From an uncultured cyanobacterium (lineage in GTDB: Bacteria > Cyanobacteriota > Cyanobacteriia > Cyanobacteriales > Nostocaceae), in assembly GCA_963706595.1 (NCBI GenBank), contig OY970166.1, positions 2,464,001-2,528,000 on the forward strand: 64,000 nucleotides of DNA, in the 5' to 3' direction. Positions 1 to 64,000 of the stretch are shown in pieces; positions within the stretch are counted from its first letter, which is position 1; each line of letters opens with the position of its first letter. The notes under the pieces are model-generated. The model worked only from the letters and a program-made list of their open reading frames with translations. It made no database searches and was not told where the DNA came from. The position numbers and the translations under genes were made by a program.

Positions 1-310
1 AAAAGACTAGCAAACTTAGTGGTGGTCAGCAACAAAGAGTAGCGATCGCTCGTGCTTTAATTCAATCACCAAAAGTACTCTAGCAGACGAACCCACCACC
101 GGGTAGATGTTATCGCTACCCAACAAGTAATGGAAGCTTTAGCCAAATTACACACCGAACAAGGTATGACCATTGTCACAGTCTTACACGACTTAGCAAT
201 AGCCGCCTAATATGCCCAACGCGCGATGTTCTTGATCCGGGTGCATCGTTTACGAGGTCTTGCGATAACTTGCAAGCCCAGTTTGTGGTCAATAGTCAAA
301 GCCCACACTA
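1..310 (+). CDS. phnC: Phosphonate/phosphate ABC transporter ATP-binding protein, 3' part only, with several apparent indels
   Basis: Manual translation gives KLSGGQQQRVAIARALIQSPKVL, then in shifted frames LADEPTTG and GMTIVTVLHDL (ABC signature, Walker B, H-loop). It lies directly upstream of phnE. The end coordinate is approximate. Confidence 0.75.
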
Positions 311-344
311 ATTAAATCAATTTATTTGCACCGACCTACTGATA

Positions 345-1138
345 ATGAGTTATCTACCAATTTCTAAATTTCTCCGCCGTTACTCTTGGGTAAGTCCCTT
401 AGTCATTTTATTAATTGTTATTATAATTTACGGGTGGGCTTTGCAAGGACTTCAGCTTAATTTTGAACTGCTGACATCTAGCGCCCCCTTCATTGCTGAT
501 TTTATTTCCCGCTTATTTCCTCCCGATTTTAGAGTTATTGATATTGCCATCAAAGCACTGATTGAAACTGTACAGATGTCTCTTTGGGGAACAACCATTG
601 GGGCGATTATCTCTGTACCAATAGCAGTTGCTAGCGCTCGTAATGTTGCTCCTACTTGGCTGCAATGGCTGGCTAATTTGCTGCAAAATGCTGTGCGTTC
701 TGTCCCCTCAATTATTTTAGGGCTAATTTTCGTTGCCGCCACAGGTTTAGGCGCACCAGCAGGCACTCTCGCTTTAAGTATATATACTATCGGCTATCTA
801 GCCAAGTTTTATCAACAAGCCATTGAAGCGTTGAGCCTCGCTCTTTAGAATCTCTAGAAGTTATCGGCGCATCTCGACTGCAAATTGCTCAGTATGGAAT
901 TTTACCGCAAGTGCTACCCCTGAGTTTAGGTTATACCTTATGGATGTTTGAGTACAATATTCGTGCTGCTTCTGTGTTGGGTGTAGTAGGTGCAGGAGGT
1001 ATTGGTTTTCAGTTAAAAAGTTATATTGATGGGTTTGAATATAACAAAGCTACAACCATGATGTTAGTACTTTTAGTAGTAGTGACAGTGATAGATGGTT
1101 TCAGCAGCAAGTTGCGTCGCCGCCTGGAGTCAATATAA
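345..1138 (+). CDS. phnE: Phosphonate ABC transporter permease, split by a 1-nt deletion near 830
   Basis: ORFs 345..848 and 911..1138 join if one G is restored (EAVEPRSLESLEVIGAS). Motifs ETVQMSLWGT, RSVPSIILGLIF and FEYNIRAASVLGVVGAGGIG are present. Confidence 0.85.
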
Positions 1139-1175
1139 TTCGTAGTTACAATCAGTCGGGGCTTGTACTCTCTTT

Positions 1176-1292
1176 AATTACGAATTACGTTAGCGTAGCT
1201 CTCCCGTTCGCGTAGCGTTCCGCAGGAAAGGGAGCATTACGAATTACGAATTACGTTAGCGTAGCTCCTCGGAAAGAGGCATTACGAATTAC
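1176..1292. repeat. AATTACG heptamer tandem repeat (STRR-type) interrupted by small hairpin repeat elements
   Basis: AATTACG units at 1176-1189, 1236-1255 and 1281-1292, with TTAGCGTAGCTC...GAGC/GAGGC elements between them. Confidence 0.85.
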
Positions 1293-2246
1293 TTTAAAAT
1301 TTCCTGCGCCCGATTAATATTATTCCGCACAGATTGCGCCGAAATCTGCAAAGCTTCTCTTTCCCCATCGGTGAGATACAATTCCAAAATCTTCTCAACT
1401 CCACCGCAACCCAAACGACAGGGAACACCAATCACAATATCATCTAAACCATATTCACCTTGTAAATAAGTCGCCACAGGTAACAACCGCGACTGATTCA
1501 ACAAAATAGATTCCACCATCACACTCGCAGCAGAAGCAGGGGCAAAAAATGCCCCACCAGTCCGCATCAATTCCACAATTTCCGCGCCCCCATTGCGGGT
1601 TCTCTCTACCAAACGGGCAATTGTGGCTGTATCGAATAATTCTGTAATGGGAATGCCGTTAACCGTCGCATAACGCGACAAGGGAACCATTAAATCACCG
1701 TGGCTACCCAATACCATCGCCTTGACATCAGCCGGTAATACCCCTAATTCTAAAGCAATGAAAGTTTCAAATCTAGCTGAGTCTAACACCCCAGCCATAC
1801 CCATAACTGCGGTGACGTGGTAAACCTGTAGCTTCCCAAGCCAAATATGTCATCACATCTAAGGGATTGGTGACTACTATAAAAATAGCATTGGGAGAAT
1901 AGGCGATCGCACTCTTAGCAGCTTCCACCACAATTTTGGCATTAATTTTCAGCAAATCATCCCGACTCATCCCAGGTTTGCGAGGAATACCGGCAGTAAT
2001 TACCACAATTTCGGAATCAGCCGTATCAGCATAATTAGTTGTCCCGATAATCTGCCGATGATGTAACTCAATACCCCTAGCTTCCATCAAATCTAATGCT
2101 AAACCTTGAGGCATTCCCTCAACAATATCCAGCAACACCACATCTGCAAAATTTTTCTCAGCAATGCGTTGGGCTAAAGTGCTACCAACCTTACCAGCAC
2201 CAACGATGGTGACACGAGGTGAACGGCATAGAATAGGAGAAATCAT
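1289..2246 (-). CDS. mdh: Malate dehydrogenase (LDH-like), split by a 1-nt insertion near 1808
   Basis: GAGKVG nucleotide-binding motif plus TAGIPRKPGMSRDDLL, VTNPLD, GVLDSARF and GSHGD. Removing one base gives PRHRVMGMAG and joins the two ORFs. Confidence 0.9.
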
Positions 2247-2249
2247 AAT

Positions 2250-2305
2250 AATTCGTAATGCCTCTTTCAGAGGAGCTTCGCTAACGTAATTTGTAATTCG
2301 TAATT
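2250..2305. repeat. Inverted copy of the AATTACG repeat plus hairpin element upstream of mdh
   Basis: The reverse complement reads AATTACGAATTACAAATTACG-TTAGCGAAGCTCCTCTGAAAGAGGC-ATTACGAAT, matching 1236-1290. Confidence 0.85.
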
Positions 2306-2415
2306 AAGAAAGTTAGAGTGTATTGGCTTGAGCCAATTCTTGAAGCATCAGACATATTATAGATTAAATAGGACTTTGACTAAATTATAAAAGCTAAAAT
2401 ATATAAAATAGCCCT

Positions 2416-2557
2416 GGCCATTAGAAATCAGGGGACAACAAAAGTCATCCGCCAACAAGGACTAAAGAAAAATTCATGCTTTGCAACCCGCGCAGGCGGC
2501 CTTCCCTACGGGAAGACGCTTCGCGTTATGTCTGTGTAGACGCAATTTCTAATCGCC
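2416..2557. repeat. Degenerate MITE/REP-like element of the same family as 30253-30370
   Basis: Ends GGCCATTAGAAATC and TTTCTAATCGCC, with internal AACCCGCGCAGGCGG and TGTCTGTGTAG segments shared with the 30.3-kb copy. Confidence 0.65.
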
Positions 2558-2609
2558 TGGAAAAATGATTATTTCATCACTACTCAATTATCAAAAGTAG
2601 GTAGTCAAA

Positions 2610-2852
2610 ATGAGTGCAGAACAAGAGTTATTAACCAAGTGGCGTTCCCTTCCACAAAACAAACAAAAGGAAGTCTTAGATTTTGTGGAATTTCTTCGCT
2701 TGAAAACCTCTGTAAATAAAACTACCTTGGGAGAACGGTTACGGCAAATTCGCTCTAAAATTGTTGCTTCTGGGAAACATTTATTAGATGAAGATGAAAT
2801 AGAGAAAGAATTCGCTAGTCGCAGAGGTGGGTTACAGGGTAGAGAAGGATGA
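2610..2852 (+). CDS. DUF2281-like putative antitoxin
   Basis: 80 aa with the LPQNKQKEVLDFVEFL motif. Its stop overlaps (ATGA) the start of a PIN-like fragment. Confidence 0.7.
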   Translation: MSAEQELLTKWRSLPQNKQKEVLDFVEFLRLKTSVNKTTLGERLRQIRSKIVASGKHLLDEDEIEKEFASRRGGLQGREG

Positions 2853-2899
2853 AAATAACTTATATTGATTCAGGAGTATTACTTAGTGCAACTGTTTAG
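2849..2899 (+). pseudogene. Truncated PIN/VapC-like toxin (16 codons)
   Basis: MKITYIDSGVLLSATV-stop has the PIN beta-1 pattern hhhD(S/T)xhh and is translationally coupled to the antitoxin. Confidence 0.55.
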
Positions 2900-2941
2900 A
2901 GTATCTAGTATTATTCAAGTAATCTCTATTTTTGATTAACT

Positions 2942-3130
2942 TAGAACTTACGCACTTTACAAATTAATCAGGGTATGATTTCAATAAAATACGTCGTTTC
3001 AGACTTTTATCCCCGATTATTTTGATTGTAAATAGACCAGCATTGTAGGGGTTTAGCAATGCTAAACCCCTACGAAAGATATGGTTTTGATAATACATAT
3101 TTAATGTTAATTGTCAATGCTTAACTTCTA
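2942..3130. mobile_element. Degenerate MITE with imperfect terminal inverted repeats and an internal GTAG-type palindrome
   Basis: Left end TAGAACTTACGCACT; reverse complement of the right end TAGAAGTTAAGCATT. Perfect internal palindrome GTAGGGGTTTAGCA-A-TGCTAAACCCCTAC at about 3045-3073. Confidence 0.6.
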
Positions 3131-3199
3131 TAATTTTTTCTGGTCGATATTCTAGAGTAATGTATCACTGAACTGTAATCGGTATAAAATAAAATATTG

Positions 3200-3226
3200 A
3201 AACCTGCCGAAGCAGGTTTTGTTTTT
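3200..3226. terminator. Intrinsic terminator-like hairpin downstream of ndhO
   Basis: AAACCTGC-CGAA-GCAGGTTT followed by a T-rich run. Confidence 0.6.
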
Positions 3227-3251
3227 GTAAGCTCAGATTTTACTTTGAGAA

Positions 3252-3467
3252 TTAGTTAAATTCTTCAAGTTGATCCAAACGTAACCAAATATTTGGTGTT
3301 GGCACTTTCCCGAATTTGATCAGAGCGTAATCACCTTTAACATCGACAATTTCGCCCTTGCTGTCAAACAAATACGAAGGAAAGCGGGTATCACTGGCTT
3401 TTGCTTCCAGACTGTTTTCCAACTTCTCGCGGATAGCGCGAACCATGTCTCCCTTTTTAACTGCCAT
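3252..3467 (-). CDS. ndhO: NAD(P)H-quinone oxidoreductase (NDH-1) subunit O
   Basis: [34 protein letters not shown]...[14 protein letters not shown], 71 aa, typical NdhO. Confidence 0.92.
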
Positions 3468-3623
3468 AAATTGCCTCTTGAATTTGTGGATCGTTTTAAG
3501 AGGATTTTAGCTTGTGGACAGATGTATTTTCACTTAAGAATATCTTGACTACAAAGGAAGAAGGCAATATTCTTCCTCAACCCCAGTCCCAAGTAGGGGC
3601 GGGTTTACAGATATCATTCAAAA

Positions 3624-4502
3624 TCAACGAGGATATTCCACTCCCCACTCCCCACAATTTTGACACTGGGGGCAGAAATGACTCGAACGCCCAGCTAATT
3701 TAATTCGCTGTATAGGTGTACTACAAACTCGGCAAGGTTCCCCAGTGCGGTTATATACCCAAGCCACACCGCCATAATTACCGTTAACTCCTTGAACGTT
3801 GAGGAAATTACTAAAGGTTGTCCCGCCAGCCGCAATGCTGGTTTCTAAGACTTGAATGATGGCTGTATGTAAACGCTCTATTTGCTTTAACTGCAAATCT
3901 AAACAGAAGGTTATTGGTAAAATACCACTTTTAAATAAAGCCTCATCAGCATAAATATTACCTAAACCCGCTACCACTGACTGATCTAATAGTGCCGTTT
4001 TGATGGGACGACGGCGATTTTTCAATTTAGCAGCCAGATATTCAACGGTGAATTCGGGTGAAAATGGGTCTACTGCCAGTTTTGCTAAACCAGTCATGAT
4101 ACTTTCTACTGGTACGCCTGGGGGAACATACCACATTTGTCCGAAGGTGCGCTGGTCAACAAAGCGTAATTCTTGCTGGTCTTTAAAATATAATCTCACC
4201 CTGGTGTGCTTGTGTACTGGTTCATCTTGATTTACCCACAGTAATTGACCAGTCATTCGCAGATGAACGCCTAGCCATACGGGAGATGAATGAGATGCAA
4301 GGGTAAGTTGAGCTAAAAGATATTTACCACGACGATGCCAAGAAGCGATCGCACTGCCGGTAATTTCAGGAATAAACTCATCTACAGAAAATGGGTAGGC
4401 GATGGTGCGCTTGTGCAACACATCCCCACCCGTAATTTCTCGATGCCGGGTCAATTGATTTAGACCCCTGCGGACTGTTTCGACTTCAGGCAATTCAGGC
4501 AT
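3624..4502 (-). CDS. mutM: Formamidopyrimidine-DNA glycosylase
   Basis: N-terminal MPELPEVET, HLRMTG, GLGNIYADEALF and a C-terminal CxxC...CxxC zinc finger. Confidence 0.97.
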   Translation of the reverse strand: MPELPEVETVRRGLNQLTRHREITGGDVLHKRTIAYPFSVDEFIPEITGSAIASWHRRGKYLLAQLTLASHSSPVWLGVHLRMTGQLLWVNQDEPVHKHTRVRLYFKDQQELRFVDQRTFGQMWYVPPGVPVESIMTGLAKLAVDPFSPEFTVEYLAAKLKNRRRPIKTALLDQSVVAGLGNIYADEALFKSGILPITFCLDLQLKQIERLHTAIIQVLETSIAAGGTTFSNFLNVQGVNGNYGGVAWVYNRTGEPCRVCSTPIQRIKLAGRSSHFCPQCQNCGEWGVEYPR

Positions 4503-4582
4503 TTAAGCTGATAAAATAGGCAAATTTTAGTAATGGATAATGGTGGGTTACTGACTATCGTCCTAACCCACCCTACAACTGC

Positions 4583-4795
4583 TTATTTCTTGGCTTTAGC
4601 CTTTGGTGCTTCTACCTCAACTAATTCGTCTATGGCAAAGTTATTGGTGTTGATACCAGAGTAATTGACCTTATCAAAGCGGACAATTGCTGCGTATTTG
4701 ATGCCGCTTTGGTCGACAGTAGCCACAGTGCCTACTTCTTGAAACCAGTAGGATTCGGGGCGGAGAATACGTACTTTAGAACCACGTTGAACCAT
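4583..4795 (-). CDS. psaE: Photosystem I subunit IV
   Basis: [31 protein letters not shown]...VRFDKVNY. Confidence 0.97.
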
Positions 4796-5021
4796 GATTA
4801 TCTTCCCTTTTAATTATTGATTGCCAATAGGGGCTATTTGATTTCACTGTACATCGTCAAGGTCTCGCCTAGAGGCTTTGTTAAGTTATTTATCTGTTGA
4901 ACTCTTCCTTTGAGCAGTTACTCATCTCCCAGCCCAAACCTAAGATAGGTGTCAGACCCTCCTTGACAAAAACCCTATGATCGCTTAAGTTCATTCAAAA
5001 ATACACAAAGTAAGCAAAACT

Positions 5022-5606
5022 TTATGTTTTACTCAAGACAAACACACTACCCTCGTTACCCCTGCCGATTCGCAAATCGCTATCTATATAAGTAATGTCC
5101 AGCCAGCCTTGCTGTTTATCACTGTTTATCGCAGCGTCAATCGCCGGAAACTTTTTACCAGCTTCAATTTGCTGGATAAAACTGGCGGGAGAACTGTAAT
5201 CCATCAAACGTTTTAAACCCAGAATTGAGCGCTGAAATTTTACTTGGACACGTCGTTCGGAAACAGGTTCAAATTTGGCAGCGACGCTAACTAAACCTTC
5301 GAGATAAGGTAGACCATAAATCTCGGCTATGTTATAAACGCTGGTAGTGTTGACCCGGATACACTGATAAATTTGACCAAGTTTACACAAAGGAATACGA
5401 TCCAGGTTTAAAAGAGCCTTGCTGGTTGTATATATTAAGCGCCAATCACCATCGAGCAAATTGCTTGCTTCTATGGGACGAGGCGTAGGATTAAAGTCTT
5501 CCAAGTTAGCGATCGCCGCTAAGATAGCCTGCTTTTGTGGTTCACTAGCTAGTAAGCCGCGATTTGTCCCCGCGATCGCATCAATCAGATTTGCTTTGCC
5601 AATCAT
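5022..5606 (-). CDS. PAP/fibrillin family protein
   Basis: TNRGL, LLDGDWRLIYTTS and GWLDITYIDSDLRIGRGNEGSVFVL motifs. Confidence 0.88.
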   Translation of the reverse strand: MIGKANLIDAIAGTNRGLLASEPQKQAILAAIANLEDFNPTPRPIEASNLLDGDWRLIYTTSKALLNLDRIPLCKLGQIYQCIRVNTTSVYNIAEIYGLPYLEGLVSVAAKFEPVSERRVQVKFQRSILGLKRLMDYSSPASFIQQIEAGKKFPAIDAAINSDKQQGWLDITYIDSDLRIGRGNEGSVFVLSKT

Positions 5607-5847
5607 CCTCTACTACCTCAAAAATTATCAGGATTCATCCACCTTAAGTCGATATTAATGTCGTATGTATAGCGCCTTACAAAACACTAGAAATCTATTC
5701 CAGATTGTCCTACCACTATTAAATAAAATATTTCTGTCAGCTTACGGATTTATTCACCCCAGAGTCGAATGAATAATTAAATTATCCCTTGACAGTGATA
5801 GACTTCTTAATGTCTAGTTACATGAACCTTTTTGTGTTTTCGTAGAT

Positions 5848-6087
5848 ATGTTGAATTCTCCCTTAAGTGAAGAACCCCGTAACCAACGCGCACCAGTAAT
5901 TCCACTCAAGCAAGAGTCTTCTATGTTGGACTGGTTGCAATTTCAAGGCCGTCTGGTAGCGCGTAACGTCCAAGAAACTGAGTTTTCACAGCAAGAAGCA
6001 GAAATATCAGAGTTCTTGAGTACAGAAGACGGCATAGACGATTTTGATCTGGATGATGACAGTGATGTGAGTGTAGACGAAGATTAG
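5848..6087 (+). CDS. Conserved cyanobacterial small acidic protein (DUF3134-like)
   Basis: NSPLSEEPRNQRAPVIPLKQESSMLDWLQ..GRL followed by an acidic tail; upstream of mraY. Confidence 0.7.
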   Translation: MLNSPLSEEPRNQRAPVIPLKQESSMLDWLQFQGRLVARNVQETEFSQQEAEISEFLSTEDGIDDFDLDDDSDVSVDED

Positions 6088-6121
6088 CCGATGGCGGCTG
6101 GGGACTATACCGTTACGCGGC

Positions 6122-6175
6122 AGTCAAAAGTTTACCCTGAGCGAAGTCGAGGGGTCAAAAGTCAAAAGTCAAAAG
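6122..6175. repeat. GTCAAAA heptamer repeats with an inserted small hairpin element
   Basis: GTCAAAA x1, then CCCTGAGCGAAGTCGAGGG (6135-6153), then GTCAAAA x3. Confidence 0.8.
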
Positions 6176-6279
6176 GCTTTTGCCTGATGAAATAGATGCT
6201 GATTTGTGCCGTGTTGAACTAGTTAATATGTATTGTTCTCATTGTTGAGTTTTATAAGTGTGGAGTGAAGGGAATTTTT

Positions 6280-7377
6280 GTGGACGCTAAATTGTCTCCT
6301 AACCAAGGATCAACTGTTTCGGGTATCGGACTAGCTTCTAGTTTAGTTGTAGCCCTGAGTGTAGCAGCATTAATATTTGATTGGCTGGGCAACAGAACGC
6401 CCTGGCAAGGGATGTCACTAACTTTACCCTTGTTGGTGTCTGCCGTGAGTTCAGCCGCTATCGGCTTTGTGGTCATACCACTGCTACAAGCGCTGAAAAC
6501 TGGGCAAATCATCCGTGAAGATGGACCCCAAGCCCATTTAAAAAAAGCTGGTACGCCAACGATGGGGGGTATATTTTTTGTCCCCGTGGCTGTGGCGATC
6601 GCCTGCGTATTTTCTAATTTTGCCCCAGAAGTGCTTGGTGTGTGTGCTTTAACCCTGAGCTATGGATTTGTGGGCTGGCTTGATGATTGGCAAATTTTAC
6701 GCCGCAAATCAAATAAAGGCATATCCCCGAAGATGAAACTAGCTTTGCAAATTGTATTTGCAGCCGTGTTTTGTCTGTGGCTGATGTTTACTCAAGATGC
6801 TCAGATTACAAATATAGCTTTACCTTGGGTGAGCTTTACATTGCCTTTAGGATTCTTATTCTGGCCTTTGGCTGGTTTTGCCTTAGTTGCAGAAAGTAAC
6901 GCCACTAATTTAACTGACGGTATTGATGGTTTAGCAGCTGGAACCGTGGCGATCGCCTTACTCGCATTAGGTGCGATAATTGCCCCGGCTTACCCTGGAT
7001 TGATGGTTTTTTGTGCCGCATTAAGTGGCGGTTGCTTAGGTTTCTTAGCCCATAACCGCAACCCAGCCCGTGTATTCATGGGTGATACAGGTTCCTTGGC
7101 GCTGGGTGGGGCTTTAGCTGCTGTGGCATTACTGACTAATAGTTTGGTAGCGCTGTTTATTCTCAGTGGGATTTTCTTTGTAGAAACCGTTTCTGTAATC
7201 GCCCAGGTAGGTTATTACAAAGCGACAAAGGGACCAGATGGAAAAGGCAAGCGGTTGTTTAAAATGGCTCCCCTACACCATCATTTAGAGTTAACCGGTT
7301 GGTCAGAATTACAAGTAGTAGCGGTATTTTATATCATCGCTGGGATTTTAGCGGTCATTTGTTTAGCGATCGCGTAG
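6280..7377 (+). CDS. mraY: Phospho-N-acetylmuramoyl-pentapeptide transferase
   Basis: KAGTPTMGG, NATNLTDGIDGL, VFMGDTGSLALGG and MAPLHHHLEL motifs. Start placed at GTG 6280 after AAGGGAA; the ORF track gives 6265. Confidence 0.96.
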   Translation: MDAKLSPNQGSTVSGIGLASSLVVALSVAALIFDWLGNRTPWQGMSLTLPLLVSAVSSAAIGFVVIPLLQALKTGQIIREDGPQAHLKKAGTPTMGGIFFVPVAVAIACVFSNFAPEVLGVCALTLSYGFVGWLDDWQILRRKSNKGISPKMKLALQIVFAAVFCLWLMFTQDAQITNIALPWVSFTLPLGFLFWPLAGFALVAESNATNLTDGIDGLAAGTVAIALLALGAIIAPAYPGLMVFCAALSGGCLGFLAHNRNPARVFMGDTGSLALGGALAAVALLTNSLVALFILSGIFFVETVSVIAQVGYYKATKGPDGKGKRLFKMAPLHHHLELTGWSELQVVAVFYIIAGILAVICLAIA

Positions 7378-7442
7378 CGTAACTTAGAAATCGCTCCTTT
7401 TTAAAACTTTTGAACTTTTGAAAAACTAATTTAAGAAACGAC

Positions 7443-7469
7443 AACCTCCGGATTTGCGGGGGTTTTTTG
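7443..7469 (+). terminator. Intrinsic terminator after mraY
   Basis: AACCTCCG-GATTTG-CGGGGGTT followed by a T run. Confidence 0.65.
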
Positions 7470-7476
7470 ATGAAAT

Positions 7477-7603
7477 TCACCCCACCCCCAGCCCCTCCCC
7501 GCAAGCGAGGAGGGGAGCAGGAGCGAACCCAAAGACATCTGCACAAAACCCTCTCCTTACCAAGGAGAGGGACAGGTTTTGCTATGCAAAACCAGGGTGA
7601 GGT
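7477..7603. repeat. REP-like GC-rich palindromic repeats between convergent mraY and moaB
   Basis: TTCACCCCACCCCCAGCCCCTCCCCGCAAGCGAGGAGGGGAGC is repeated at about 47795-47838 and 25016-25056. CCCTCTCCTTACCAAGGAGAGGG resembles 25953-25980. Confidence 0.85.
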
Positions 7604-7610
7604 TTTTCCC

Positions 7611-8114
7611 CTAAATTTGCAACTGACTAACCAAATGAGCCATTTCTGGCAAAATCAGCTTTTCCATCCCCAATCGCACTGCATTACTAGAACCGGGAAG
7701 GGAAAATATTAATTTATGTTGATAAACGCCAGCCACAGCACGAGAAGCGATCGCGCGGGAACCAATTTCTTGATAACTTAAAAATCGAAACAACTCCCCA
7801 AATCCGGGTAAAGTTTTTTCTAATAATTTTTCAATCGCATCATAGGTAGTATCTCTGGGAGCGATGCCAGTACCACCATTGAAGATGATTACATCTAAAC
7901 TAGTATTTTTACCCAATTCTGCTATCTGTGCTTGAATTTGGGCTGGCTCATCCTTGAGGATTTTGTACGCTTCCACAACATGGTGAGCCGCAACAAGCAA
8001 TTGCTGGATTAGCTGACCACTTTTATCAGTTTCTGGGTTACGAGTATCACTGACTGTAATCACAGCACAGGTGACAATCTTTCCTGGCGAGTCGGGGTGT
8101 GGTTGCGTTGACAC
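7611..8114 (-). CDS. moaB: Molybdenum cofactor biosynthesis protein, MoaB/MogA family
   Basis: ITVSDTR, GGTGIAPRDTT, LPGFGELFR and LPGS motifs. Confidence 0.9.
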   Translation of the reverse strand: MSTQPHPDSPGKIVTCAVITVSDTRNPETDKSGQLIQQLLVAAHHVVEAYKILKDEPAQIQAQIAELGKNTSLDVIIFNGGTGIAPRDTTYDAIEKLLEKTLPGFGELFRFLSYQEIGSRAIASRAVAGVYQHKLIFSLPGSSNAVRLGMEKLILPEMAHLVSQLQI

Positions 8115-8217
8115 GAGGAGTAAGGGACTAGGGGGAAAGACAAAGAATGTAGAGACGTTCCATGGAACATCTCTACAACGGTGGTTTCAGACACATATTT
8201 GAATTTAATCTGTGTTC

Positions 8218-8556
8218 TTATTCAGCTTTATTGAATCCCAAACCGTTTTGTTCGGCGTAACGTTCCATAAAGCGCATAAAACGCTCCCATTCTTCGGGGG
8301 ATTTCATCACATGAACTGCTTCTATGCCTTCTGGTTTACCGTTGACAAATTTACCCTTAACTTCGCGGGTAATGATTTCGCCTTCCTCGTCGATCAGGTA
8401 CATCCCGGTGATTTCTTCGGTGCTACCTTCTGCCAATATTTGGGGATTTGTAAAGATAAACGTTGCTGTGCCACTGTCTCCAGTGCGCGATCGCGTCAAG
8501 CGTACTTCTGGAATTACTTCTTCATCAATACCTTTAGAAAATTGAATTTTGACCAT
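8218..8556 (-). CDS. psb28: Photosystem II assembly factor Psb28
   Basis: [24 protein letters not shown]...[19 protein letters not shown]. The likely start is the ATG at 8556, not 8694. Confidence 0.95.
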
Positions 8557-8698
8557 GATCTGTGTATTTAATATTTTGTAGTTGTAATCGTTAACTTGTA
8601 ATTCTCTCATTTTTTGGGAACTGCTGAAAACCGTTATATTTTTAGCTGAGATTCTTTGACAGCTTTCCATAGCATAAATGAGTCCATAAAGCAAATAT

Positions 8699-8731
8699 AG
8701 ATCCCCGACTTCTTGAAGAAGTCGGGGATCT
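8699..8731. repeat. Perfect palindromic repeat next to a HIP1 site
   Basis: AGATCCCCGACTTCTT-G-AAGAAGTCGGGGATCT, with GCGATCGC at 8735. Confidence 0.8.
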
Positions 8732-8966
8732 GAGGCGATCGCTGAAATTTCTGTTTGGCTGGAAGGAAGAGTAATATCATGTATCTCTGCAACAAAAACA
8801 GTAAATTTTGGTTTGAAGCAGATACTACTAATTAGTCTTTTGGAGTCAAGCTTTAAAATTTGGGTAAAAAATTTGCAGCCCAGATGATAGTTACTCTGGT
8901 GTTGTGGGTATTCTGTTTACTAGAGGCTTAAATTACCTAAGCATTTTCCACAGGACATAACAAAAC

Positions 8967-9353
8967 ATGGCTAGTTCAGGGGAAGATTATTTCATTATCC
9001 GTCAGAAGAAAGACGCTCGGCGAAAGAGACTTTTAGCGATCGTCTCAATTATTGGCTTTGGCGGTTCTATGCTGTTTGGGGCATTTAATACGATACAACG
9101 AGCTATGCAAGCTCCTCAACCTCAGCCAGCACCTATCTCTGTTGAGTCTTCATTGCAACAACAGGCGCAGGGTTATGAGTTAGTTTTACAACGAGAACCT
9201 GAAAATCAAGTTGCACTGGAGAAACTGTCTTTGTTGCGGATACAGTTGCAGGATTTTAAAGGTGCAATGGAACCGTTGGAGAAGTTGATCAGCTTGTACC
9301 CTGATCGGCAAGATTATCAGGTGATGTTAGAGAATGTTAAGAAATCGGAGTGA
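8967..9353 (+). CDS. Membrane-anchored TPR protein
   Basis: Basic stretch and one transmembrane helix, then a TPR-like segment GYELVLQREPENQVALEKL...AMEPLEKLISLYPDR. Confidence 0.75.
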   Translation: MASSGEDYFIIRQKKDARRKRLLAIVSIIGFGGSMLFGAFNTIQRAMQAPQPQPAPISVESSLQQQAQGYELVLQREPENQVALEKLSLLRIQLQDFKGAMEPLEKLISLYPDRQDYQVMLENVKKSE

Positions 9354-9483
9354 GTGTGCGATCGCCCTTAAAATTGCTGACTCTTTTCAATAAAAATTTT
9401 TGTATCTCTAAATTTGCCAATTAATAGTCAAATTTGCTGTTTATCAAGCAAATAGACAAATATCACCACATAAAAAGGAATAA

Positions 9484-10152
9484 ATGTTCATGAATTTAGA
9501 TTGGGAAGTTACCTTAGATAAATATGTAGAATGGGAAGAGCAACTTATTCAAAGACAAGAGGTTTTGCAAAAAATATCTACTCAAAATGAAAATTTTATT
9601 GCCCAGCTACTATCTGCTGATAATCCAATTAAGATTGAGCTAGGCGCAGGAAAAGAGCGCCAACTAGAAGGATGGACTACTGTAGATATTAATGGCGATT
9701 GTGACCTCATTTTAGACTTACAAAATCCTCTTCCATTTCCAGATGAAAGTGTCAGTGAAATATACTCTTCTCATGTTCTTGAACACTTTCTTTACCCTAA
9801 TCCAATGGCAGGAATTTTAAATGAATGCCATCGGATCTTAAAACAAGGAGGTATTTTTAGCGTATGCGTACCTAATGCAAGAATATATATTGAGGCATAC
9901 TTGAATCCTGATAAATTTGATCAGAAAAAATACTGCCTATATAAACCCGCTTATCATTACAAATCTCCAATTGATTATATCAACTACATTGCCTATATGG
10001 CTGGTCATCACTTTCATTTGTTCGATGAAGAAAACTTGGTATCTACTTTATCTGAAGCAGGGTTTAAAAATGTTATGTTGAGGGATTTCGATCCAAATAT
10101 TGATCTTGAAGGACGGAGGAATGAATCTATTTATGCCATCTGTGAAAAATAA
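9484..10152 (+). CDS. Class I SAM-dependent methyltransferase-like protein of glycan loci
   Basis: IELGAG, LPFPDESVSEIYSSHVLEH and ECHRILKQGG motifs. Confidence 0.85.
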   Translation: MFMNLDWEVTLDKYVEWEEQLIQRQEVLQKISTQNENFIAQLLSADNPIKIELGAGKERQLEGWTTVDINGDCDLILDLQNPLPFPDESVSEIYSSHVLEHFLYPNPMAGILNECHRILKQGGIFSVCVPNARIYIEAYLNPDKFDQKKYCLYKPAYHYKSPIDYINYIAYMAGHHFHLFDEENLVSTLSEAGFKNVMLRDFDPNIDLEGRRNESIYAICEK

Positions 10153-10325
10153 GATCATTCTTATGTGAAGTTGCATAAAATTATTAAATCCAGTAATTTA
10201 TACGTGATTATGTGCAGTAGTTTTCCTTTAAAACTTATTATATGCACCTTCAGGTTAATACTTTTATAAAATGGCAAATTACGAATAAAATCTAGGATAA
10301 ATAACTAAAAATAAGCATAAAAAGT

Positions 10326-13300
10326 ATGAATAATGAACTCGCTAATTCTGAACTTAACCGCTTGATTCCCCCTGAAATCAAAAATGATGAATTTTATGCT
10401 GTTATTCAAAAAATTTCAGCAGCAGAAGATATTAAAACAGTTTTAGAAATTGGCTCATCTTCAGGAGAAGGAAGTACCGAAGCATTTGTAACTGGACTTC
10501 GGCAAAACCCTAATAAACCCAAATTATTTTGCATGGAAGTTTCCAAAACTAGATTCCATGAATTACAAAAAAAATATATAAATGATGATTTTGTCAATTG
10601 CTATAATGTGTCATCTATTAGCATAAAAAACTTTCCTGACGAGCAAGAAGTTATTGATTTTTATAAAAATACTCAAAATAAGTTACACTTTTATCCCATT
10701 GAGACGGTTCTTAACTGGCTAAAACAAGATATTGAATATGTACATCAATCTGGAGTATCTGACAATGGTATTCAAAAAATTAAGCAAGAGCATAATATTG
10801 ATTATTTTGACTTAGTTTTAATCGATGGTTCAGAATTTACTGGTATAGCTGAACTAAACGAGGTATATGGAGCTAATTTTATTTGCTTAGATGATATTGA
10901 AACATTCAAGAACTATCAAAATCATCATCAGCTTCTTGCAGATCAGAACTATAAATTAATTGCTCAAAATACTTCTGTTAGGAACGGTTACTCTATTTTC
11001 AAGAAAATAGATAGCGTTGAACAGTACATATCACAATATGAAACATCTGAGCAATTGCTTGTCAGAAAAATTGTTAAGTCAGGAATGGTTGTTTTTGATG
11101 TCGGAGCAAATATTGGTGACTATTCAATTCTGCTAAGTAAACTCGTAAATGAATCTGGAAGAGTCTATTCTTTTGAACCAGCAACAGATACTTTTAATAA
11201 ACTACAAAAACGAATTTCTCAATCTAATTTTAATAATGTTTCTTTAACACAAAAAGCAGTTTATTCAAATAATAGCCAAATTGAATTTAATGAGTTTGCA
11301 GAAGACTTCTCAGTTTGGAATAGTATTGGTAAACCACAAATGCTAAATCCAAATGGCTCTGGAAAATATGTACCGATTGTAAACACTGAAATTGTAGAAA
11401 CTGTTACCCTGGATTTCTTCTGTAAAAGTAATAATATTCAGAAAATTGATTATTTAAAAATTGATGTTGAAGGCGCAGAAAGTGATGTTTTGCAAGGATG
11501 TACAGAACTATTAGAAAACAAAGCTATTAGCTTTATCCAGTTTGAAATATCACAAAAAATGCTGGAAGGATTAAATCGTCATGCTCACTCTAGTTTTGAT
11601 ATTTTAGTTAAAAACGGTTATGAATGCCATCGCATTACTCGAAGTGGGGATATTGGGGAAGAAGTAACAAATTCCGATTCTTTCTATGAAAATTATATTG
11701 CTTTTCCTTCCTTACCTATTCATTTCTTTACTATTGTTCTCAACGGACAACCATTTATAAAATACCACATAGAAATATTCAAACAACTTGCTTTTAAATG
11801 GCATTGGCACATTGTTGAAGGTGTAGCAGATTTAAAACATGATACTGGGTGGAGTGTTAGATTAGGTGGACGTATTACTGATGAAATTCATAAAAATGGT
11901 CGTAGTAATGACGGCACTACAGAATATTTAAACGAACTAGCGCAACTTTACCCTGATAATGTCACAATTTACCGGAAGCCAGAAGGTATTTTCTGGGACG
12001 GAAAACGCGAAATGGTGAATGCACCACTTGCTAATCTTCAAGAAGAATGTTTGCTGTGGCAAGTAGATGTGGATGAATTATGGACATTAGAACAGGTTTG
12101 TAATGCCAGAGAAATATTTATTACTAACCCTAATAAAACTGCTGCATTTTATTGGTGCTGGTATTTTGTTGGCGAAAAACTAATTATAAGTACTCGTAAC
12201 TGTTATGCCCAAAACCCTCAACAAGAGTGGCTAAGAACTTGGAGATTCAGGCCTGGAGCATTTTGGGCAGCACATGAACCTCCAGTATTAGTAGAAACTT
12301 TGGCAGATGGACAATATAAAAATATTGCTGATGAAAATCCTTTCTTACATCAAGAGACTGAAAAGTTTGGTTTAGTTTTTCAACATTTTGCCTATGCTAC
12401 AAAAGAACAATTACAATTTAAAGAACAATACTATGGTTATAGTAATGCTGTAGCTCAGTGGGAAGCCTTACAAAAAACACATAAACTACCAATTTTTTTA
12501 CGTGAATATTTTTCCTGGGTTACAGATCAAACTCAAGTAGACATTGCAGATTCACTTGGAATAATACCAATTGCACAAAAAGAAATTGGTAAAAATGATT
12601 TGCAGTTTTTACAACCAGATGAAGTACAGCAAAAAAAATTACAAATTAAAACAATAGTACCAATAATTATTGTTGATGGTGTATTTTTCCAACTCTACGA
12701 AACTGGTATTGCACGTGTCTGGAAATCATTACTAGAAGAATGGGCAAATAACGGATTTGCAAAACATATCGTTGTGCTTAATCGTGCTGGAACTGCTCCT
12801 CAAATCCCTGGTGTTAGATATCGTAATATAGGACGCTACGACTATAACAACACTGCTCCTGACCGAGAAATGCTACAGCAGGTGTGTGATGAAGAAGGAG
12901 CATATTTATTTATCTCTTCTTATTACACTACTCCTCATACCACACCTTCTGTGTTCATGGCCTATGACATGATACCAGAAGTTATGGGATGGGATATGAA
13001 TAATCCCATGTGGCAAGCAAAACATCAAGCTATTCAAACAGCATCTGCTTATATAGCCATTTCTAAACATACCGCATCTGACCTTGCAAGCTGTTTTTCT
13101 GATATACCACTCGAAACTATTACTGTTGCTCATTGTGGTGTTAGTTCTACTTTCTTACCTGCAAAACCCGAAGAAATTAATAATTTTAAAATTAAATACG
13201 GTATTACTAAACCTTACTTACTCTTAGTTGGTGCTGGTGGTGGTTATAAGAATACTCTGTTATTCTTCCAAGCTTTTTCAAAACTTGTCAGCAGTTGTGG

Positions 13301-14147
13301 ATTTGACATTATATTAACTGGAAGTGGTGGTGTATTAGCACCTGAATATCGAGCTTATACATCAGGTAGTGCAGTTTATATGCTGCAACTCAGCGATGAA
13401 GAGTTAGCAATAGCTTATTCTGGTGCTATAGCGCTGGTTTATCCTTCTAAATATGAAGGTTTTGGGATGCCGATAATTGAAGCAATGGCTTGCGGGTGTC
13501 CTGTAATTACTTGTCCTAACGCCTCAATTCCCGAAGCTGCGGGAGAAGCAGCAATATATGTGAATGATGATGATGTGGATGGACTAGCAAATGCACTCTG
13601 TGAGGTGCAAAAACCTAGCATTCGTCAAGCATTGATTTTTGCTGGTTTAGTGCAAGCACAAAAGTTTTCTTGGTCAAATATGGCAGAAACTGTTAGTTCT
13701 GCCTTAATTAAGGCTACTCTTCTGAGTTTGAATCTTAAAGAAATTAATTTCATTATTTTCCCTGATTGGTCACAACCAGAAGAGTCAATTGGTTTAGACT
13801 TGGAGCTAGTTTTGAAGGTGGTAGCAAATCATCCTGATAGTGAAAAAACTACTTTACTGGTCAATACCAAGAACATTTCTGTAGAAGATGCCGAACTATT
13901 TTTATCTAGTGTGGCAATGAATATTCTAATGCAAGAAGATTTAGATATTACCGAGGGATTAGAAATTTCCCTGGTTGCAGATTTGGCAGATATTCAGTGG
14001 AAAGCTTTACTACCTCGCATCAGTGGCAGAATTATCTTAGAGCATGAAGATGAAAACAGCATAATTCAAGCAAAAGCCGAGAATATCACAGCTTATGAAT
14101 TAGAAAGTTTAAATTCAGTTATAGACGAACAGTTTTTTTTTACTTAA
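10326..14147 (+). CDS. Multidomain protein: class I methyltransferase-like + FkbM methyltransferase + GT-A/GT2-like + GT4 glycosyltransferase
   Basis: VLEIGSSSGEG; VFDVGANIG...SFEP...LKIDVEGAE (FkbM); FFTIVLNG...QVDVDE (DXD); YPSKYEGFGMPIIEAMACGCPVI (GT4). Confidence 0.85.
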   Translation: MNNELANSELNRLIPPEIKNDEFYAVIQKISAAEDIKTVLEIGSSSGEGSTEAFVTGLRQNPNKPKLFCMEVSKTRFHELQKKYINDDFVNCYNVSSISIKNFPDEQEVIDFYKNTQNKLHFYPIETVLNWLKQDIEYVHQSGVSDNGIQKIKQEHNIDYFDLVLIDGSEFTGIAELNEVYGANFICLDDIETFKNYQNHHQLLADQNYKLIAQNTSVRNGYSIFKKIDSVEQYISQYETSEQLLVRKIVKSGMVVFDVGANIGDYSILLSKLVNESGRVYSFEPATDTFNKLQKRISQSNFNNVSLTQKAVYSNNSQIEFNEFAEDFSVWNSIGKPQMLNPNGSGKYVPIVNTEIVETVTLDFFCKSNNIQKIDYLKIDVEGAESDVLQGCTELLENKAISFIQFEISQKMLEGLNRHAHSSFDILVKNGYECHRITRSGDIGEEVTNSDSFYENYIAFPSLPIHFFTIVLNGQPFIKYHIEIFKQLAFKWHWHIVEGVADLKHDTGWSVRLGGRITDEIHKNGRSNDGTTEYLNELAQLYPDNVTIYRKPEGIFWDGKREMVNAPLANLQEECLLWQVDVDELWTLEQVCNAREIFITNPNKTAAFYWCWYFVGEKLIISTRNCYAQNPQQEWLRTWRFRPGAFWAAHEPPVLVETLADGQYKNIADENPFLHQETEKFGLVFQHFAYATKEQLQFKEQYYGYSNAVAQWEALQKTHKLPIFLREYFSWVTDQTQVDIADSLGIIPIAQKEIGKNDLQFLQPDEVQQKKLQIKTIVPIIIVDGVFFQLYETGIARVWKSLLEEWANNGFAKHIVVLNRAGTAPQIPGVRYRNIGRYDYNNTAPDREMLQQVCDEEGAYLFISSYYTTPHTTPSVFMAYDMIPEVMGWDMNNPMWQAKHQAIQTASAYIAISKHTASDLASCFSDIPLETITVAHCGVSSTFLPAKPEEINNFKIKYGITKPYLLLVGAGGGYKNTLLFFQAFSKLVSSCGFDIILTGSGGVLAPEYRAYTSGSAVYMLQLSDEELAIAYSGAIALVYPSKYEGFGMPIIEAMACGCPVITCPNASIPEAAGEAAIYVNDDDVDGLANALCEVQKPSIRQALIFAGLVQAQKFSWSNMAETVSSALIKATLLSLNLKEINFIIFPDWSQPEESIGLDLELVLKVVANHPDSEKTTLLVNTKNISVEDAELFLSSVAMNILMQEDLDITEGLEISLVADLADIQWKALLPRISGRIILEHEDENSIIQAKAENITAYELESLNSVIDEQFFFT

Positions 14148-15811
14148 GTAACAAACTCTACTCTCAAGACAAATGGCAAGAGGCTATTGCACAATTTCAA
14201 GAACTTCTCAAAATCCAATCATGTGATGCAGAAGTTTATTGGCAATTAAGTGAGTGCTATAGACAGTTAAACCTATTAGATGAATATTTCCAAACACTCC
14301 AGCAAGGAATTAAACTTCATCCTAGAGATGGGCAATTGCATTTTTCATTAATTGTTAACTTGCGGGTTCATGGGCATGTTCAGGAAGCTATTAATTGTGC
14401 CGAAAATGCCTGTAAATACTTACCTGAGAATTACACCTTTCAAATTTTTAAGTATTTAATAGTTCCATCACTATACAATAACCCAGAAGAAATTAGCTTC
14501 TATCGGCAACGCTATACTCAGGGACTGCAAGATTTAACTCAGGAAACTTCTCTGAAAACCCCTGAAGAAAAAAATAGTGCCTTAGCAGGTATAGGTCGGC
14601 TGACTAACTTTTACTTATCATTTCAAGCACAAAATGATATTGAATTACAACGTCAGTATGGCGAGTTAGTGCATAAAATTATGGCAGCCAACTTCCCCCA
14701 ATGGGTAGTTCCTTTATCTATGCCACAACTTCAGCCTAATCAAAAAATTAGGATTGGCTATGCTTCAAATTACCTACATTCTTATAGTGGAACTTTATGG
14801 TTACTTGGCTGGCTACGTTACTGTAATCATGAACACTTTGAAATTTATTGTTACTACACAGGAAACACTCCTGATGCAATAACTCAAAAATTTCAAGAAT
14901 ATAGTGATGTATTTCACCATATTCCGCATAACTTATCCGCAGTTTGTCAACAGATAATTGCCCATAAGCTGCACATTCTAGTTTATCCCGAAATTGGTAT
15001 GGACGCACCAACTATGCAAATGGCAGGTTTGCGGCTTGCACCTGTGCAGTGTACAGCTTGGGGTCATCCAGTAACAACTGGCTTACCGACAATTGATTAT
15101 TTCTTATCTAGTGAGTTAATGGAAGCAGAAAATGCCCAAGAACATTACTCAGAGAAATTAATTCTTTTACCTAATATTGGTGTTTCGTACCCTAAACCAT
15201 ACATTCCTCCTGTTAGCAAAACTCGTTCAGATTATGGTTTAAGTGATGCAGATATAATTTATTTATGTTGTCAAGCACCTTTTAAATATTTACCACAATA
15301 TGATTTTATCTTGGCAGAAATTGCTAGTCGTGTGCCAAAAGCTAAATTTCTCTTTCTGCGTGGTGAACTACTTAAACAACGTCTAAAACGTGCTTTTGCT
15401 GCTGTTGATTTAGATTTTCAAGATTACTGTGTGTTTCTGACGATTCCAGAACGGCTAGATTATTTAATGATTAACCTACTTTCAGATGTTTACTTAGATA
15501 CATTTACTTGGTCTGGTGGTAATACTAGCTTAGAAGCCATAGCCTGTAATCTTCCCATTGTCACTTGTCCAGGGGAGTTTATGCGGGGTCGTCACACTGA
15601 TAGTTTTTTTAAAATGATCGGTGTCACAGATACTATTGCTAGTAATCAACAAGAATATATTGAAATTGTGGTTAATTTGGGATTAAATCGAGAGTGGAGA
15701 AATGATATTGTTGAAAAAGTGAAGAAAAATAAAGATCGTCTATTTGATGATCAAGTTTGTGTGAAAGGTCTAGAGGATTTTTATAAACAGGTTGTTATAA
15801 AAAAAATGTAA
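14141..15811 (+). CDS. TPR + GT41 (SPINDLY/O-GlcNAc transferase-like) coding region, open from the T9 tract
   Basis: KIRIGYAS, RLAPVQCTAWGHPVTTGLPTIDYFLS and DVYLDTFTWSGGNTSLEAI motifs. The frame of ORF 14336..15811 stays open back to 14141, encoding TPR-like YLSNKLYSQDKWQEAIAQFQELLKIQ, with no ATG start. Confidence 0.85.
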   Translation, partial: YLSNKLYSQDKWQEAIAQFQELLKIQSCDAEVYWQLSECYRQLNLLDEYFQTLQQGIKLHPRDGQLHFSLIVNLRVHGHVQEAINCAENACKYLPENYTFQIFKYLIVPSLYNNPEEISFYRQRYTQGLQDLTQETSLKTPEEKNSALAGIGRLTNFYLSFQAQNDIELQRQYGELVHKIMAANFPQWVVPLSMPQLQPNQKIRIGYASNYLHSYSGTLWLLGWLRYCNHEHFEIYCYYTGNTPDAITQKFQEYSDVFHHIPHNLSAVCQQIIAHKLHILVYPEIGMDAPTMQMAGLRLAPVQCTAWGHPVTTGLPTIDYFLSSELMEAENAQEHYSEKLILLPNIGVSYPKPYIPPVSKTRSDYGLSDADIIYLCCQAPFKYLPQYDFILAEIASRVPKAKFLFLRGELLKQRLKRAFAAVDLDFQDYCVFLTIPERLDYLMINLLSDVYLDTFTWSGGNTSLEAIACNLPIVTCPGEFMRGRHTDSFFKMIGVTDTIASNQQEYIEIVVNLGLNREWRNDIVEKVKKNKDRLFDDQVCVKGLEDFYKQVVIKKM

Positions 15812-15819
15812 ACATTGGT

Positions 15820-15931
15820 TAATAAAATTTTCTAAGTTTTTGGTTTTTAGAAGTTTAATAGTTGCTTCCAGCCAAAGATAATCGTCAACTTCATGCAGTT
15901 GTTGTAGGTAATTTTGTGTTATGTTTAACAT
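15820..15931 (-). pseudogene. DUF29-family N-terminal fragment
   Basis: SD-like AGAGGA, then MLNITQNYLQQLHEVDDYLWLEATIKLLKTKNLEN, resembling the DUF29 start (LYExDxxLWLxxTxxLL). It runs out into the GT41 gene end. Confidence 0.55.
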
Positions 15932-16098
15932 AATATAAATTCCTCTTTGTGAGTAGTTATCATTTATAATGATGTATTTGTCATCACATAATACTAATAA
16001 TCGCCCTTAATTCAAAGATTAACATAATTCATGGCGTAAGTCCTATTATTAGATTTTCTGGTTGGCTTTTCAGACATAATGCGATAAAATTTAAAGTC

Positions 16099-16335
16099 AT
16101 GACAACCGCAAAACCAACAATTAATTCTGTTATTGTCCCAAAAAGACTACCCTTTTTGGAATCAATCTGTTGGCAAACAGCAGATGTATATAGGTTTACT
16201 CTAGAAGAAATGCTAAGTCGTTACGAGCGTGGTTGGACATATCGTACACTGTTTAACAACCTTGAAGGTGAGGAACTTGCTTTCCTCAAGAACCTTGCTA
16301 TAAGGTATAAATCCTGGTTGCAAGTTGATTTATGA
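16099..16335 (+). CDS. Small putative antitoxin partner of the downstream nucleotidyltransferase
   Basis: 78 aa (LPFLESICWQ...YERGW) with an ATGA overlap onto the AbiEii-like gene. Confidence 0.65.
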   Translation: MTTAKPTINSVIVPKRLPFLESICWQTADVYRFTLEEMLSRYERGWTYRTLFNNLEGEELAFLKNLAIRYKSWLQVDL

Positions 16336-17093
16336 CATTCAGATTAGAACACCATAATAAAATTCTCACGATTCTTGAATCTTTAGACTCTGAAGTCCTT
16401 ATTGAGGGTTCTGCTTACTTCGGTGGTGGGACTCTTCTTGCTCTTGATTTTGAAGAATACAGATGGAGTAACGACATTGATTTTATTGCTTCTGTTGGTA
16501 GAGAAGGCTACAAATACCTCCGTAAAGTAGTATTTGACGGTGGGTATGAAGCATTATTTCGTGATTTGAGTAAAATCAAAATTGGACGTGGTATGACTAA
16601 CCAATATGGAATCAGGATGATAGTTTTTGTAGATGATGTGCCTATCAAAACAGAAATTATTGCGGAAACTCGTTTCCAACCTGACCCGCCAAGATATCCC
16701 AAGTGGTCGCCTGTTCCTTGCTTAAGTCTCTATGACTGTTTTACCTCTAAACTGCTGTCAAATTCCGACCGCTTCATGGATGACAGCGTTGAGGCGAGAG
16801 ATTTAATTGACCTAGCAGTTCTCAGATTACAATCTCCAATCCCTGCAATATCAATTGATAAAGCCGAGAAAGCCTATGAGGTAATGCGTCCTTTGCTCAT
16901 AGCAATACAACGCTTTCAGTCAAGACCAAATTACAGAGAAAAATTTTTTGTGGGACTACAAGTTGATAAAGCTCAGATCCCCAAAATTATTGACGGTATT
17001 GATTTATTAGCAGAAGATTTAGGTTTATCCCACACTCTAAGGCTTTTTCAAGAACAGCACGATATATTTGAAGATTTAGAATCGTGCTTCTGA
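16332..17093 (+). CDS. AbiEii/AbiGii-family nucleotidyltransferase toxin
   Basis: FGGGTLLAL...YRWSNDIDF and a C-terminal KL...R...RDLIDL motif. Confidence 0.85.
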   Translation: MTFRLEHHNKILTILESLDSEVLIEGSAYFGGGTLLALDFEEYRWSNDIDFIASVGREGYKYLRKVVFDGGYEALFRDLSKIKIGRGMTNQYGIRMIVFVDDVPIKTEIIAETRFQPDPPRYPKWSPVPCLSLYDCFTSKLLSNSDRFMDDSVEARDLIDLAVLRLQSPIPAISIDKAEKAYEVMRPLLIAIQRFQSRPNYREKFFVGLQVDKAQIPKIIDGIDLLAEDLGLSHTLRLFQEQHDIFEDLESCF

Positions 17094-17239
17094 AAACCAG
17101 AGGACTGAAGTCCTCACTACGAGCTTTTAAGCAATTATTGTTTACGATAATTTTCTCTACTCCTACGTGAATTCTTCTATATCATACATAATGCGATAAA
17201 ATTCAAGAGTAAAGAATGTGAAACCGTGAGAAGTTAAAC

Positions 17240-17494
17240 ATGAAAACAGTCCCCATCCAATTACCAGAAACAGTATTTTCTTCGCTCCGTAAAAATCCTG
17301 AAGAGTTTGTTCAGGAAATGAGAATTGCAGCCGCAGTTAAATGGTATGAAATCGGTAATATATCCCAAAATAAAGCCGCCGAAATTGCTGGGCTAACTCG
17401 TGCAGAATTTATCAACGCTTTATCTCGTTATCAAGTTGATTTCATTCAATACACTGCGCAAGAATTGGCTGAGGAAATAGCGAATGTTGATTAA
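17240..17494 (+). CDS. UPF0175-family putative antitoxin
   Basis: EMRIAAAVKWYEIGNISQNKAAEIAGLTRAEFI (HTH-like); overlaps the next gene. Confidence 0.8.
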   Translation: MKTVPIQLPETVFSSLRKNPEEFVQEMRIAAAVKWYEIGNISQNKAAEIAGLTRAEFINALSRYQVDFIQYTAQELAEEIANVD

Positions 17495-17972
17495 TCGTAT
17501 TATCATTAATTCTTCGCCTCTAATTGTTTTATTCAAAAGTAAACAAGCTGAACTCTTAGCACAACTATTTACAGAAATCTTAGTTCCTGAAGGGGTGTTT
17601 GAGGAGGTAACTAAAGGAGGAGGAGATGATATTGCTTCAAGACAATTACCTACTGTTTCTTGGATACAAATAGTAAAACTCGATAGCATCGCACCTGAAG
17701 TAGCAGCTTGGGATTTAGGAAGAGGAGAATCACAAGTATTAAGTTTAGCTTTGAGGAATTCAGATTATGCCGCTATTGTGGATGATAGAGCAGCACGGCG
17801 TTGTGGTCAATCATTAAGTATTCTTACTATGGGTACTGGAGGTTTACTCATTTTAGCAAAAAGACGGGGACTTATTACCAGCATATCTCCAGGAATTCAG
17901 GCTTTACGCGATGCTGGTTTATGGTTGTCAGATAGTATAGTCAATATACTTAAAAATCAAGCAGGTGAATAA
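17484..17972 (+). CDS. DUF3368-family PIN-domain putative toxin
   Basis: IINSSPLI, LGRGESQVLSLA, IVDDRAARR and GTGGLLILAKRRGLI motifs. Confidence 0.82.
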   Translation: MLINRIIINSSPLIVLFKSKQAELLAQLFTEILVPEGVFEEVTKGGGDDIASRQLPTVSWIQIVKLDSIAPEVAAWDLGRGESQVLSLALRNSDYAAIVDDRAARRCGQSLSILTMGTGGLLILAKRRGLITSISPGIQALRDAGLWLSDSIVNILKNQAGE

Positions 17973-17981
17973 CGTTCTAAT

Positions 17982-18043
17982 GTTCGTAGTCAGCACTTCA
18001 GTGCTTCCGGAGAGAGGAGGACTGAAGTCCTCACTACAAGCTT
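17982..18043. repeat. GTAG-type REP-like inverted repeat; a half copy lies at 17100-17126
   Basis: GTAGTCAGCACTTCAGTGCT...AGGACTGAAGTCCTCACTAC. The 21-mer GAGGACTGAAGTCCTCACTAC is identical at 17100-17120 and 18017-18037. Confidence 0.85.
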
Positions 18044-20231
18044 ATGTAATATACCTTTGCCACATTTGCTGATAAGCATTTTCCATATCACGAGTAAACT
18101 GTTTAGCATTCCACAGTGGTGCAGTTTGACGAGACTGTAATAACTTCCAATGTATTTGTCGTCTCAAATTAGCATCAGTACCCAAACGCACACCCCACTC
18201 AATATACTCGTCATCACTCCAAGCAATACCTTCACTAATACCTGCATTTACCATCATGGTGTAACTATTCCGTGCTGAAAATTGCTCTCCCACTTTCGTG
18301 ACTAGAGGTACACCCACCCATAAAGTTTCCATTGTCGTGGTTGCACCATTATAGGGATAGGTATCTAACACCACATCAGCAATCTGTAAATTAGCACGAT
18401 GAATTGAGGATGACGGGACTTTTTCTAAAAAGCGTAATCTCTGTTTATTTACTCCTTCTGACTCCGCAATCTCTTCAAAAAATTCTCTGACTACACCTAC
18501 ATTTTTATTAATATCTTTGATTAAAAAATAACTATTTGGTACTTCCTTGAGGATTTTCATCTGTAAACGCACATTATCAGGGTTGCGTTTATAACCAGAC
18601 TGGGCGCTAAAATAAATGACCGCATCACTAGGAATTTCTAAATCCTCTCGTCGCAAAGTCGGTACACCTACTTCAAAACCATCAACAGCTAGATAGGTAT
18701 TTGGTAATCGCCAAATTTTTTCACTGTAATATTCTTGGGCATATTCTGGTAAAACATAATTATCAGCAATATAGTAATCAATAGCAGGTATCCCCGAACC
18801 ATCCCAACCTAACCATGTTACTTGAATTGGTGCTGGTTTTAATGCCACTGCTTCCAAAGTATTTTTACAAGTCATACTATCCAAATCTACTAAAATATCA
18901 ATTTCATCTTGATGAATTTGTTCAGCAATTTCGATTCCATCTGGCCCTAATTTCCTGACATGATCTGAATTTTGTTCATACCAATCTTGCAGAAAGTCGT
19001 GAATATGAGAACGGTAAGTAGCAAAATAAGTATAAATTTCAAATTCTTCTCTATTATGATGTTGATATAACCACCGTGCTAACCAACCTACTGAATGTTC
19101 TCGCAAACAATGGGAAAGATAACCAATTCTTAATTTCTTTGGTGCTTTTATTCTTTGAATATTGGCTTGAGAATAACGGTTATATTGTTCTTGAGCATAA
19201 GCTTGTATGCTGCTTTGGCATATTTTCAGGACTTCATTATGTAAAAAACGGTTTTGTTGAGCATCATCACGTAGATAAGGAAGAAAATATGTACAATGAA
19301 TTATACGATAAATTGCATCACGATCTAACAATAATTGTTGTTCAATTAGTTGAGATAAATTATCTTTATATTGTTTGATAAAAGGGATTGCTTTAGTCCA
19401 ATTTACACCAGTAAATAGTAAAGTATTTAAAATAATATAGTTAGAACACAATAAATCAGGTAAATTTTTAGATATAGAATAAGCTTGATAAGCAAACTCA
19501 ATTGCTACATCAACTTGATTAACATTTTGATGAAATTCAGATAGCGAAGTCAGAGCCTCTACATTATTAGGTTGTATCTGGAGACATAAATTACAGTATT
19601 TAATCGCTAAGTCAAAGCGACTCTCTTTCAGAATTGCTTGATTGGCAGTAATTAAGAAATAATCAATCAGCTTTAATTTATCCTCTATATAGGGAATACA
19701 AACTTCTGCAAACTCTAGAACCCAATCTAAAGCAGGATATTTTTTTAGAGCTTCTTTTAAAACTAGCATTAAAAAAGTAGGGTCAATATTTAAATTTTCA
19801 TCCTGAATTTTTTTAATTAATTCTAAGGTTTTTAAATTATCATTGCTAATACTATTTAACTTTGTAGATAGATGTACTAGTTTTAATAAATTCAAAACAT
19901 TATCTTGATTAATTTCCCGGATATGGTGACGAATTGCCCAAGCTAATACATAGCTATCTAAATCTTCTTGGCGTTGTGCTTCCGTGTCTAAAATGTTGAC
20001 TAATTCCTGAATGTACTGCCCCATATTTGCTTCTTCTTCGTCAATAAGGGCTAACATCCAAGCAGTTTGCGCTTCTGCTTCTTGACCATGTAATAATAAA
20101 GCTAGACCTAAATACCAATGGTATTTTTTTATTTCTGGATACTGTTCACTTAATTCTTCATAAAAATTGATTGCATTGCCATATTCTCCATTAGTCAGAA
20201 ATTGAAAAGCTTGTAATTCTTGAGGGTTCAT
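18042..20231 (-). CDS. TPR + GT41 O-GlcNAc transferase-like protein (ogtA paralogue)
   Basis: N-terminal TPRs; LRIGYLSHCLREHSVGWL, KPAPIQVTWLGWDGSG and DVVLDTYPYNGATTTMETLW motifs. Confidence 0.9.
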   Translation of the reverse strand: MNPQELQAFQFLTNGEYGNAINFYEELSEQYPEIKKYHWYLGLALLLHGQEAEAQTAWMLALIDEEEANMGQYIQELVNILDTEAQRQEDLDSYVLAWAIRHHIREINQDNVLNLLKLVHLSTKLNSISNDNLKTLELIKKIQDENLNIDPTFLMLVLKEALKKYPALDWVLEFAEVCIPYIEDKLKLIDYFLITANQAILKESRFDLAIKYCNLCLQIQPNNVEALTSLSEFHQNVNQVDVAIEFAYQAYSISKNLPDLLCSNYIILNTLLFTGVNWTKAIPFIKQYKDNLSQLIEQQLLLDRDAIYRIIHCTYFLPYLRDDAQQNRFLHNEVLKICQSSIQAYAQEQYNRYSQANIQRIKAPKKLRIGYLSHCLREHSVGWLARWLYQHHNREEFEIYTYFATYRSHIHDFLQDWYEQNSDHVRKLGPDGIEIAEQIHQDEIDILVDLDSMTCKNTLEAVALKPAPIQVTWLGWDGSGIPAIDYYIADNYVLPEYAQEYYSEKIWRLPNTYLAVDGFEVGVPTLRREDLEIPSDAVIYFSAQSGYKRNPDNVRLQMKILKEVPNSYFLIKDINKNVGVVREFFEEIAESEGVNKQRLRFLEKVPSSSIHRANLQIADVVLDTYPYNGATTTMETLWVGVPLVTKVGEQFSARNSYTMMVNAGISEGIAWSDDEYIEWGVRLGTDANLRRQIHWKLLQSRQTAPLWNAKQFTRDMENAYQQMWQRYIT

Positions 20232-20299
20232 TTTTTTACAGTAAAAACCTATTCATATCACAAATGTAAGCTGAGAGATATTTGAAAAGTTTTGGCGAA

Positions 20300-20462
20300 T
20301 ATAGAAATCCGATTTGATTATTGAAAAAAGCTAAGTATATGTATATGTAGGGTGTGTTATGGCTTTAGCCTAACGCACCCACCGTCTTCCAGGTCTTGGT
20401 GCTGTACTCTCCTCAATAACACACCCTACGTGTGTTTCATAAATCAAATATGAATCCTATAG
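20300..20462. mobile_element. MITE with about 27-bp imperfect TIRs and an internal GTAG REP-like pair
   Basis: Left TATAGAAATCCGATTTGATTATTGAAA; reverse complement of the right end TATAGGATTCATATTTGATTTATGAAA. Internal GTAGGGTGTGTTA...TAACACACCCTAC. Confidence 0.75.
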
Positions 20463-20467
20463 AGTTG

Positions 20468-22690
20468 TTATTGCTGATTCTCCATCACATATTTCTGCCA
20501 CATTTGCTGATAAGCGTTTTCCATATCACGAGTAAACTGTTTACCATTCCACAGTGGTGCAATTTGACGCGACTGTAATAACTTCCAATTTATTTGTTGT
20601 CTCAAATTAGCATCAGTACCTAAACGCACACCCCACTGAATATACTCCTCATCACTCCAAGCTATACCTTCACTAATACCTGCATTTACCATCATGGTGT
20701 AACTATTCCGTGCCGAAAATTGCTCACCTACTCTTGTTACTAGAGGTACACCCATCCATAGAGTTTCCATTGTCGTGGTTGCACCATTATAGGGATAGGT
20801 ATCTAACACCACATCAGCAATAGTTAAATTAGCACGATGAATTGAGGATGACGGGACTTTTTCTAAAAAGCGTAATCTCTGTTTATTTACTCCTTCTGAC
20901 TCCGCAATTTGTTCAAAGAACTCTCTGACTACACCTACATCTTTATTAATATCTTTGATGCAAAAATAACTATTTGGTACTTCCTTGAGGATTTTCATCT
21001 GTAAACGCACATTATCAGGGTTGCGTTTATAACCAGACTGGGCGCTAAAATAAATGACTGCATCACTAGGAATTTCTAAATCCTCTCGTCGCAAAGTCGG
21101 TACACCTACTTCAAAACCATCAACAGCTAGATAGGTATTTGGTAATCGCCAAATTTTTTCACTGTAATATTCTTGAGCATATTCTGGTAAAACATAATTA
21201 TCAGCAATATAGTAATCAATAGCAGGTATACCCGAACCATCCCAACCTAACCATGTTACTTGAATTGGTGCTGGTTTTAATGCCACTGCTTCACAGCTAA
21301 TATCCGCAGTCATACTATCCAAATCTATTAAAATATCAATTTCATCTTGATGAATTTGTTCAGCAATTTCAATTCCATCTCGCCCTAATTTCCTGACATG
21401 ATCTGAATTTTGTTCATACCAATCTTGCAGAAAGTCACGAATATGAAAACGGTAAGTAGCAAAATAAGTATAAATTTCAAATTCTTCTCTATTGTGATGT
21501 TGATATAACCATCTTGCTAACCAACCTACTGAATGTTCTCGCAAACAATGGGAAAGATAACCTATTTTTAGTTTTTTCTTAGGGGCTTTTATTCTTTGAA
21601 TATTAGCGTGAGAATAGCGGTTATATTGTTCTTGAGCATAAGCTTGTATGCTGGTTTGGCATATTTTCAGGATTTCATTATGTAAAAAGCGGTTTTGTCG
21701 AGCAGCATCACGCAAATAGGGCAGATAATATGTACAATTAAGTAAACGATAAATTTTATTTCTCTCTAAATTCGGTTTTTCTGTAATTAGCTTATTTAAA
21801 TAACTTTCATACTGTTGGATAACTGGGATAGCTTCATACCAACGTCCACCAGAACGTAATAAACCCTGTAATACCATGACATTAGCATTGATTAAATCAG
21901 TGGTATGAGTTGATAAATTCTGTATTTTTTGAGAAAGATTAATTCCTTGGTCAAAATTGCTAACTTCATAATAAAAAGTTGCTAAGTGACTCAGGACTTC
22001 AGAAATAACTTCTGCATCTGGATAATTAATTTTTAAAGCTAGTTCAGCATATTTAATTGCTAAATTAAACTTGTGTCCTGTATAAGCTGCTTCCGTAGCA
22101 GTTATCATCAAACAGTGAGTCATTTGTAAGGGATCTAAATAGTGAATACACGCTTCAGAAAATTCTAATATCCAAAGCTCAAACCATAATAATTTGAGAG
22201 ATTTTTTTAAAACAAAAAATAGTAATTTTCTATCTATTGCTTCTATGTCAGAATTTAAGATTTCAATAATGCCTAATTCTTCAAAGTTATTTTGAGTCAG
22301 ATTTTCTAAATCTAAAGATAATTTGATTAGCTCTAAAATATTATTAATATTACCAGGATAAATCTCTCGTAAGTGTTGACGAATAACCCAAGCAAGTTGA
22401 TATTGTGTTAATTCTTCCTGTCTTTGTGCTTCTGTTTGTAATACCTTGACTAATTCATGAGTCCACTGCTCAATTTCTGCTTCTTCTCCCTCAAATATTG
22501 CTAACATCCAAGTAGTTTGTGCTTCTGCTTCTTGACCTTGTAAAAGTAAGGATAATCCAAGATACCAATGATATTCTTTAATTTCTGCTTGACTATTAAT
22601 TAATTCTTGATAAATTTCTCCTGCTTGATAATACTCACCTTGTTGAAAAGTTCTAAGCGCTCGTTTTGCTTGAGATTCTAGATTATTCAT
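20468..22690 (-). CDS. ogtA: TPR + GT41 O-GlcNAc transferase-like protein immediately downstream of pilA
   Basis: Same GT41 motifs as above. The pilA-adjacent position matches the ogtA arrangement described for Nostoc punctiforme. Confidence 0.8.
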   Translation of the reverse strand: MNNLESQAKRALRTFQQGEYYQAGEIYQELINSQAEIKEYHWYLGLSLLLQGQEAEAQTTWMLAIFEGEEAEIEQWTHELVKVLQTEAQRQEELTQYQLAWVIRQHLREIYPGNINNILELIKLSLDLENLTQNNFEELGIIEILNSDIEAIDRKLLFFVLKKSLKLLWFELWILEFSEACIHYLDPLQMTHCLMITATEAAYTGHKFNLAIKYAELALKINYPDAEVISEVLSHLATFYYEVSNFDQGINLSQKIQNLSTHTTDLINANVMVLQGLLRSGGRWYEAIPVIQQYESYLNKLITEKPNLERNKIYRLLNCTYYLPYLRDAARQNRFLHNEILKICQTSIQAYAQEQYNRYSHANIQRIKAPKKKLKIGYLSHCLREHSVGWLARWLYQHHNREEFEIYTYFATYRFHIRDFLQDWYEQNSDHVRKLGRDGIEIAEQIHQDEIDILIDLDSMTADISCEAVALKPAPIQVTWLGWDGSGIPAIDYYIADNYVLPEYAQEYYSEKIWRLPNTYLAVDGFEVGVPTLRREDLEIPSDAVIYFSAQSGYKRNPDNVRLQMKILKEVPNSYFCIKDINKDVGVVREFFEQIAESEGVNKQRLRFLEKVPSSSIHRANLTIADVVLDTYPYNGATTTMETLWMGVPLVTRVGEQFSARNSYTMMVNAGISEGIAWSDEEYIQWGVRLGTDANLRQQINWKLLQSRQIAPLWNGKQFTRDMENAYQQMWQKYVMENQQ

Positions 22691-22713
22691 GATTGTGAAA
22701 CTAAAATAAAAAA

Positions 22714-22746
22714 TAAAAGTAGGTAAGAATATTACCTACTTTTATA
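22714..22746 (-). terminator. Hairpin terminator or attenuator between pilA and ogtA
   Basis: AAAAGTAGGTAA-GAATA-TTACCTACTTTT, followed on the minus strand by a long T-rich run. Confidence 0.7.
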
Positions 22747-22818
22747 TTAATTACATGAAATTATATGTGTAATATGGTTGAAAAATTGATATTTTCCAAA
22801 GCCATTTTATAAACTATC

Positions 22819-23388
22819 TTATTCAATTGCTTTGAAGCCCTTAGTATCAACACATATTGGTGCAACTGTGCTAACAGCAGGAATAACAGTTACACCATCG
22901 GCAGCGAAAGCACCTGCATCTTTCTTCTGGCAAAGGATAGCAGTTGTTGTTGTCGCACCACCAGATAGAATTAGGTCAGTAACACCTATAAAGGATCTAA
23001 GATTACTGGTATTAATCGGATTAGCAACGTTCAGTGAGGCAATGAAAGCACCAGCATCATCTAAAGTACCACCACCAATTTTCTCAACTGTGTATTTATA
23101 GTTAGTAGTTTGAGTTGCAATACCTAGACCCATGTTGGTAATATCAGTAGCAAACTTCTGGTTTTCTAGATAGAATGTTTGTTGACCTCGGTTCATAGAA
23201 CCAGCGTATTGTTTACCCTCAGATTCTCTGGCTTTGTTAGCTTGGTTCAAGAAGGAAGGTAATGCAATAGCGGACAAAATACCGATGATGATGATTACAA
23301 CAAGTAATTCAATAAGTGTAAAACCTTGCTCGTCTTTCTTTTTATTGAGGATGTGTTGGAGAAACTTGGCTTTTAATTCGGTTTTCAT
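22819..23388 (-). CDS. pilA: Type IV major pilin
   Basis: Basic leader and class III signal G|FTLIELLVVIIIIGILSAIALPSF; NQANKARESE; two C-terminal Cys. Confidence 0.93.
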   Translation of the reverse strand: MKTELKAKFLQHILNKKKDEQGFTLIELLVVIIIIGILSAIALPSFLNQANKARESEGKQYAGSMNRGQQTFYLENQKFATDITNMGLGIATQTTNYKYTVEKIGGGTLDDAGAFIASLNVANPINTSNLRSFIGVTDLILSGGATTTTAILCQKKDAGAFAADGVTVIPAVSTVAPICVDTKGFKAIE

Positions 23389-23433
23389 AAGTGTTTTCCC
23401 TGAGTTATGATTTTATCTTCCGTTCTAGATATA

Positions 23434-23441
23434 ACTTACCC
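23434..23441 (-). promoter_or_regulatory. SigF-type promoter element upstream of pilA
   Basis: GGGTAAGT about 45 nt upstream of the ATG. GGGTAA is the known SigF element of cyanobacterial pilA promoters. Confidence 0.65.
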
Positions 23442-23498
23442 ACACTCGATCAATTTCATATCACCCCAACAAAAAATTTTTTCTCATCGTTGTTTGAG

Positions 23499-24830
23499 CT
23501 ACGAAGATTGACGCTCTAGCATTATGTAACCAAGGCTTTCTAGCCTCAAAAACCACTTTTTCACTATATTGAAAGCTTGCTCCTCATCTGTCGGTGTTGA
23601 GGTTACGGGGTCTATTGGTCTAAATTGTTTCCAACGCTCTACTAGAGACATCATCGGCTGGGGTTGATCGAACAAAGGTATCAAGCAACTGGCTATTGAG
23701 CTTTCTATCTCAATAAATCCTGGTGTCGGCGATAAATATTGACTAATCACAAATGGTCGAATTTCTTGAAGAGAAGCGATGATACCTTCTTGGAACTTGG
23801 AATTTTTTAACTGAGGACACAGATGCACTTGCGCTGTATGCCAATCAGAGTCAGTCCATTCGGAAATGGGTAAAACATCCTGTGCTGACTGAGGATGACC
23901 ACACCAAAAGTCAATCAGCCGATGAATAGGATGTAGTAGTTCAAATAAATGTAGGCTCTGTTCTACAGAAATATCTGGTAAGCTCATAGCCAGAAAAGCA
24001 GGTAAATTATCTGGCTCTTTGAATAAATCCATCAATTCCCACTGTCGCCAGTTAACCATACTGATAAACTCTAGGTCAGAGTCTCGCAAAGCGGTAAACA
24101 AATCAGTTACGGTGTAACCTTTATCCCCTTGAAACAAGTAATTCATTAAAATTAATTCTTTTCCGTCTTCCCCTTCATAATTGGAGTTCCACGTTGTAGC
24201 TTTAAGCTGGACATTATCCTTCAAAGCCTTCATACTTTCCACTACGATGTCCATTTCCATGTCTTCTGGGTTTCCTTCCATTAAACCCATCATGGTGAAG
24301 ACCTTTTGAGCGCGAAACAGATGGAATCTCTGAAGTGAACTATGTAGATTACTCCGAATAATCCCATCTGGCTTTAAAACTGCTTTCATTGCTCCTAACG
24401 CCACAGTCAAATCAGGAAAGAGATACAGCAGTTCATCACAATTAATATAATCAAATTGATAATTTAGGGTTGGCAATTCCTGAAGAGGCAAGACATGAAA
24501 CTCTGCGTTATCAAATCCATGATGTTCTAAACGCTGCCGAGCTAATTTAATTGATTCCTCTGAAATATCAACTCCGATAATTTTTGCTCCTGGATTAGCT
24601 TCTGCTAGAACTAGAGATTTATAACCAGTACCACATCCAGCATCTAAAATTACTTTATCTTTGGTATTTATAACTTTTTGGTTTCTTACATAATAAGATG
24701 TGAATAAGTTATGAATATAAAGTAAATTGGGTTTTTCTTTAGGTGATTGTTCAAGGGGAATTCGGGGATATGGACAACTGTCAAATTGTTGACGAATTTT
24801 CTCTAGTAGCTCAGATTCGATATTTACCAT
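23499..24830 (-). CDS. Class I SAM-dependent methyltransferase upstream of pilA
   Basis: ILDAGCGTG, IIGVDIS, FDYINC and LKPDGII motifs. Confidence 0.88.
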   Translation of the reverse strand: MVNIESELLEKIRQQFDSCPYPRIPLEQSPKEKPNLLYIHNLFTSYYVRNQKVINTKDKVILDAGCGTGYKSLVLAEANPGAKIIGVDISEESIKLARQRLEHHGFDNAEFHVLPLQELPTLNYQFDYINCDELLYLFPDLTVALGAMKAVLKPDGIIRSNLHSSLQRFHLFRAQKVFTMMGLMEGNPEDMEMDIVVESMKALKDNVQLKATTWNSNYEGEDGKELILMNYLFQGDKGYTVTDLFTALRDSDLEFISMVNWRQWELMDLFKEPDNLPAFLAMSLPDISVEQSLHLFELLHPIHRLIDFWCGHPQSAQDVLPISEWTDSDWHTAQVHLCPQLKNSKFQEGIIASLQEIRPFVISQYLSPTPGFIEIESSIASCLIPLFDQPQPMMSLVERWKQFRPIDPVTSTPTDEEQAFNIVKKWFLRLESLGYIMLERQSS

Positions 24831-25137
24831 TGCGATTACTCCTGATACTAAATTTTTGGGTATGATTACACAAGTCTTAGTATGCCCAAATTTTCATATT
24901 TATAACACATCACAACAGCAAGAGGTGATTATAAATTGCAGCTACTCAGACAAATACCACCAAACCTGGATTTTGTACGTCCGTGCTGGTAAGTGAAATT
25001 AGTGGGCTATAAGAACCCAACCCCCAACCCCCTCCCCGCAAGCGAGGAGGGGGCTATGATATAGCTTATATGATTAGGAAACGCTATATATTGTATTCAA
25101 ATCAGAATGGCTGTAAACTTTACCAAAAGTAGCATCA

Positions 25138-25935
25138 ATGAAAACAGATGTAATTTTTTATGAACTGATTAAGGAACTACCACAAATATTTTTTGAACTG
25201 ATTGAAAAACCTGATACAAATCCCAACATATATACATTCACTGCGCCTGAAGTTAAACAACAATCCTTTCGCTTAGATGGCGTATTTACCACAAGAGAGG
25301 GTTTTGAAAATGAACCTTTATATTTTGTAGAATTGCAAACCTACAAAGATGAAGAGTTTTACGAACGGCTTTTTGGGGAAATTTTTGTTTATTTCCGTCA
25401 ATATCAACCAGCGAACTCAGACTGGTATGCAATTGTCATTTACGACAAACGCATTCACGAAAGCCCACCTCATCCCCGCTATCGGGTTTTAACCGAACAG
25501 CATCTACACTGTGTTTATCTGAATGAACTTTCTACCAGAGATGAATATTCTTTGGGGTTAGGAATTGCTAAACTATTTGTAGAAACACCTAAAAAAGCAC
25601 CTTCCTTAGCCCAACAGCTAATCACTCAGGCGAGGCAAAACTTACCTGATGAAAATCTGCAAAAGAAAGTGCTAGCATTTATTCAAGCCATAGTATTTTA
25701 CAAGTTTCCCACGCTAGCTTTAGAGGAAATTGAAGCCATGCTTGATTTAGATGAATTCCAAAATACTCGACTATACCAGAGTATCTTAGAAAAGACCAGG
25801 CCGCAAACTGAATTAGAAACGAAATTAAAATTAGCCTCAAAACTTACCGAGAAAGGTATGAGTATTCAAGAAATAACAGAACTGTTAGAACTAGATGCCC
25901 AAATCATTAGGCAACATCTACAACAACAGTCATAG
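25138..25935 (+). CDS. Rpn/DUF2887-family PD-(D/E)XK nuclease
   Basis: MKTDVIFYELIK...EVKQQSFRLDGVF...YFVELQ and a C-terminal HTH-like tail. Flanked by REP-like palindromes. Confidence 0.85.
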   Translation: MKTDVIFYELIKELPQIFFELIEKPDTNPNIYTFTAPEVKQQSFRLDGVFTTREGFENEPLYFVELQTYKDEEFYERLFGEIFVYFRQYQPANSDWYAIVIYDKRIHESPPHPRYRVLTEQHLHCVYLNELSTRDEYSLGLGIAKLFVETPKKAPSLAQQLITQARQNLPDENLQKKVLAFIQAIVFYKFPTLALEEIEAMLDLDEFQNTRLYQSILEKTRPQTELETKLKLASKLTEKGMSIQEITELLELDAQIIRQHLQQQS

Positions 25936-25950
25936 ATAATGCTTTCTCAT

Positions 25951-26139
25951 GCTCCCCTCTCCTTAGTAAGGAGAGGGGCTGGGGGTGAGGTTCTTGATTC
26001 AGTTTAGTAAAGAACCACCGTGTACACACAACTTATCGAATCACTACCAGTCCTCGAATTACCCCACCCTAACCCTCCCCTTGCAAAGGGGAGGGGACTA
26101 GATTTTCCGGTTTCCCCCCTTGGAAAGGGGGGATTAAGG
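25951..26139. repeat. Cluster of REP-like GC-rich palindromes; target of the ISAs1 insertion
   Basis: CCCCTCTCCTTAGTAAGGAGAGGGG, CCCTCCCCTTGCAAAGGGGAGGG and TCCCCCCTTGGAAAGGGGGGA. Confidence 0.8.
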
Positions 26140-26952
26140 CAGGGCTGTTTCATTCCACAAGAGCAAGCAGTTTGTCAATATCATTAGAAAGAAATCTATG
26201 AGCAATTGTGATGGAAGTATGACCATTGCGGCGCAGTATATTCATAGCGATCGCTCTGAGAACTGAGAGATTTGCCGGAGCATTCCCCAGACGGATAGTG
26301 GAATTATCTTCCTTGAGAACGGTATCTTTAACCCAATGAAGGCAATTTTCGATACTCCAATGACCGCGAATGCCACAAGCAAATTCTGCGGCTGTGCGAA
26401 TCAGGCTACTGATATAACAGACAATCTCATGATATTTTTTACCCCCTCGTGTTCCGAATCTTTCCACTCGAATCAAAGATTTAATACCAGTCCATTGTGG
26501 GTCAATTCCATTCAAATCATCGAAAACTTCGACGATACGTGTTGTGAGTCTATCCCTAGTTTTTTCGGTTTGTACATAACGACTCTTTGGTTTTGTTAGT
26601 GCCGCAATGCGTTGAATATGACGGTGCAGTTTTGGCTGATTATTTTTGACGGCAATGACGTAATCGTTGTTGCTGTCTATGATTAACTGGCAAGTTTTTT
26701 TTGGCAATGTAGGGAATCAAAGCTAAATACAGCACCTTTTATTTCCAAAGTGGCAATTAATCTTTGTACGGTCTGGATTTCACTCTCCGTCTTATTTTCT
26801 AGTTTCTCCATACCTAAGACCAGCCCTCTTTTACTCGCAAATACTGAGACTATGCTGACAAAGTTCTGACTACATGACTTGTAGTTTTCAACTGTTCCTT
26901 TAATGCTTTTACCATCTATGCCACACCATTCTGATGGTTCTAAATCAACGTA

Positions 26953-27057
26953 GTGGACTGACAAGCTTAAAATAGTGCATTAGATAAAAGCAGAAAACAT
27001 TGATTTATCTCAATTTTGTCAAAAATCTATTGCAACATTTTAGCCTTGTCACCCCAG
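26953..27057. mobile_element. 105-bp non-autonomous IS630-type MITE (left copy)
   Basis: Ends GTGGACTGACAAGCTTAAAATAGTGCATTAG and CTATTGCAACATTTTAGCCTTGTCACCCCAG, flanked by TA at 26951-26952 and 27058-27059. Confidence 0.85.
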
Positions 27058-27059
27058 TA

Positions 27060-28308
27060 GTGGCGTGACAAGCTTAAAATAGTGCATTAGAATGGAGGAA
27101 AAAAAAGGAGAAATTGATGGGGAGAGGTCGTAGAGATAAAGTCATATTAGATACAGAGAAAAGAAAAAGATTAGAAGCGATCGCTCGCAACGGACAGGCC
27201 CCAGCCAAAAAAATATTGCACGCACAGGTGTTGTTAATGTGCGATGAGGGAGAGGGTGCAAGGAAAAAATGGACAGATGAAGAAATAAGTATAGGGTTAA
27301 GGGTTCATCGCAATACGGTGGCAAGAATCAGGAAGAGGTTCCTCGAACAGGGAGAAGAACCTGCCTTAAATCGTCATCAGAGGTTAAAACCACCAAATGT
27401 CAGCAAGATAGATGGTCAGACTGAAGCCCAAATCATTGCATTATGTTGTTCTGAACCTCCCACGGGGCAAGCACACTGGAGTCTCAGATTACTGACGCAA
27501 GAAATTCAAAACCGAAAAATTATCATAGAAATTTCTAGGGAGACGATTAGAAAGACATTAAAAAAAACAAATTACGCCCCTGGAAAACAGAAAGATTTTG
27601 TATTCCCGAACGGGATATAGCACGTTTTGTCTCTCAAATGGAAGTAGTTTTAGACCTCTACAGCCAAGAACATAGTGATTTGGAACCTTTAATCTGTATG
27701 GATGAAGCTTCTAGACAATTAACAGGGCATCTTTATGAGCCAAAACCAATGGAACCGGGTGAAGATGCAAAAGAAGATTATCACTATACTCGCGAAGGAG
27801 TCCAAGCTTTGTTCATGTTTTTTGACCCGATCAGAGGTTGGCGACGTGTCAGCAATCGCGCTCATCGGACTCGTGTTGATTGGGCCGAAGAAGTCCGTCA
27901 ACTATTAGATGAAGACTATCCCCAAGCCACCAAGGTCAAATTGCTATGTGACAACCTCAACACTCATAGCATTACATCACTTTACGAAGCTTTTCCCGCA
28001 CCAGAAGCTCACCGCTTGGCTAGGAGACTGGAGATTTATTACACTCCTCGCAATGGAAGCTGGCTCAACGTTGCCGAAATTGAATTAAGCATTTTAAGCC
28101 AACAGTGCCTAGACCGACGAATTCCTAGTATTTGTCAACTATCTAGAGAATTGACCGCTTGGCAAAACGAACGTAACCGCACCGCAGGTAAAGTTATTTG
28201 GCGTTTTACTACTGATGATGCTCGTATAAAACTTAAACATCTTTACCCAGTGTTTGAAACTCACAAAATCGTTAATTCTAATGCAACATTTTAAGCTTGC
28301 CACGCTAC
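27060..28308 (+). mobile_element. IS630-family insertion sequence
   Basis: 34-bp TIRs with 4 mismatches (GTGGCGTGACAAGCTTAAAATAGTGCATTAGAAT vs GTAGCGTGGCAAGCTTAAAATGTTGCATTAGAAT) and TA on both sides. Confidence 0.93.
27114..28294 (+). CDS. IS630 transposase in two ORFs joined by a probable -1 frameshift at A8 (27560-27567)
   Basis: HTH ORF (HWSLRLL...ISRETIRKTLKK) shifts to KLRPWKTERFCIP. DDE motifs CMDE, CDNLNTH and SWLNVAEIE follow. Confidence 0.9.
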
Positions 28309-28310
28309 TA

Positions 28311-28416
28311 CTGGCGTGGCAAGCTTAAAATAGTGCATTAGGTAAAAAGCAGAAAACATTGATTTATCTCGATTTTCTCAAAAATCTATTGCAACATTTT
28401 AGCCTTGTCACGCCAG
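28311..28416. mobile_element. 106-bp non-autonomous IS630-type MITE (right copy, same orientation as the left)
   Basis: Near-identical to 26953-27057, flanked by TA at 28309-28310 and 28417-28418. Confidence 0.85.
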
Positions 28417-28862
28417 TAGTGTTGCGCCCAATCATTGAATTTTGCCGCCAGTTTATCAAAGTCTACTCCCATCACGACACGTCTGATAGTTGAGTACGAA
28501 GGGACACCATGCTTTTGGATTCCAAATGTCTCTATCAATGTGCGCCGATGCCGTTTGACAAAATCTCCCCATGCACGATACCCGACATATCCACTCATGG
28601 TACCCATTATGACAAACAGCAATACCAACCAAAGTGGATGCCTTCTACCATCAGTCGTTCTAAAGTCTTCAACTTGCCTCAGTTGTTCAATCAGATTTGC
28701 ACCCATAATTTTTTATCCCCTTAACACTTGCAATTTTACCTGTTTTAGGGAATGAAACAGCCCTGGGGATTAAGGGGGGTAAATTCAGGGTCTGTGCTTG
28801 ATCTGCATCTCTTAGCTGATTATGCTATATTAGCCGTAGTCGTTATGAGTACAATTAATATT

Positions 28863-30233
28863 ATGCCTAACCCCACAGTAGAAAATTTGGTAATTATTGG
28901 TTCTGGGCCAGCTGGCTACACAGCCGCTATCTATGCAGGACGAGCAAATTTAAAACCTGTGGTCTTTGAAGGCTTTGAAATGGGGGGTTTACCTGGTGGT
29001 CAACTGATGACAACGACGGAAGTCGAAAACTTTCCGGGGTTCCCCCAAGGTATTACGGGACCGGAACTGATGGATAACATGAAGGCGCAAGCTGAACGCT
29101 GGGGCGCAGAGTTATATACTGAGGATGTGACATCTGTTGATTTGAGTCAGCGTCCTTTTATTGTCCGTTCCCAAGAAAGAGAAATCAAAACCCATAGTAT
29201 AGTTATAGCTACTGGTGCAACAGCCAAGCGTTTGGGTTTACCTAGCGAACATCAATTTTGGAGTCGGGGTATCTCTGCTTGTGCAATTTGCGACGGTGCG
29301 ACACCAATTTTTCACGGTGCAGAATTAGCTGTGATTGGTGCTGGCGACTCGGCGGCGGAAGAGTCTATTTATTTGACCAAATACGGTTCTAAAGTCAATC
29401 TGCTGGTGCGTTCTGATAAAATGCGCGCCTCTAAAGCTATGCAAGACCGGGTTTTAAGTAACCCTAAAATCCAAGTGCATTGGCATACTGAAGCGGTGGA
29501 TATCTTCGGTGATGGTTACATGGACGGGGTGAAGGTGCGGAATAATCAAACTGGTGCAGAAAGTGAAATTCACGCCAAGGGTTTATTTTACGCTGTTGGT
29601 CACACTCCCAATACTGCCTTATTTCAAGGACAACTAGAACTGGATGAGGTGGGTTATATTGTCACTAAAAACAATTCTGTAGAAACCAGTGTAGAAGGTG
29701 TGTTTGCAGCTGGCGACGTGCAGGACCATGAATTTCGCCAAGCAGTTACGGCTGCGGGTACTGGCTGTATGGCGGCGATGTTAGCTGAACGCTGGTTGTC
29801 GTCTAAGAGTTTAATTACAGAGTTTCATCATCAGTCAGCTACAGCAGTGAATGAATTGGAACCCCAGCCAGCGAAGAAAACGGAAGCGGAAAAGGAAGCT
29901 GGATTTAATTTGCAGGCGACTCGTCATGAGGGGGGTTATGCTTTAAGAAAATTATTCCATGAAAGCGATCGCCTACTCATAGTCAAATACATTTCCCCTG
30001 GTTGTGGCCCTTGTCATACCCTAAAACCGATATTAAATAAAGTCGTAGATGAATTTGAGGGTAAAATCCACTTTGTCGAAATCGACATCGACCAAGACAG
30101 AGATATTGCCGAAAATGCCAACGTCACCGGAACACCGACGATTCAATTCTTCAAGGATAAGGAACTTTTGAAAGAAGTCAAAGGTGTGAAGCAAAAGAGC
30201 GAATATCGTCAGATAATTGAAAGCTATCTTTAG
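28863..30233 (+). CDS. trxB: NADPH-thioredoxin reductase with fused C-terminal thioredoxin domain (NTRC type)
   Basis: [16 protein letters not shown] and GVFAAGDV motifs plus a C-terminal PGCGPC thioredoxin domain. Start placed at 28863 because the track start at 28752 lies inside the IS end. Confidence 0.93.
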
Positions 30234-30252
30234 ATGATGGTTTAAAAGTATG

Positions 30253-30370
30253 GGGCGATTAGAAATCGCTACTACACAAACAAAGTCCGCCTACGCGGAC
30301 TAATGATAAACTAAAGATTTTTAACCCACGGAGGTGGGTTTTGTCTGTGTAGCCGCGACTTCTAGTCGCC
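30253..30370. repeat. MITE/REP-like element between convergent genes
   Basis: Inverted ends GGCGATTAGAAATCGCTACTACACAAACAAA and TTTGTCTGTGTAGCCGCGACTTCTAGTCGCC, with two internal hairpins. Confidence 0.8.
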
Positions 30371-30430
30371 AGGGCTGTTTTCATTCTCCGCGTCGGTAAG
30401 CTTCTATAAAAAATTCAATTCATCCTCTCT

Positions 30431-31711
30431 CTAAGCAGCACTGGGAAACGCCCTATTAATCGCTGTCTCTTGACCAACCAAAGAAATATAAGGTTCTTGT
30501 AAATACTTACACGCAGATGTTATGGCATCTTTGACACTCACAGATGCAATCAGTTCTTGAAACTGCTGGTCAAAATCAAGTCCTAAACCTAGCGTTTCAT
30601 ACCAACCGTATATTTGAGCAATTTGTCCGTTAGTTTGTTTACCCAAAGCATATTGACCTAAAATTTTGTTTTTAGCCGCTTGCAAGGCAGTTTCTACTAC
30701 TTCTGTCGTACAGAGTAAATCCACTTCTTGACGTAGCCCTTGCAGAGCGATGCTGGTATTTTCTGGTGCTGTACCCATATACACCACAAATGCCCCTGGA
30801 TACAGCCTTGTGGGATAAAATGCCGAGACTTCGTAAGCTAAACCCCGTTTTTCCCGTAATTCCACAAACAAGCGGCTAGAAAGCCCATTGCCCAAGTAGG
30901 TAGACAGTAATTTTAATGGGGCGTAGTCTGGACAATTAACCGATGACCCCAAATAACCCAACATCACAATTGACTGCTGTGTTTGTACAGGCTGTAGTCG
31001 ATGCTGCGGTTCTGCTTGAACTTCTGGTAAAGTAATTAATGGTAAGGGTTGTGGCGGAATTTGCCAATCGCCAAATACTTGTTCTACAAGTGCTACCGCA
31101 TCTTCTAAGGTAACTCGCCCGGCAATACTAATGACTAAATTATCTGGGCGAAAATAAGTTTGGTGATACTGCACTAAGTCATCACGAGATAAGCCGCCCA
31201 TTGTGGTTTCATCTCCCAATATTGACATAGCATAGGGATGATTTTGGTAGATTACCTGCCGCATTTGGCTAAAAGCAATGGTAAAGGGCTGTTCTTTTTG
31301 AGAACGAATATTTTGCAGTGCTAAACGCTTCTCTAGTTCCACTTGGGCTTCGGGAAATGTAGGCGATCGCAATATTCGCCCAGCCAATGTTAAAATCTCC
31401 GAGAAGTCCGATGTCACCGTCTTTAAAGACAACAAAAAATAATCAGTCGCAGCATCTGCACTTAAACTTGCACCCACAGATTCCACTTTTTCAGCCAGTT
31501 CCCAGCTTGAAAGTCCTTCACATCCTTTGGTCATCACTGCTGAGAGCAAATGGGCTAACCCCGCTTTTTCTCGCCTTTCGTAACAACTACCAGCCCGGAC
31601 AAACATCCGCGCCGCCACAATATCCGCCACCGGATTTTCAGCCACCAGCACTACAATGCCATTACTCAATACAGTCCGATGAATAGGAGAGGAAGATAAG
31701 GAAGGTTTCAC
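30431..31711 (-). CDS. M16B peptidase, non-catalytic subunit
   Basis: M16 fold; HLLSA replaces HxxEH; SSRLFVELREKRGLAY. Confidence 0.88.
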   Translation of the reverse strand: MKPSLSSSPIHRTVLSNGIVVLVAENPVADIVAARMFVRAGSCYERREKAGLAHLLSAVMTKGCEGLSSWELAEKVESVGASLSADAATDYFLLSLKTVTSDFSEILTLAGRILRSPTFPEAQVELEKRLALQNIRSQKEQPFTIAFSQMRQVIYQNHPYAMSILGDETTMGGLSRDDLVQYHQTYFRPDNLVISIAGRVTLEDAVALVEQVFGDWQIPPQPLPLITLPEVQAEPQHRLQPVQTQQSIVMLGYLGSSVNCPDYAPLKLLSTYLGNGLSSRLFVELREKRGLAYEVSAFYPTRLYPGAFVVYMGTAPENTSIALQGLRQEVDLLCTTEVVETALQAAKNKILGQYALGKQTNGQIAQIYGWYETLGLGLDFDQQFQELIASVSVKDAITSACKYLQEPYISLVGQETAINRAFPSAA

Positions 31712-31791
31712 AATAATTAGTAATCTATGATTAGTTATTCTTGATGGTTACAGCAGTTTGGAATTGAATCAAGTACACATCTTAATATTAT

Positions 31792-33060
31792 TTAACAGGA
31801 TTTAAGGATAGTTACCGCATAATTTTGCGGTGAAAGGAACTGTTGCGCTAATTGTTGCAGTTCTTGAGTATCAAACGATTGAATCTGTTGAGGATATGCC
31901 ACTGCTAATTCAGCTTGAGCAATAGTATTGTAATATCCATAAAGCCCGGTTAACTGATTTGGTGTTTCCGTAGAAAAAGCATACTCATTACAAACCAGTC
32001 TCCGTGTCCGCGACAGTTCCTGCTCACTAATTCCTGTAGTTTGCAAATCATTTAAATGACTAAGAATCAAGTTCTCAACTTGGTCTAAATTTTCAGGCTC
32101 CAACCAAGCAGTAATTGTAAATAAACTCGATTCTCGTTGTAGAGAACAATTACTATAAATTCCCTGTACTAATTGCAATTCTTCCCGCAAATCACGCACC
32201 AATCGGGAAGTTCGCCCTTCTGACAATAACACCGCCAACAAATCTAAACCATAAGCAGTGTGTAATTGCTCTACTCCTGGTACAACCCACGCCATCATTA
32301 AGCGTGCTTGTTCTAGACGTGGTAAACAAATTTCTTGGCGGTGAATTCCAGTAATAACTGGCGCGATGATTTTTTCAGACTGCGGACACTTTAATGGTGC
32401 TGCAAAATCAGCAAATGATTTATTTACAAGTTCCCAAGCCGACTCTTGAGCAATTCCTCCCACAACCACCACTGTCATGTTTTCCGGTTGGTAGTGGGCG
32501 CGATGAAAACAACGCATGGCATCTGGTGACTGTTGCATTAGTTCTAACTCAGTACCTAGCACCGAACGCCCGTAAGGATGGTTTTGGTAGATGCTGTGAT
32601 TCAGGGCTTGAAATCCTATCCAATCGGGGTCATCATTGCAGGAGCGAATTTCTTCCAACACTACATCCCGTTCGCGAATAAATTCATCCTCTGGAATTGC
32701 AGCATTAATCAGCAGTTCTCCCAAGTGGGGCAGAGTATCTGCTATGTAAGAACCTGCTGTAGTTAGGGTGTAATGAGCATAATCATAACTTGTCGCTGCA
32801 TTACTCACACCGCCCCTGGTTTCAATGTTGTGGTCAAACATTCCCGGCGCTAACTTCGCCGTCCCTTTAAAAATCATGTGTTCTAAAAAATGAGCCATCC
32901 CGAACCACGGTTTTGGCTCAAGGGTTGCTCCGGCGCGCACCCAAACATCAGCCACCACGACAGGGGTAGTGGCAATTTCTTGATGAATAAGTGTTAAACC
33001 ATTATCTAGTCGGAGAACCGAAGCTGGAAACACGGTATGCTCTAGTTGTTGTTGTGACAA
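31792..33060 (-). CDS. M16B zinc peptidase, catalytic subunit
   Basis: GMAHFLEHMIFKG inverted zinc motif, NAATSYD and ERDVVLEE. Confidence 0.9.
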   Translation of the reverse strand: MSQQQLEHTVFPASVLRLDNGLTLIHQEIATTPVVVADVWVRAGATLEPKPWFGMAHFLEHMIFKGTAKLAPGMFDHNIETRGGVSNAATSYDYAHYTLTTAGSYIADTLPHLGELLINAAIPEDEFIRERDVVLEEIRSCNDDPDWIGFQALNHSIYQNHPYGRSVLGTELELMQQSPDAMRCFHRAHYQPENMTVVVVGGIAQESAWELVNKSFADFAAPLKCPQSEKIIAPVITGIHRQEICLPRLEQARLMMAWVVPGVEQLHTAYGLDLLAVLLSEGRTSRLVRDLREELQLVQGIYSNCSLQRESSLFTITAWLEPENLDQVENLILSHLNDLQTTGISEQELSRTRRLVCNEYAFSTETPNQLTGLYGYYNTIAQAELAVAYPQQIQSFDTQELQQLAQQFLSPQNYAVTILKSC

Positions 33061-33216
33061 GTTTTTGTAGCTTTAACCACAATTTAAGACAATTTTTGCT
33101 ATTTTAACTCTGAACAATCACTAAATTAGAATCAACCTATACAAATTTTGTTTTCCTCAACCATAAAAAATTAAAGCCCCCAAGTTTTTGCTAACTTTGG
33201 GAGCTAATAATTTTTA

Positions 33217-33400
33217 AGTTCACCGCAACGCCGTTTTACCTAAGTTTATGACCTGGTTAAACCAGGTGGGTGCCGACTTTCTTCGTTTTAAGTTTCCGGG
33301 TACACGCCCGGTTTACTGCCACGAGACCTGTTAGCTTCCCTTTTCTTTAAAGACATAGATCAAAAAACTTGATGGCAGTCACCAACGTCGTAGTGCAACT
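33217..33400 (-). ncRNA. ssrS: 6S RNA
   Basis: About 184 nt directly downstream of purK, the usual cyanobacterial position. The 5' end (GCACTACGACGTT) pairs with the 3' end (AACGGCGTTGCGGTG). TATAAT lies at 33413-33408 and a terminator-like hairpin at about 33173-33206. Confidence 0.85.
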
Positions 33401-33461
33401 AAAACTTATTATAGCTTTCTAAAACAGGTTCTGTGTTCAGTATGAGAATTTTCTAGTAAAT

Positions 33462-34616
33462 TCAATTGGGATACCAGATAGATTCTATCGTCTGGGCTAT
33501 GGTACTGATGGTATCTCGGTTTTGATGATCGAGTAACACAGTCACGTGTCCTAGTTTGCGCCCAGGACGTGATTCTGTTTTTCCGTACCAGTGAACGAAA
33601 GCTTGGGGAATTGCGGCTAATTTTTGGCGTTGGCTTTGGTAGTCGCTTCCCGAAATTTCATACCCCAGGAGGTTTACCATTACAGCGCTAGCACAATGTA
33701 ACGCGGGATTTCCCAAAGGTAAGCCACAAACGGCTCGCAAGTGTTGCTCAAACTGAGATGTTTCACAAGCGTCTAAGGAAAAATGCCCAGAATTATGGGT
33801 ACGAGGGGCAATTTCATTTACCAGAATTTTCCCGGCGGCGGTGAGAAATAGTTCTATGCCAAACACTCCCACGACTTGCAGGTTATTTAAGAGGGTATGA
33901 GCGATCGCCTCAATTTCAGCCGCTTGATTCGGTGTAATATCAGCTGGTGCAATCACTCGCCGACATACCTGTTCTTCTTGTTGAGTTTCTACCACTGGGT
34001 AAGTCACAACCTCACCTGCTACCGAACGGGCTGCAATTACCGCTAATTCTCGTTCAAAGGGAACAAATTCTTCGATTAAAAACATTCCTTGACTTAAAGC
34101 ATTATTTGTGTTTTGCAAATTTAGCTTTTCCTGCAAATCTGCTAAATCTTTAATAATGAAAGTGCCTTGACCATCATAACCGTGTCGTCGGGATTTTAAA
34201 ACCACAGGAAAACCCAAGACTTCTACTTGAGACGGGAGATTTTCTGGCTGTTCCACCGCGAAAAATCGGGGAACAGGTAATCCCAAATCTTTTAAATAGC
34301 AACGCTGGTCATATTTATCTAAAAGAGGAGTTAAAGCTGCTAACCTTGGTCGAAAGCAAACACCTTGATTTTCTATCAAAGATAAAGACTCTAAATCAAC
34401 AAATTCATTTTCAAAGGTGATGACATCAGTTTTTTGTGCTAGAATCTCTGTGGAGCTAGCATCGTCAACTTTAGCCAAAACAACATCCTGGGCGATCGCC
34501 ACAGCAGGATCATGTACACTAGGAGTTTGCACCACTAATTCTACACCTAACTTTTTAGCTGCATCCCCCATCATCCAGGCCAGTTGACCACCACCAATTA
34601 TACCAACACGCTTCAT
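33462..34616 (-). CDS. purK: N5-carboxyaminoimidazole ribonucleotide synthase
   Basis: GIIGGGQL, ITFENE, GYDGQG, NEIAPRTHNSGH and RPGRKLGH motifs. The start at 34616 overlaps the upstream stop (ATGA). Confidence 0.96.
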   Translation of the reverse strand: MKRVGIIGGGQLAWMMGDAAKKLGVELVVQTPSVHDPAVAIAQDVVLAKVDDASSTEILAQKTDVITFENEFVDLESLSLIENQGVCFRPRLAALTPLLDKYDQRCYLKDLGLPVPRFFAVEQPENLPSQVEVLGFPVVLKSRRHGYDGQGTFIIKDLADLQEKLNLQNTNNALSQGMFLIEEFVPFERELAVIAARSVAGEVVTYPVVETQQEEQVCRRVIAPADITPNQAAEIEAIAHTLLNNLQVVGVFGIELFLTAAGKILVNEIAPRTHNSGHFSLDACETSQFEQHLRAVCGLPLGNPALHCASAVMVNLLGYEISGSDYQSQRQKLAAIPQAFVHWYGKTESRPGRKLGHVTVLLDHQNRDTISTIAQTIESIWYPN

Positions 34617-35116
34617 CGACATCCTAGAGAATAACGAGTTTCTACGCCAGTTTTAGAGTTTACACCACTGGCTTTGCTACACAGTTCTTTAATTTGCACT
34701 CCATCCAAAATTGCATCTGTGAAATCTGCACTGTCTATATTCACATCAGTAAAGGTGGAGCGCAGCAACAGAGCTTCTTTGAAAACGGCATCGCTCAAAT
34801 CAGCCCCTGCGAACTTTACTTGATCCACCATAGCATTAGTTAAATCCGCCCCGTGCAGATTTGCTTGCGTCATTACCGAAGCACTCATAACGGCTCCGCG
34901 CAAATCAGCATCTTCAAAGTTAGCTAATTCCATATTGGCGTTAGAAAACTCAGCCGCTTGTAAACTTTGTCCCGAAAAATCACGTCTGGCTAATTCTGCA
35001 TTGCTAAACGACATGGGATGAGTCCAATCTGCCCAGGCTGGGGAAGCTAGGAACCATACAGTAATTCCCAAAATAAATGCTAATCCTTGCTGAAAAAACA
35101 TCATCACGTAGTTCAT
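34613..35116 (-). CDS. Exported pentapeptide-repeat protein
   Basis: Signal peptide ending AWA, A(D/N)LxX repeats and a C-terminal C...TRYSLGC. Confidence 0.88.
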   Translation of the reverse strand: MNYVMMFFQQGLAFILGITVWFLASPAWADWTHPMSFSNAELARRDFSGQSLQAAEFSNANMELANFEDADLRGAVMSASVMTQANLHGADLTNAMVDQVKFAGADLSDAVFKEALLLRSTFTDVNIDSADFTDAILDGVQIKELCSKASGVNSKTGVETRYSLGCR

Positions 35117-35389
35117 TAACTAATCTTTGTGTTCAGCTTACCGCATTTCAATGTGGGACTGACCAGCCGAGTACCGCAAGGCGTTCGTCAGGAGGAGATT
35201 ACTGCAAGCCCGGTCTCAGATTAATTTATCGGCTTTTCAACGATTTTAAATGGGTGCTTTATTTACGCCCACCTGTACTAGCCCTGCCATGATGGTTAAA
35301 AATTATACACTTTATTCCTTTAGTAGCGAGCCGATTTATTGACATTTGAAATCACCTTCATCGGTGCATCGGATACTTTTTAGTTTTTC

Positions 35390-35585
35390 TAAGTAAGTCG
35401 GCGAGAAAAATTCAATGTACATGAAGAAATATAAATTGTTCGTAGGGTGTGTTATGCCGTAGGCTAACGCACCTTGAATTGTTGAAACTAAAGCCGAAGT
35501 TTTGACGGTGCGTTGCGCTGCGCAACAACACACCCTACATTAAAAGTTCTTAATATGACTTGAATTATTAGTGCCGACTTACTTA
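35390..35585. mobile_element. MITE with about 25-bp TIRs carrying the same internal GTAG REP pair as 20300-20462
   Basis: TAAGTAAGTCGGCGAGAAAAATTCA vs reverse-complement end TAAGTAAGTCGGCACTAATAATTCA. Internal GTAGGGTGTGTTATG...CTAACGCACC...AACACACCCTAC. Confidence 0.8.
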
Positions 35586-35621
35586 CGTTGCCTAATTATA
35601 TTTAGTAACAATTGATATAAT

Positions 35622-38579
35622 TCACTGTTGAATGGGAATTTCGATCACAAATTCTGCACCTGACCCAGGTATGGAATTACAAGATAAATTTCCCCGATGT
35701 TTATCTACTATAATCTGATAACTAATAGATAGCCCTAATCCTGTACCTTTACCCACATCTTTCGTGGTAAAGAAAGGGTCAAATAATTTTGCCCGGATTT
35801 TTTCGGGAATTCCTCGACCATTATCTCCAATCCGGATTGCTACCCTGTTTTTTTTGACAACTTCAGTCATAATATGAATTTGTCTTTGTTCTCTGATCAA
35901 ATCTTCTTCCAAAGCATCAATAGCATTACTTAAAATATTCATAAATACTTGATTTAGTTGCCCTGGATAACATTGAATGGCAGGAACTTGACCATATTGT
36001 TTAATGACTAATATTTCTGGATAATTCGGTTGTAGCTTTCAGGCGGTTTTGGAGAATCATTAAAGTACTATTCAAGACCATCATGGATATTCACCTGTTT
36101 AAATTCGGATTCATCTAAACGCGAGAAATTACGCAGAGATAAAACAATTTCCCGAATTCTGTCAGTGCCTACCTGCATAGAAGTTAAGCAGTTTAATTAA
36201 GTCTTCTTTGAGAAATTCTAGGTCGATAGCTGCAATTTCTGCCTGAATTTCTGCTGGTGGATGGGGAAAGTATAATTGATAGAGTTCTACTAGCCGCAGC
36301 AAGCCTTGAGCATATTCGCCGGCTGGAATGAGATTACCATGAATAAAATTGACTGGATTATTAATTTCATGGGCGATACCCGCAACCATATTACCGAGTG
36401 AGGACATTTTCTCACTGTGAATAAGTTGAGATTGAGTACGTTGCAGTTCGTATAGAGTATTTTCTAGGTTTTGAGTTTGCTGCTGCAATTTGATTTCGGA
36501 TTGTTTGCGTTCTGTAATGTCGCTGGTAATACTTGCCAAACACAAAGGCTCACCAGTGTCAGAACTTTTAACCACAAACACGTTCATTTCAATGGGAATT
36601 GCTTCTTCAGTCTGAAAATGTCGCAAACGATATTCACCTTGCCACATACCATGCTCTATGACAGCAGGTATAATTCGCTGTTCCATTTCTTCTCGGTCTT
36701 CAGGAAGCATATAGTCAAGAAGATTGAATCCTTGGGCAACTTCTAAGCTATCAACACCCACTAGCTTGAGTCCAGCTTCATTAATGAAGAGGCATTGTCC
36801 TTCTAGAGAGGCACAACCAATCAAGTTACTGCTATTTTCAATCAGTGAGACAAACATTTGTCGCTCTTGTTCGGCTTGTTTGCTGTTTGTGATGTCGGTA
36901 GCTGTAACCACAAGCTGATGAATTTGTGCAGCACTGTCAAACAGAGGCGTGATATTCAAGAGCCACCAAGTTTCTTTCTCCTCAGCGCAGCAAAAAGACT
37001 CTTCTATTAATATGCTTTTGCCAGACTGGACACATTGCCGATAATGATCACGATAAGTATTCACCATCTCAACAGGTAGTGCCTCAGCCAAGATTTTGCC
37101 AAGAAACGATTCTAAAGGTACGGGGCTAGTTCTTAACATAGTGGGATTAAATTTGACGTAACGAAATTCTTCCCCATTGTTGATAACGTCTAAAACATAA
37201 ATGCCATAATCTACACTTTCCCAAATACTTTGTAAAAACTGTGCCTGCTCTTGAAGTGTTTCTTCTGCTTGTTTACGGTCACTAATATCAATAAAACAAC
37301 CATGCCAAATGATTTCACTCTCTGCTTGGCGTTCTGGGCGAGCAACCCCCTTGATCCATCTGTACTCACGAAAGGATGCGAAAGTTCGCCACTCATATTC
37401 AAAGTTTTGCAGTGTTTGGGCAGAATGAGCGATCGCTGCCTGCAACCGGTCTAAATCTTCAGGGTGAACATAGTTAAAAGCCAAGGTGGCATCTGTTTGA
37501 ATTTCTTCTGGCTCTAGTTCCAAAATTTCTCGACATCCTGAAGAAACGAAGGGAAAAGACATTGTGCCATCCAGATCAAGACGAAATTCAAAAAGCATAC
37601 CTGGTACATTGTCTGCGATTCGTTGCCACCTTGCTTCAGCTTGACGGAAAGCAGATGTACGCTCTTCAACCCTATTTTCTAGCTCCTCGTTCAGTTTTAT
37701 CAGTTCTGCTCCTTTTTGCTTCATCTCAGTAATATCCATAAGCACTCCACAGAAAATTATCTCTTGTTGCTCATTAGTCATAGGAGTTGAATCTCCTTGC
37801 CACCAAATGATTTCGCCATCAGGCTTCAACAATCGTCCCTCATAATGCCAAGGAGTACAATTTTCTACTACGACTTCTACGGAGGTGAAAAAACTGTCCA
37901 AATCCTCTGGATGTATTCGAGCAAAAAAGTTATTTAAATCCTGCATCATCTCGGCTGCGGTGATACCTGCAAGTTCCCAGATAAAGTCGCTTATATAGTC
38001 CACGCTCCAAATACCGTTACGGTTTGTGAACTGGAAAATCGCCCCAGGCAAATTAGCTGCGATATCTCGGAAACGTCTTTGATTATTTACTAGGGCGATT
38101 TCTGCTTGTTTGCGAGCAGTAATTACTTCTGTGAACATGATAATACCACCGACTTCGCCAAAATCTTGGTACCAAGGATGTATCTCCCATTTCATCCATT
38201 CGGTTTCTCCATTTGCACGCCAGCAAGCATCTTCGTCACATTTTTCAATGGCTCCCGCCAAACAACGTTGATGAATTTCCCGCCAATCCTGGGAAATATC
38301 CGGAAAAACTTCGTAATGCGATCGCCCAATAATATTTTCATTATCTAAGCCGTAATCTTCCCGCCAACGGCGACTCACTAACAGGTATCGCATTTGACAA
38401 TCAAATATGGCGATCGCAGCAGGTGTATACTCTATAAATAAACCCACTTGCTCTGGGCTATATTTGAGGTGATTAGGGTTTACTCGTTGACGCAGTTCTA
38501 TCAGTTCTTGTTGAAGGGATTCATAGGTATTTTTATCGACAGTGATTAGATTACCAGTCATAGTCTCGTATATTTCCAA
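35622..38579 (-). CDS. Multi-PAS sensor histidine kinase with three apparent 1-nt insertions near 36181, 36072 and 36032
   Basis: About five PAS/PAC domains and an H-box [11 protein letters not shown]. Correcting the insertions gives [24 protein letters not shown]...[17 protein letters not shown], then DPFFTTK and GTGLGL. Confidence 0.88.
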
Positions 38580-38966
38580 CTAAGAGGTTAAAGTTAACTT
38601 CCGTATCTATGTTTCCCATTCTCAAATATAAAATCTCAAATTAACTCAAAATTTATCCGGATTGATGCTAAATAAGTAAGTCTTTGAGCATTGCATTTTG
38701 CCATTTTTAGCTTGCAGAACCAAGAAGGCAGGGAAGACAAGGAGAAAGAAATTTTTTGAATATGGAATTGGGAGAATTTATTTCTGGAAAATAGCTAAAC
38801 TTAGTATCTATTAGAACTATTTTGCCATGAATTTCAGTTTAATTACCGTGATTTATCGGCAAATAATTTGACAAACAATAATGTTTTACAGCAGTTTTTG
38901 TAAAATTATGCAGAATTGATACCAGTGGCACTGAAGTTCACAGGTAATCACATAAGGGTTATTAAT

Positions 38967-39494
38967 ATGGCAAACAAAAAGTATCTTTTACCATTTATAG
39001 TAGTAGCGATCGCAGCTAGCATCAGCAGTTGTAGTTCTACTCCTAGTCCTAATTCCAGCAGTATTGAGAATGAATTACCAGATCCTACCACCATGCCAAG
39101 GGCGGCTCCAAAAACACCTGATGCAACTTCTAGAGTTTCCCCAAATCAAACTGCTAAAGTTACTTTATATATAAGTGATATCCAATGTCAAGAATTGATT
39201 CCGCAACAAGTCCCAGTACCAGCAGCAGAGCCTGTAACAGGTGCAGTAGGTAAAATTATAGAAGAACAAGATACAGCTGACTTTGACTTGTCTGCTTATC
39301 GTGTCACAGTTGAAAATGGCATTGCTACAGTTGATTTACGCCTATCTCCTTTGTCAAAGCGGCAGTTAGTTTCTCTTTCTAGTTGTGAACAGTTTGCTCT
39401 ATTTGGCAGTCTCCGCAAAACTTTAATGAGTAATGCTGAATGGAATATTAAAGAAGTTCGCTTCACTGAGCAAGGGAAGGAAGTAATTCTTTAA
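38967..39494 (+). CDS. Lipoprotein with a GerMN-like C-terminal domain
   Basis: Lipobox ISSC after a hydrophobic stretch; ATVDLR...SLSSCEQFALFGSLRKTL...IKEVRF. Confidence 0.7.
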   Translation: MANKKYLLPFIVVAIAASISSCSSTPSPNSSSIENELPDPTTMPRAAPKTPDATSRVSPNQTAKVTLYISDIQCQELIPQQVPVPAAEPVTGAVGKIIEEQDTADFDLSAYRVTVENGIATVDLRLSPLSKRQLVSLSSCEQFALFGSLRKTLMSNAEWNIKEVRFTEQGKEVIL

Positions 39495-40350
39495 AATGCA
39501 CAGGATACACTGAAGTGGAAATATGATCATCTTCATTACATATTTCTTCTATGACTTTCACATATCGTCTTGCAAAAATATGATTACTATATATGTAACC
39601 TACATTCCGCACCTTCAACTGTCACAAGCGGTAATTACTGAAAGAAAAATGTAAGCAAAGAATAAAATCAGACATTTATAGGGAGCAAAGATTTTGAGCA
39701 GTCATTAATCTAACAAAATGGTATCAGAATGTATTGTCAATGAGGAGCAATAAGAACGAGAACTAAATTTATGATGATTTGATAGATAAATGTCTATGCT
39801 AAATCTCTTCAAATTTTTCGTGCTTACATAACTGTCAAATATATTGTTTTTGATGATTTATTTTCATGCTGTAGATTCGTTCAGTACTATGAGCCTTCAT
39901 CATCCTAATTTTTTTGCTTTTCTCTTGATGTAATCTCTTTGTACTTCAATTTGAAGTGCGGAATGCGGGTTAACATCACAACAGGATTCTCCATGAATTC
40001 TGTTTTGATTTTCTGATTTCTATTTTGGTTAACAATTAATTTTTCTAAACTTTTTCTAGATTTTCATTATACTTGTGATGGCGATACATCTGCCAAACTG
40101 TAGGCGTTACGAGTCAGCAATATTGAATCCGTTAGTTCAAAAGTTACATCATGCGCTCTACCTAAATGGTAGTACGCGGCTTGACGGAATTCTTTTAGTT
40201 TGGCACATTTCATATTTGCAGATGAGGGTTGGTAGTTCTGCTCTCAGTTTCTGCTAATAGGGGGCTTGTGTTCAATCACACCCCTTATTTTTTTCTTTGA
40301 ATTTGGCTATTTAGTCTAAACTCCAGGAAATAAACCAAGAGAGAAAAACA

Positions 40351-40380
40351 AAAGCCCCTTCCATGATAGAAGAGGCTTTT
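40351..40380 (-). terminator. rrn operon terminator
   Basis: AAAAGCC(C)CTTC...GAAGAGGCTTTT hairpin just past the 5S 3' end, followed by a T-rich run on the minus strand. Confidence 0.7.
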
Positions 40381-40396
40381 ATGTTTGAAAGATAAA

Positions 40397-40514
40397 CCTG
40401 GCATCGAGCTATTTTTGCAGAGGGCTACCCCAAAACTATCGTCGCCGCAGCAGCGTTTCACCTCTGAGTTCGGGAAGGGATCAGTGTGGTTCCACCGCGC
40501 AATAAACACCAGGA
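40397..40514 (-). rRNA. rrf: 5S rRNA
   Basis: Minus strand TCCTGGTG...GGAACCACACTGATCCCTTCCCGAACTCAGAGGTGAAAC...GCCAGG. Confidence 0.97.
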
Positions 40515-40590
40515 AAGAATGGTGGGTCAGAGACCCTGAAGGCTGCACAGTCACGCGAAATAATTAGCAATTCACACAAGCAATGATCTG

Positions 40591-43419
<2,829 letters not shown>

Positions 43420-43550
43420 ACTTTTTCATTGGTGTTTTTCTGCAAACTTTTTTTCGTTCTGTTTACTTCTTTCTTTGCACTGATTTTACTCAGCACTCAT
43501 CAAAGAAGCACTCAGGACTCCAATTCGTCTGCCTGCTTTTTTTCGCGTTA

Positions 43551-43570
43551 CTATGCAGTTTTCAAGGTTC
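43551..43570 (-). promoter_or_regulatory. ITS boxA antitermination element
   Basis: GAACCTTGAAAACTGCATAG, preceded by a boxB-like hairpin CAGCAATTGATTG...CAATCGAACTGCTG. Confidence 0.75.
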
Positions 43571-43770
43571 TGGCTGGATAACTACCCAGCAGTTCGATTG
43601 TACAAGACAATCAATTGCTGAATTTCTATTCCAATTAAAAATTGAGATGTTTATAAACTGAACCAAAGATACTTTGAAAGCTTTTACCAATTCTCGAACG
43701 ACCTAGGAATGACCAACTCAGTATCTAATGGCAATTTGCTTTCGATGTTTGAGTGGATTCGGTCTCCCTA

Positions 43771-45257
<1,487 letters not shown>

Positions 45258-45441
45258 TTTGTTGTGCTTAGAGTTTTATCCGAAACAACAAGTTGTTTCA
45301 TAATCCTGTGAATTTTTTTGATTAACGTTTGGGTTTTCTTCCCAAACTAAATCTTCTTGACGAGGATTGGTTCTTATTTAGCTTTCAAAGTATTTTGTTT
45401 TCACGGTTCAGGTGTTGCGGCTCTCGCCTTGGCACTTATTT

Positions 45442-45470
45442 AAGATAACAAGTCTATTTGGTTTCGTCAA
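45442..45470 (-). promoter_or_regulatory. rrn sigma70-type promoter
   Basis: TTGACG-17 nt-TATCTT on the minus strand, with an A-rich upstream tract and a leader boxA-like GAACCGTGAAAAC. Confidence 0.7.
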
Positions 45471-46015
45471 GGGGTTGAGGAAAGTTTTTTTGAGAAGGGG
45501 AAGGAAATTGACTCTAAGCCTTTTGTGATAAGTGTTTAGCGTAATTCTGCTATCTGGATGAAGGCACATCAGAGTTGTGGGCTACCGATGGTTGAGTCTT
45601 TGTTTGTAGTGGAAGCTTCGCAGTAAGTGGGGCTGGGGGCGAATAGCCTGTTTGAATTTTGCTATATATATTATTGCTTCAACTACCATAGCTTTCTGAA
45701 TCTCATGTCTTTATGAGCCTGTGGATAGAGGCGGTAAGCTAACTCTACACAATGACTTGTCAACACTTTGGTTTGACTTGGTTTAACCCAAGCTACCAAA
45801 GATTAACTGATATGGGGACATGGCGATCGCAACCTATATCCTATATATAGATAAGTAGGCACGGATATTCATAACTATGTCAATACTGAAGAAGTCGAGC
45901 AGCGAGAGCAACGTAGCGTCAAAAATTCAAGGTGGGTTACGCTATCGCTAACCCCGATTAAGCTTAATTTATAGCTTGGAGCAGGGAGATTGCAAGGTCA
46001 GTAGAAAGTCTTTAC

Positions 46016-46615
46016 TCATCCCTCTATATATAAGTCCACAAATTTAATCACATCTACCAGCCCTTGTTGAGTCTTCAAATTTGTAAAAATAAAAGGTTTT
46101 TCACCGCGCATTTTCTGCGTATCCTGTTTCATTAAACCTAAATCTGCACCAACATAGGGCGCAAGGTCAATTTTATTAATCACCAGCAAGTCAGATTTAG
46201 TGATACCGGGGCCACCTTTGCGGGGAATTTTATCACCAGCCGCCACGTCGATGACGTAAATTGTTAAATCTACCAATTCGGGACTAAAAGTAGCTGCTAA
46301 ATTATCGCCACCACTTTCCAAAAATACTATATCTAAATCAATAAATTGGTGTTCTAATTGTTCAATAGCAGCCAAATTCATGGAAGCATCTTCGCGAATA
46401 GCTGTGTGAGGACAACCGCCAGTTTCCACTCCCAAAATGCGATCGCTTGTCAAGGCCTGAGAACGTACTAAAAACTGAGCGTCCTCTTGGGTATAAATAT
46501 CATTGGTAACAACAGCAATTTGATACTGCTCACGCAAAGCTTTACACAAAGCATCGACTAAAGCTGTCTTTCCTGAACCCACCGGGCCAGCTACCCCTAC
46601 ACGCAATGCACTCAT
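46016..46615 (-). CDS. ureG: Urease accessory GTPase
   Basis: [21 protein letters not shown] and NKID motifs; start MSALRV at 46615. Confidence 0.96.
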
Positions 46616-46625
46616 TTTGCTGTAT

Positions 46626-47315
46626 CTAACTCCTAAACAACCTTGTATACTGGGTTTCATGCTGCATACTTGCTAAGGACAAACCCCAACTACAACAGAT
46701 GAGTTCGTCATCTTCCAAAGCTAGTATTTCTGCTACATCGGTGCTAATTAATGGTTGTAACTCTAGTAATAACTCTTGTCCTGCGGTTTGACCAAGGGGA
46801 ATGAGTTTGATTCCAGCCGTAATCAAGTTAGTTGCCCAACTATGCAGATATCCCAGTAAAGCAGCTTGAATATCAATTTGCCAATGAGCAACAGCAATAC
46901 CAAAAGCGATCGCATAATTGCCAGGATTACCCACTGCATTTACTAAAGGTATAATCTCTGGTTGTAGTTTACCAAGTAATTGGGTAAGCGATCGCCCCAT
47001 CTGCCAACTAGATGCTCGTAATTCTTGACTTTCCCTCGTAGCAGATAACCACATATTCCACCGACATAAACTTGAAATATCGCCTATAGTTGCCGATTTT
47101 GCGGATCTTACCATTACCGCCGCATCTAACCGAACTGCCCCATAATGTAATTCAGCTTCTAACCAATGTTTGAGGCTGTTTTGATCGGAAATAATGCCCT
47201 TTTCTACTAGCATTTCTAAGCCTTCAGAATAGCTATATGCTCCCACAGGCAAGCCAGGACTCGCTAACTGCAATATGTATAAAAAATTCGTATTATTAAG
47301 GGTGATGGTGTCCAT
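46626..47315 (-). CDS. ureF: Urease accessory protein F
   Basis: [23 protein letters not shown] and [11 protein letters not shown] motifs. Confidence 0.95.
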
Positions 47316-47736
47316 AAGCGCCTAATTCTGGCTGAAATGGTAAGGTTTCCTCTGTAATTTCTAGTCCCAGTTGTTCTAGCATTGTGCGTAAAACTGAATC
47401 TGGTAATAAGCGTACATAGCTAGAGGTAATTTCTACGGGTACGTGGCGATTTCCCAAATGGTATGCGGCGCGCATTAATAACAGAGGTGTTTGAGCAAAA
47501 ACTGTTAACACTGTTTCTGGTTTGGCAGTAATTCTAATTAAATTGCTATTGGTTTCGTCTTGTAAAATATCACCATCTCGCAGTAAAGTTCCTCTGGGTA
47601 AACGCAAAAATACAACTTTGCCATCTGCGGTTTCAAAGCGATGACGGCTGCGGGTGCGTTCTTCTGCTGTGAGTGCTAGGGTGAAAGTGACGGCAACACC
47701 AGGATTAGGCGGTTGACGTTGGGTTAAAGTCAGCAT
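47296..47736 (-). CDS. ureE: Urease accessory protein E
   Basis: [10 protein letters not shown] and [12 protein letters not shown] motifs. Confidence 0.95.
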
Positions 47737-47878
47737 AAATCAAGTTTAAATGTCATATTAACTTTGCTTTATTAGTTGCTATTACCAAAATCATTTCACC
47801 CCACCCCCAGCCCCTCCCCGCAAGCGAGGAGGGGAGCTAAAACATAGCTTGGGTAAGGTTTCCTGGTTTAATAAGTTA

Positions 47879-48403
47879 TCAAACAGACACTAAGCGTCGT
47901 AATGATTCAGCCCGGCGCTTGGCAATAGTGTTATTGGGGGCAAATTTTAGGGCTTCTTCATACATTTGTAACGCCTGAGTAGTTAATTTTTTCTTTTCGT
48001 AGGCGTGTCCCAGGTTGTTCAGTGCTGTTACGTAGTCTGGTTTACGTTTTAAAGCTTCTTTATACTGGCGAATTGCTAGGTCATATTGCTCTTGACTAAA
48101 GTAAACATACCCTAGTCCGTTATAAATAGGGGCGCTATCTTCTTCCTCTTCTTCTTCAGCAGCTTTGATGGCTTTTTGAAAGAGGGCGATCGCTTGCGAA
48201 AATACTTGTTTCTCTGAAAAAATACTGGCTAACTCGTAATATTCTTGTGCCGTACCTTTTTCTGTCTCCAATTTCTTACGTAACCTTGCTAAGGCACTTT
48301 CACGCCTGCGAGTTTTGAAAATTTGACGGAAGACATTCACGACTGCGAATGAAAGCAGACCTACAAAAATTGAAAGATAAATAATGACTAAATTTTTATC
48401 CAT
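47879..48403 (-). CDS. ycf37: Membrane-anchored TPR protein, Ycf37/Pyg7 type
   Basis: N-terminal TM helix and three TPRs (YNGLGYVY, ALNNLGHAYE), near rplT-rpmI. Confidence 0.7.
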   Translation of the reverse strand: MDKNLVIIYLSIFVGLLSFAVVNVFRQIFKTRRRESALARLRKKLETEKGTAQEYYELASIFSEKQVFSQAIALFQKAIKAAEEEEEEDSAPIYNGLGYVYFSQEQYDLAIRQYKEALKRKPDYVTALNNLGHAYEKKKLTTQALQMYEEALKFAPNNTIAKRRAESLRRLVSV

Positions 48404-48509
48404 TGTCTGCAAACACAAATATTAAAAGCTACTTCTGTCTCTATTATCTGACACTTGGGAGATGTTGGAAATCAGGGAGATATTTCTTCACTTTATTATT
48501 GAGAATTTT

Positions 48510-49361
48510 TTAAGGTAAGCCCCAATATTGAACACGTTCTTTTAGCCAACCTTCTGCGGTATATTTAGCGATCGCTTGATTTACTTGTCGTCTTAACTGA
48601 TCGTACTGCAATCCTTTGGGCATGACTACAGACAAGGGTTCCGTTGATAGCTTGGTGGGTAAAAGCCGGTATTGGGGATATTGTTGCACCCAACCACTTA
48701 GAACACTGGCATCGGCAGCAAATGCTACAACTGTATTATCTTCTGTGAGCGATCGCCCTTCTTGATATGAATTAACTCCCACTAACTCAGCTTTTGGCAC
48801 ATAGTAACGCACTTGGGCAATTGTGCTGGAGTTCTTGATTACGGCGATTTTGCGGTTTGCTAAATCAGTTAGCTGACGCACAGAGGCATCTTTTGTTACT
48901 ATTACCGCACCATCAAAATAGTAAGGAACACTGAAACTTACTAACCGGGCGCGAGACTCGGTTGCTGTGACTCTGGCGATCGCTAAATCAACTTTATTGC
49001 TTAAGACTACAGATAAGCGATCGCGGTTGGCTACTGGTTGGAATTTTACAGCATCCGCTTTCCCTAATAAATCCAACGCCAGACGCTTCGCCAAGTCAAT
49101 TTCTAAGCCTTGTAAATTACCGTCAACATCTCTAAATCCCAAAGGACGTAAGTTATCTTTGACGGCGATAGTTAAATAACCTCTTCGCTCAATTTCGGGC
49201 ATTTGGGCGGCAGATGCCATAAATCCCCAGGAAAAGCAGACAAGACAAAAGATAGTAGCGGATAATACCAGATGTAACTGATTAATTTTTAGCCCTCCTC
49301 TGCGAGACGCTACGCGAACGACTACGCTCAGGGCGAGCCATCTGTTACATCGGTAATTCAT
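48510..49361 (-). CDS. Amino-acid ABC transporter substrate-binding protein (family 3)
   Basis: IERRGYLTIAVKDNLRPLGF, GLEIDLA and TATESRARLVSFSVPYY motifs. The start is uncertain because repeats are inserted in the 5' end. Confidence 0.85.
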   Translation of the reverse strand: MNYRCNRWLALSVVVRVASRRGGLKINQLHLVLSATIFCLVCFSWGFMASAAQMPEIERRGYLTIAVKDNLRPLGFRDVDGNLQGLEIDLAKRLALDLLGKADAVKFQPVANRDRLSVVLSNKVDLAIARVTATESRARLVSFSVPYYFDGAVIVTKDASVRQLTDLANRKIAVIKNSSTIAQVRYYVPKAELVGVNSYQEGRSLTEDNTVVAFAADASVLSGWVQQYPQYRLLPTKLSTEPLSVVMPKGLQYDQLRRQVNQAIAKYTAEGWLKERVQYWGLP

Positions 49362-49373
49362 CCGTTACAACCC

Positions 49374-49730
49374 TTATGCTTTAGCTTGTAGTGCCAATTC
49401 CGCAACTTTGCCGAAACTAGCTGGATCGAGAACTGCCAATTGTGCCAACATTTTGCGATTTAGTTGGATATCAGCTTTTTTCAAATTGCCGATTAATTGA
49501 CTGTAGCTCAAACCATGTTGCCTTGCAGCCGCATTAATCCGAGCAATCCACAGACGACGAAAATCGCGCTTTTTCTTTTTGCGATCGCGGTAGGAACTGC
49601 GAAGCGCCTTCATTACCTGTTGGTTAGCGGTTCTAAACAAAGTTGAATGGGAACCACGAAAACCTTTAGCTAATTTGAGAATTTTATTGCGGCGTTTACG
49701 AGCTACATTACCGCGCTTTACTCTGGTCAT
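49374..49730 (-). CDS. rplT: 50S ribosomal protein L20
   Basis: [14 protein letters not shown]...[12 protein letters not shown]. Confidence 0.98.
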
Positions 49731-49749
49731 AGTCTATTTCCTGAAAAAC

Positions 49750-49947
49750 TTACAAATAAGGAAGCATTAAACGCACGTTGTCTTCATCGCGTTCGTGTAC
49801 AAGTGTGGACTTGGACAAGCTACGCTTTTTGTTAGAAGATTTGTGTTCTAAAAGGTGGTTTTTGAAGGCTTTGCGACGCACAATCTTACCTGTACCAGTG
49901 GCACGGAAACGTTTTGCCGCAGCTTTACGAGTCTTGAGTTTAGGCAT
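49750..49947 (-). CDS. rpmI: 50S ribosomal protein L35
   Basis: [14 protein letters not shown]. Confidence 0.98.
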
Positions 49948-50008
49948 GGTCTGACTTTAATTCGACACAATCCATAATTATATACTATTATTTACAGATT
50001 TAAGTGGC

Positions 50009-52456
50009 TCAAGTAACTACACATTCAGGAAACTGACGTTTTAAGGCTGGAAAAACGGGACAAGGCGCTTGTTCTTGTAAATTTTCTGGTTTACTCCAGG
50101 TAAAAGGCGCTTGCTGTGATGCAGACATCCACAATAGGCGCTTGGCTCGTGTCATCGCCACGTAGAGTAAACGATATTCTTCAGAGGTTTTCAAATGTTC
50201 TGCCTGTTTCCACGCTTGGGAAACATCAGGTAGATTCGATTCGCCGTGGATTGCAGTCCGAATTTGGGCGCGAGCTACTTCTGATAAAGTAAAGTCGCCT
50301 AAAAACTTGCTTTTGGGAGGAACCCAAAATTTCCCAGGAATTAAATTTTCATGTAGAAAGGGCATAAATACATAGTCCCAATCCAATCCCTTGGCTTTGT
50401 GCATGGTGATAATTGTCAGTTGACCGCGACGGGTATAACGTGCGTCTAAATCATCTGTTTCTACTGGTTCAAACCGTTCAGAAGTGACGATTTCACTTAA
50501 AGCTGACAGCATTGTTTCCATTGAATTGTTCTCAGCTATTTGCTGGTTTACCCGTTCGGCGAGTTTGTCAGCAGTGGCTAATTCGGCTTGGTCGTATTTT
50601 AAAGTTAAAGCCAGAAAGGCAATCAGTTGATATAAAGGCAGTTCCAACCGAGCGCGGAGTAAACTCCGACACAAATGCGCGGCTTTTTTGACTGTATCTG
50701 TCTGGAGTTCTGCTAAAGGACTAGGATACAAAAATTCTTCTGGGAGACTAGCGAGGGCGTTGAGGTCTTGGGTAGGAATTAATTGACGCTGTACCAATAC
50801 TTCTAAAGCAGCTTTGAGGAAGTCAGGAGAATGGGGGCGATCGCAAAATTGCAATAATCCCAACATTTCTTGGGGGATATGAGAACGGCGATCGCTTTCG
50901 CCTACGTCATAAAGTGTAATTTTATGCTCCTTACACATAGGAGCTAACATCTCTGTTAGCCAGCGTCCTTGACGATTTTCTCGCACTAAAATTGCCCCAC
51001 TTATTTCTTTGGGATTTTGAGTAAACAACTCAACCATTCTTTGGGACAATAATTCAACAGTGTGATAAATATCACGGGGTGTATAAAGTTCTAGTCCTCG
51101 TCCCACTGGTGCTGGGTTAGGATTTGTTTGAGGATCGCCAGTATCAACGGGGCGGATGTTTTGATCACGAAAGGGCGATGAAGGCGATTGCTGATTTTTG
51201 TCTTGATAAAGGCTGTTTACCCATTCTAGGGCGAAGTTGGCGGCAGCGATGATAATTCTGGTACTGCGTCCAGCTTGATCCATTGTGGCTAATTTGCCCA
51301 GGCGATCGCACACTCCGCAAAACTCCCGAAAATAAATCGGATCAGCTGGTGTAAAAGTCGAGTTAATCGCTTGGTTAGGATCACCAACTCGCACTAGGTT
51401 GAGTGGGGAATGGGGAGTTACTTCGACTGCGCTCAGTAACCGGGGGAGTAGGGAGTGGGAAAAAGAGGGAGAAGATTCGAGTAAAAGCCCAATTTCTTGT
51501 TCCCCCCTGCTCCCTGCCCCCTGCCCCCCTGCTTCTTGCCCCTGGTTACTTGCTAAAATCTCTAACAGCTTTGTCTGCAAGGGGCTGGAATCTTGGGCTT
51601 CGTCTTCAAATACCGCAAAAACTTGATTTTGCTCGATGCGACGGGCGCTGTCATTTTCCAGGACGCGCAGAGAGGCTGAAATCATATCGTCGTAGTCGAT
51701 AAAATCACGCGATCGCATTAAGTTTTGATATTGTTCATACAATCCCGCCGCTACCCGCAAAATTCCATACTCATCTGTAGTTTGTTGACTCCATTCCCGC
51801 AGTTTTTCTGGCAATATTCCCGAACTTTTAGCTTCATGAATGACTGTACTCGCCAAATCTGGTAAAACTTCTGTTCGTAACACTGACTGACGACGTAATC
51901 TTTCTGTCTCTTCACCGTCAAATTGATGACCTTCTAGCAACCGAGAATAAACTTCCAGATTGTGATTAATCCATTGTTCTACGGCTGTGCGAATAAAACG
52001 GTGGCTTTGGTTGGGTGTAATTAATGTGACATTTTCTAATTCTAAACCCGATAAATTAGGGTGACGGCTGGCAATATTTAAGGCTAAACCATGCAGGGTA
52101 TAGACAGCAAAGCCTGTTGGCGGTAAAGATAAATCTTTTAAATATCCGCGAATTTTTAATTTAATATTGGCAGCTGCTGAACGGGTAAAAGTAACAACTA
52201 CAATCTGACGACGGGAAGAAGGGCGTGATTCAGCAGATGTTTGGTATTGACGGGCGATCGCGATCGCTACTGCTGCGGCCATCCCAGTGGATTTACCAGC
52301 CCCAGGAACGGCAGAAATAGCCAGTGGACCGAATTGCCAATCTGCCATTTGCTGTTGTCCTGGGCGTAGACTATTGCGGATTGTCAAAATCTTCTCTTGT
52401 AATAGTGACTGGAGAGATTCGTGAGGGACAGTAGCTGTCAAATGAGCGTCTGACAT
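50009..52456 (-). CDS. UvrD/REP superfamily I helicase
   Basis: AVPGAGKS, VTFT, EDEAQD, VGDPNQAI, TMHKAKGLDWD and RLLYVAMTRAK motifs. Confidence 0.92.
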   Translation of the reverse strand: MSDAHLTATVPHESLQSLLQEKILTIRNSLRPGQQQMADWQFGPLAISAVPGAGKSTGMAAAVAIAIARQYQTSAESRPSSRRQIVVVTFTRSAAANIKLKIRGYLKDLSLPPTGFAVYTLHGLALNIASRHPNLSGLELENVTLITPNQSHRFIRTAVEQWINHNLEVYSRLLEGHQFDGEETERLRRQSVLRTEVLPDLASTVIHEAKSSGILPEKLREWSQQTTDEYGILRVAAGLYEQYQNLMRSRDFIDYDDMISASLRVLENDSARRIEQNQVFAVFEDEAQDSSPLQTKLLEILASNQGQEAGGQGAGSRGEQEIGLLLESSPSFSHSLLPRLLSAVEVTPHSPLNLVRVGDPNQAINSTFTPADPIYFREFCGVCDRLGKLATMDQAGRSTRIIIAAANFALEWVNSLYQDKNQQSPSSPFRDQNIRPVDTGDPQTNPNPAPVGRGLELYTPRDIYHTVELLSQRMVELFTQNPKEISGAILVRENRQGRWLTEMLAPMCKEHKITLYDVGESDRRSHIPQEMLGLLQFCDRPHSPDFLKAALEVLVQRQLIPTQDLNALASLPEEFLYPSPLAELQTDTVKKAAHLCRSLLRARLELPLYQLIAFLALTLKYDQAELATADKLAERVNQQIAENNSMETMLSALSEIVTSERFEPVETDDLDARYTRRGQLTIITMHKAKGLDWDYVFMPFLHENLIPGKFWVPPKSKFLGDFTLSEVARAQIRTAIHGESNLPDVSQAWKQAEHLKTSEEYRLLYVAMTRAKRLLWMSASQQAPFTWSKPENLQEQAPCPVFPALKRQFPECVVT

Positions 52457-52593
52457 AAAGTTTTAGATTTTAAATGAATTTGACATGATCAAATCGCAAG
52501 TTGAGCATCTTTCTGGGAAATAAAGATATAGCAACCGCCAAGGTGGTTAAGACATAAACGAATAATCAAACTTAGACACCATTCGGGTTTTAA

Positions 52594-52631
52594 CCCACTC
52601 CCCACTCCCCACTCCCTACTCCCTACTCCCC
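52594..52631. repeat. (C/T)ACTCCC heptamer tandem repeats; also at 54378-54427
   Basis: CCACTCC/CTACTCC units flank the GT39 gene on both sides. Confidence 0.85.
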
Positions 52632-52689
52632 AGCTATATCAACAATCATCGATTTACCTGTGGAGATAAATTTTCACTATGAATAAATA

Positions 52690-54357
52690 ATGACAAATCG
52701 CAAACTATATCTACATTATCTAGGTTTAGCTGGTGTGATTGCACTTGGTGCTGTCTTGCGCTTTTGGCATTTAGACTTAAAACCTCTGTGGATGGATGAG
52801 GTAATTACTGCTATTTTCAGTTTGGGGAAAAATTACGATGATTTGCCCTTAGATGTCTTATTTCCTCTGCAACGCGTCCCAGAAATTTTTACTTACCAGT
52901 CTGGGGTTAGTTGTGATCAAATTGCCGAAAATCTAGCTAATCAGTCTACCCATCCGCCGTTGTTTTTTTGTGTCATGTACCGTTGGTTGGGGTGGATGAT
53001 TCCCTTGGGTTCAGAGTGGGTGGTAAAGTTGCGATCGCTATCGGCTTTATTTGGTGTAGGTGCGATCGCCGCAATTTATGCTGTCAACCGCATTGCTTTT
53101 ACCGGTGCATCAGGAATCATTGCCGCATTAATGATGGCTATTTCTCCCTTTGCTGTTTACCTTTCCCAAGAAGCACGCCACTACACTATGCCTATGTTCC
53201 TGATAAGTTTAGCCTTATTGGGACTAATGCAAATTCAGCAGGATATTTTTGAGCAGCAACGCCTGAGACTTTGGGTGGTGATTTTATGGTCAAATGTTAA
53301 TATTATTGGTCTTTATATTCATTACTTTTTTATTTTGGCTTTCATTGCCGAAATTATTACATTACTATTCTTGATATCTTGGGGTAAGACTCAGATACTG
53401 AACAAACGCCAAATTTGCCTAATTTTAATTATATCAGCGACTGGAGTTGTCATTAGTTTCCTTCCCTGGATGCGGGTAATATTAAATCATTTTCAAAGTG
53501 CTGAAACTAACTGGTTACCTGCCACCATACACATTGCACCACTATATCAAACTTTAATTAATTGGATGTTAATGGTGATTGCGCTACCTGTGGAAAACCA
53601 GCCTCTGCTAATTAAAATTAGCTCTGGCTTTTTTATGATAACTTTTGCCTTATGGTTAGGGTGCCAGGTATACAAAGGTTTAAAACTGCTGTTATTAGAT
53701 AATACAAGTTATTTAGCGACATTAACACTTTTAAGTTTTACTATGATTGTGCTAATCCAATTTTTGGGAATAGCCTATTTATCAGGTAAAGATATAACTA
53801 TTATTCCGCGCTATAGCTTTGTTTATTATCCCAGTTTTTGCGCTTTGTTAGCAGCTAGTATTAGCAAAATTCACCAGCAAAAATTCATCATTTTGTTTGT
53901 TGGTATTCTTAGCTGTGTTTTTGTAGTTTCTAACTTAGTGTTTCAAAAGCCTTTCCAGCCTGAACAAGTTGCTCAAAACATGAATTTAGATCCCTCTGTC
54001 CCGATCATGCTGGTGGTAGGATACAACAATTATCAGGATGTGGCTTTGGGATTAAGTTTTTCTTTAGCCTTAGAAAAGGTTAGAAGTAACACAAATACTG
54101 CTGTTCGAGTTAGTTTCAATAACTCCGATAGTATTGCTTTTTTGCAAAGATATCGGAATTCACCTGCTTTCTGGAATCAGCTTGATGAAATGCCAATAAC
54201 AGCTACATCTCCGATGAATTTATGGATAGTTAGCCCCGGAATGAGAAAACAGGATTATCCCCAGCAGGTGGCGCTGTCTGGGGATGACGTTTGTACTATA
54301 GACACGACACAACACTATCGCATAGGTGTTCCCTATCAGCTTTATCGGTGCCAATAA
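52690..54357 (+). CDS. GT-C (GT39/ArnT-like) integral membrane glycosyltransferase
   Basis: LRFWHLDLKPLWMDE, HPPLFF and SQEARHY motifs with many TM helices. Confidence 0.82.
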   Translation: MTNRKLYLHYLGLAGVIALGAVLRFWHLDLKPLWMDEVITAIFSLGKNYDDLPLDVLFPLQRVPEIFTYQSGVSCDQIAENLANQSTHPPLFFCVMYRWLGWMIPLGSEWVVKLRSLSALFGVGAIAAIYAVNRIAFTGASGIIAALMMAISPFAVYLSQEARHYTMPMFLISLALLGLMQIQQDIFEQQRLRLWVVILWSNVNIIGLYIHYFFILAFIAEIITLLFLISWGKTQILNKRQICLILIISATGVVISFLPWMRVILNHFQSAETNWLPATIHIAPLYQTLINWMLMVIALPVENQPLLIKISSGFFMITFALWLGCQVYKGLKLLLLDNTSYLATLTLLSFTMIVLIQFLGIAYLSGKDITIIPRYSFVYYPSFCALLAASISKIHQQKFIILFVGILSCVFVVSNLVFQKPFQPEQVAQNMNLDPSVPIMLVVGYNNYQDVALGLSFSLALEKVRSNTNTAVRVSFNNSDSIAFLQRYRNSPAFWNQLDEMPITATSPMNLWIVSPGMRKQDYPQQVALSGDDVCTIDTTQHYRIGVPYQLYRCQ

Positions 54358-54432
54358 AGATTAGCCTTTAGTTTTTTGACTCCCACTCCCCACTCCCTAC
54401 TCCCCATTCCCTACTCCCCACTCCCCAATCAT

Positions 54433-55521
54433 TTATTCGTCAATTTGCCAGGAATCTTTGCTGATCACATCATCGAAGATTTTCTTAGGACGCACAATTA
54501 CAATCAGTCGCCCCAGCAGAGGAATTTCTGGCTCGGTTTCAAACCACTGAAAGTCTAATTCACCGTTGTGTTCCACAACGAAGTAGCTGGAGTCATCCCA
54601 TTGTCGCCCAGCGCGATCTATAGCAACCAGCACTGGTTGTGGCAGGTTTTTCTCTTGATTGGGGAGGCGATCGCTACTACAGAAAATCGCTACGGGGTCT
54701 TCTGCACTCAATAACACTTGCCAACCTGGTAAAGGTACCCAAGCTTGTTCACCCGCAAATTTGACTAAACCAAATGGCTCGATGGTTTCTACCACAGGCA
54801 CACTTTGCAAGTCTTGTGGTGTTAATGGGAACTCGCCTACTACTGGCACAATCCGAGGTAGTTCTTCTTCGGACTCAAATCGATAAAAAGGTAGAATCGG
54901 TGCTGAACGCTGGGAAACTACAGTAAAATCAACGAGTAATTGTTCGATTTGCTTCCTAGCTGTGGGGGTATGAGCAAAACGTAAACCTTTGGCAATGAAG
55001 CGCGATCGCTCTTGCAAGTCTGTATATTGTCGTGCTAGTTTCCAAGCTTGATAAGCAACTGCATCCCCTGGATGGGCAGTAAAACCTTCTGGTAAAAGTG
55101 GAAAGCGAGAGAAATCTTTAATTGCTTTTGCTACTTCCCGCGCTTCCTCAAGATCGAGTTTGTGGATAAACGTCAGTTCAGCCGCCGCAGCTCGTTCTTG
55201 GTGGGTAAGCAACCTTAGTTCATATAAAACATCGCTACCCCGTGTAGTGTAGTGCGCTTGTGTGGCTTCCGAAGCACCACCTTCTGCTAAAGAATTATAA
55301 ACCTGGGAGCCAACAATTACCTGATTTTGTTGAATTGGTTCAAATCCAGTTTCCTCAAAAATTTGTTGAGGATTGTGACCGGCTTTTAGCAAAGAGGCGA
55401 TCGCTACGCCCCACTCTACCCAGTTACCTTGTTTTTGCCTCAACTTTCGTAGTAATTCTTTTACTACATCGTCATTAACAGCATTTTCAGGATTTTGAGC
55501 ATTGGAAGGTACATTAGTCAT
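54433..55521 (-). CDS. raf1: RuBisCO accumulation factor 1
   Basis: LRQKQGNWVEWG, IFEETGFEPIQQNQVIVGSQVY, WVPLPGWQ and C-terminal WQIDE. Confidence 0.92.
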   Translation of the reverse strand: MTNVPSNAQNPENAVNDDVVKELLRKLRQKQGNWVEWGVAIASLLKAGHNPQQIFEETGFEPIQQNQVIVGSQVYNSLAEGGASEATQAHYTTRGSDVLYELRLLTHQERAAAAELTFIHKLDLEEAREVAKAIKDFSRFPLLPEGFTAHPGDAVAYQAWKLARQYTDLQERSRFIAKGLRFAHTPTARKQIEQLLVDFTVVSQRSAPILPFYRFESEEELPRIVPVVGEFPLTPQDLQSVPVVETIEPFGLVKFAGEQAWVPLPGWQVLLSAEDPVAIFCSSDRLPNQEKNLPQPVLVAIDRAGRQWDDSSYFVVEHNGELDFQWFETEPEIPLLGRLIVIVRPKKIFDDVISKDSWQIDE

Positions 55522-55760
55522 AATTCACAGCACGGAAGCTTCAACTTGAGAGGGTGATTGATTTCTCTTGGTGGAAATCCTATTGTAATCTTTAATAGTT
55601 GTACACGAGAGGAATCATCTGTAGACAGAGGCGATAAATCGTCGTCTCTACAATTCTCGCTAGCGGGGAAAGGGTAGAAAGTCAGATATTTTTCAGTTAG
55701 ATAAATTCACGCAAGGCTTAAACGCTATTTTGAATTAATCTGGGTACAGAATATAACATA

Positions 55761-56736
55761 ATGGCTAATACTGATAGTAATTATCTCATGGATAATCTCA
55801 TTGCTGAAACTCCTACAAGTCACCGTCAATTATCAACTTTGGAAAGACCGACAAAACTCAAAATCCTTGTAGTTGATGATGAGCCAGATAATCTCGATTT
55901 GCTTTATCGCACCTTTCGGCGCGATTTTAATGTCCTCAAGGCTGATAGTGGTGTCAATGCTCTCAAAGTATTGGCAGCAGAAGGGGAAGTAGCGGTGATC
56001 ATCTCCGATCAACGGATGCCAGAAATGAAAGGCACTGAGTTTCTCAGCAAGACTTTGCCTCAGTTTCCAGATACGGTGAGGATAATCCTCACAGGATTTA
56101 CTGATATCGAAGATTTGGTCGAAGCGATTAACTCAGGGCAGGTCTACAAATATATTACCAAGCCTTGGGACCCAGGGGAACTGAAGGCGTTGGTACAAAG
56201 AGCAGCAGAAACTTACGGCTTACTCAAGCAACGCACAGAAGAATTACGCCGTGCGAATTGCCAAATGGCATTACTAACTGTTTTAGTACAGGTCAGCCAA
56301 GCATCTGATAGTTTAGAGGAAGTTTTCACCCCAATTGCTCAGGCGTTTAGTGAAACTTTCAACGCGGATAGTTGTGCTTTGCAGCTAGTTCAGGACAATC
56401 AAGCTCGTAGCAACTCAAGGTTTCTACTGTCGTGTGGGTAATCTAGAAAACTGGCTAGGACAAGATCCACTGACATCTGAAGCGATCGCCACAGGACAAA
56501 TGCAAGTTGCTTTCGATGTGGCTAAAGATACTAAACTGGCTGATGTACCTTACTACCAAGACACTGGTGTGCAAGCGCATTTAGTCATTCCTATTACCTA
56601 CCGCAATGATATGTTAGGAATTCTGTCACTTCAGTGGCAACAACCTGGCTGTTTGCGAGAAGATGAATTAAACCTCATTCGTTTATCAGCAGAACTTGTA
56701 GCAATCACACTTACTAGTACAGCATGGCGTAAATAG
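55761..56736 (+). CDS. Response regulator (REC + GAF), split by a 1-nt insertion near 56400
   Basis: LVVDDE, ISDQRMP and YITKPW motifs. Removing one base gives KLVATQGFYCRVGNLENW and joins the 56434 GAF ORF. Confidence 0.85.
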
Positions 56737-56976
56737 GGATACCATTTCAAACAGTTCAAAATCCCAAAATAAAAGATTTTTGACTTTTGTTTTTTGACCG
56801 TACCAATTTGAGATTTTGGATTTTAGATTTTGGATGATTTTTTGGGTTCCAGCCGCTATGCCTGCTCATCAATCTCAAATACTCGCAGCGCTGCGTCAGC
56901 AACGAAGATCGCAAATCTAAAATCTAAAATTGTTTGAGATTAAATTAGATATATTTTTACTCAGAAGTTTTAACCA

Positions 56977-57666
56977 ATGAATCCAGAAATTCGCGATATT
57001 TTTGACCGGATTGCTCCAGTTTATGACGAATTGAACAATTGGTTGAGTTTGGGACAGCATCGTATATGGAAGGAAATGACAGTCAAATGGAGTGCAGCTA
57101 AACCAGGAGATATTTGCCTGGATTTATGTTGTGGGAGTGGTGATTTAGCCTTTCGTTTGGACAGATATGTGGGAACTATGGGACAGGTTTATGGTGTGGA
57201 TTTCTCGCCCAACCTCCTAGCTGCTGCTCAAGAACGCTCCCAAAGCCAGTACCCCCAATCTACTATTTCTTGGATAGAAGCCGATGCACTAAATTTGCCC
57301 TTCGATGATCAATACTTCGATGCCGCCACAATGGGTTATGGGTTAAGAAATGTTACAGATATTTCCCGCAGTCTGGAAGAATTACACCGCGTTCTCAAAC
57401 CGAGCGCTAAAGCAGCAATTTTAGATTTTCATCGTCCCAGAAATCAGCAGCTGCGAGCTTTTCAGCAATGGTATTTGAATAGTATAGTTGTACCAATTGC
57501 CCAACATCTGGGTTTAAAAGAAGAATATGCTTATATCAGTCCCAGCTTAGATCGTTTCCCCACTGGACAAGAGCAAGTAGAGTTAGCCCGTCAAGTTGGT
57601 TTTACATTGGTTACACACTACCCCATCGCTAACGATATGATGGGAGTGCTGGTAGTCAGTAAATGA
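56977..57666 (+). CDS. menG: Demethylphylloquinone/demethylmenaquinone methyltransferase
   Basis: IFDRIAPVYD, LDLCCGSGD, GYGLRNV and AYISPSLDRFP motifs (UbiE/MenG family). Confidence 0.88.
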   Translation: MNPEIRDIFDRIAPVYDELNNWLSLGQHRIWKEMTVKWSAAKPGDICLDLCCGSGDLAFRLDRYVGTMGQVYGVDFSPNLLAAAQERSQSQYPQSTISWIEADALNLPFDDQYFDAATMGYGLRNVTDISRSLEELHRVLKPSAKAAILDFHRPRNQQLRAFQQWYLNSIVVPIAQHLGLKEEYAYISPSLDRFPTGQEQVELARQVGFTLVTHYPIANDMMGVLVVSK

Positions 57667-57738
57667 GTCATGAGTTAAGAGTTTTGCATTAAACTCATCA
57701 CTGATCGCTCATCAATCCTAATTCTCTTAATTTTTACT

Positions 57739-58974
57739 TTGGATTGGTCTCACATTTGGTTTTATTTATTACCCCCGGTACTGGGTGGCATTATTGGCTA
57801 TTTCACCAACGATATAGCCATCAAAATGTTATTTCGCCCCTACAAAGCAATTTATCTAGCTGGGCGAAGAGTACCATTTACTCCTGGATTGATTCCCCGC
57901 AACCAGGAGCGTCTGGCTAAGAACATTTCTAATACAATTATGGGGTCGTTGCTGACTCCTGGAGAATTGCAAAATCTGGCGCGACGTTTGTTACAGACAG
58001 AACGCGTACAGTCGGCAATTTTGTGGTTATTGCAATTAGCAATTGAACAAATTAAGGTTGACAAAAACGAGAAAAGCGCCAAAATTGTGGCGGGAATTTT
58101 GCGTGATTTGTTAGGAGAATCATTACCTCGTTTGCTCAAAGTTTTGGCAAGACGAGAAGATTTTTTAGAGGCGCAAATTAATCAAATTTTTGACCAGGTA
58201 TTGCTGGAATTACAACTGAGTGAAGAACAATCTACAAGGTTAGCCGATTGGTTAATACAGGTAGTTTTACCCCCAGATGTATTGCGGCAAGTAATTATTG
58301 ATTTTTTGACTGATCGCACTATTCAAACTATTGATGAAAGTTTTCGCGAAAAGACGAGTGGTACTTATTGGGTAGTAGCAAATTTATTTGGTTTACGTAA
58401 TACTCTGACAAGACTGAGAACTTTTTGCTTAGATGAAAAAGATGCTAGCAATGCTCGTTTAGAGGAATTGATTCAGGTTTTGCAAATGCGCGATCGCCTG
58501 AAAAGAGTTCTGCTAGATTTATCATTACAAAATTTGCCCATTGGGACAGTACGCCAACTGCGAAAGACTACACGCGAAAGTGTGCGTCATTATATCCAGT
58601 CCAGTGGTAGCGATTTACTCCAAGGATTAACTGATTCTGTTAACTGGGAAAATATCGCCACATTATTACTTAATCGTCTGAGTGCTTCACCTGTTCTGAG
58701 TTCTTCCTTAGAAGTTGTCAGTCAAGAGTTGGCTAAAATTTTAGAGAGATATTTAGAAAAAGATTTAGAACAAATTGTCGCCCAGGTAATTCCCATATTA
58801 TCGATAGATCAAGTGATTGTTGACCGGGTAAAATCAACTTCACCTGCTGATTTGGAAGCGGCAATTGAGGGAATTGTCAAGAATGAATTGCAGGCAATTG
58901 TAACTTTAGGTGGTGTGTTGGGTTTTATTATTGGGTTATTGCAAGTAGGATTTTTATTATTTACGCAAGCTTAG
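57739..58974 (+). CDS. DUF445 family membrane protein
   Basis: [19 protein letters not shown]...GLIPR and C-terminal [17 protein letters not shown]. Confidence 0.88.
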
Positions 58975-59002
58975 TTTTTATGATTATTTTAGCAGCGATC
59001 GC

Positions 59003-59578
59003 CTAGTTTAAAATTTGTTCTAAATCCAGCACAAAACCAGAAAGCACATCCTCTCCAGACAAACTGCTGGGAGCTTGTAAAACCTCGACTGCTTGTCCTG
59101 GGCGGTAAATTTCCACCCGTTGGTTCTGAGGGTCAATTAGCCAACCCAGGCGCACGCCATTGTCAATGTACTCCTGCATTTTGTGTTGTAAAGTTTGCAA
59201 GCTGTCTGAAGCAGACCGTAATTCTACGGCAAAATCAGGAGCCATTGGTAAGAATCTCGCAGGATTTGGATTTAGGGATTCTAATCGTTCCCGACTCACC
59301 CAGGATGCATCAGGAGAACGGTTTGCACCATTGGGAAGTTTGTAACCTGTTGAGGAGTCAAAAGCTAAACCTGTACCATCAGCATCAGCCCAATTACCTA
59401 AACGTTGTGTCAGTCTACTATTACGATTTCCGCTTTTCCATCCCGTGGGGGGCATAAGAATCAGTTCTCCCTCTGCTGTGCGCTCAATTCGCAAATCTCG
59501 ATTATTCTGACACAGTTGGAAGAACTGCTCATCTGTTAAATCAATGGCGGGGCTGAGGTTAAGAATTAGGGCAGTCAT
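59003..59578 (-). CDS. Uma2-family putative endonuclease
   Basis: IERTAEGELILMPP, RSPDASW, PDFAVELRS and KMQEYIDNGVRLGWLIDP motifs. Confidence 0.92.
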   Translation of the reverse strand: MTALILNLSPAIDLTDEQFFQLCQNNRDLRIERTAEGELILMPPTGWKSGNRNSRLTQRLGNWADADGTGLAFDSSTGYKLPNGANRSPDASWVSRERLESLNPNPARFLPMAPDFAVELRSASDSLQTLQHKMQEYIDNGVRLGWLIDPQNQRVEIYRPGQAVEVLQAPSSLSGEDVLSGFVLDLEQILN

Positions 59579-59614
59579 AATTGCCTATTAATCTTGATAA
59601 ATGTAGCCTAGCAT

Positions 59615-60568
59615 TTACCAGTCACGGTAGAGCTTTTCGGCATAAAACATAATCTCTTCATTTGGTAGTCTAATTTTTGGTTTTTGTCGGGGGTAAAGAC
59701 TTTCAATAGCACTGGTATCTTGTTCAACAACTGTAGAAACTGCTCGTAAGAATGAATTTTTTAGCAGTAACTTTGACAAAGGATTTATTCCCTGAGCATA
59801 TACCAACACAAATGTTTTGGTGATTGTTTCTGTTTCCGGGTAAAGAATATGAACTTGAGCAATATTACTAATAGGTGTTTTAGCTAAGAAAACTGTAGTC
59901 GAAGGAAATGCGTATTCCAGTATATTATTTAATGCCTTGGGGAAGATTGCCAGAACTGGGTTTTTAATAATTTCTCCAAGGGTGTTGTTAGCTCTGCTAA
60001 TTTCTTGCTCTACTTTAGCGTAGTAACCATTTTCCTCGAAAGAACTAACATTACAGGATGTGATTTTAAATAATTGTTTATGAGTGCCATTCTGATGGTT
60101 ATAGTCATAGTTCACCATCAAGCTACTCAAAAAGTCTCCCTGAATATTTGTTTCTCCAGCCACTCCCATAAATTCGTATGTATCGGCAATTTTTTGATGT
60201 AAATCTGGAATAGGTAATCTTGGTTCCAGTCCTGCATAAGTCCAGATACAATCATTGCTCAGAATTAGCTCTAACGGCTTGGCAATTGGCTGAGTGTCTT
60301 TTTTGTCTCTTTGAGATAGTTTGCCTTTATGATCAAATTCTAAAGCATGAAACGGACAAGTGATAGTATTTCTTTCTTCACAAATCCAGCCATCTGATAA
60401 AGGTGCTTGCATGTGTGGGCAAATATTTTCTAGGGCATATACTTCACCTTTTCGGTTTTGCCAAAGAACATAATCATTACTATTTAAAGTAATTTTATGC
60501 GGTTGATTTATTCCCAACATTGATTTATGGGCAATCAACCAAGGTGCGCCCGGTAAAATTGGTTTCAT
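59615..60568 (-). CDS. Rieske non-heme iron oxygenase
   Basis: Rieske ligands CPH...CPFH, mononuclear-iron motif NYDYNH...H and a distal QD. Confidence 0.85.
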   Translation of the reverse strand: MKPILPGAPWLIAHKSMLGINQPHKITLNSNDYVLWQNRKGEVYALENICPHMQAPLSDGWICEERNTITCPFHALEFDHKGKLSQRDKKDTQPIAKPLELILSNDCIWTYAGLEPRLPIPDLHQKIADTYEFMGVAGETNIQGDFLSSLMVNYDYNHQNGTHKQLFKITSCNVSSFEENGYYAKVEQEISRANNTLGEIIKNPVLAIFPKALNNILEYAFPSTTVFLAKTPISNIAQVHILYPETETITKTFVLVYAQGINPLSKLLLKNSFLRAVSTVVEQDTSAIESLYPRQKPKIRLPNEEIMFYAEKLYRDW

Positions 60569-60605
60569 TAAACCTCACAAATCATTACAAATATGTTGCG
60601 ATTTA

Positions 60606-60682
60606 CTAACTAATTTTTTAGTTAGCAATTAATTTAATACATTTCCTGACTTCTGTCAATTATTAACCAAATTTTTAGTTAA
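60606..60682. promoter_or_regulatory. Two palindromic operators between divergent Rieske and TetR genes
   Basis: CTAACTAA-N4-TTAGTTAG at 60606-60625 and TTAACCAA-N4-TTAGTTAA at 60663-60682. Confidence 0.75.
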
Positions 60683-60712
60683 GATATCAGTCGTGAGTAT
60701 GATGGTAAGCAC

Positions 60713-61369
60713 GTGAGTCGTTCAACGCAATCAAAACTTTCGTCTAAAAAACCGCGTCAGGTACGTGATGCAGAGGCGACAAAAAAGCAGATTCTTGATG
60801 CAGCAGAAGCAGAGTTCGCCAGAAATGGGCTGAGTGGGGCGCGTACAGAGGCGATCGCAAAAGGTGCAGGAGTCACCACAGCGATGATTTACTACTACTT
60901 CCAGAACAAGGAAGGGTTATATAAGGAGGTTTTGCAACGTCCGATGGTGGAAATCTCTGAAGGGGTTCAACAGCTAAATTTAGATGAGTATCCAGCAGAT
61001 GCAGCCTTAAAAATGTTAATTAAACAGGTGATTGCTTATGAAGCGGTACATCCACAACGAGGGATGCTGTGGTTTCAAGAAGCGAACCAAAATCAAGGCA
61101 AATATTTTAAGTTGGGGAATTGGCAAGAAAATTTCGGGTACGTAATCAAAATTTTAGAACGGGGAATGGCTGAGGGTTGTTTCCGTCAGCTTGATACTTT
61201 TCTCGTCACTCTCCAAATTGCGGGAATTTGTAATTTTTATTTCAACGCCCACGAAAACCTCAAACACATTAGACCAGATTTGCAACTACTGACTCCAGAA
61301 ATGATTGCGCGGTACTCTGAAGAAGCGGTTAATTTGATTTTAGCTGGTGTGCGAAAGGGTGGGGAGTAG
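60713..61369 (+). CDS. TetR/AcrR family transcriptional regulator
   Basis: ILDAAEAEFARNGLSGARTEAIAKGAGVTTAMIYYYFQNKEGLY (TetR HTH). Confidence 0.93.
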   Translation: MSRSTQSKLSSKKPRQVRDAEATKKQILDAAEAEFARNGLSGARTEAIAKGAGVTTAMIYYYFQNKEGLYKEVLQRPMVEISEGVQQLNLDEYPADAALKMLIKQVIAYEAVHPQRGMLWFQEANQNQGKYFKLGNWQENFGYVIKILERGMAEGCFRQLDTFLVTLQIAGICNFYFNAHENLKHIRPDLQLLTPEMIARYSEEAVNLILAGVRKGGE

Positions 61370-61508
61370 AAGAAGCAGGGAGCAGGGGAGCAAGGGGGAA
61401 GAAGCAGGGGAGCAGGGGGGAGTTAAAAATTACTTTAAACTTCCGGTTACTTAACAACCGTTCCTCTTCTCCCCCAGTCCCCAGCTATAACAGTGCCTGC
61501 TTTTTACT

Positions 61509-62072
61509 CTAGTTGATAACTTTCTTGATACCATCGAGAAAAACTTGAAAACTACGAGATTTGTTTTCAGTCAAGGATAAATAGGGCGCGATCATTCTAG
61601 AATGAGTGCCGGGATAATATTCTGAAACTAACTTTCTGAGTTCTTCTTTCGCGGAGTTGAGTCTATCGGGGTTACGAAACTTGGTTTGATTTTGTTTTTG
61701 ACTCAAACTTTCGGGTTTTAGTCCATAGGCTGTTTCGACTGCGACTAAATCACCCAAAAACCAAGATTCTAGTTCATGACATACTATTCGGATCAGTATG
61801 TTTTTGTTTCCTGCATTTTGACAAATTTCTAAAAGTTCTGATTTGAGTTTTGTACAGTCATGGGAGTCTTGATCGTGAACAATAACAAATTTTGTGGCAG
61901 GGTTAAATTGAAAGGCTCTAATTTTCTTTGGTATAGATTTAGCTAAGTCCTGTTTACCTTGGTGAGGAATCAATCGATAAGAAATTTCATCAGGAATTAT
62001 TTTGGGTAAGATTTCTTTTAAAACATTTTCTATAGAAGGTTCTTCTAATAAAAAGATAATATCGTAACTCAT
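61509..62072 (-). CDS. DUF4276-family (TOPRIM-like) protein
   Basis: FLLEEPS, GKQDL, VHDQD, ELESWFLGD and NKSRSF motifs; translationally coupled to the ATPase. Confidence 0.78.
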   Translation of the reverse strand: MSYDIIFLLEEPSIENVLKEILPKIIPDEISYRLIPHQGKQDLAKSIPKKIRAFQFNPATKFVIVHDQDSHDCTKLKSELLEICQNAGNKNILIRIVCHELESWFLGDLVAVETAYGLKPESLSQKQNQTKFRNPDRLNSAKEELRKLVSEYYPGTHSRMIAPYLSLTENKSRSFQVFLDGIKKVIN

Positions 62073-63256
62073 TAGGGAGCAACTCCTTCAAACCAGCCTT
62101 GATTCCAGAGATATCCGGGTAAATCTCCTGCTTTCACTAAGTTTTTCAGGGTTTCATTATCGCTGGCTCGGAAAATTTTTGTAGTCCCTTGTTCTTTTGT
62201 CAGCCAGAAAATACTGTCTAGGGGAACAGCATTCAAAAAGTCGGGGGAGTGAGTAGAAACAAAGACTTGTCCGCCTCTATGGGCATAACTGGCAAATTCT
62301 TCAGCAAGTTCGTGAAGCAAACTAGGATAAAGTTGGTTTTCGGGTTCTTCGACGCATAGTAAAGGATGGGGTTTAGGATCGAAGAGCAGAATTAAATAGG
62401 CAAACATTTTCATTGTGCCATCAGAAACATAGCGATCTATAAAGGGGTCTTTAAAAGCTTGGTCTTGAAACTTGAGGATTAATCTGCCGTCTTCTGTTTC
62501 TTTTGCTTCTACTTTGGAAATACCGGGGACTCTTTCCTGCATTTTTGTGAGGATGGTTCGGAATATATCGGGATGGTTTTGATAAATATATTGGGCAACG
62601 ACTGCCATATTATCGCCTGTGGGGGAGAGATGTTCGGCATAGAGTGCGTCTTTGCTGCCTCTGGCATCGCTGATATGGAAGTCGGAAACGTGCCAATTTT
62701 CAATTAGTGAACGGAAGGCGCTGGCGGCTTTGAAACGTTGAAACTGCCCCAGTCCTTTAATTGCTAAAATATCATTGGATTCGAGTTGTTGTTCTTCCCG
62801 TTCTAGTTCTTCGTCGGTCTGTTCAAAGTTTTCTTCATTGGTGATGGCATATCCTTTACCGTTCTGGAACTTGAGAAATTGATAGGGAGAACCGTATTCG
62901 CCGCGTTTGTACCGGAGAATTTCTCTTTTAACTAAGGGTCGTCTTTCTTCTTGTCCAACATTTAAAATATAGGTAACGAGGCGCTCTGTTTCCAGAATAT
63001 TCATGCGGAATTTTAGTTCTATTTCAATATCTTCTTGTTCTTTGCCTCTAGTGACGACTTCATTAAATCCACCTCGGATCTGAAGGGCTTGACGAATGTT
63101 ATTTTTTAGGGCATCGCGGAGAAAACCAAAAATATCGAATAGTGTAGATTTACCTGTACCATTGGCTCCGATGATCACGCAAAAGGTGGGAATTTCTGTG
63201 ATTTCTACAGATTCAAAGGCTCGATAATTTTTAATTTTTATAGAAACAATTTTCAT
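62072..63256 (-). CDS. ABC/AAA_21-type ATPase
   Basis: IKNYRAF, GANGTGKS (Walker A), SDGT signature, LLCVEEPEN (Walker B) and STHS. Confidence 0.9.
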   Translation of the reverse strand: MKIVSIKIKNYRAFESVEITEIPTFCVIIGANGTGKSTLFDIFGFLRDALKNNIRQALQIRGGFNEVVTRGKEQEDIEIELKFRMNILETERLVTYILNVGQEERRPLVKREILRYKRGEYGSPYQFLKFQNGKGYAITNEENFEQTDEELEREEQQLESNDILAIKGLGQFQRFKAASAFRSLIENWHVSDFHISDARGSKDALYAEHLSPTGDNMAVVAQYIYQNHPDIFRTILTKMQERVPGISKVEAKETEDGRLILKFQDQAFKDPFIDRYVSDGTMKMFAYLILLFDPKPHPLLCVEEPENQLYPSLLHELAEEFASYAHRGGQVFVSTHSPDFLNAVPLDSIFWLTKEQGTTKIFRASDNETLKNLVKAGDLPGYLWNQGWFEGVAP

Positions 63257-63294
63257 AACTAAATCTACCTTAAAAAGAACAGTATTGATGACAA

Positions 63295-64000
63295 TTACCC
63301 ATTTTTACCTGCTTTTAATTTGGGGTAAGCGATGCGCTTGTGGTGAAATTGCTGCCAAACATCGACAAAGATTTGACTGATTTCTGACATTTCTTGTCGT
63401 GTCAGTCCTGAATCTACCATTTGATTGTCTTGCCATTTGGCACGGAGAATATTATTGAGCATGGCTAAGGCTTGTTCTGGAGTGGCATCTTTGAGCGATC
63501 GCAATGCCGCTTCGCAGGAGTCTGCTAACATGACTATGCCCGTTTCCCGTGATTGAGGAATGGGTCCTTCATAGCGAAAATCGGCATCATCTAGGATTAA
63601 GTTGGGATCTTCCTGGCACAATTCTTGTGCTTGGTGATAGAAATAGGCAATCAACATTGTTCCTTGATGCTCAGGAATAAAAGCTTGGATCGCTGTGGGT
63701 AAAAGGTGTTTTTGCGCCATTACCAACCCCTCAGTCACGTGCTTTTTGATAATTGCGGCACTTTTCCAAGGATCTTGAATCTCGGTTTCATGTTTATTCG
63801 GTCCCCCCATTTGATTTTCAATAAAGCCCAGAGGGTCGTGCATTTTGCCGATGTCATGATACAGAGTTCCAGCCCTGACTAGTTCTACATTACATCCCAG
63901 TTGTTTGGCAGCAGCTTCAGCTAAAGTAGCCACCAACAAAGTATGTTGAAAGGTTCCAGGGGTTTCAGTGGCTAATCGTTTTAATAAGGGGCGATTTGGA
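63295..64000 (-). CDS. HD-family phosphohydrolase (7TM-HD/PgpH-like), 3' part only
   Basis: PGTFQHT, LYHDIGK, EHQGT and MLADSCEAA motifs; the frame runs off the window end. Confidence 0.88.
   Translation of the reverse strand, partial: PNRPLLKRLATETPGTFQHTLLVATLAEAAAKQLGCNVELVRAGTLYHDIGKMHDPLGFIENQMGGPNKHETEIQDPWKSAAIIKKHVTEGLVMAQKHLLPTAIQAFIPEHQGTMLIAYFYHQAQELCQEDPNLILDDADFRYEGPIPQSRETGIVMLADSCEAALRSLKDATPEQALAMLNNILRAKWQDNQMVDSGLTRQEMSEISQIFVDVWQQFHHKRIAYPKLKAGKNG

Follow-up and report, generated by a model that had tools for sequence, protein, structure and literature searches.

Does a run of nine thymines end a giant glycosyltransferase gene, or does it join two parts of one gene that gives two proteins? 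The question arises in a window of 64,000 nucleotides (the whole stretch of DNA analysed here) from an uncultured cyanobacterium of the Nostocaceae, in which an ORF of 1273 aa closes with nine Ts at 14133–14141, preceded by CAG and followed by ACT TAA. The preliminary description of this DNA had located the run correctly and proposed that slippage there decides whether a downstream GT41 module is attached. The features concerned are the following:

10326..14147, + strand: ORF1, the short product as templated, 1273 aa (window ORFs)
14132..14141, + strand: G plus T9, candidate recoding site (invariant in 55 of 55 canonical-phase −1 genes)
14145..14147, + strand: zero-frame stop TAA, overlapping Leu-Ser codons of the −1 frame
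14144..15811, + strand: −1 frame with TPR region and GT41 catalytic domains, 555 aa, without a shared start codon

The −1 frame stays open over 14099–15811, translating as ...FFYLSNKLYSQDKWQEAIAQF, and the addition of one T yields a fused protein of 1272 + 1 + 555 = 1828 aa, the length that had been predicted. As had also been described, the downstream part has no ATG start of its own: past the run, the earliest in-frame starts in this window are TTG at codon 65, GTG at codon 176 and ATG at codon 180, and no start codon is common to the relatives. It is supported that the two parts, ORF1 and TPR–GT41, are one gene. Scans for promoters and terminators gave hits at chance level only. Contigs matched at 80% likeness are distant environmental relatives from two DNA runs; one of them has an additional base relative to the window, which cannot be placed within 14141–14483.

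The part upstream of the run is itself composed of five domains:

10326..11021, + strand: putative class I SAM methyltransferase-like domain (motifs EIGSS.G.GST, DGSE and DD invariant)
11097..11621, + strand: FkbM-family methyltransferase domain (PF05050, E 5.7e-21; TIGR01444, E 1.9e-34, above cut-off)
11712..12620, + strand: putative GT-A (GT2-like) domain (DxD invariant)
12666..13715, + strand: GT4 (GT-B) glycosyltransferase domain (PF00534, PF13692, PF13439)
13731..14114, + strand: unnamed linker domain (LNK) of about 130 aa, single copy in this genome

In the proposed order of domains, namely methyltransferase, FkbM methyltransferase, GT-A, GT4, TPR and GT41, the FkbM, GT4 and GT41 parts (PF13844, E 2.4e-28, 99 bits versus a cut-off of 25) pass their cut-offs, and one natural in-frame protein of 1836 aa (L158) has exactly this order. 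The TPR matches upstream of the GT41 catalytic domains fall just under the Pfam cut-offs, and the linker had been missed. The first domain has no Pfam or NCBIfam match above cut-off and no match among PDB sequences; it matches an Atlas cluster at 0.93, Methyltransf_24 being present on 38% of the cluster members. The GT-A domain likewise has no Pfam or NCBIfam match above cut-off: its family matches lie at E 0.002–0.03, those to GT2 are weak (10 of 36 members, E 0.027 at best), and AF2 gives its topology with moderate confidence. A single-sequence AlphaFold model of residues 1–775 was too poor to interpret (pLDDT 32). A model built from an alignment served for the GT4, linker and TPR parts, and the fold search, which covered the GT4 part only, returned MshA and PimB' at a Z of about 20. 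For the linker, a five-strand alpha/beta fold is predicted; it has no meaningful match in Pfam or among PDB sequences, and in the Atlas it matches an unnamed cyanobacterial cluster as well as GT-B fragments below 0.8, which are leads only. Structure matches of the GT41 part include OGT (E 5.6e-35), SPY/SPINDLY and HMW1C types. OGT, SPINDLY and HMW1C-type enzymes differ in their donors, and O-GlcNAc transfer, as named in the preliminary description, is a candidate activity. Upstream of the linker, module content differs from gene to gene, with at least 8 architecture labels among 56 complete −1 genes, and the five-enzyme line of this window, which may or may not build one glycan in series, is therefore one variant within a cassette system.

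Is the frame break real? The preliminary description had warned of probable sequencing indels, and there are such: a break in mdh near position 1809 is private to this assembly (0 of 5 relatives have it), which is 94% complete and in one contig. The T9 break differs from these private indels because it is common to several genera. When orthologues were compared for a recurrent break, as had been suggested, G+T9 with a −1 break at the same spot was found in 62 of 111 junction-bearing genomes, from 22 genera and two families. With the same break in 61 other genomes of 22 genera, a sequencing or assembly error in this genome is refuted and retains practically no probability. Contig names of the NODE or k141 kind, typical of short-read assemblies, occur in 26 of 44 named −1 loci. 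Of the pattern matches, 9 of 64 from genomes and 12 of 24 from metagenomes were dropped as chance, having no homologous junction; the junction filter left 23 of 131 genomes without a junction, and in most of those the linker ends were inspected.

The length of the run is nearly constant. In the −1 class, defined by frame and independently of the run, 62 of 63 genes carry exactly T9; the length is still nine in the six −1 genes that have the run in a different codon phase. In the canonical-phase −1 genes the longest other downstream invariant run of real bases is 6 nt, and the codon TTC is never used at only 2 of 19 conserved Phe columns. This constancy bears on the model of the preliminary description, in which T9 would be the OFF allele and a T10 subpopulation ON, as in DNA phase variation. 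Neisseria pgl and Campylobacter Cj1295 resemble our locus in that a homopolymer lies within a glycan-modifying gene for a surface filament. Phase-variable tracts in these genera vary in length between cells and are mostly poly-G, whereas here the length is fixed at nine and T10 is found in none of the 111 genomes. Campylobacter does vary its flagellin glycosylation through such tracts, according to PMC3068675, and changes in length do occur in the DNA at our site, which counts against slippage as the mechanism: T8 is present in 5 of the 111 genomes, and one of 12 junction-bearing metagenome loci (L226) has T10, in frame. Moreover, the frame state flips at least 14 times over a tree of 81 run-bearing rows, and in-frame and −1 states are both found among proteins 93–97% alike. 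However, ON and OFF lengths are not both common, and the 17 relatives that keep the run although in frame differ by a non-T base beside the run, not by a tenth T. Phase variation would also leave the module OFF in 62 of 62 snapshots, for which relaxed selection should be seen; none is. We consider this model improbable.

The downstream frame is as constrained in −1 genes as in fused relatives. Past the break, dN/dS in the −1 genes is 0.16 for codons 1–20 and 0.24 for codons 1–64; for codons 1–20 and 1–64 in the in-frame classes, the values are 0.15/0.25 and 0.25/0.29. In 25 −1 genes that have no start codon in codons 1–20, dN/dS is 0.18. The −1 frame is thus under purifying selection from its first codon, ahead of any shared start, and recoding probably lets the T9 allele yield the TPR–GT41 module. 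Given a downstream frame as constrained as in fused genes and no T10 genome, a T9 allele of fixed length that is recoded accounts for the data better than a length switch: control of GT41 attachment by slippage at the run is supported, likely in RNA, while its assignment to phase variation of the Neisseria/Campylobacter type is not.

The same values speak to a different possibility, that TPR–GT41 is a separate protein, re-initiated either where TTG-A overlaps the stop or from an internal codon, with the run having another cause. The first −1 codon, which overlaps the stop, is TTG in 30 of 63 −1 genes; one genome (G300) keeps the downstream frame intact despite a stop just upstream of the run, and another (G030) has a truly separate, ATG-started GT41 gene behind the linker. 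Yet TTA takes that first place in 20 genes, with CTA or CTG in 6, this window being among the non-TTG cases; 17 genes without ATG, GTG or TTG within 40 codons still have a dN/dS of 0.20; and Met180 is conserved to the same degree in fused genes. As re-initiation also leaves the invariant G+T9 unexplained, we regard it as very improbable.

If the T9 allele is recoded, the polymerase or the ribosome could be responsible. Nine is a common threshold for slippage, Thermus thermophilus dnaX using A9 (PMC1088944), and the E. coli RNA polymerase slips preferentially on poly(T) of at least 7 (PMC6260861). Programmed −1 ribosomal frameshifting on U_UUU_UUU would let an mRNA that is uniformly U9 yield this pair of products as well, which is an argument against slippage as the mechanism: this perfect X_XXY_YYZ heptamer sits in the zero frame and is present in both codon phases observed, ribosomes of E. 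coli shift readily on UUY codons, bacterial sites do not always have a stimulator (PMC4066793), and everything that selection says in favour of fusion agrees with it just as well. But seven Ts suffice for the heptamer, and its last base may be C, yet the run has nine in both of two phases and TTC does not occur. Furthermore, neither a Shine–Dalgarno-like sequence nor a hairpin is conserved at the usual spacing (SD-like 4-mer in 3 of 63 −1 genes; mean hairpin z −0.8, the downstream z falling under −2 for 4 of the 30 sampled; consensus fold of −3.65 kcal/mol with 5 pairs, 30 nt from the run), and a −1 shift cannot reach the intact downstream frame of the two +1-frame genes (G015 and G334). We judge ribosomal frameshifting rather unlikely.

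Relatives with other frame states serve as natural controls, and the repeated flips of frame among run-bearing rows also count in favour of slippage. In the in-frame run-bearing genes, loss of one U leads to a stop within 4 codons in 17 of 17, and gain of one U to a stop within 8 codons in 16 of 17. In five genomes (G238, G019, G335, G213 and G315), a damaged run accompanies a lost or broken GT41 part. All 28 junction-bearing run-free genomes have the 130-aa linker domain twice, in most cases in distinct genes, and so at least two linker matches; a single match is found in 54 of 59 −1 genomes. The pattern is not clean among in-frame run-bearing genomes, where 9 of 16 have one linker and 7 of 16 have more. 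Two run-free fusions with a different spacer (G035 and G159) were excluded by the junction filter and from the linker counts. An independent-pairs test of run loss versus linker duplication had 4 pairs, with which significance is out of reach (2 concordant, 2 uninformative, p 0.5).

These controls also bear on a mixed account, in which RNA slippage and ribosomal shifting both contribute, or an old frameshift is tolerated via leaky slippage, the short product having no role. Near the run, at least six distinct junction spellings lead into the −1 frame, a variety to be expected where a run compensates for indels close by, and ‘savior’ slippage of this kind is described in PMC5009743. A tolerated break, however, should revert and remain so, whereas −1 is the majority state; in-frame genes keep the run, and run-free genomes retain a separate linker-ended gene. 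This leaves the mixed account a small chance.

We therefore favour transcriptional slippage, which we hold to be the probable explanation on the evidence of sequence comparison. RNA polymerase would slip on G+T9, a conserved frame break inside a single gene, giving two proteins, of which the shorter would end with the linker domain and the longer would continue into the TPR–GT41 module. In −1 genes, including that of this window, the short product would be templated, and the long product would come from transcripts that gain a U; in in-frame run-bearing genes the long product would be templated, and slippage either way would halt translation a few codons past the run. In run-free lineages, two genes would make the two products, each with its own linker, as though both were needed.

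The module is predicted to glycosylate protein, probably the neighbouring pilin. The neighbourhood comprises:

9484..10152, + strand: methyltransferase gene upstream of the giant (PF08241)
18042..22690, − strand: two tandem OgtA-like GT41 genes, 18042–20231 and 20468–22690 (PF13844, synteny)
22819..23388, − strand: type IV pilin, pilA-like, likely substrate (PF07963, PF16734)
23499..24830, − strand: methyltransferase gene upstream of pilA (PF13847)

The tandem OgtA-like genes run convergent with the giant, and pilA plus ogtA lie convergent and downstream of it in 35 of the 43 loci that extend far enough to include both. GT41 enzymes likewise adjoin pilA in the Ogt/OgtA–PilA system, where, according to PMC9306852 and PMC12288463, the glycosylation or accumulation of PilA depends on them (N. 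punctiforme Npun_F0677, S. elongatus Synpcc7942_0051). In contrast to that system, our locus has a further, convergent GT41, 27–30% identical to the OgtA-like genes and placed behind variable glycosyltransferase and methyltransferase modules via a candidate recoding site.

Within the same family of organisms, Nostoc sp. PCC 7120 has IS elements for which slippage on A8–A10 runs has been proposed (PMC1088944); these elements differ in being mobile and in having variable A-runs, and none of the four PCC 7120 rows in the supplement of that paper is the giant gene. Thermus dnaX (tau, gamma) resembles our gene, with a nine-base run in a chromosomal gene, a stop straight after the run and long and short products that differ by a C-terminal module (PMC1088944). 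Unlike dnaX, our gene has a sense-strand run of T, and it is conserved across two families; the templated product differs by lineage, and some lineages use gene duplication instead. Slippage also extends or truncates surface-machine proteins in Shigella (mxiE, spa13, spa33 and mxiA) and Citrobacter (tssM), as described in PMC5009743 and PMC4256274, respectively. Those are narrow-range secretion genes, whereas ours is a multi-domain glycosylation gene of free-living cyanobacteria. Shigella mxiE reportedly uses a T9 run.

To our knowledge, polymerase slippage is known in few non-mobile chromosomal genes, mostly confined to one genus; the T9 site is shared by at least 22 filamentous cyanobacterial genera, and in dozens of genomes the giant gene is cut in two or shortened by gene callers. 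More tentatively, and with less confidence than in slippage itself, we suggest an ancient, family-wide slippage switch that sets the isoform ratio of a modular pilin-glycan synthase: a constant linker–T9–TPR–GT41 unit would stand behind swappable sugar-transferase and methyltransferase cassettes, lineages would flip the templated isoform or trade the switch for linker duplication, and both isoforms may be needed for pilus glycosylation and motility. With in-frame alleles that keep the run, run-lost alleles with a duplicated domain and damaged runs with the downstream module lost, the locus offers a direct test of whether slippage sets a selected isoform ratio, one that would be tied to pilus glycosylation and hormogonium motility.

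In the window, the 1273-aa first part of the gene (ORF1) closes with GAA CAG TTT TTT TTT ACT TAA at 14127-14147, in agreement with the nine-T end reported in the preliminary description; adding one T gives a predicted fused product of 1828 aa, as had been proposed. The features involved are:

10326-15811 (+), the glycosylation gene
10326-11021 (+), its first domain
13731-14114 (+), LNK, a linker domain of about 130 aa between GT4 and the T run
14133-14141 (+), the run of nine Ts (T9)
14099-15811 (+), the open -1 frame

Of the proposed domain order, FkbM and GT4 in ORF1 and GT41 beyond the run are borne out by Pfam matches, and the TPRs weakly so; the first methyltransferase and GT-A are putative, suggested by motifs (invariant methyltransferase-like motifs and an invariant DxD motif, respectively), their family matches being weak or absent. 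The first domain is putatively a methyltransferase-like family without a name, and its nearest Atlas clusters include mostly viral (Uroviricota) ones as well as Chlamydiota. Nine-base A or T runs number 74 in the source genome, versus 2 ten-base runs. At G000:C1:4645290, another sense-strand T9 lies 31 bases ahead of the end of an open frame.

Of 389 family genomes, 213 gave a match in a DNA search; our sample, taken from among the matches listed (112 weaker ones lie outside it), consists of those that span the junction and some that cover it incompletely. Sequence on both flanks of the junction is carried by 108 of the 131 genomes examined among the matches listed, and scanning every species representative for the pattern contributed three more, giving 111 junction genomes. 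Here the break recurs at the same tract: the GT41 part lies in the -1 frame relative to ORF1 with T9 in 62 of the 111 and with T8 in one, in the +1 frame in three (two T8, one T9), and in frame in the others (15 with T9, two with T8, 28 run-free), while T10 was not found in any of the 111. The 62 genomes span 20 Nostocaceae genera plus Kastovskya (L143) and Coleofasciculus (L179). Among metagenome matches, 12 of 24 contain the junction: eight -1/T9 (five duplicating genomes already counted), one -1/T8, two +1/T8 and one in-frame T10 (L226). Sequencing error at T9 is thus ruled out, since relatives across genera share the break. The earlier caveat about indels does hold for private ones: the malate dehydrogenase-like gene at 1289-2246 (-) is split near 1809 by one extra base, absent in 5/5 relatives, which is probably an assembly error. 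A PhnE-like ABC permease ORF at 345-848 (+) stops abruptly, in a region without a match in the five relatives searched.

Several features of the downstream frame indicate that it is translated from the junction onward, starting with its first codon. For -1 genes (25 of 60 sampled), dN/dS is 0.16 for codons 1-20, 0.24 for codons 1-64 and 0.12 from codon 180; the corresponding values are 0.15, 0.25 and 0.11 for in-frame run-bearing genes and 0.25, 0.29 and 0.11 for run-free ones. Where ATG, GTG and TTG are missing from codons 1-20 (25/56 -1 genes) or from 40 codons (17/56), dN/dS is 0.18 and 0.20, respectively, and in none of 112 cases does an alternative frame (of the two others) stay open across 64 codons. 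The first -1 codon varies among 63 genes (TTG 30, TTA 20, CTA or CTG 6), so an overlapping TTG start is not general. The downstream frame exceeds 500 aa in 60 of the 62 T9/-1 genes, the remaining two comprising one contig-end cut and one internal stop. G300 is a counter-case, with a stop just ahead of the run yet an intact downstream frame. DNA phase variation of the run, previously proposed as a switch for GT41 attachment, would predict T10 genomes and relaxed selection; T10 is absent from the 111 genomes and downstream dN/dS is 0.12-0.24 in -1 genes, and despite the one in-frame T10 metagenome locus we consider it very improbable. The T9 allele appears fixed.

The pattern of conservation indicates that the T run itself is under selection. 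All 55 canonical-phase -1 genes (those with the usual codon phase) share G plus nine Ts without variation; in the same genes CAA:CAG is about three to one, TTC makes up 21% of Phe codons and is absent from just 2 of 19 conserved Phe columns, and elsewhere invariant stretches of real bases reach at most 6 nt (two apparently longer ones, all-gap columns by inspection, were left out). Run-free relatives have L-V/I-F at this position, so the protein has no need of three Phe. Six -1 genes hold the run in another codon phase, still at length nine. Five genomes (G238, G019, G335, G213, G315) combine a damaged run with a lost or broken GT41 part; in G238 the run is interrupted and the module deleted. 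An intact GT41 part is retained by one metagenome allele and by two genes of the +1 class, G015 and G334. At L114:4879-5200 the run is interrupted and about 445 GT41-module codons are deleted between two GCGATCGC-like sites, leaving an in-frame scar; GCGATCGC is the cyanobacterial HIP1 palindrome.

The mechanism is probably RNA polymerase slippage on T9, by which the fused frame would be reached from the fixed allele. This is suggested by the run being nine long in either of two codon phases, C never standing in for the last T, the +1 alleles remaining intact, and no conserved SD-like sequence or hairpin, as a ribosomal stimulator, being found around the run in -1 genes. A -1 ribosomal shift at the run would give the same protein as slippage, and we regard it as unlikely. 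With polymerase slippage or otherwise, T9 appears to be a genuine recoding site, conserved widely, within a glycosylation gene of modular build. Judged by titles and the opening lines of abstracts, the literature surveyed, with subscription papers mostly outside it, contains no report of this slippage or frameshift site in cyanobacterial glycosyltransferase genes; GeneTack and one PMC3711429 supplement may list the cluster.

The neighbourhood of the gene contains:

16054-17972, between the glycosylation gene and the OgtA-like genes: an AbiEii-type toxin-antitoxin-like gene and a DUF3368 gene pair
18042-24830, convergent with the gene: two OgtA-like GT41 genes, pilin and a methyltransferase
26150-28706, upstream of pilA: two nested sets of transposase-like fragments, with a pair at 27114-28294 split into two ORFs, an arrangement like that of IS630-type elements

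The pilin/OgtA-like arrangement recurs in 35 of 43 long loci. According to PMC9306852, PMC12288463 and PMC6495340, PilA accumulation and motility require OgtA in N. punctiforme, and PilA glycosylation requires Ogt in S. elongatus. Judging by synteny, the gene product may act on pilin.

On a FastTree tree of 108 rows (G213, G315 and G409 left out; rooted on G049 by choice), run-bearing rows occur basally and all over the tree; run presence requires 4 changes and frame state among run-bearing rows 14, with 12 or more switches in the -1 label forced by well-supported branches. Of the 28 run-free loci, 27 have either a separate LNK-ended gene upstream of an LNK-TPR-GT41 gene or the two re-fused with tandem LNKs. 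Genome-wide, one LNK match is found in 54/59 -1 genomes and 9/16 in-frame run-bearing genomes, and at least two in 28/28 run-free genomes (G035 and G159, run-free fusions whose spacer differs, are outside this count), an association with run loss that is statistically unproven because there are only 4 independent pairs. In in-frame run-bearing genes, a slip in either direction meets a stop within a few codons.

Many other cyanobacterial GT4 proteins naturally end in LNK, as do proteins that share 93% identity with the fused product of L158. AlphaFold models the LNK of L158 as an alpha/beta domain of five strands (pLDDT about 80-90) and places the Phe run beyond it, within the helix opening the TPRs, so that the predicted short product retains the whole LNK. 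Modules upstream of LNK vary: the 56 complete -1 genes fall under 8 architecture labels. Many large cyanobacterial glycosyltransferases and methyltransferases terminate in LNK (loci L237-L263), and a genome often has several copies of it; this domain, without a family name, is possibly an assembly tag. At L023:2236-2250, in a relative, a separate TPR-GT41 gene with an ATG start comes directly after an LNK-ended gene, which would be a third route to the two predicted products. Recoding at the run and separate LNK-ended genes appear as two different genetic ways of arriving at one predicted product pair.
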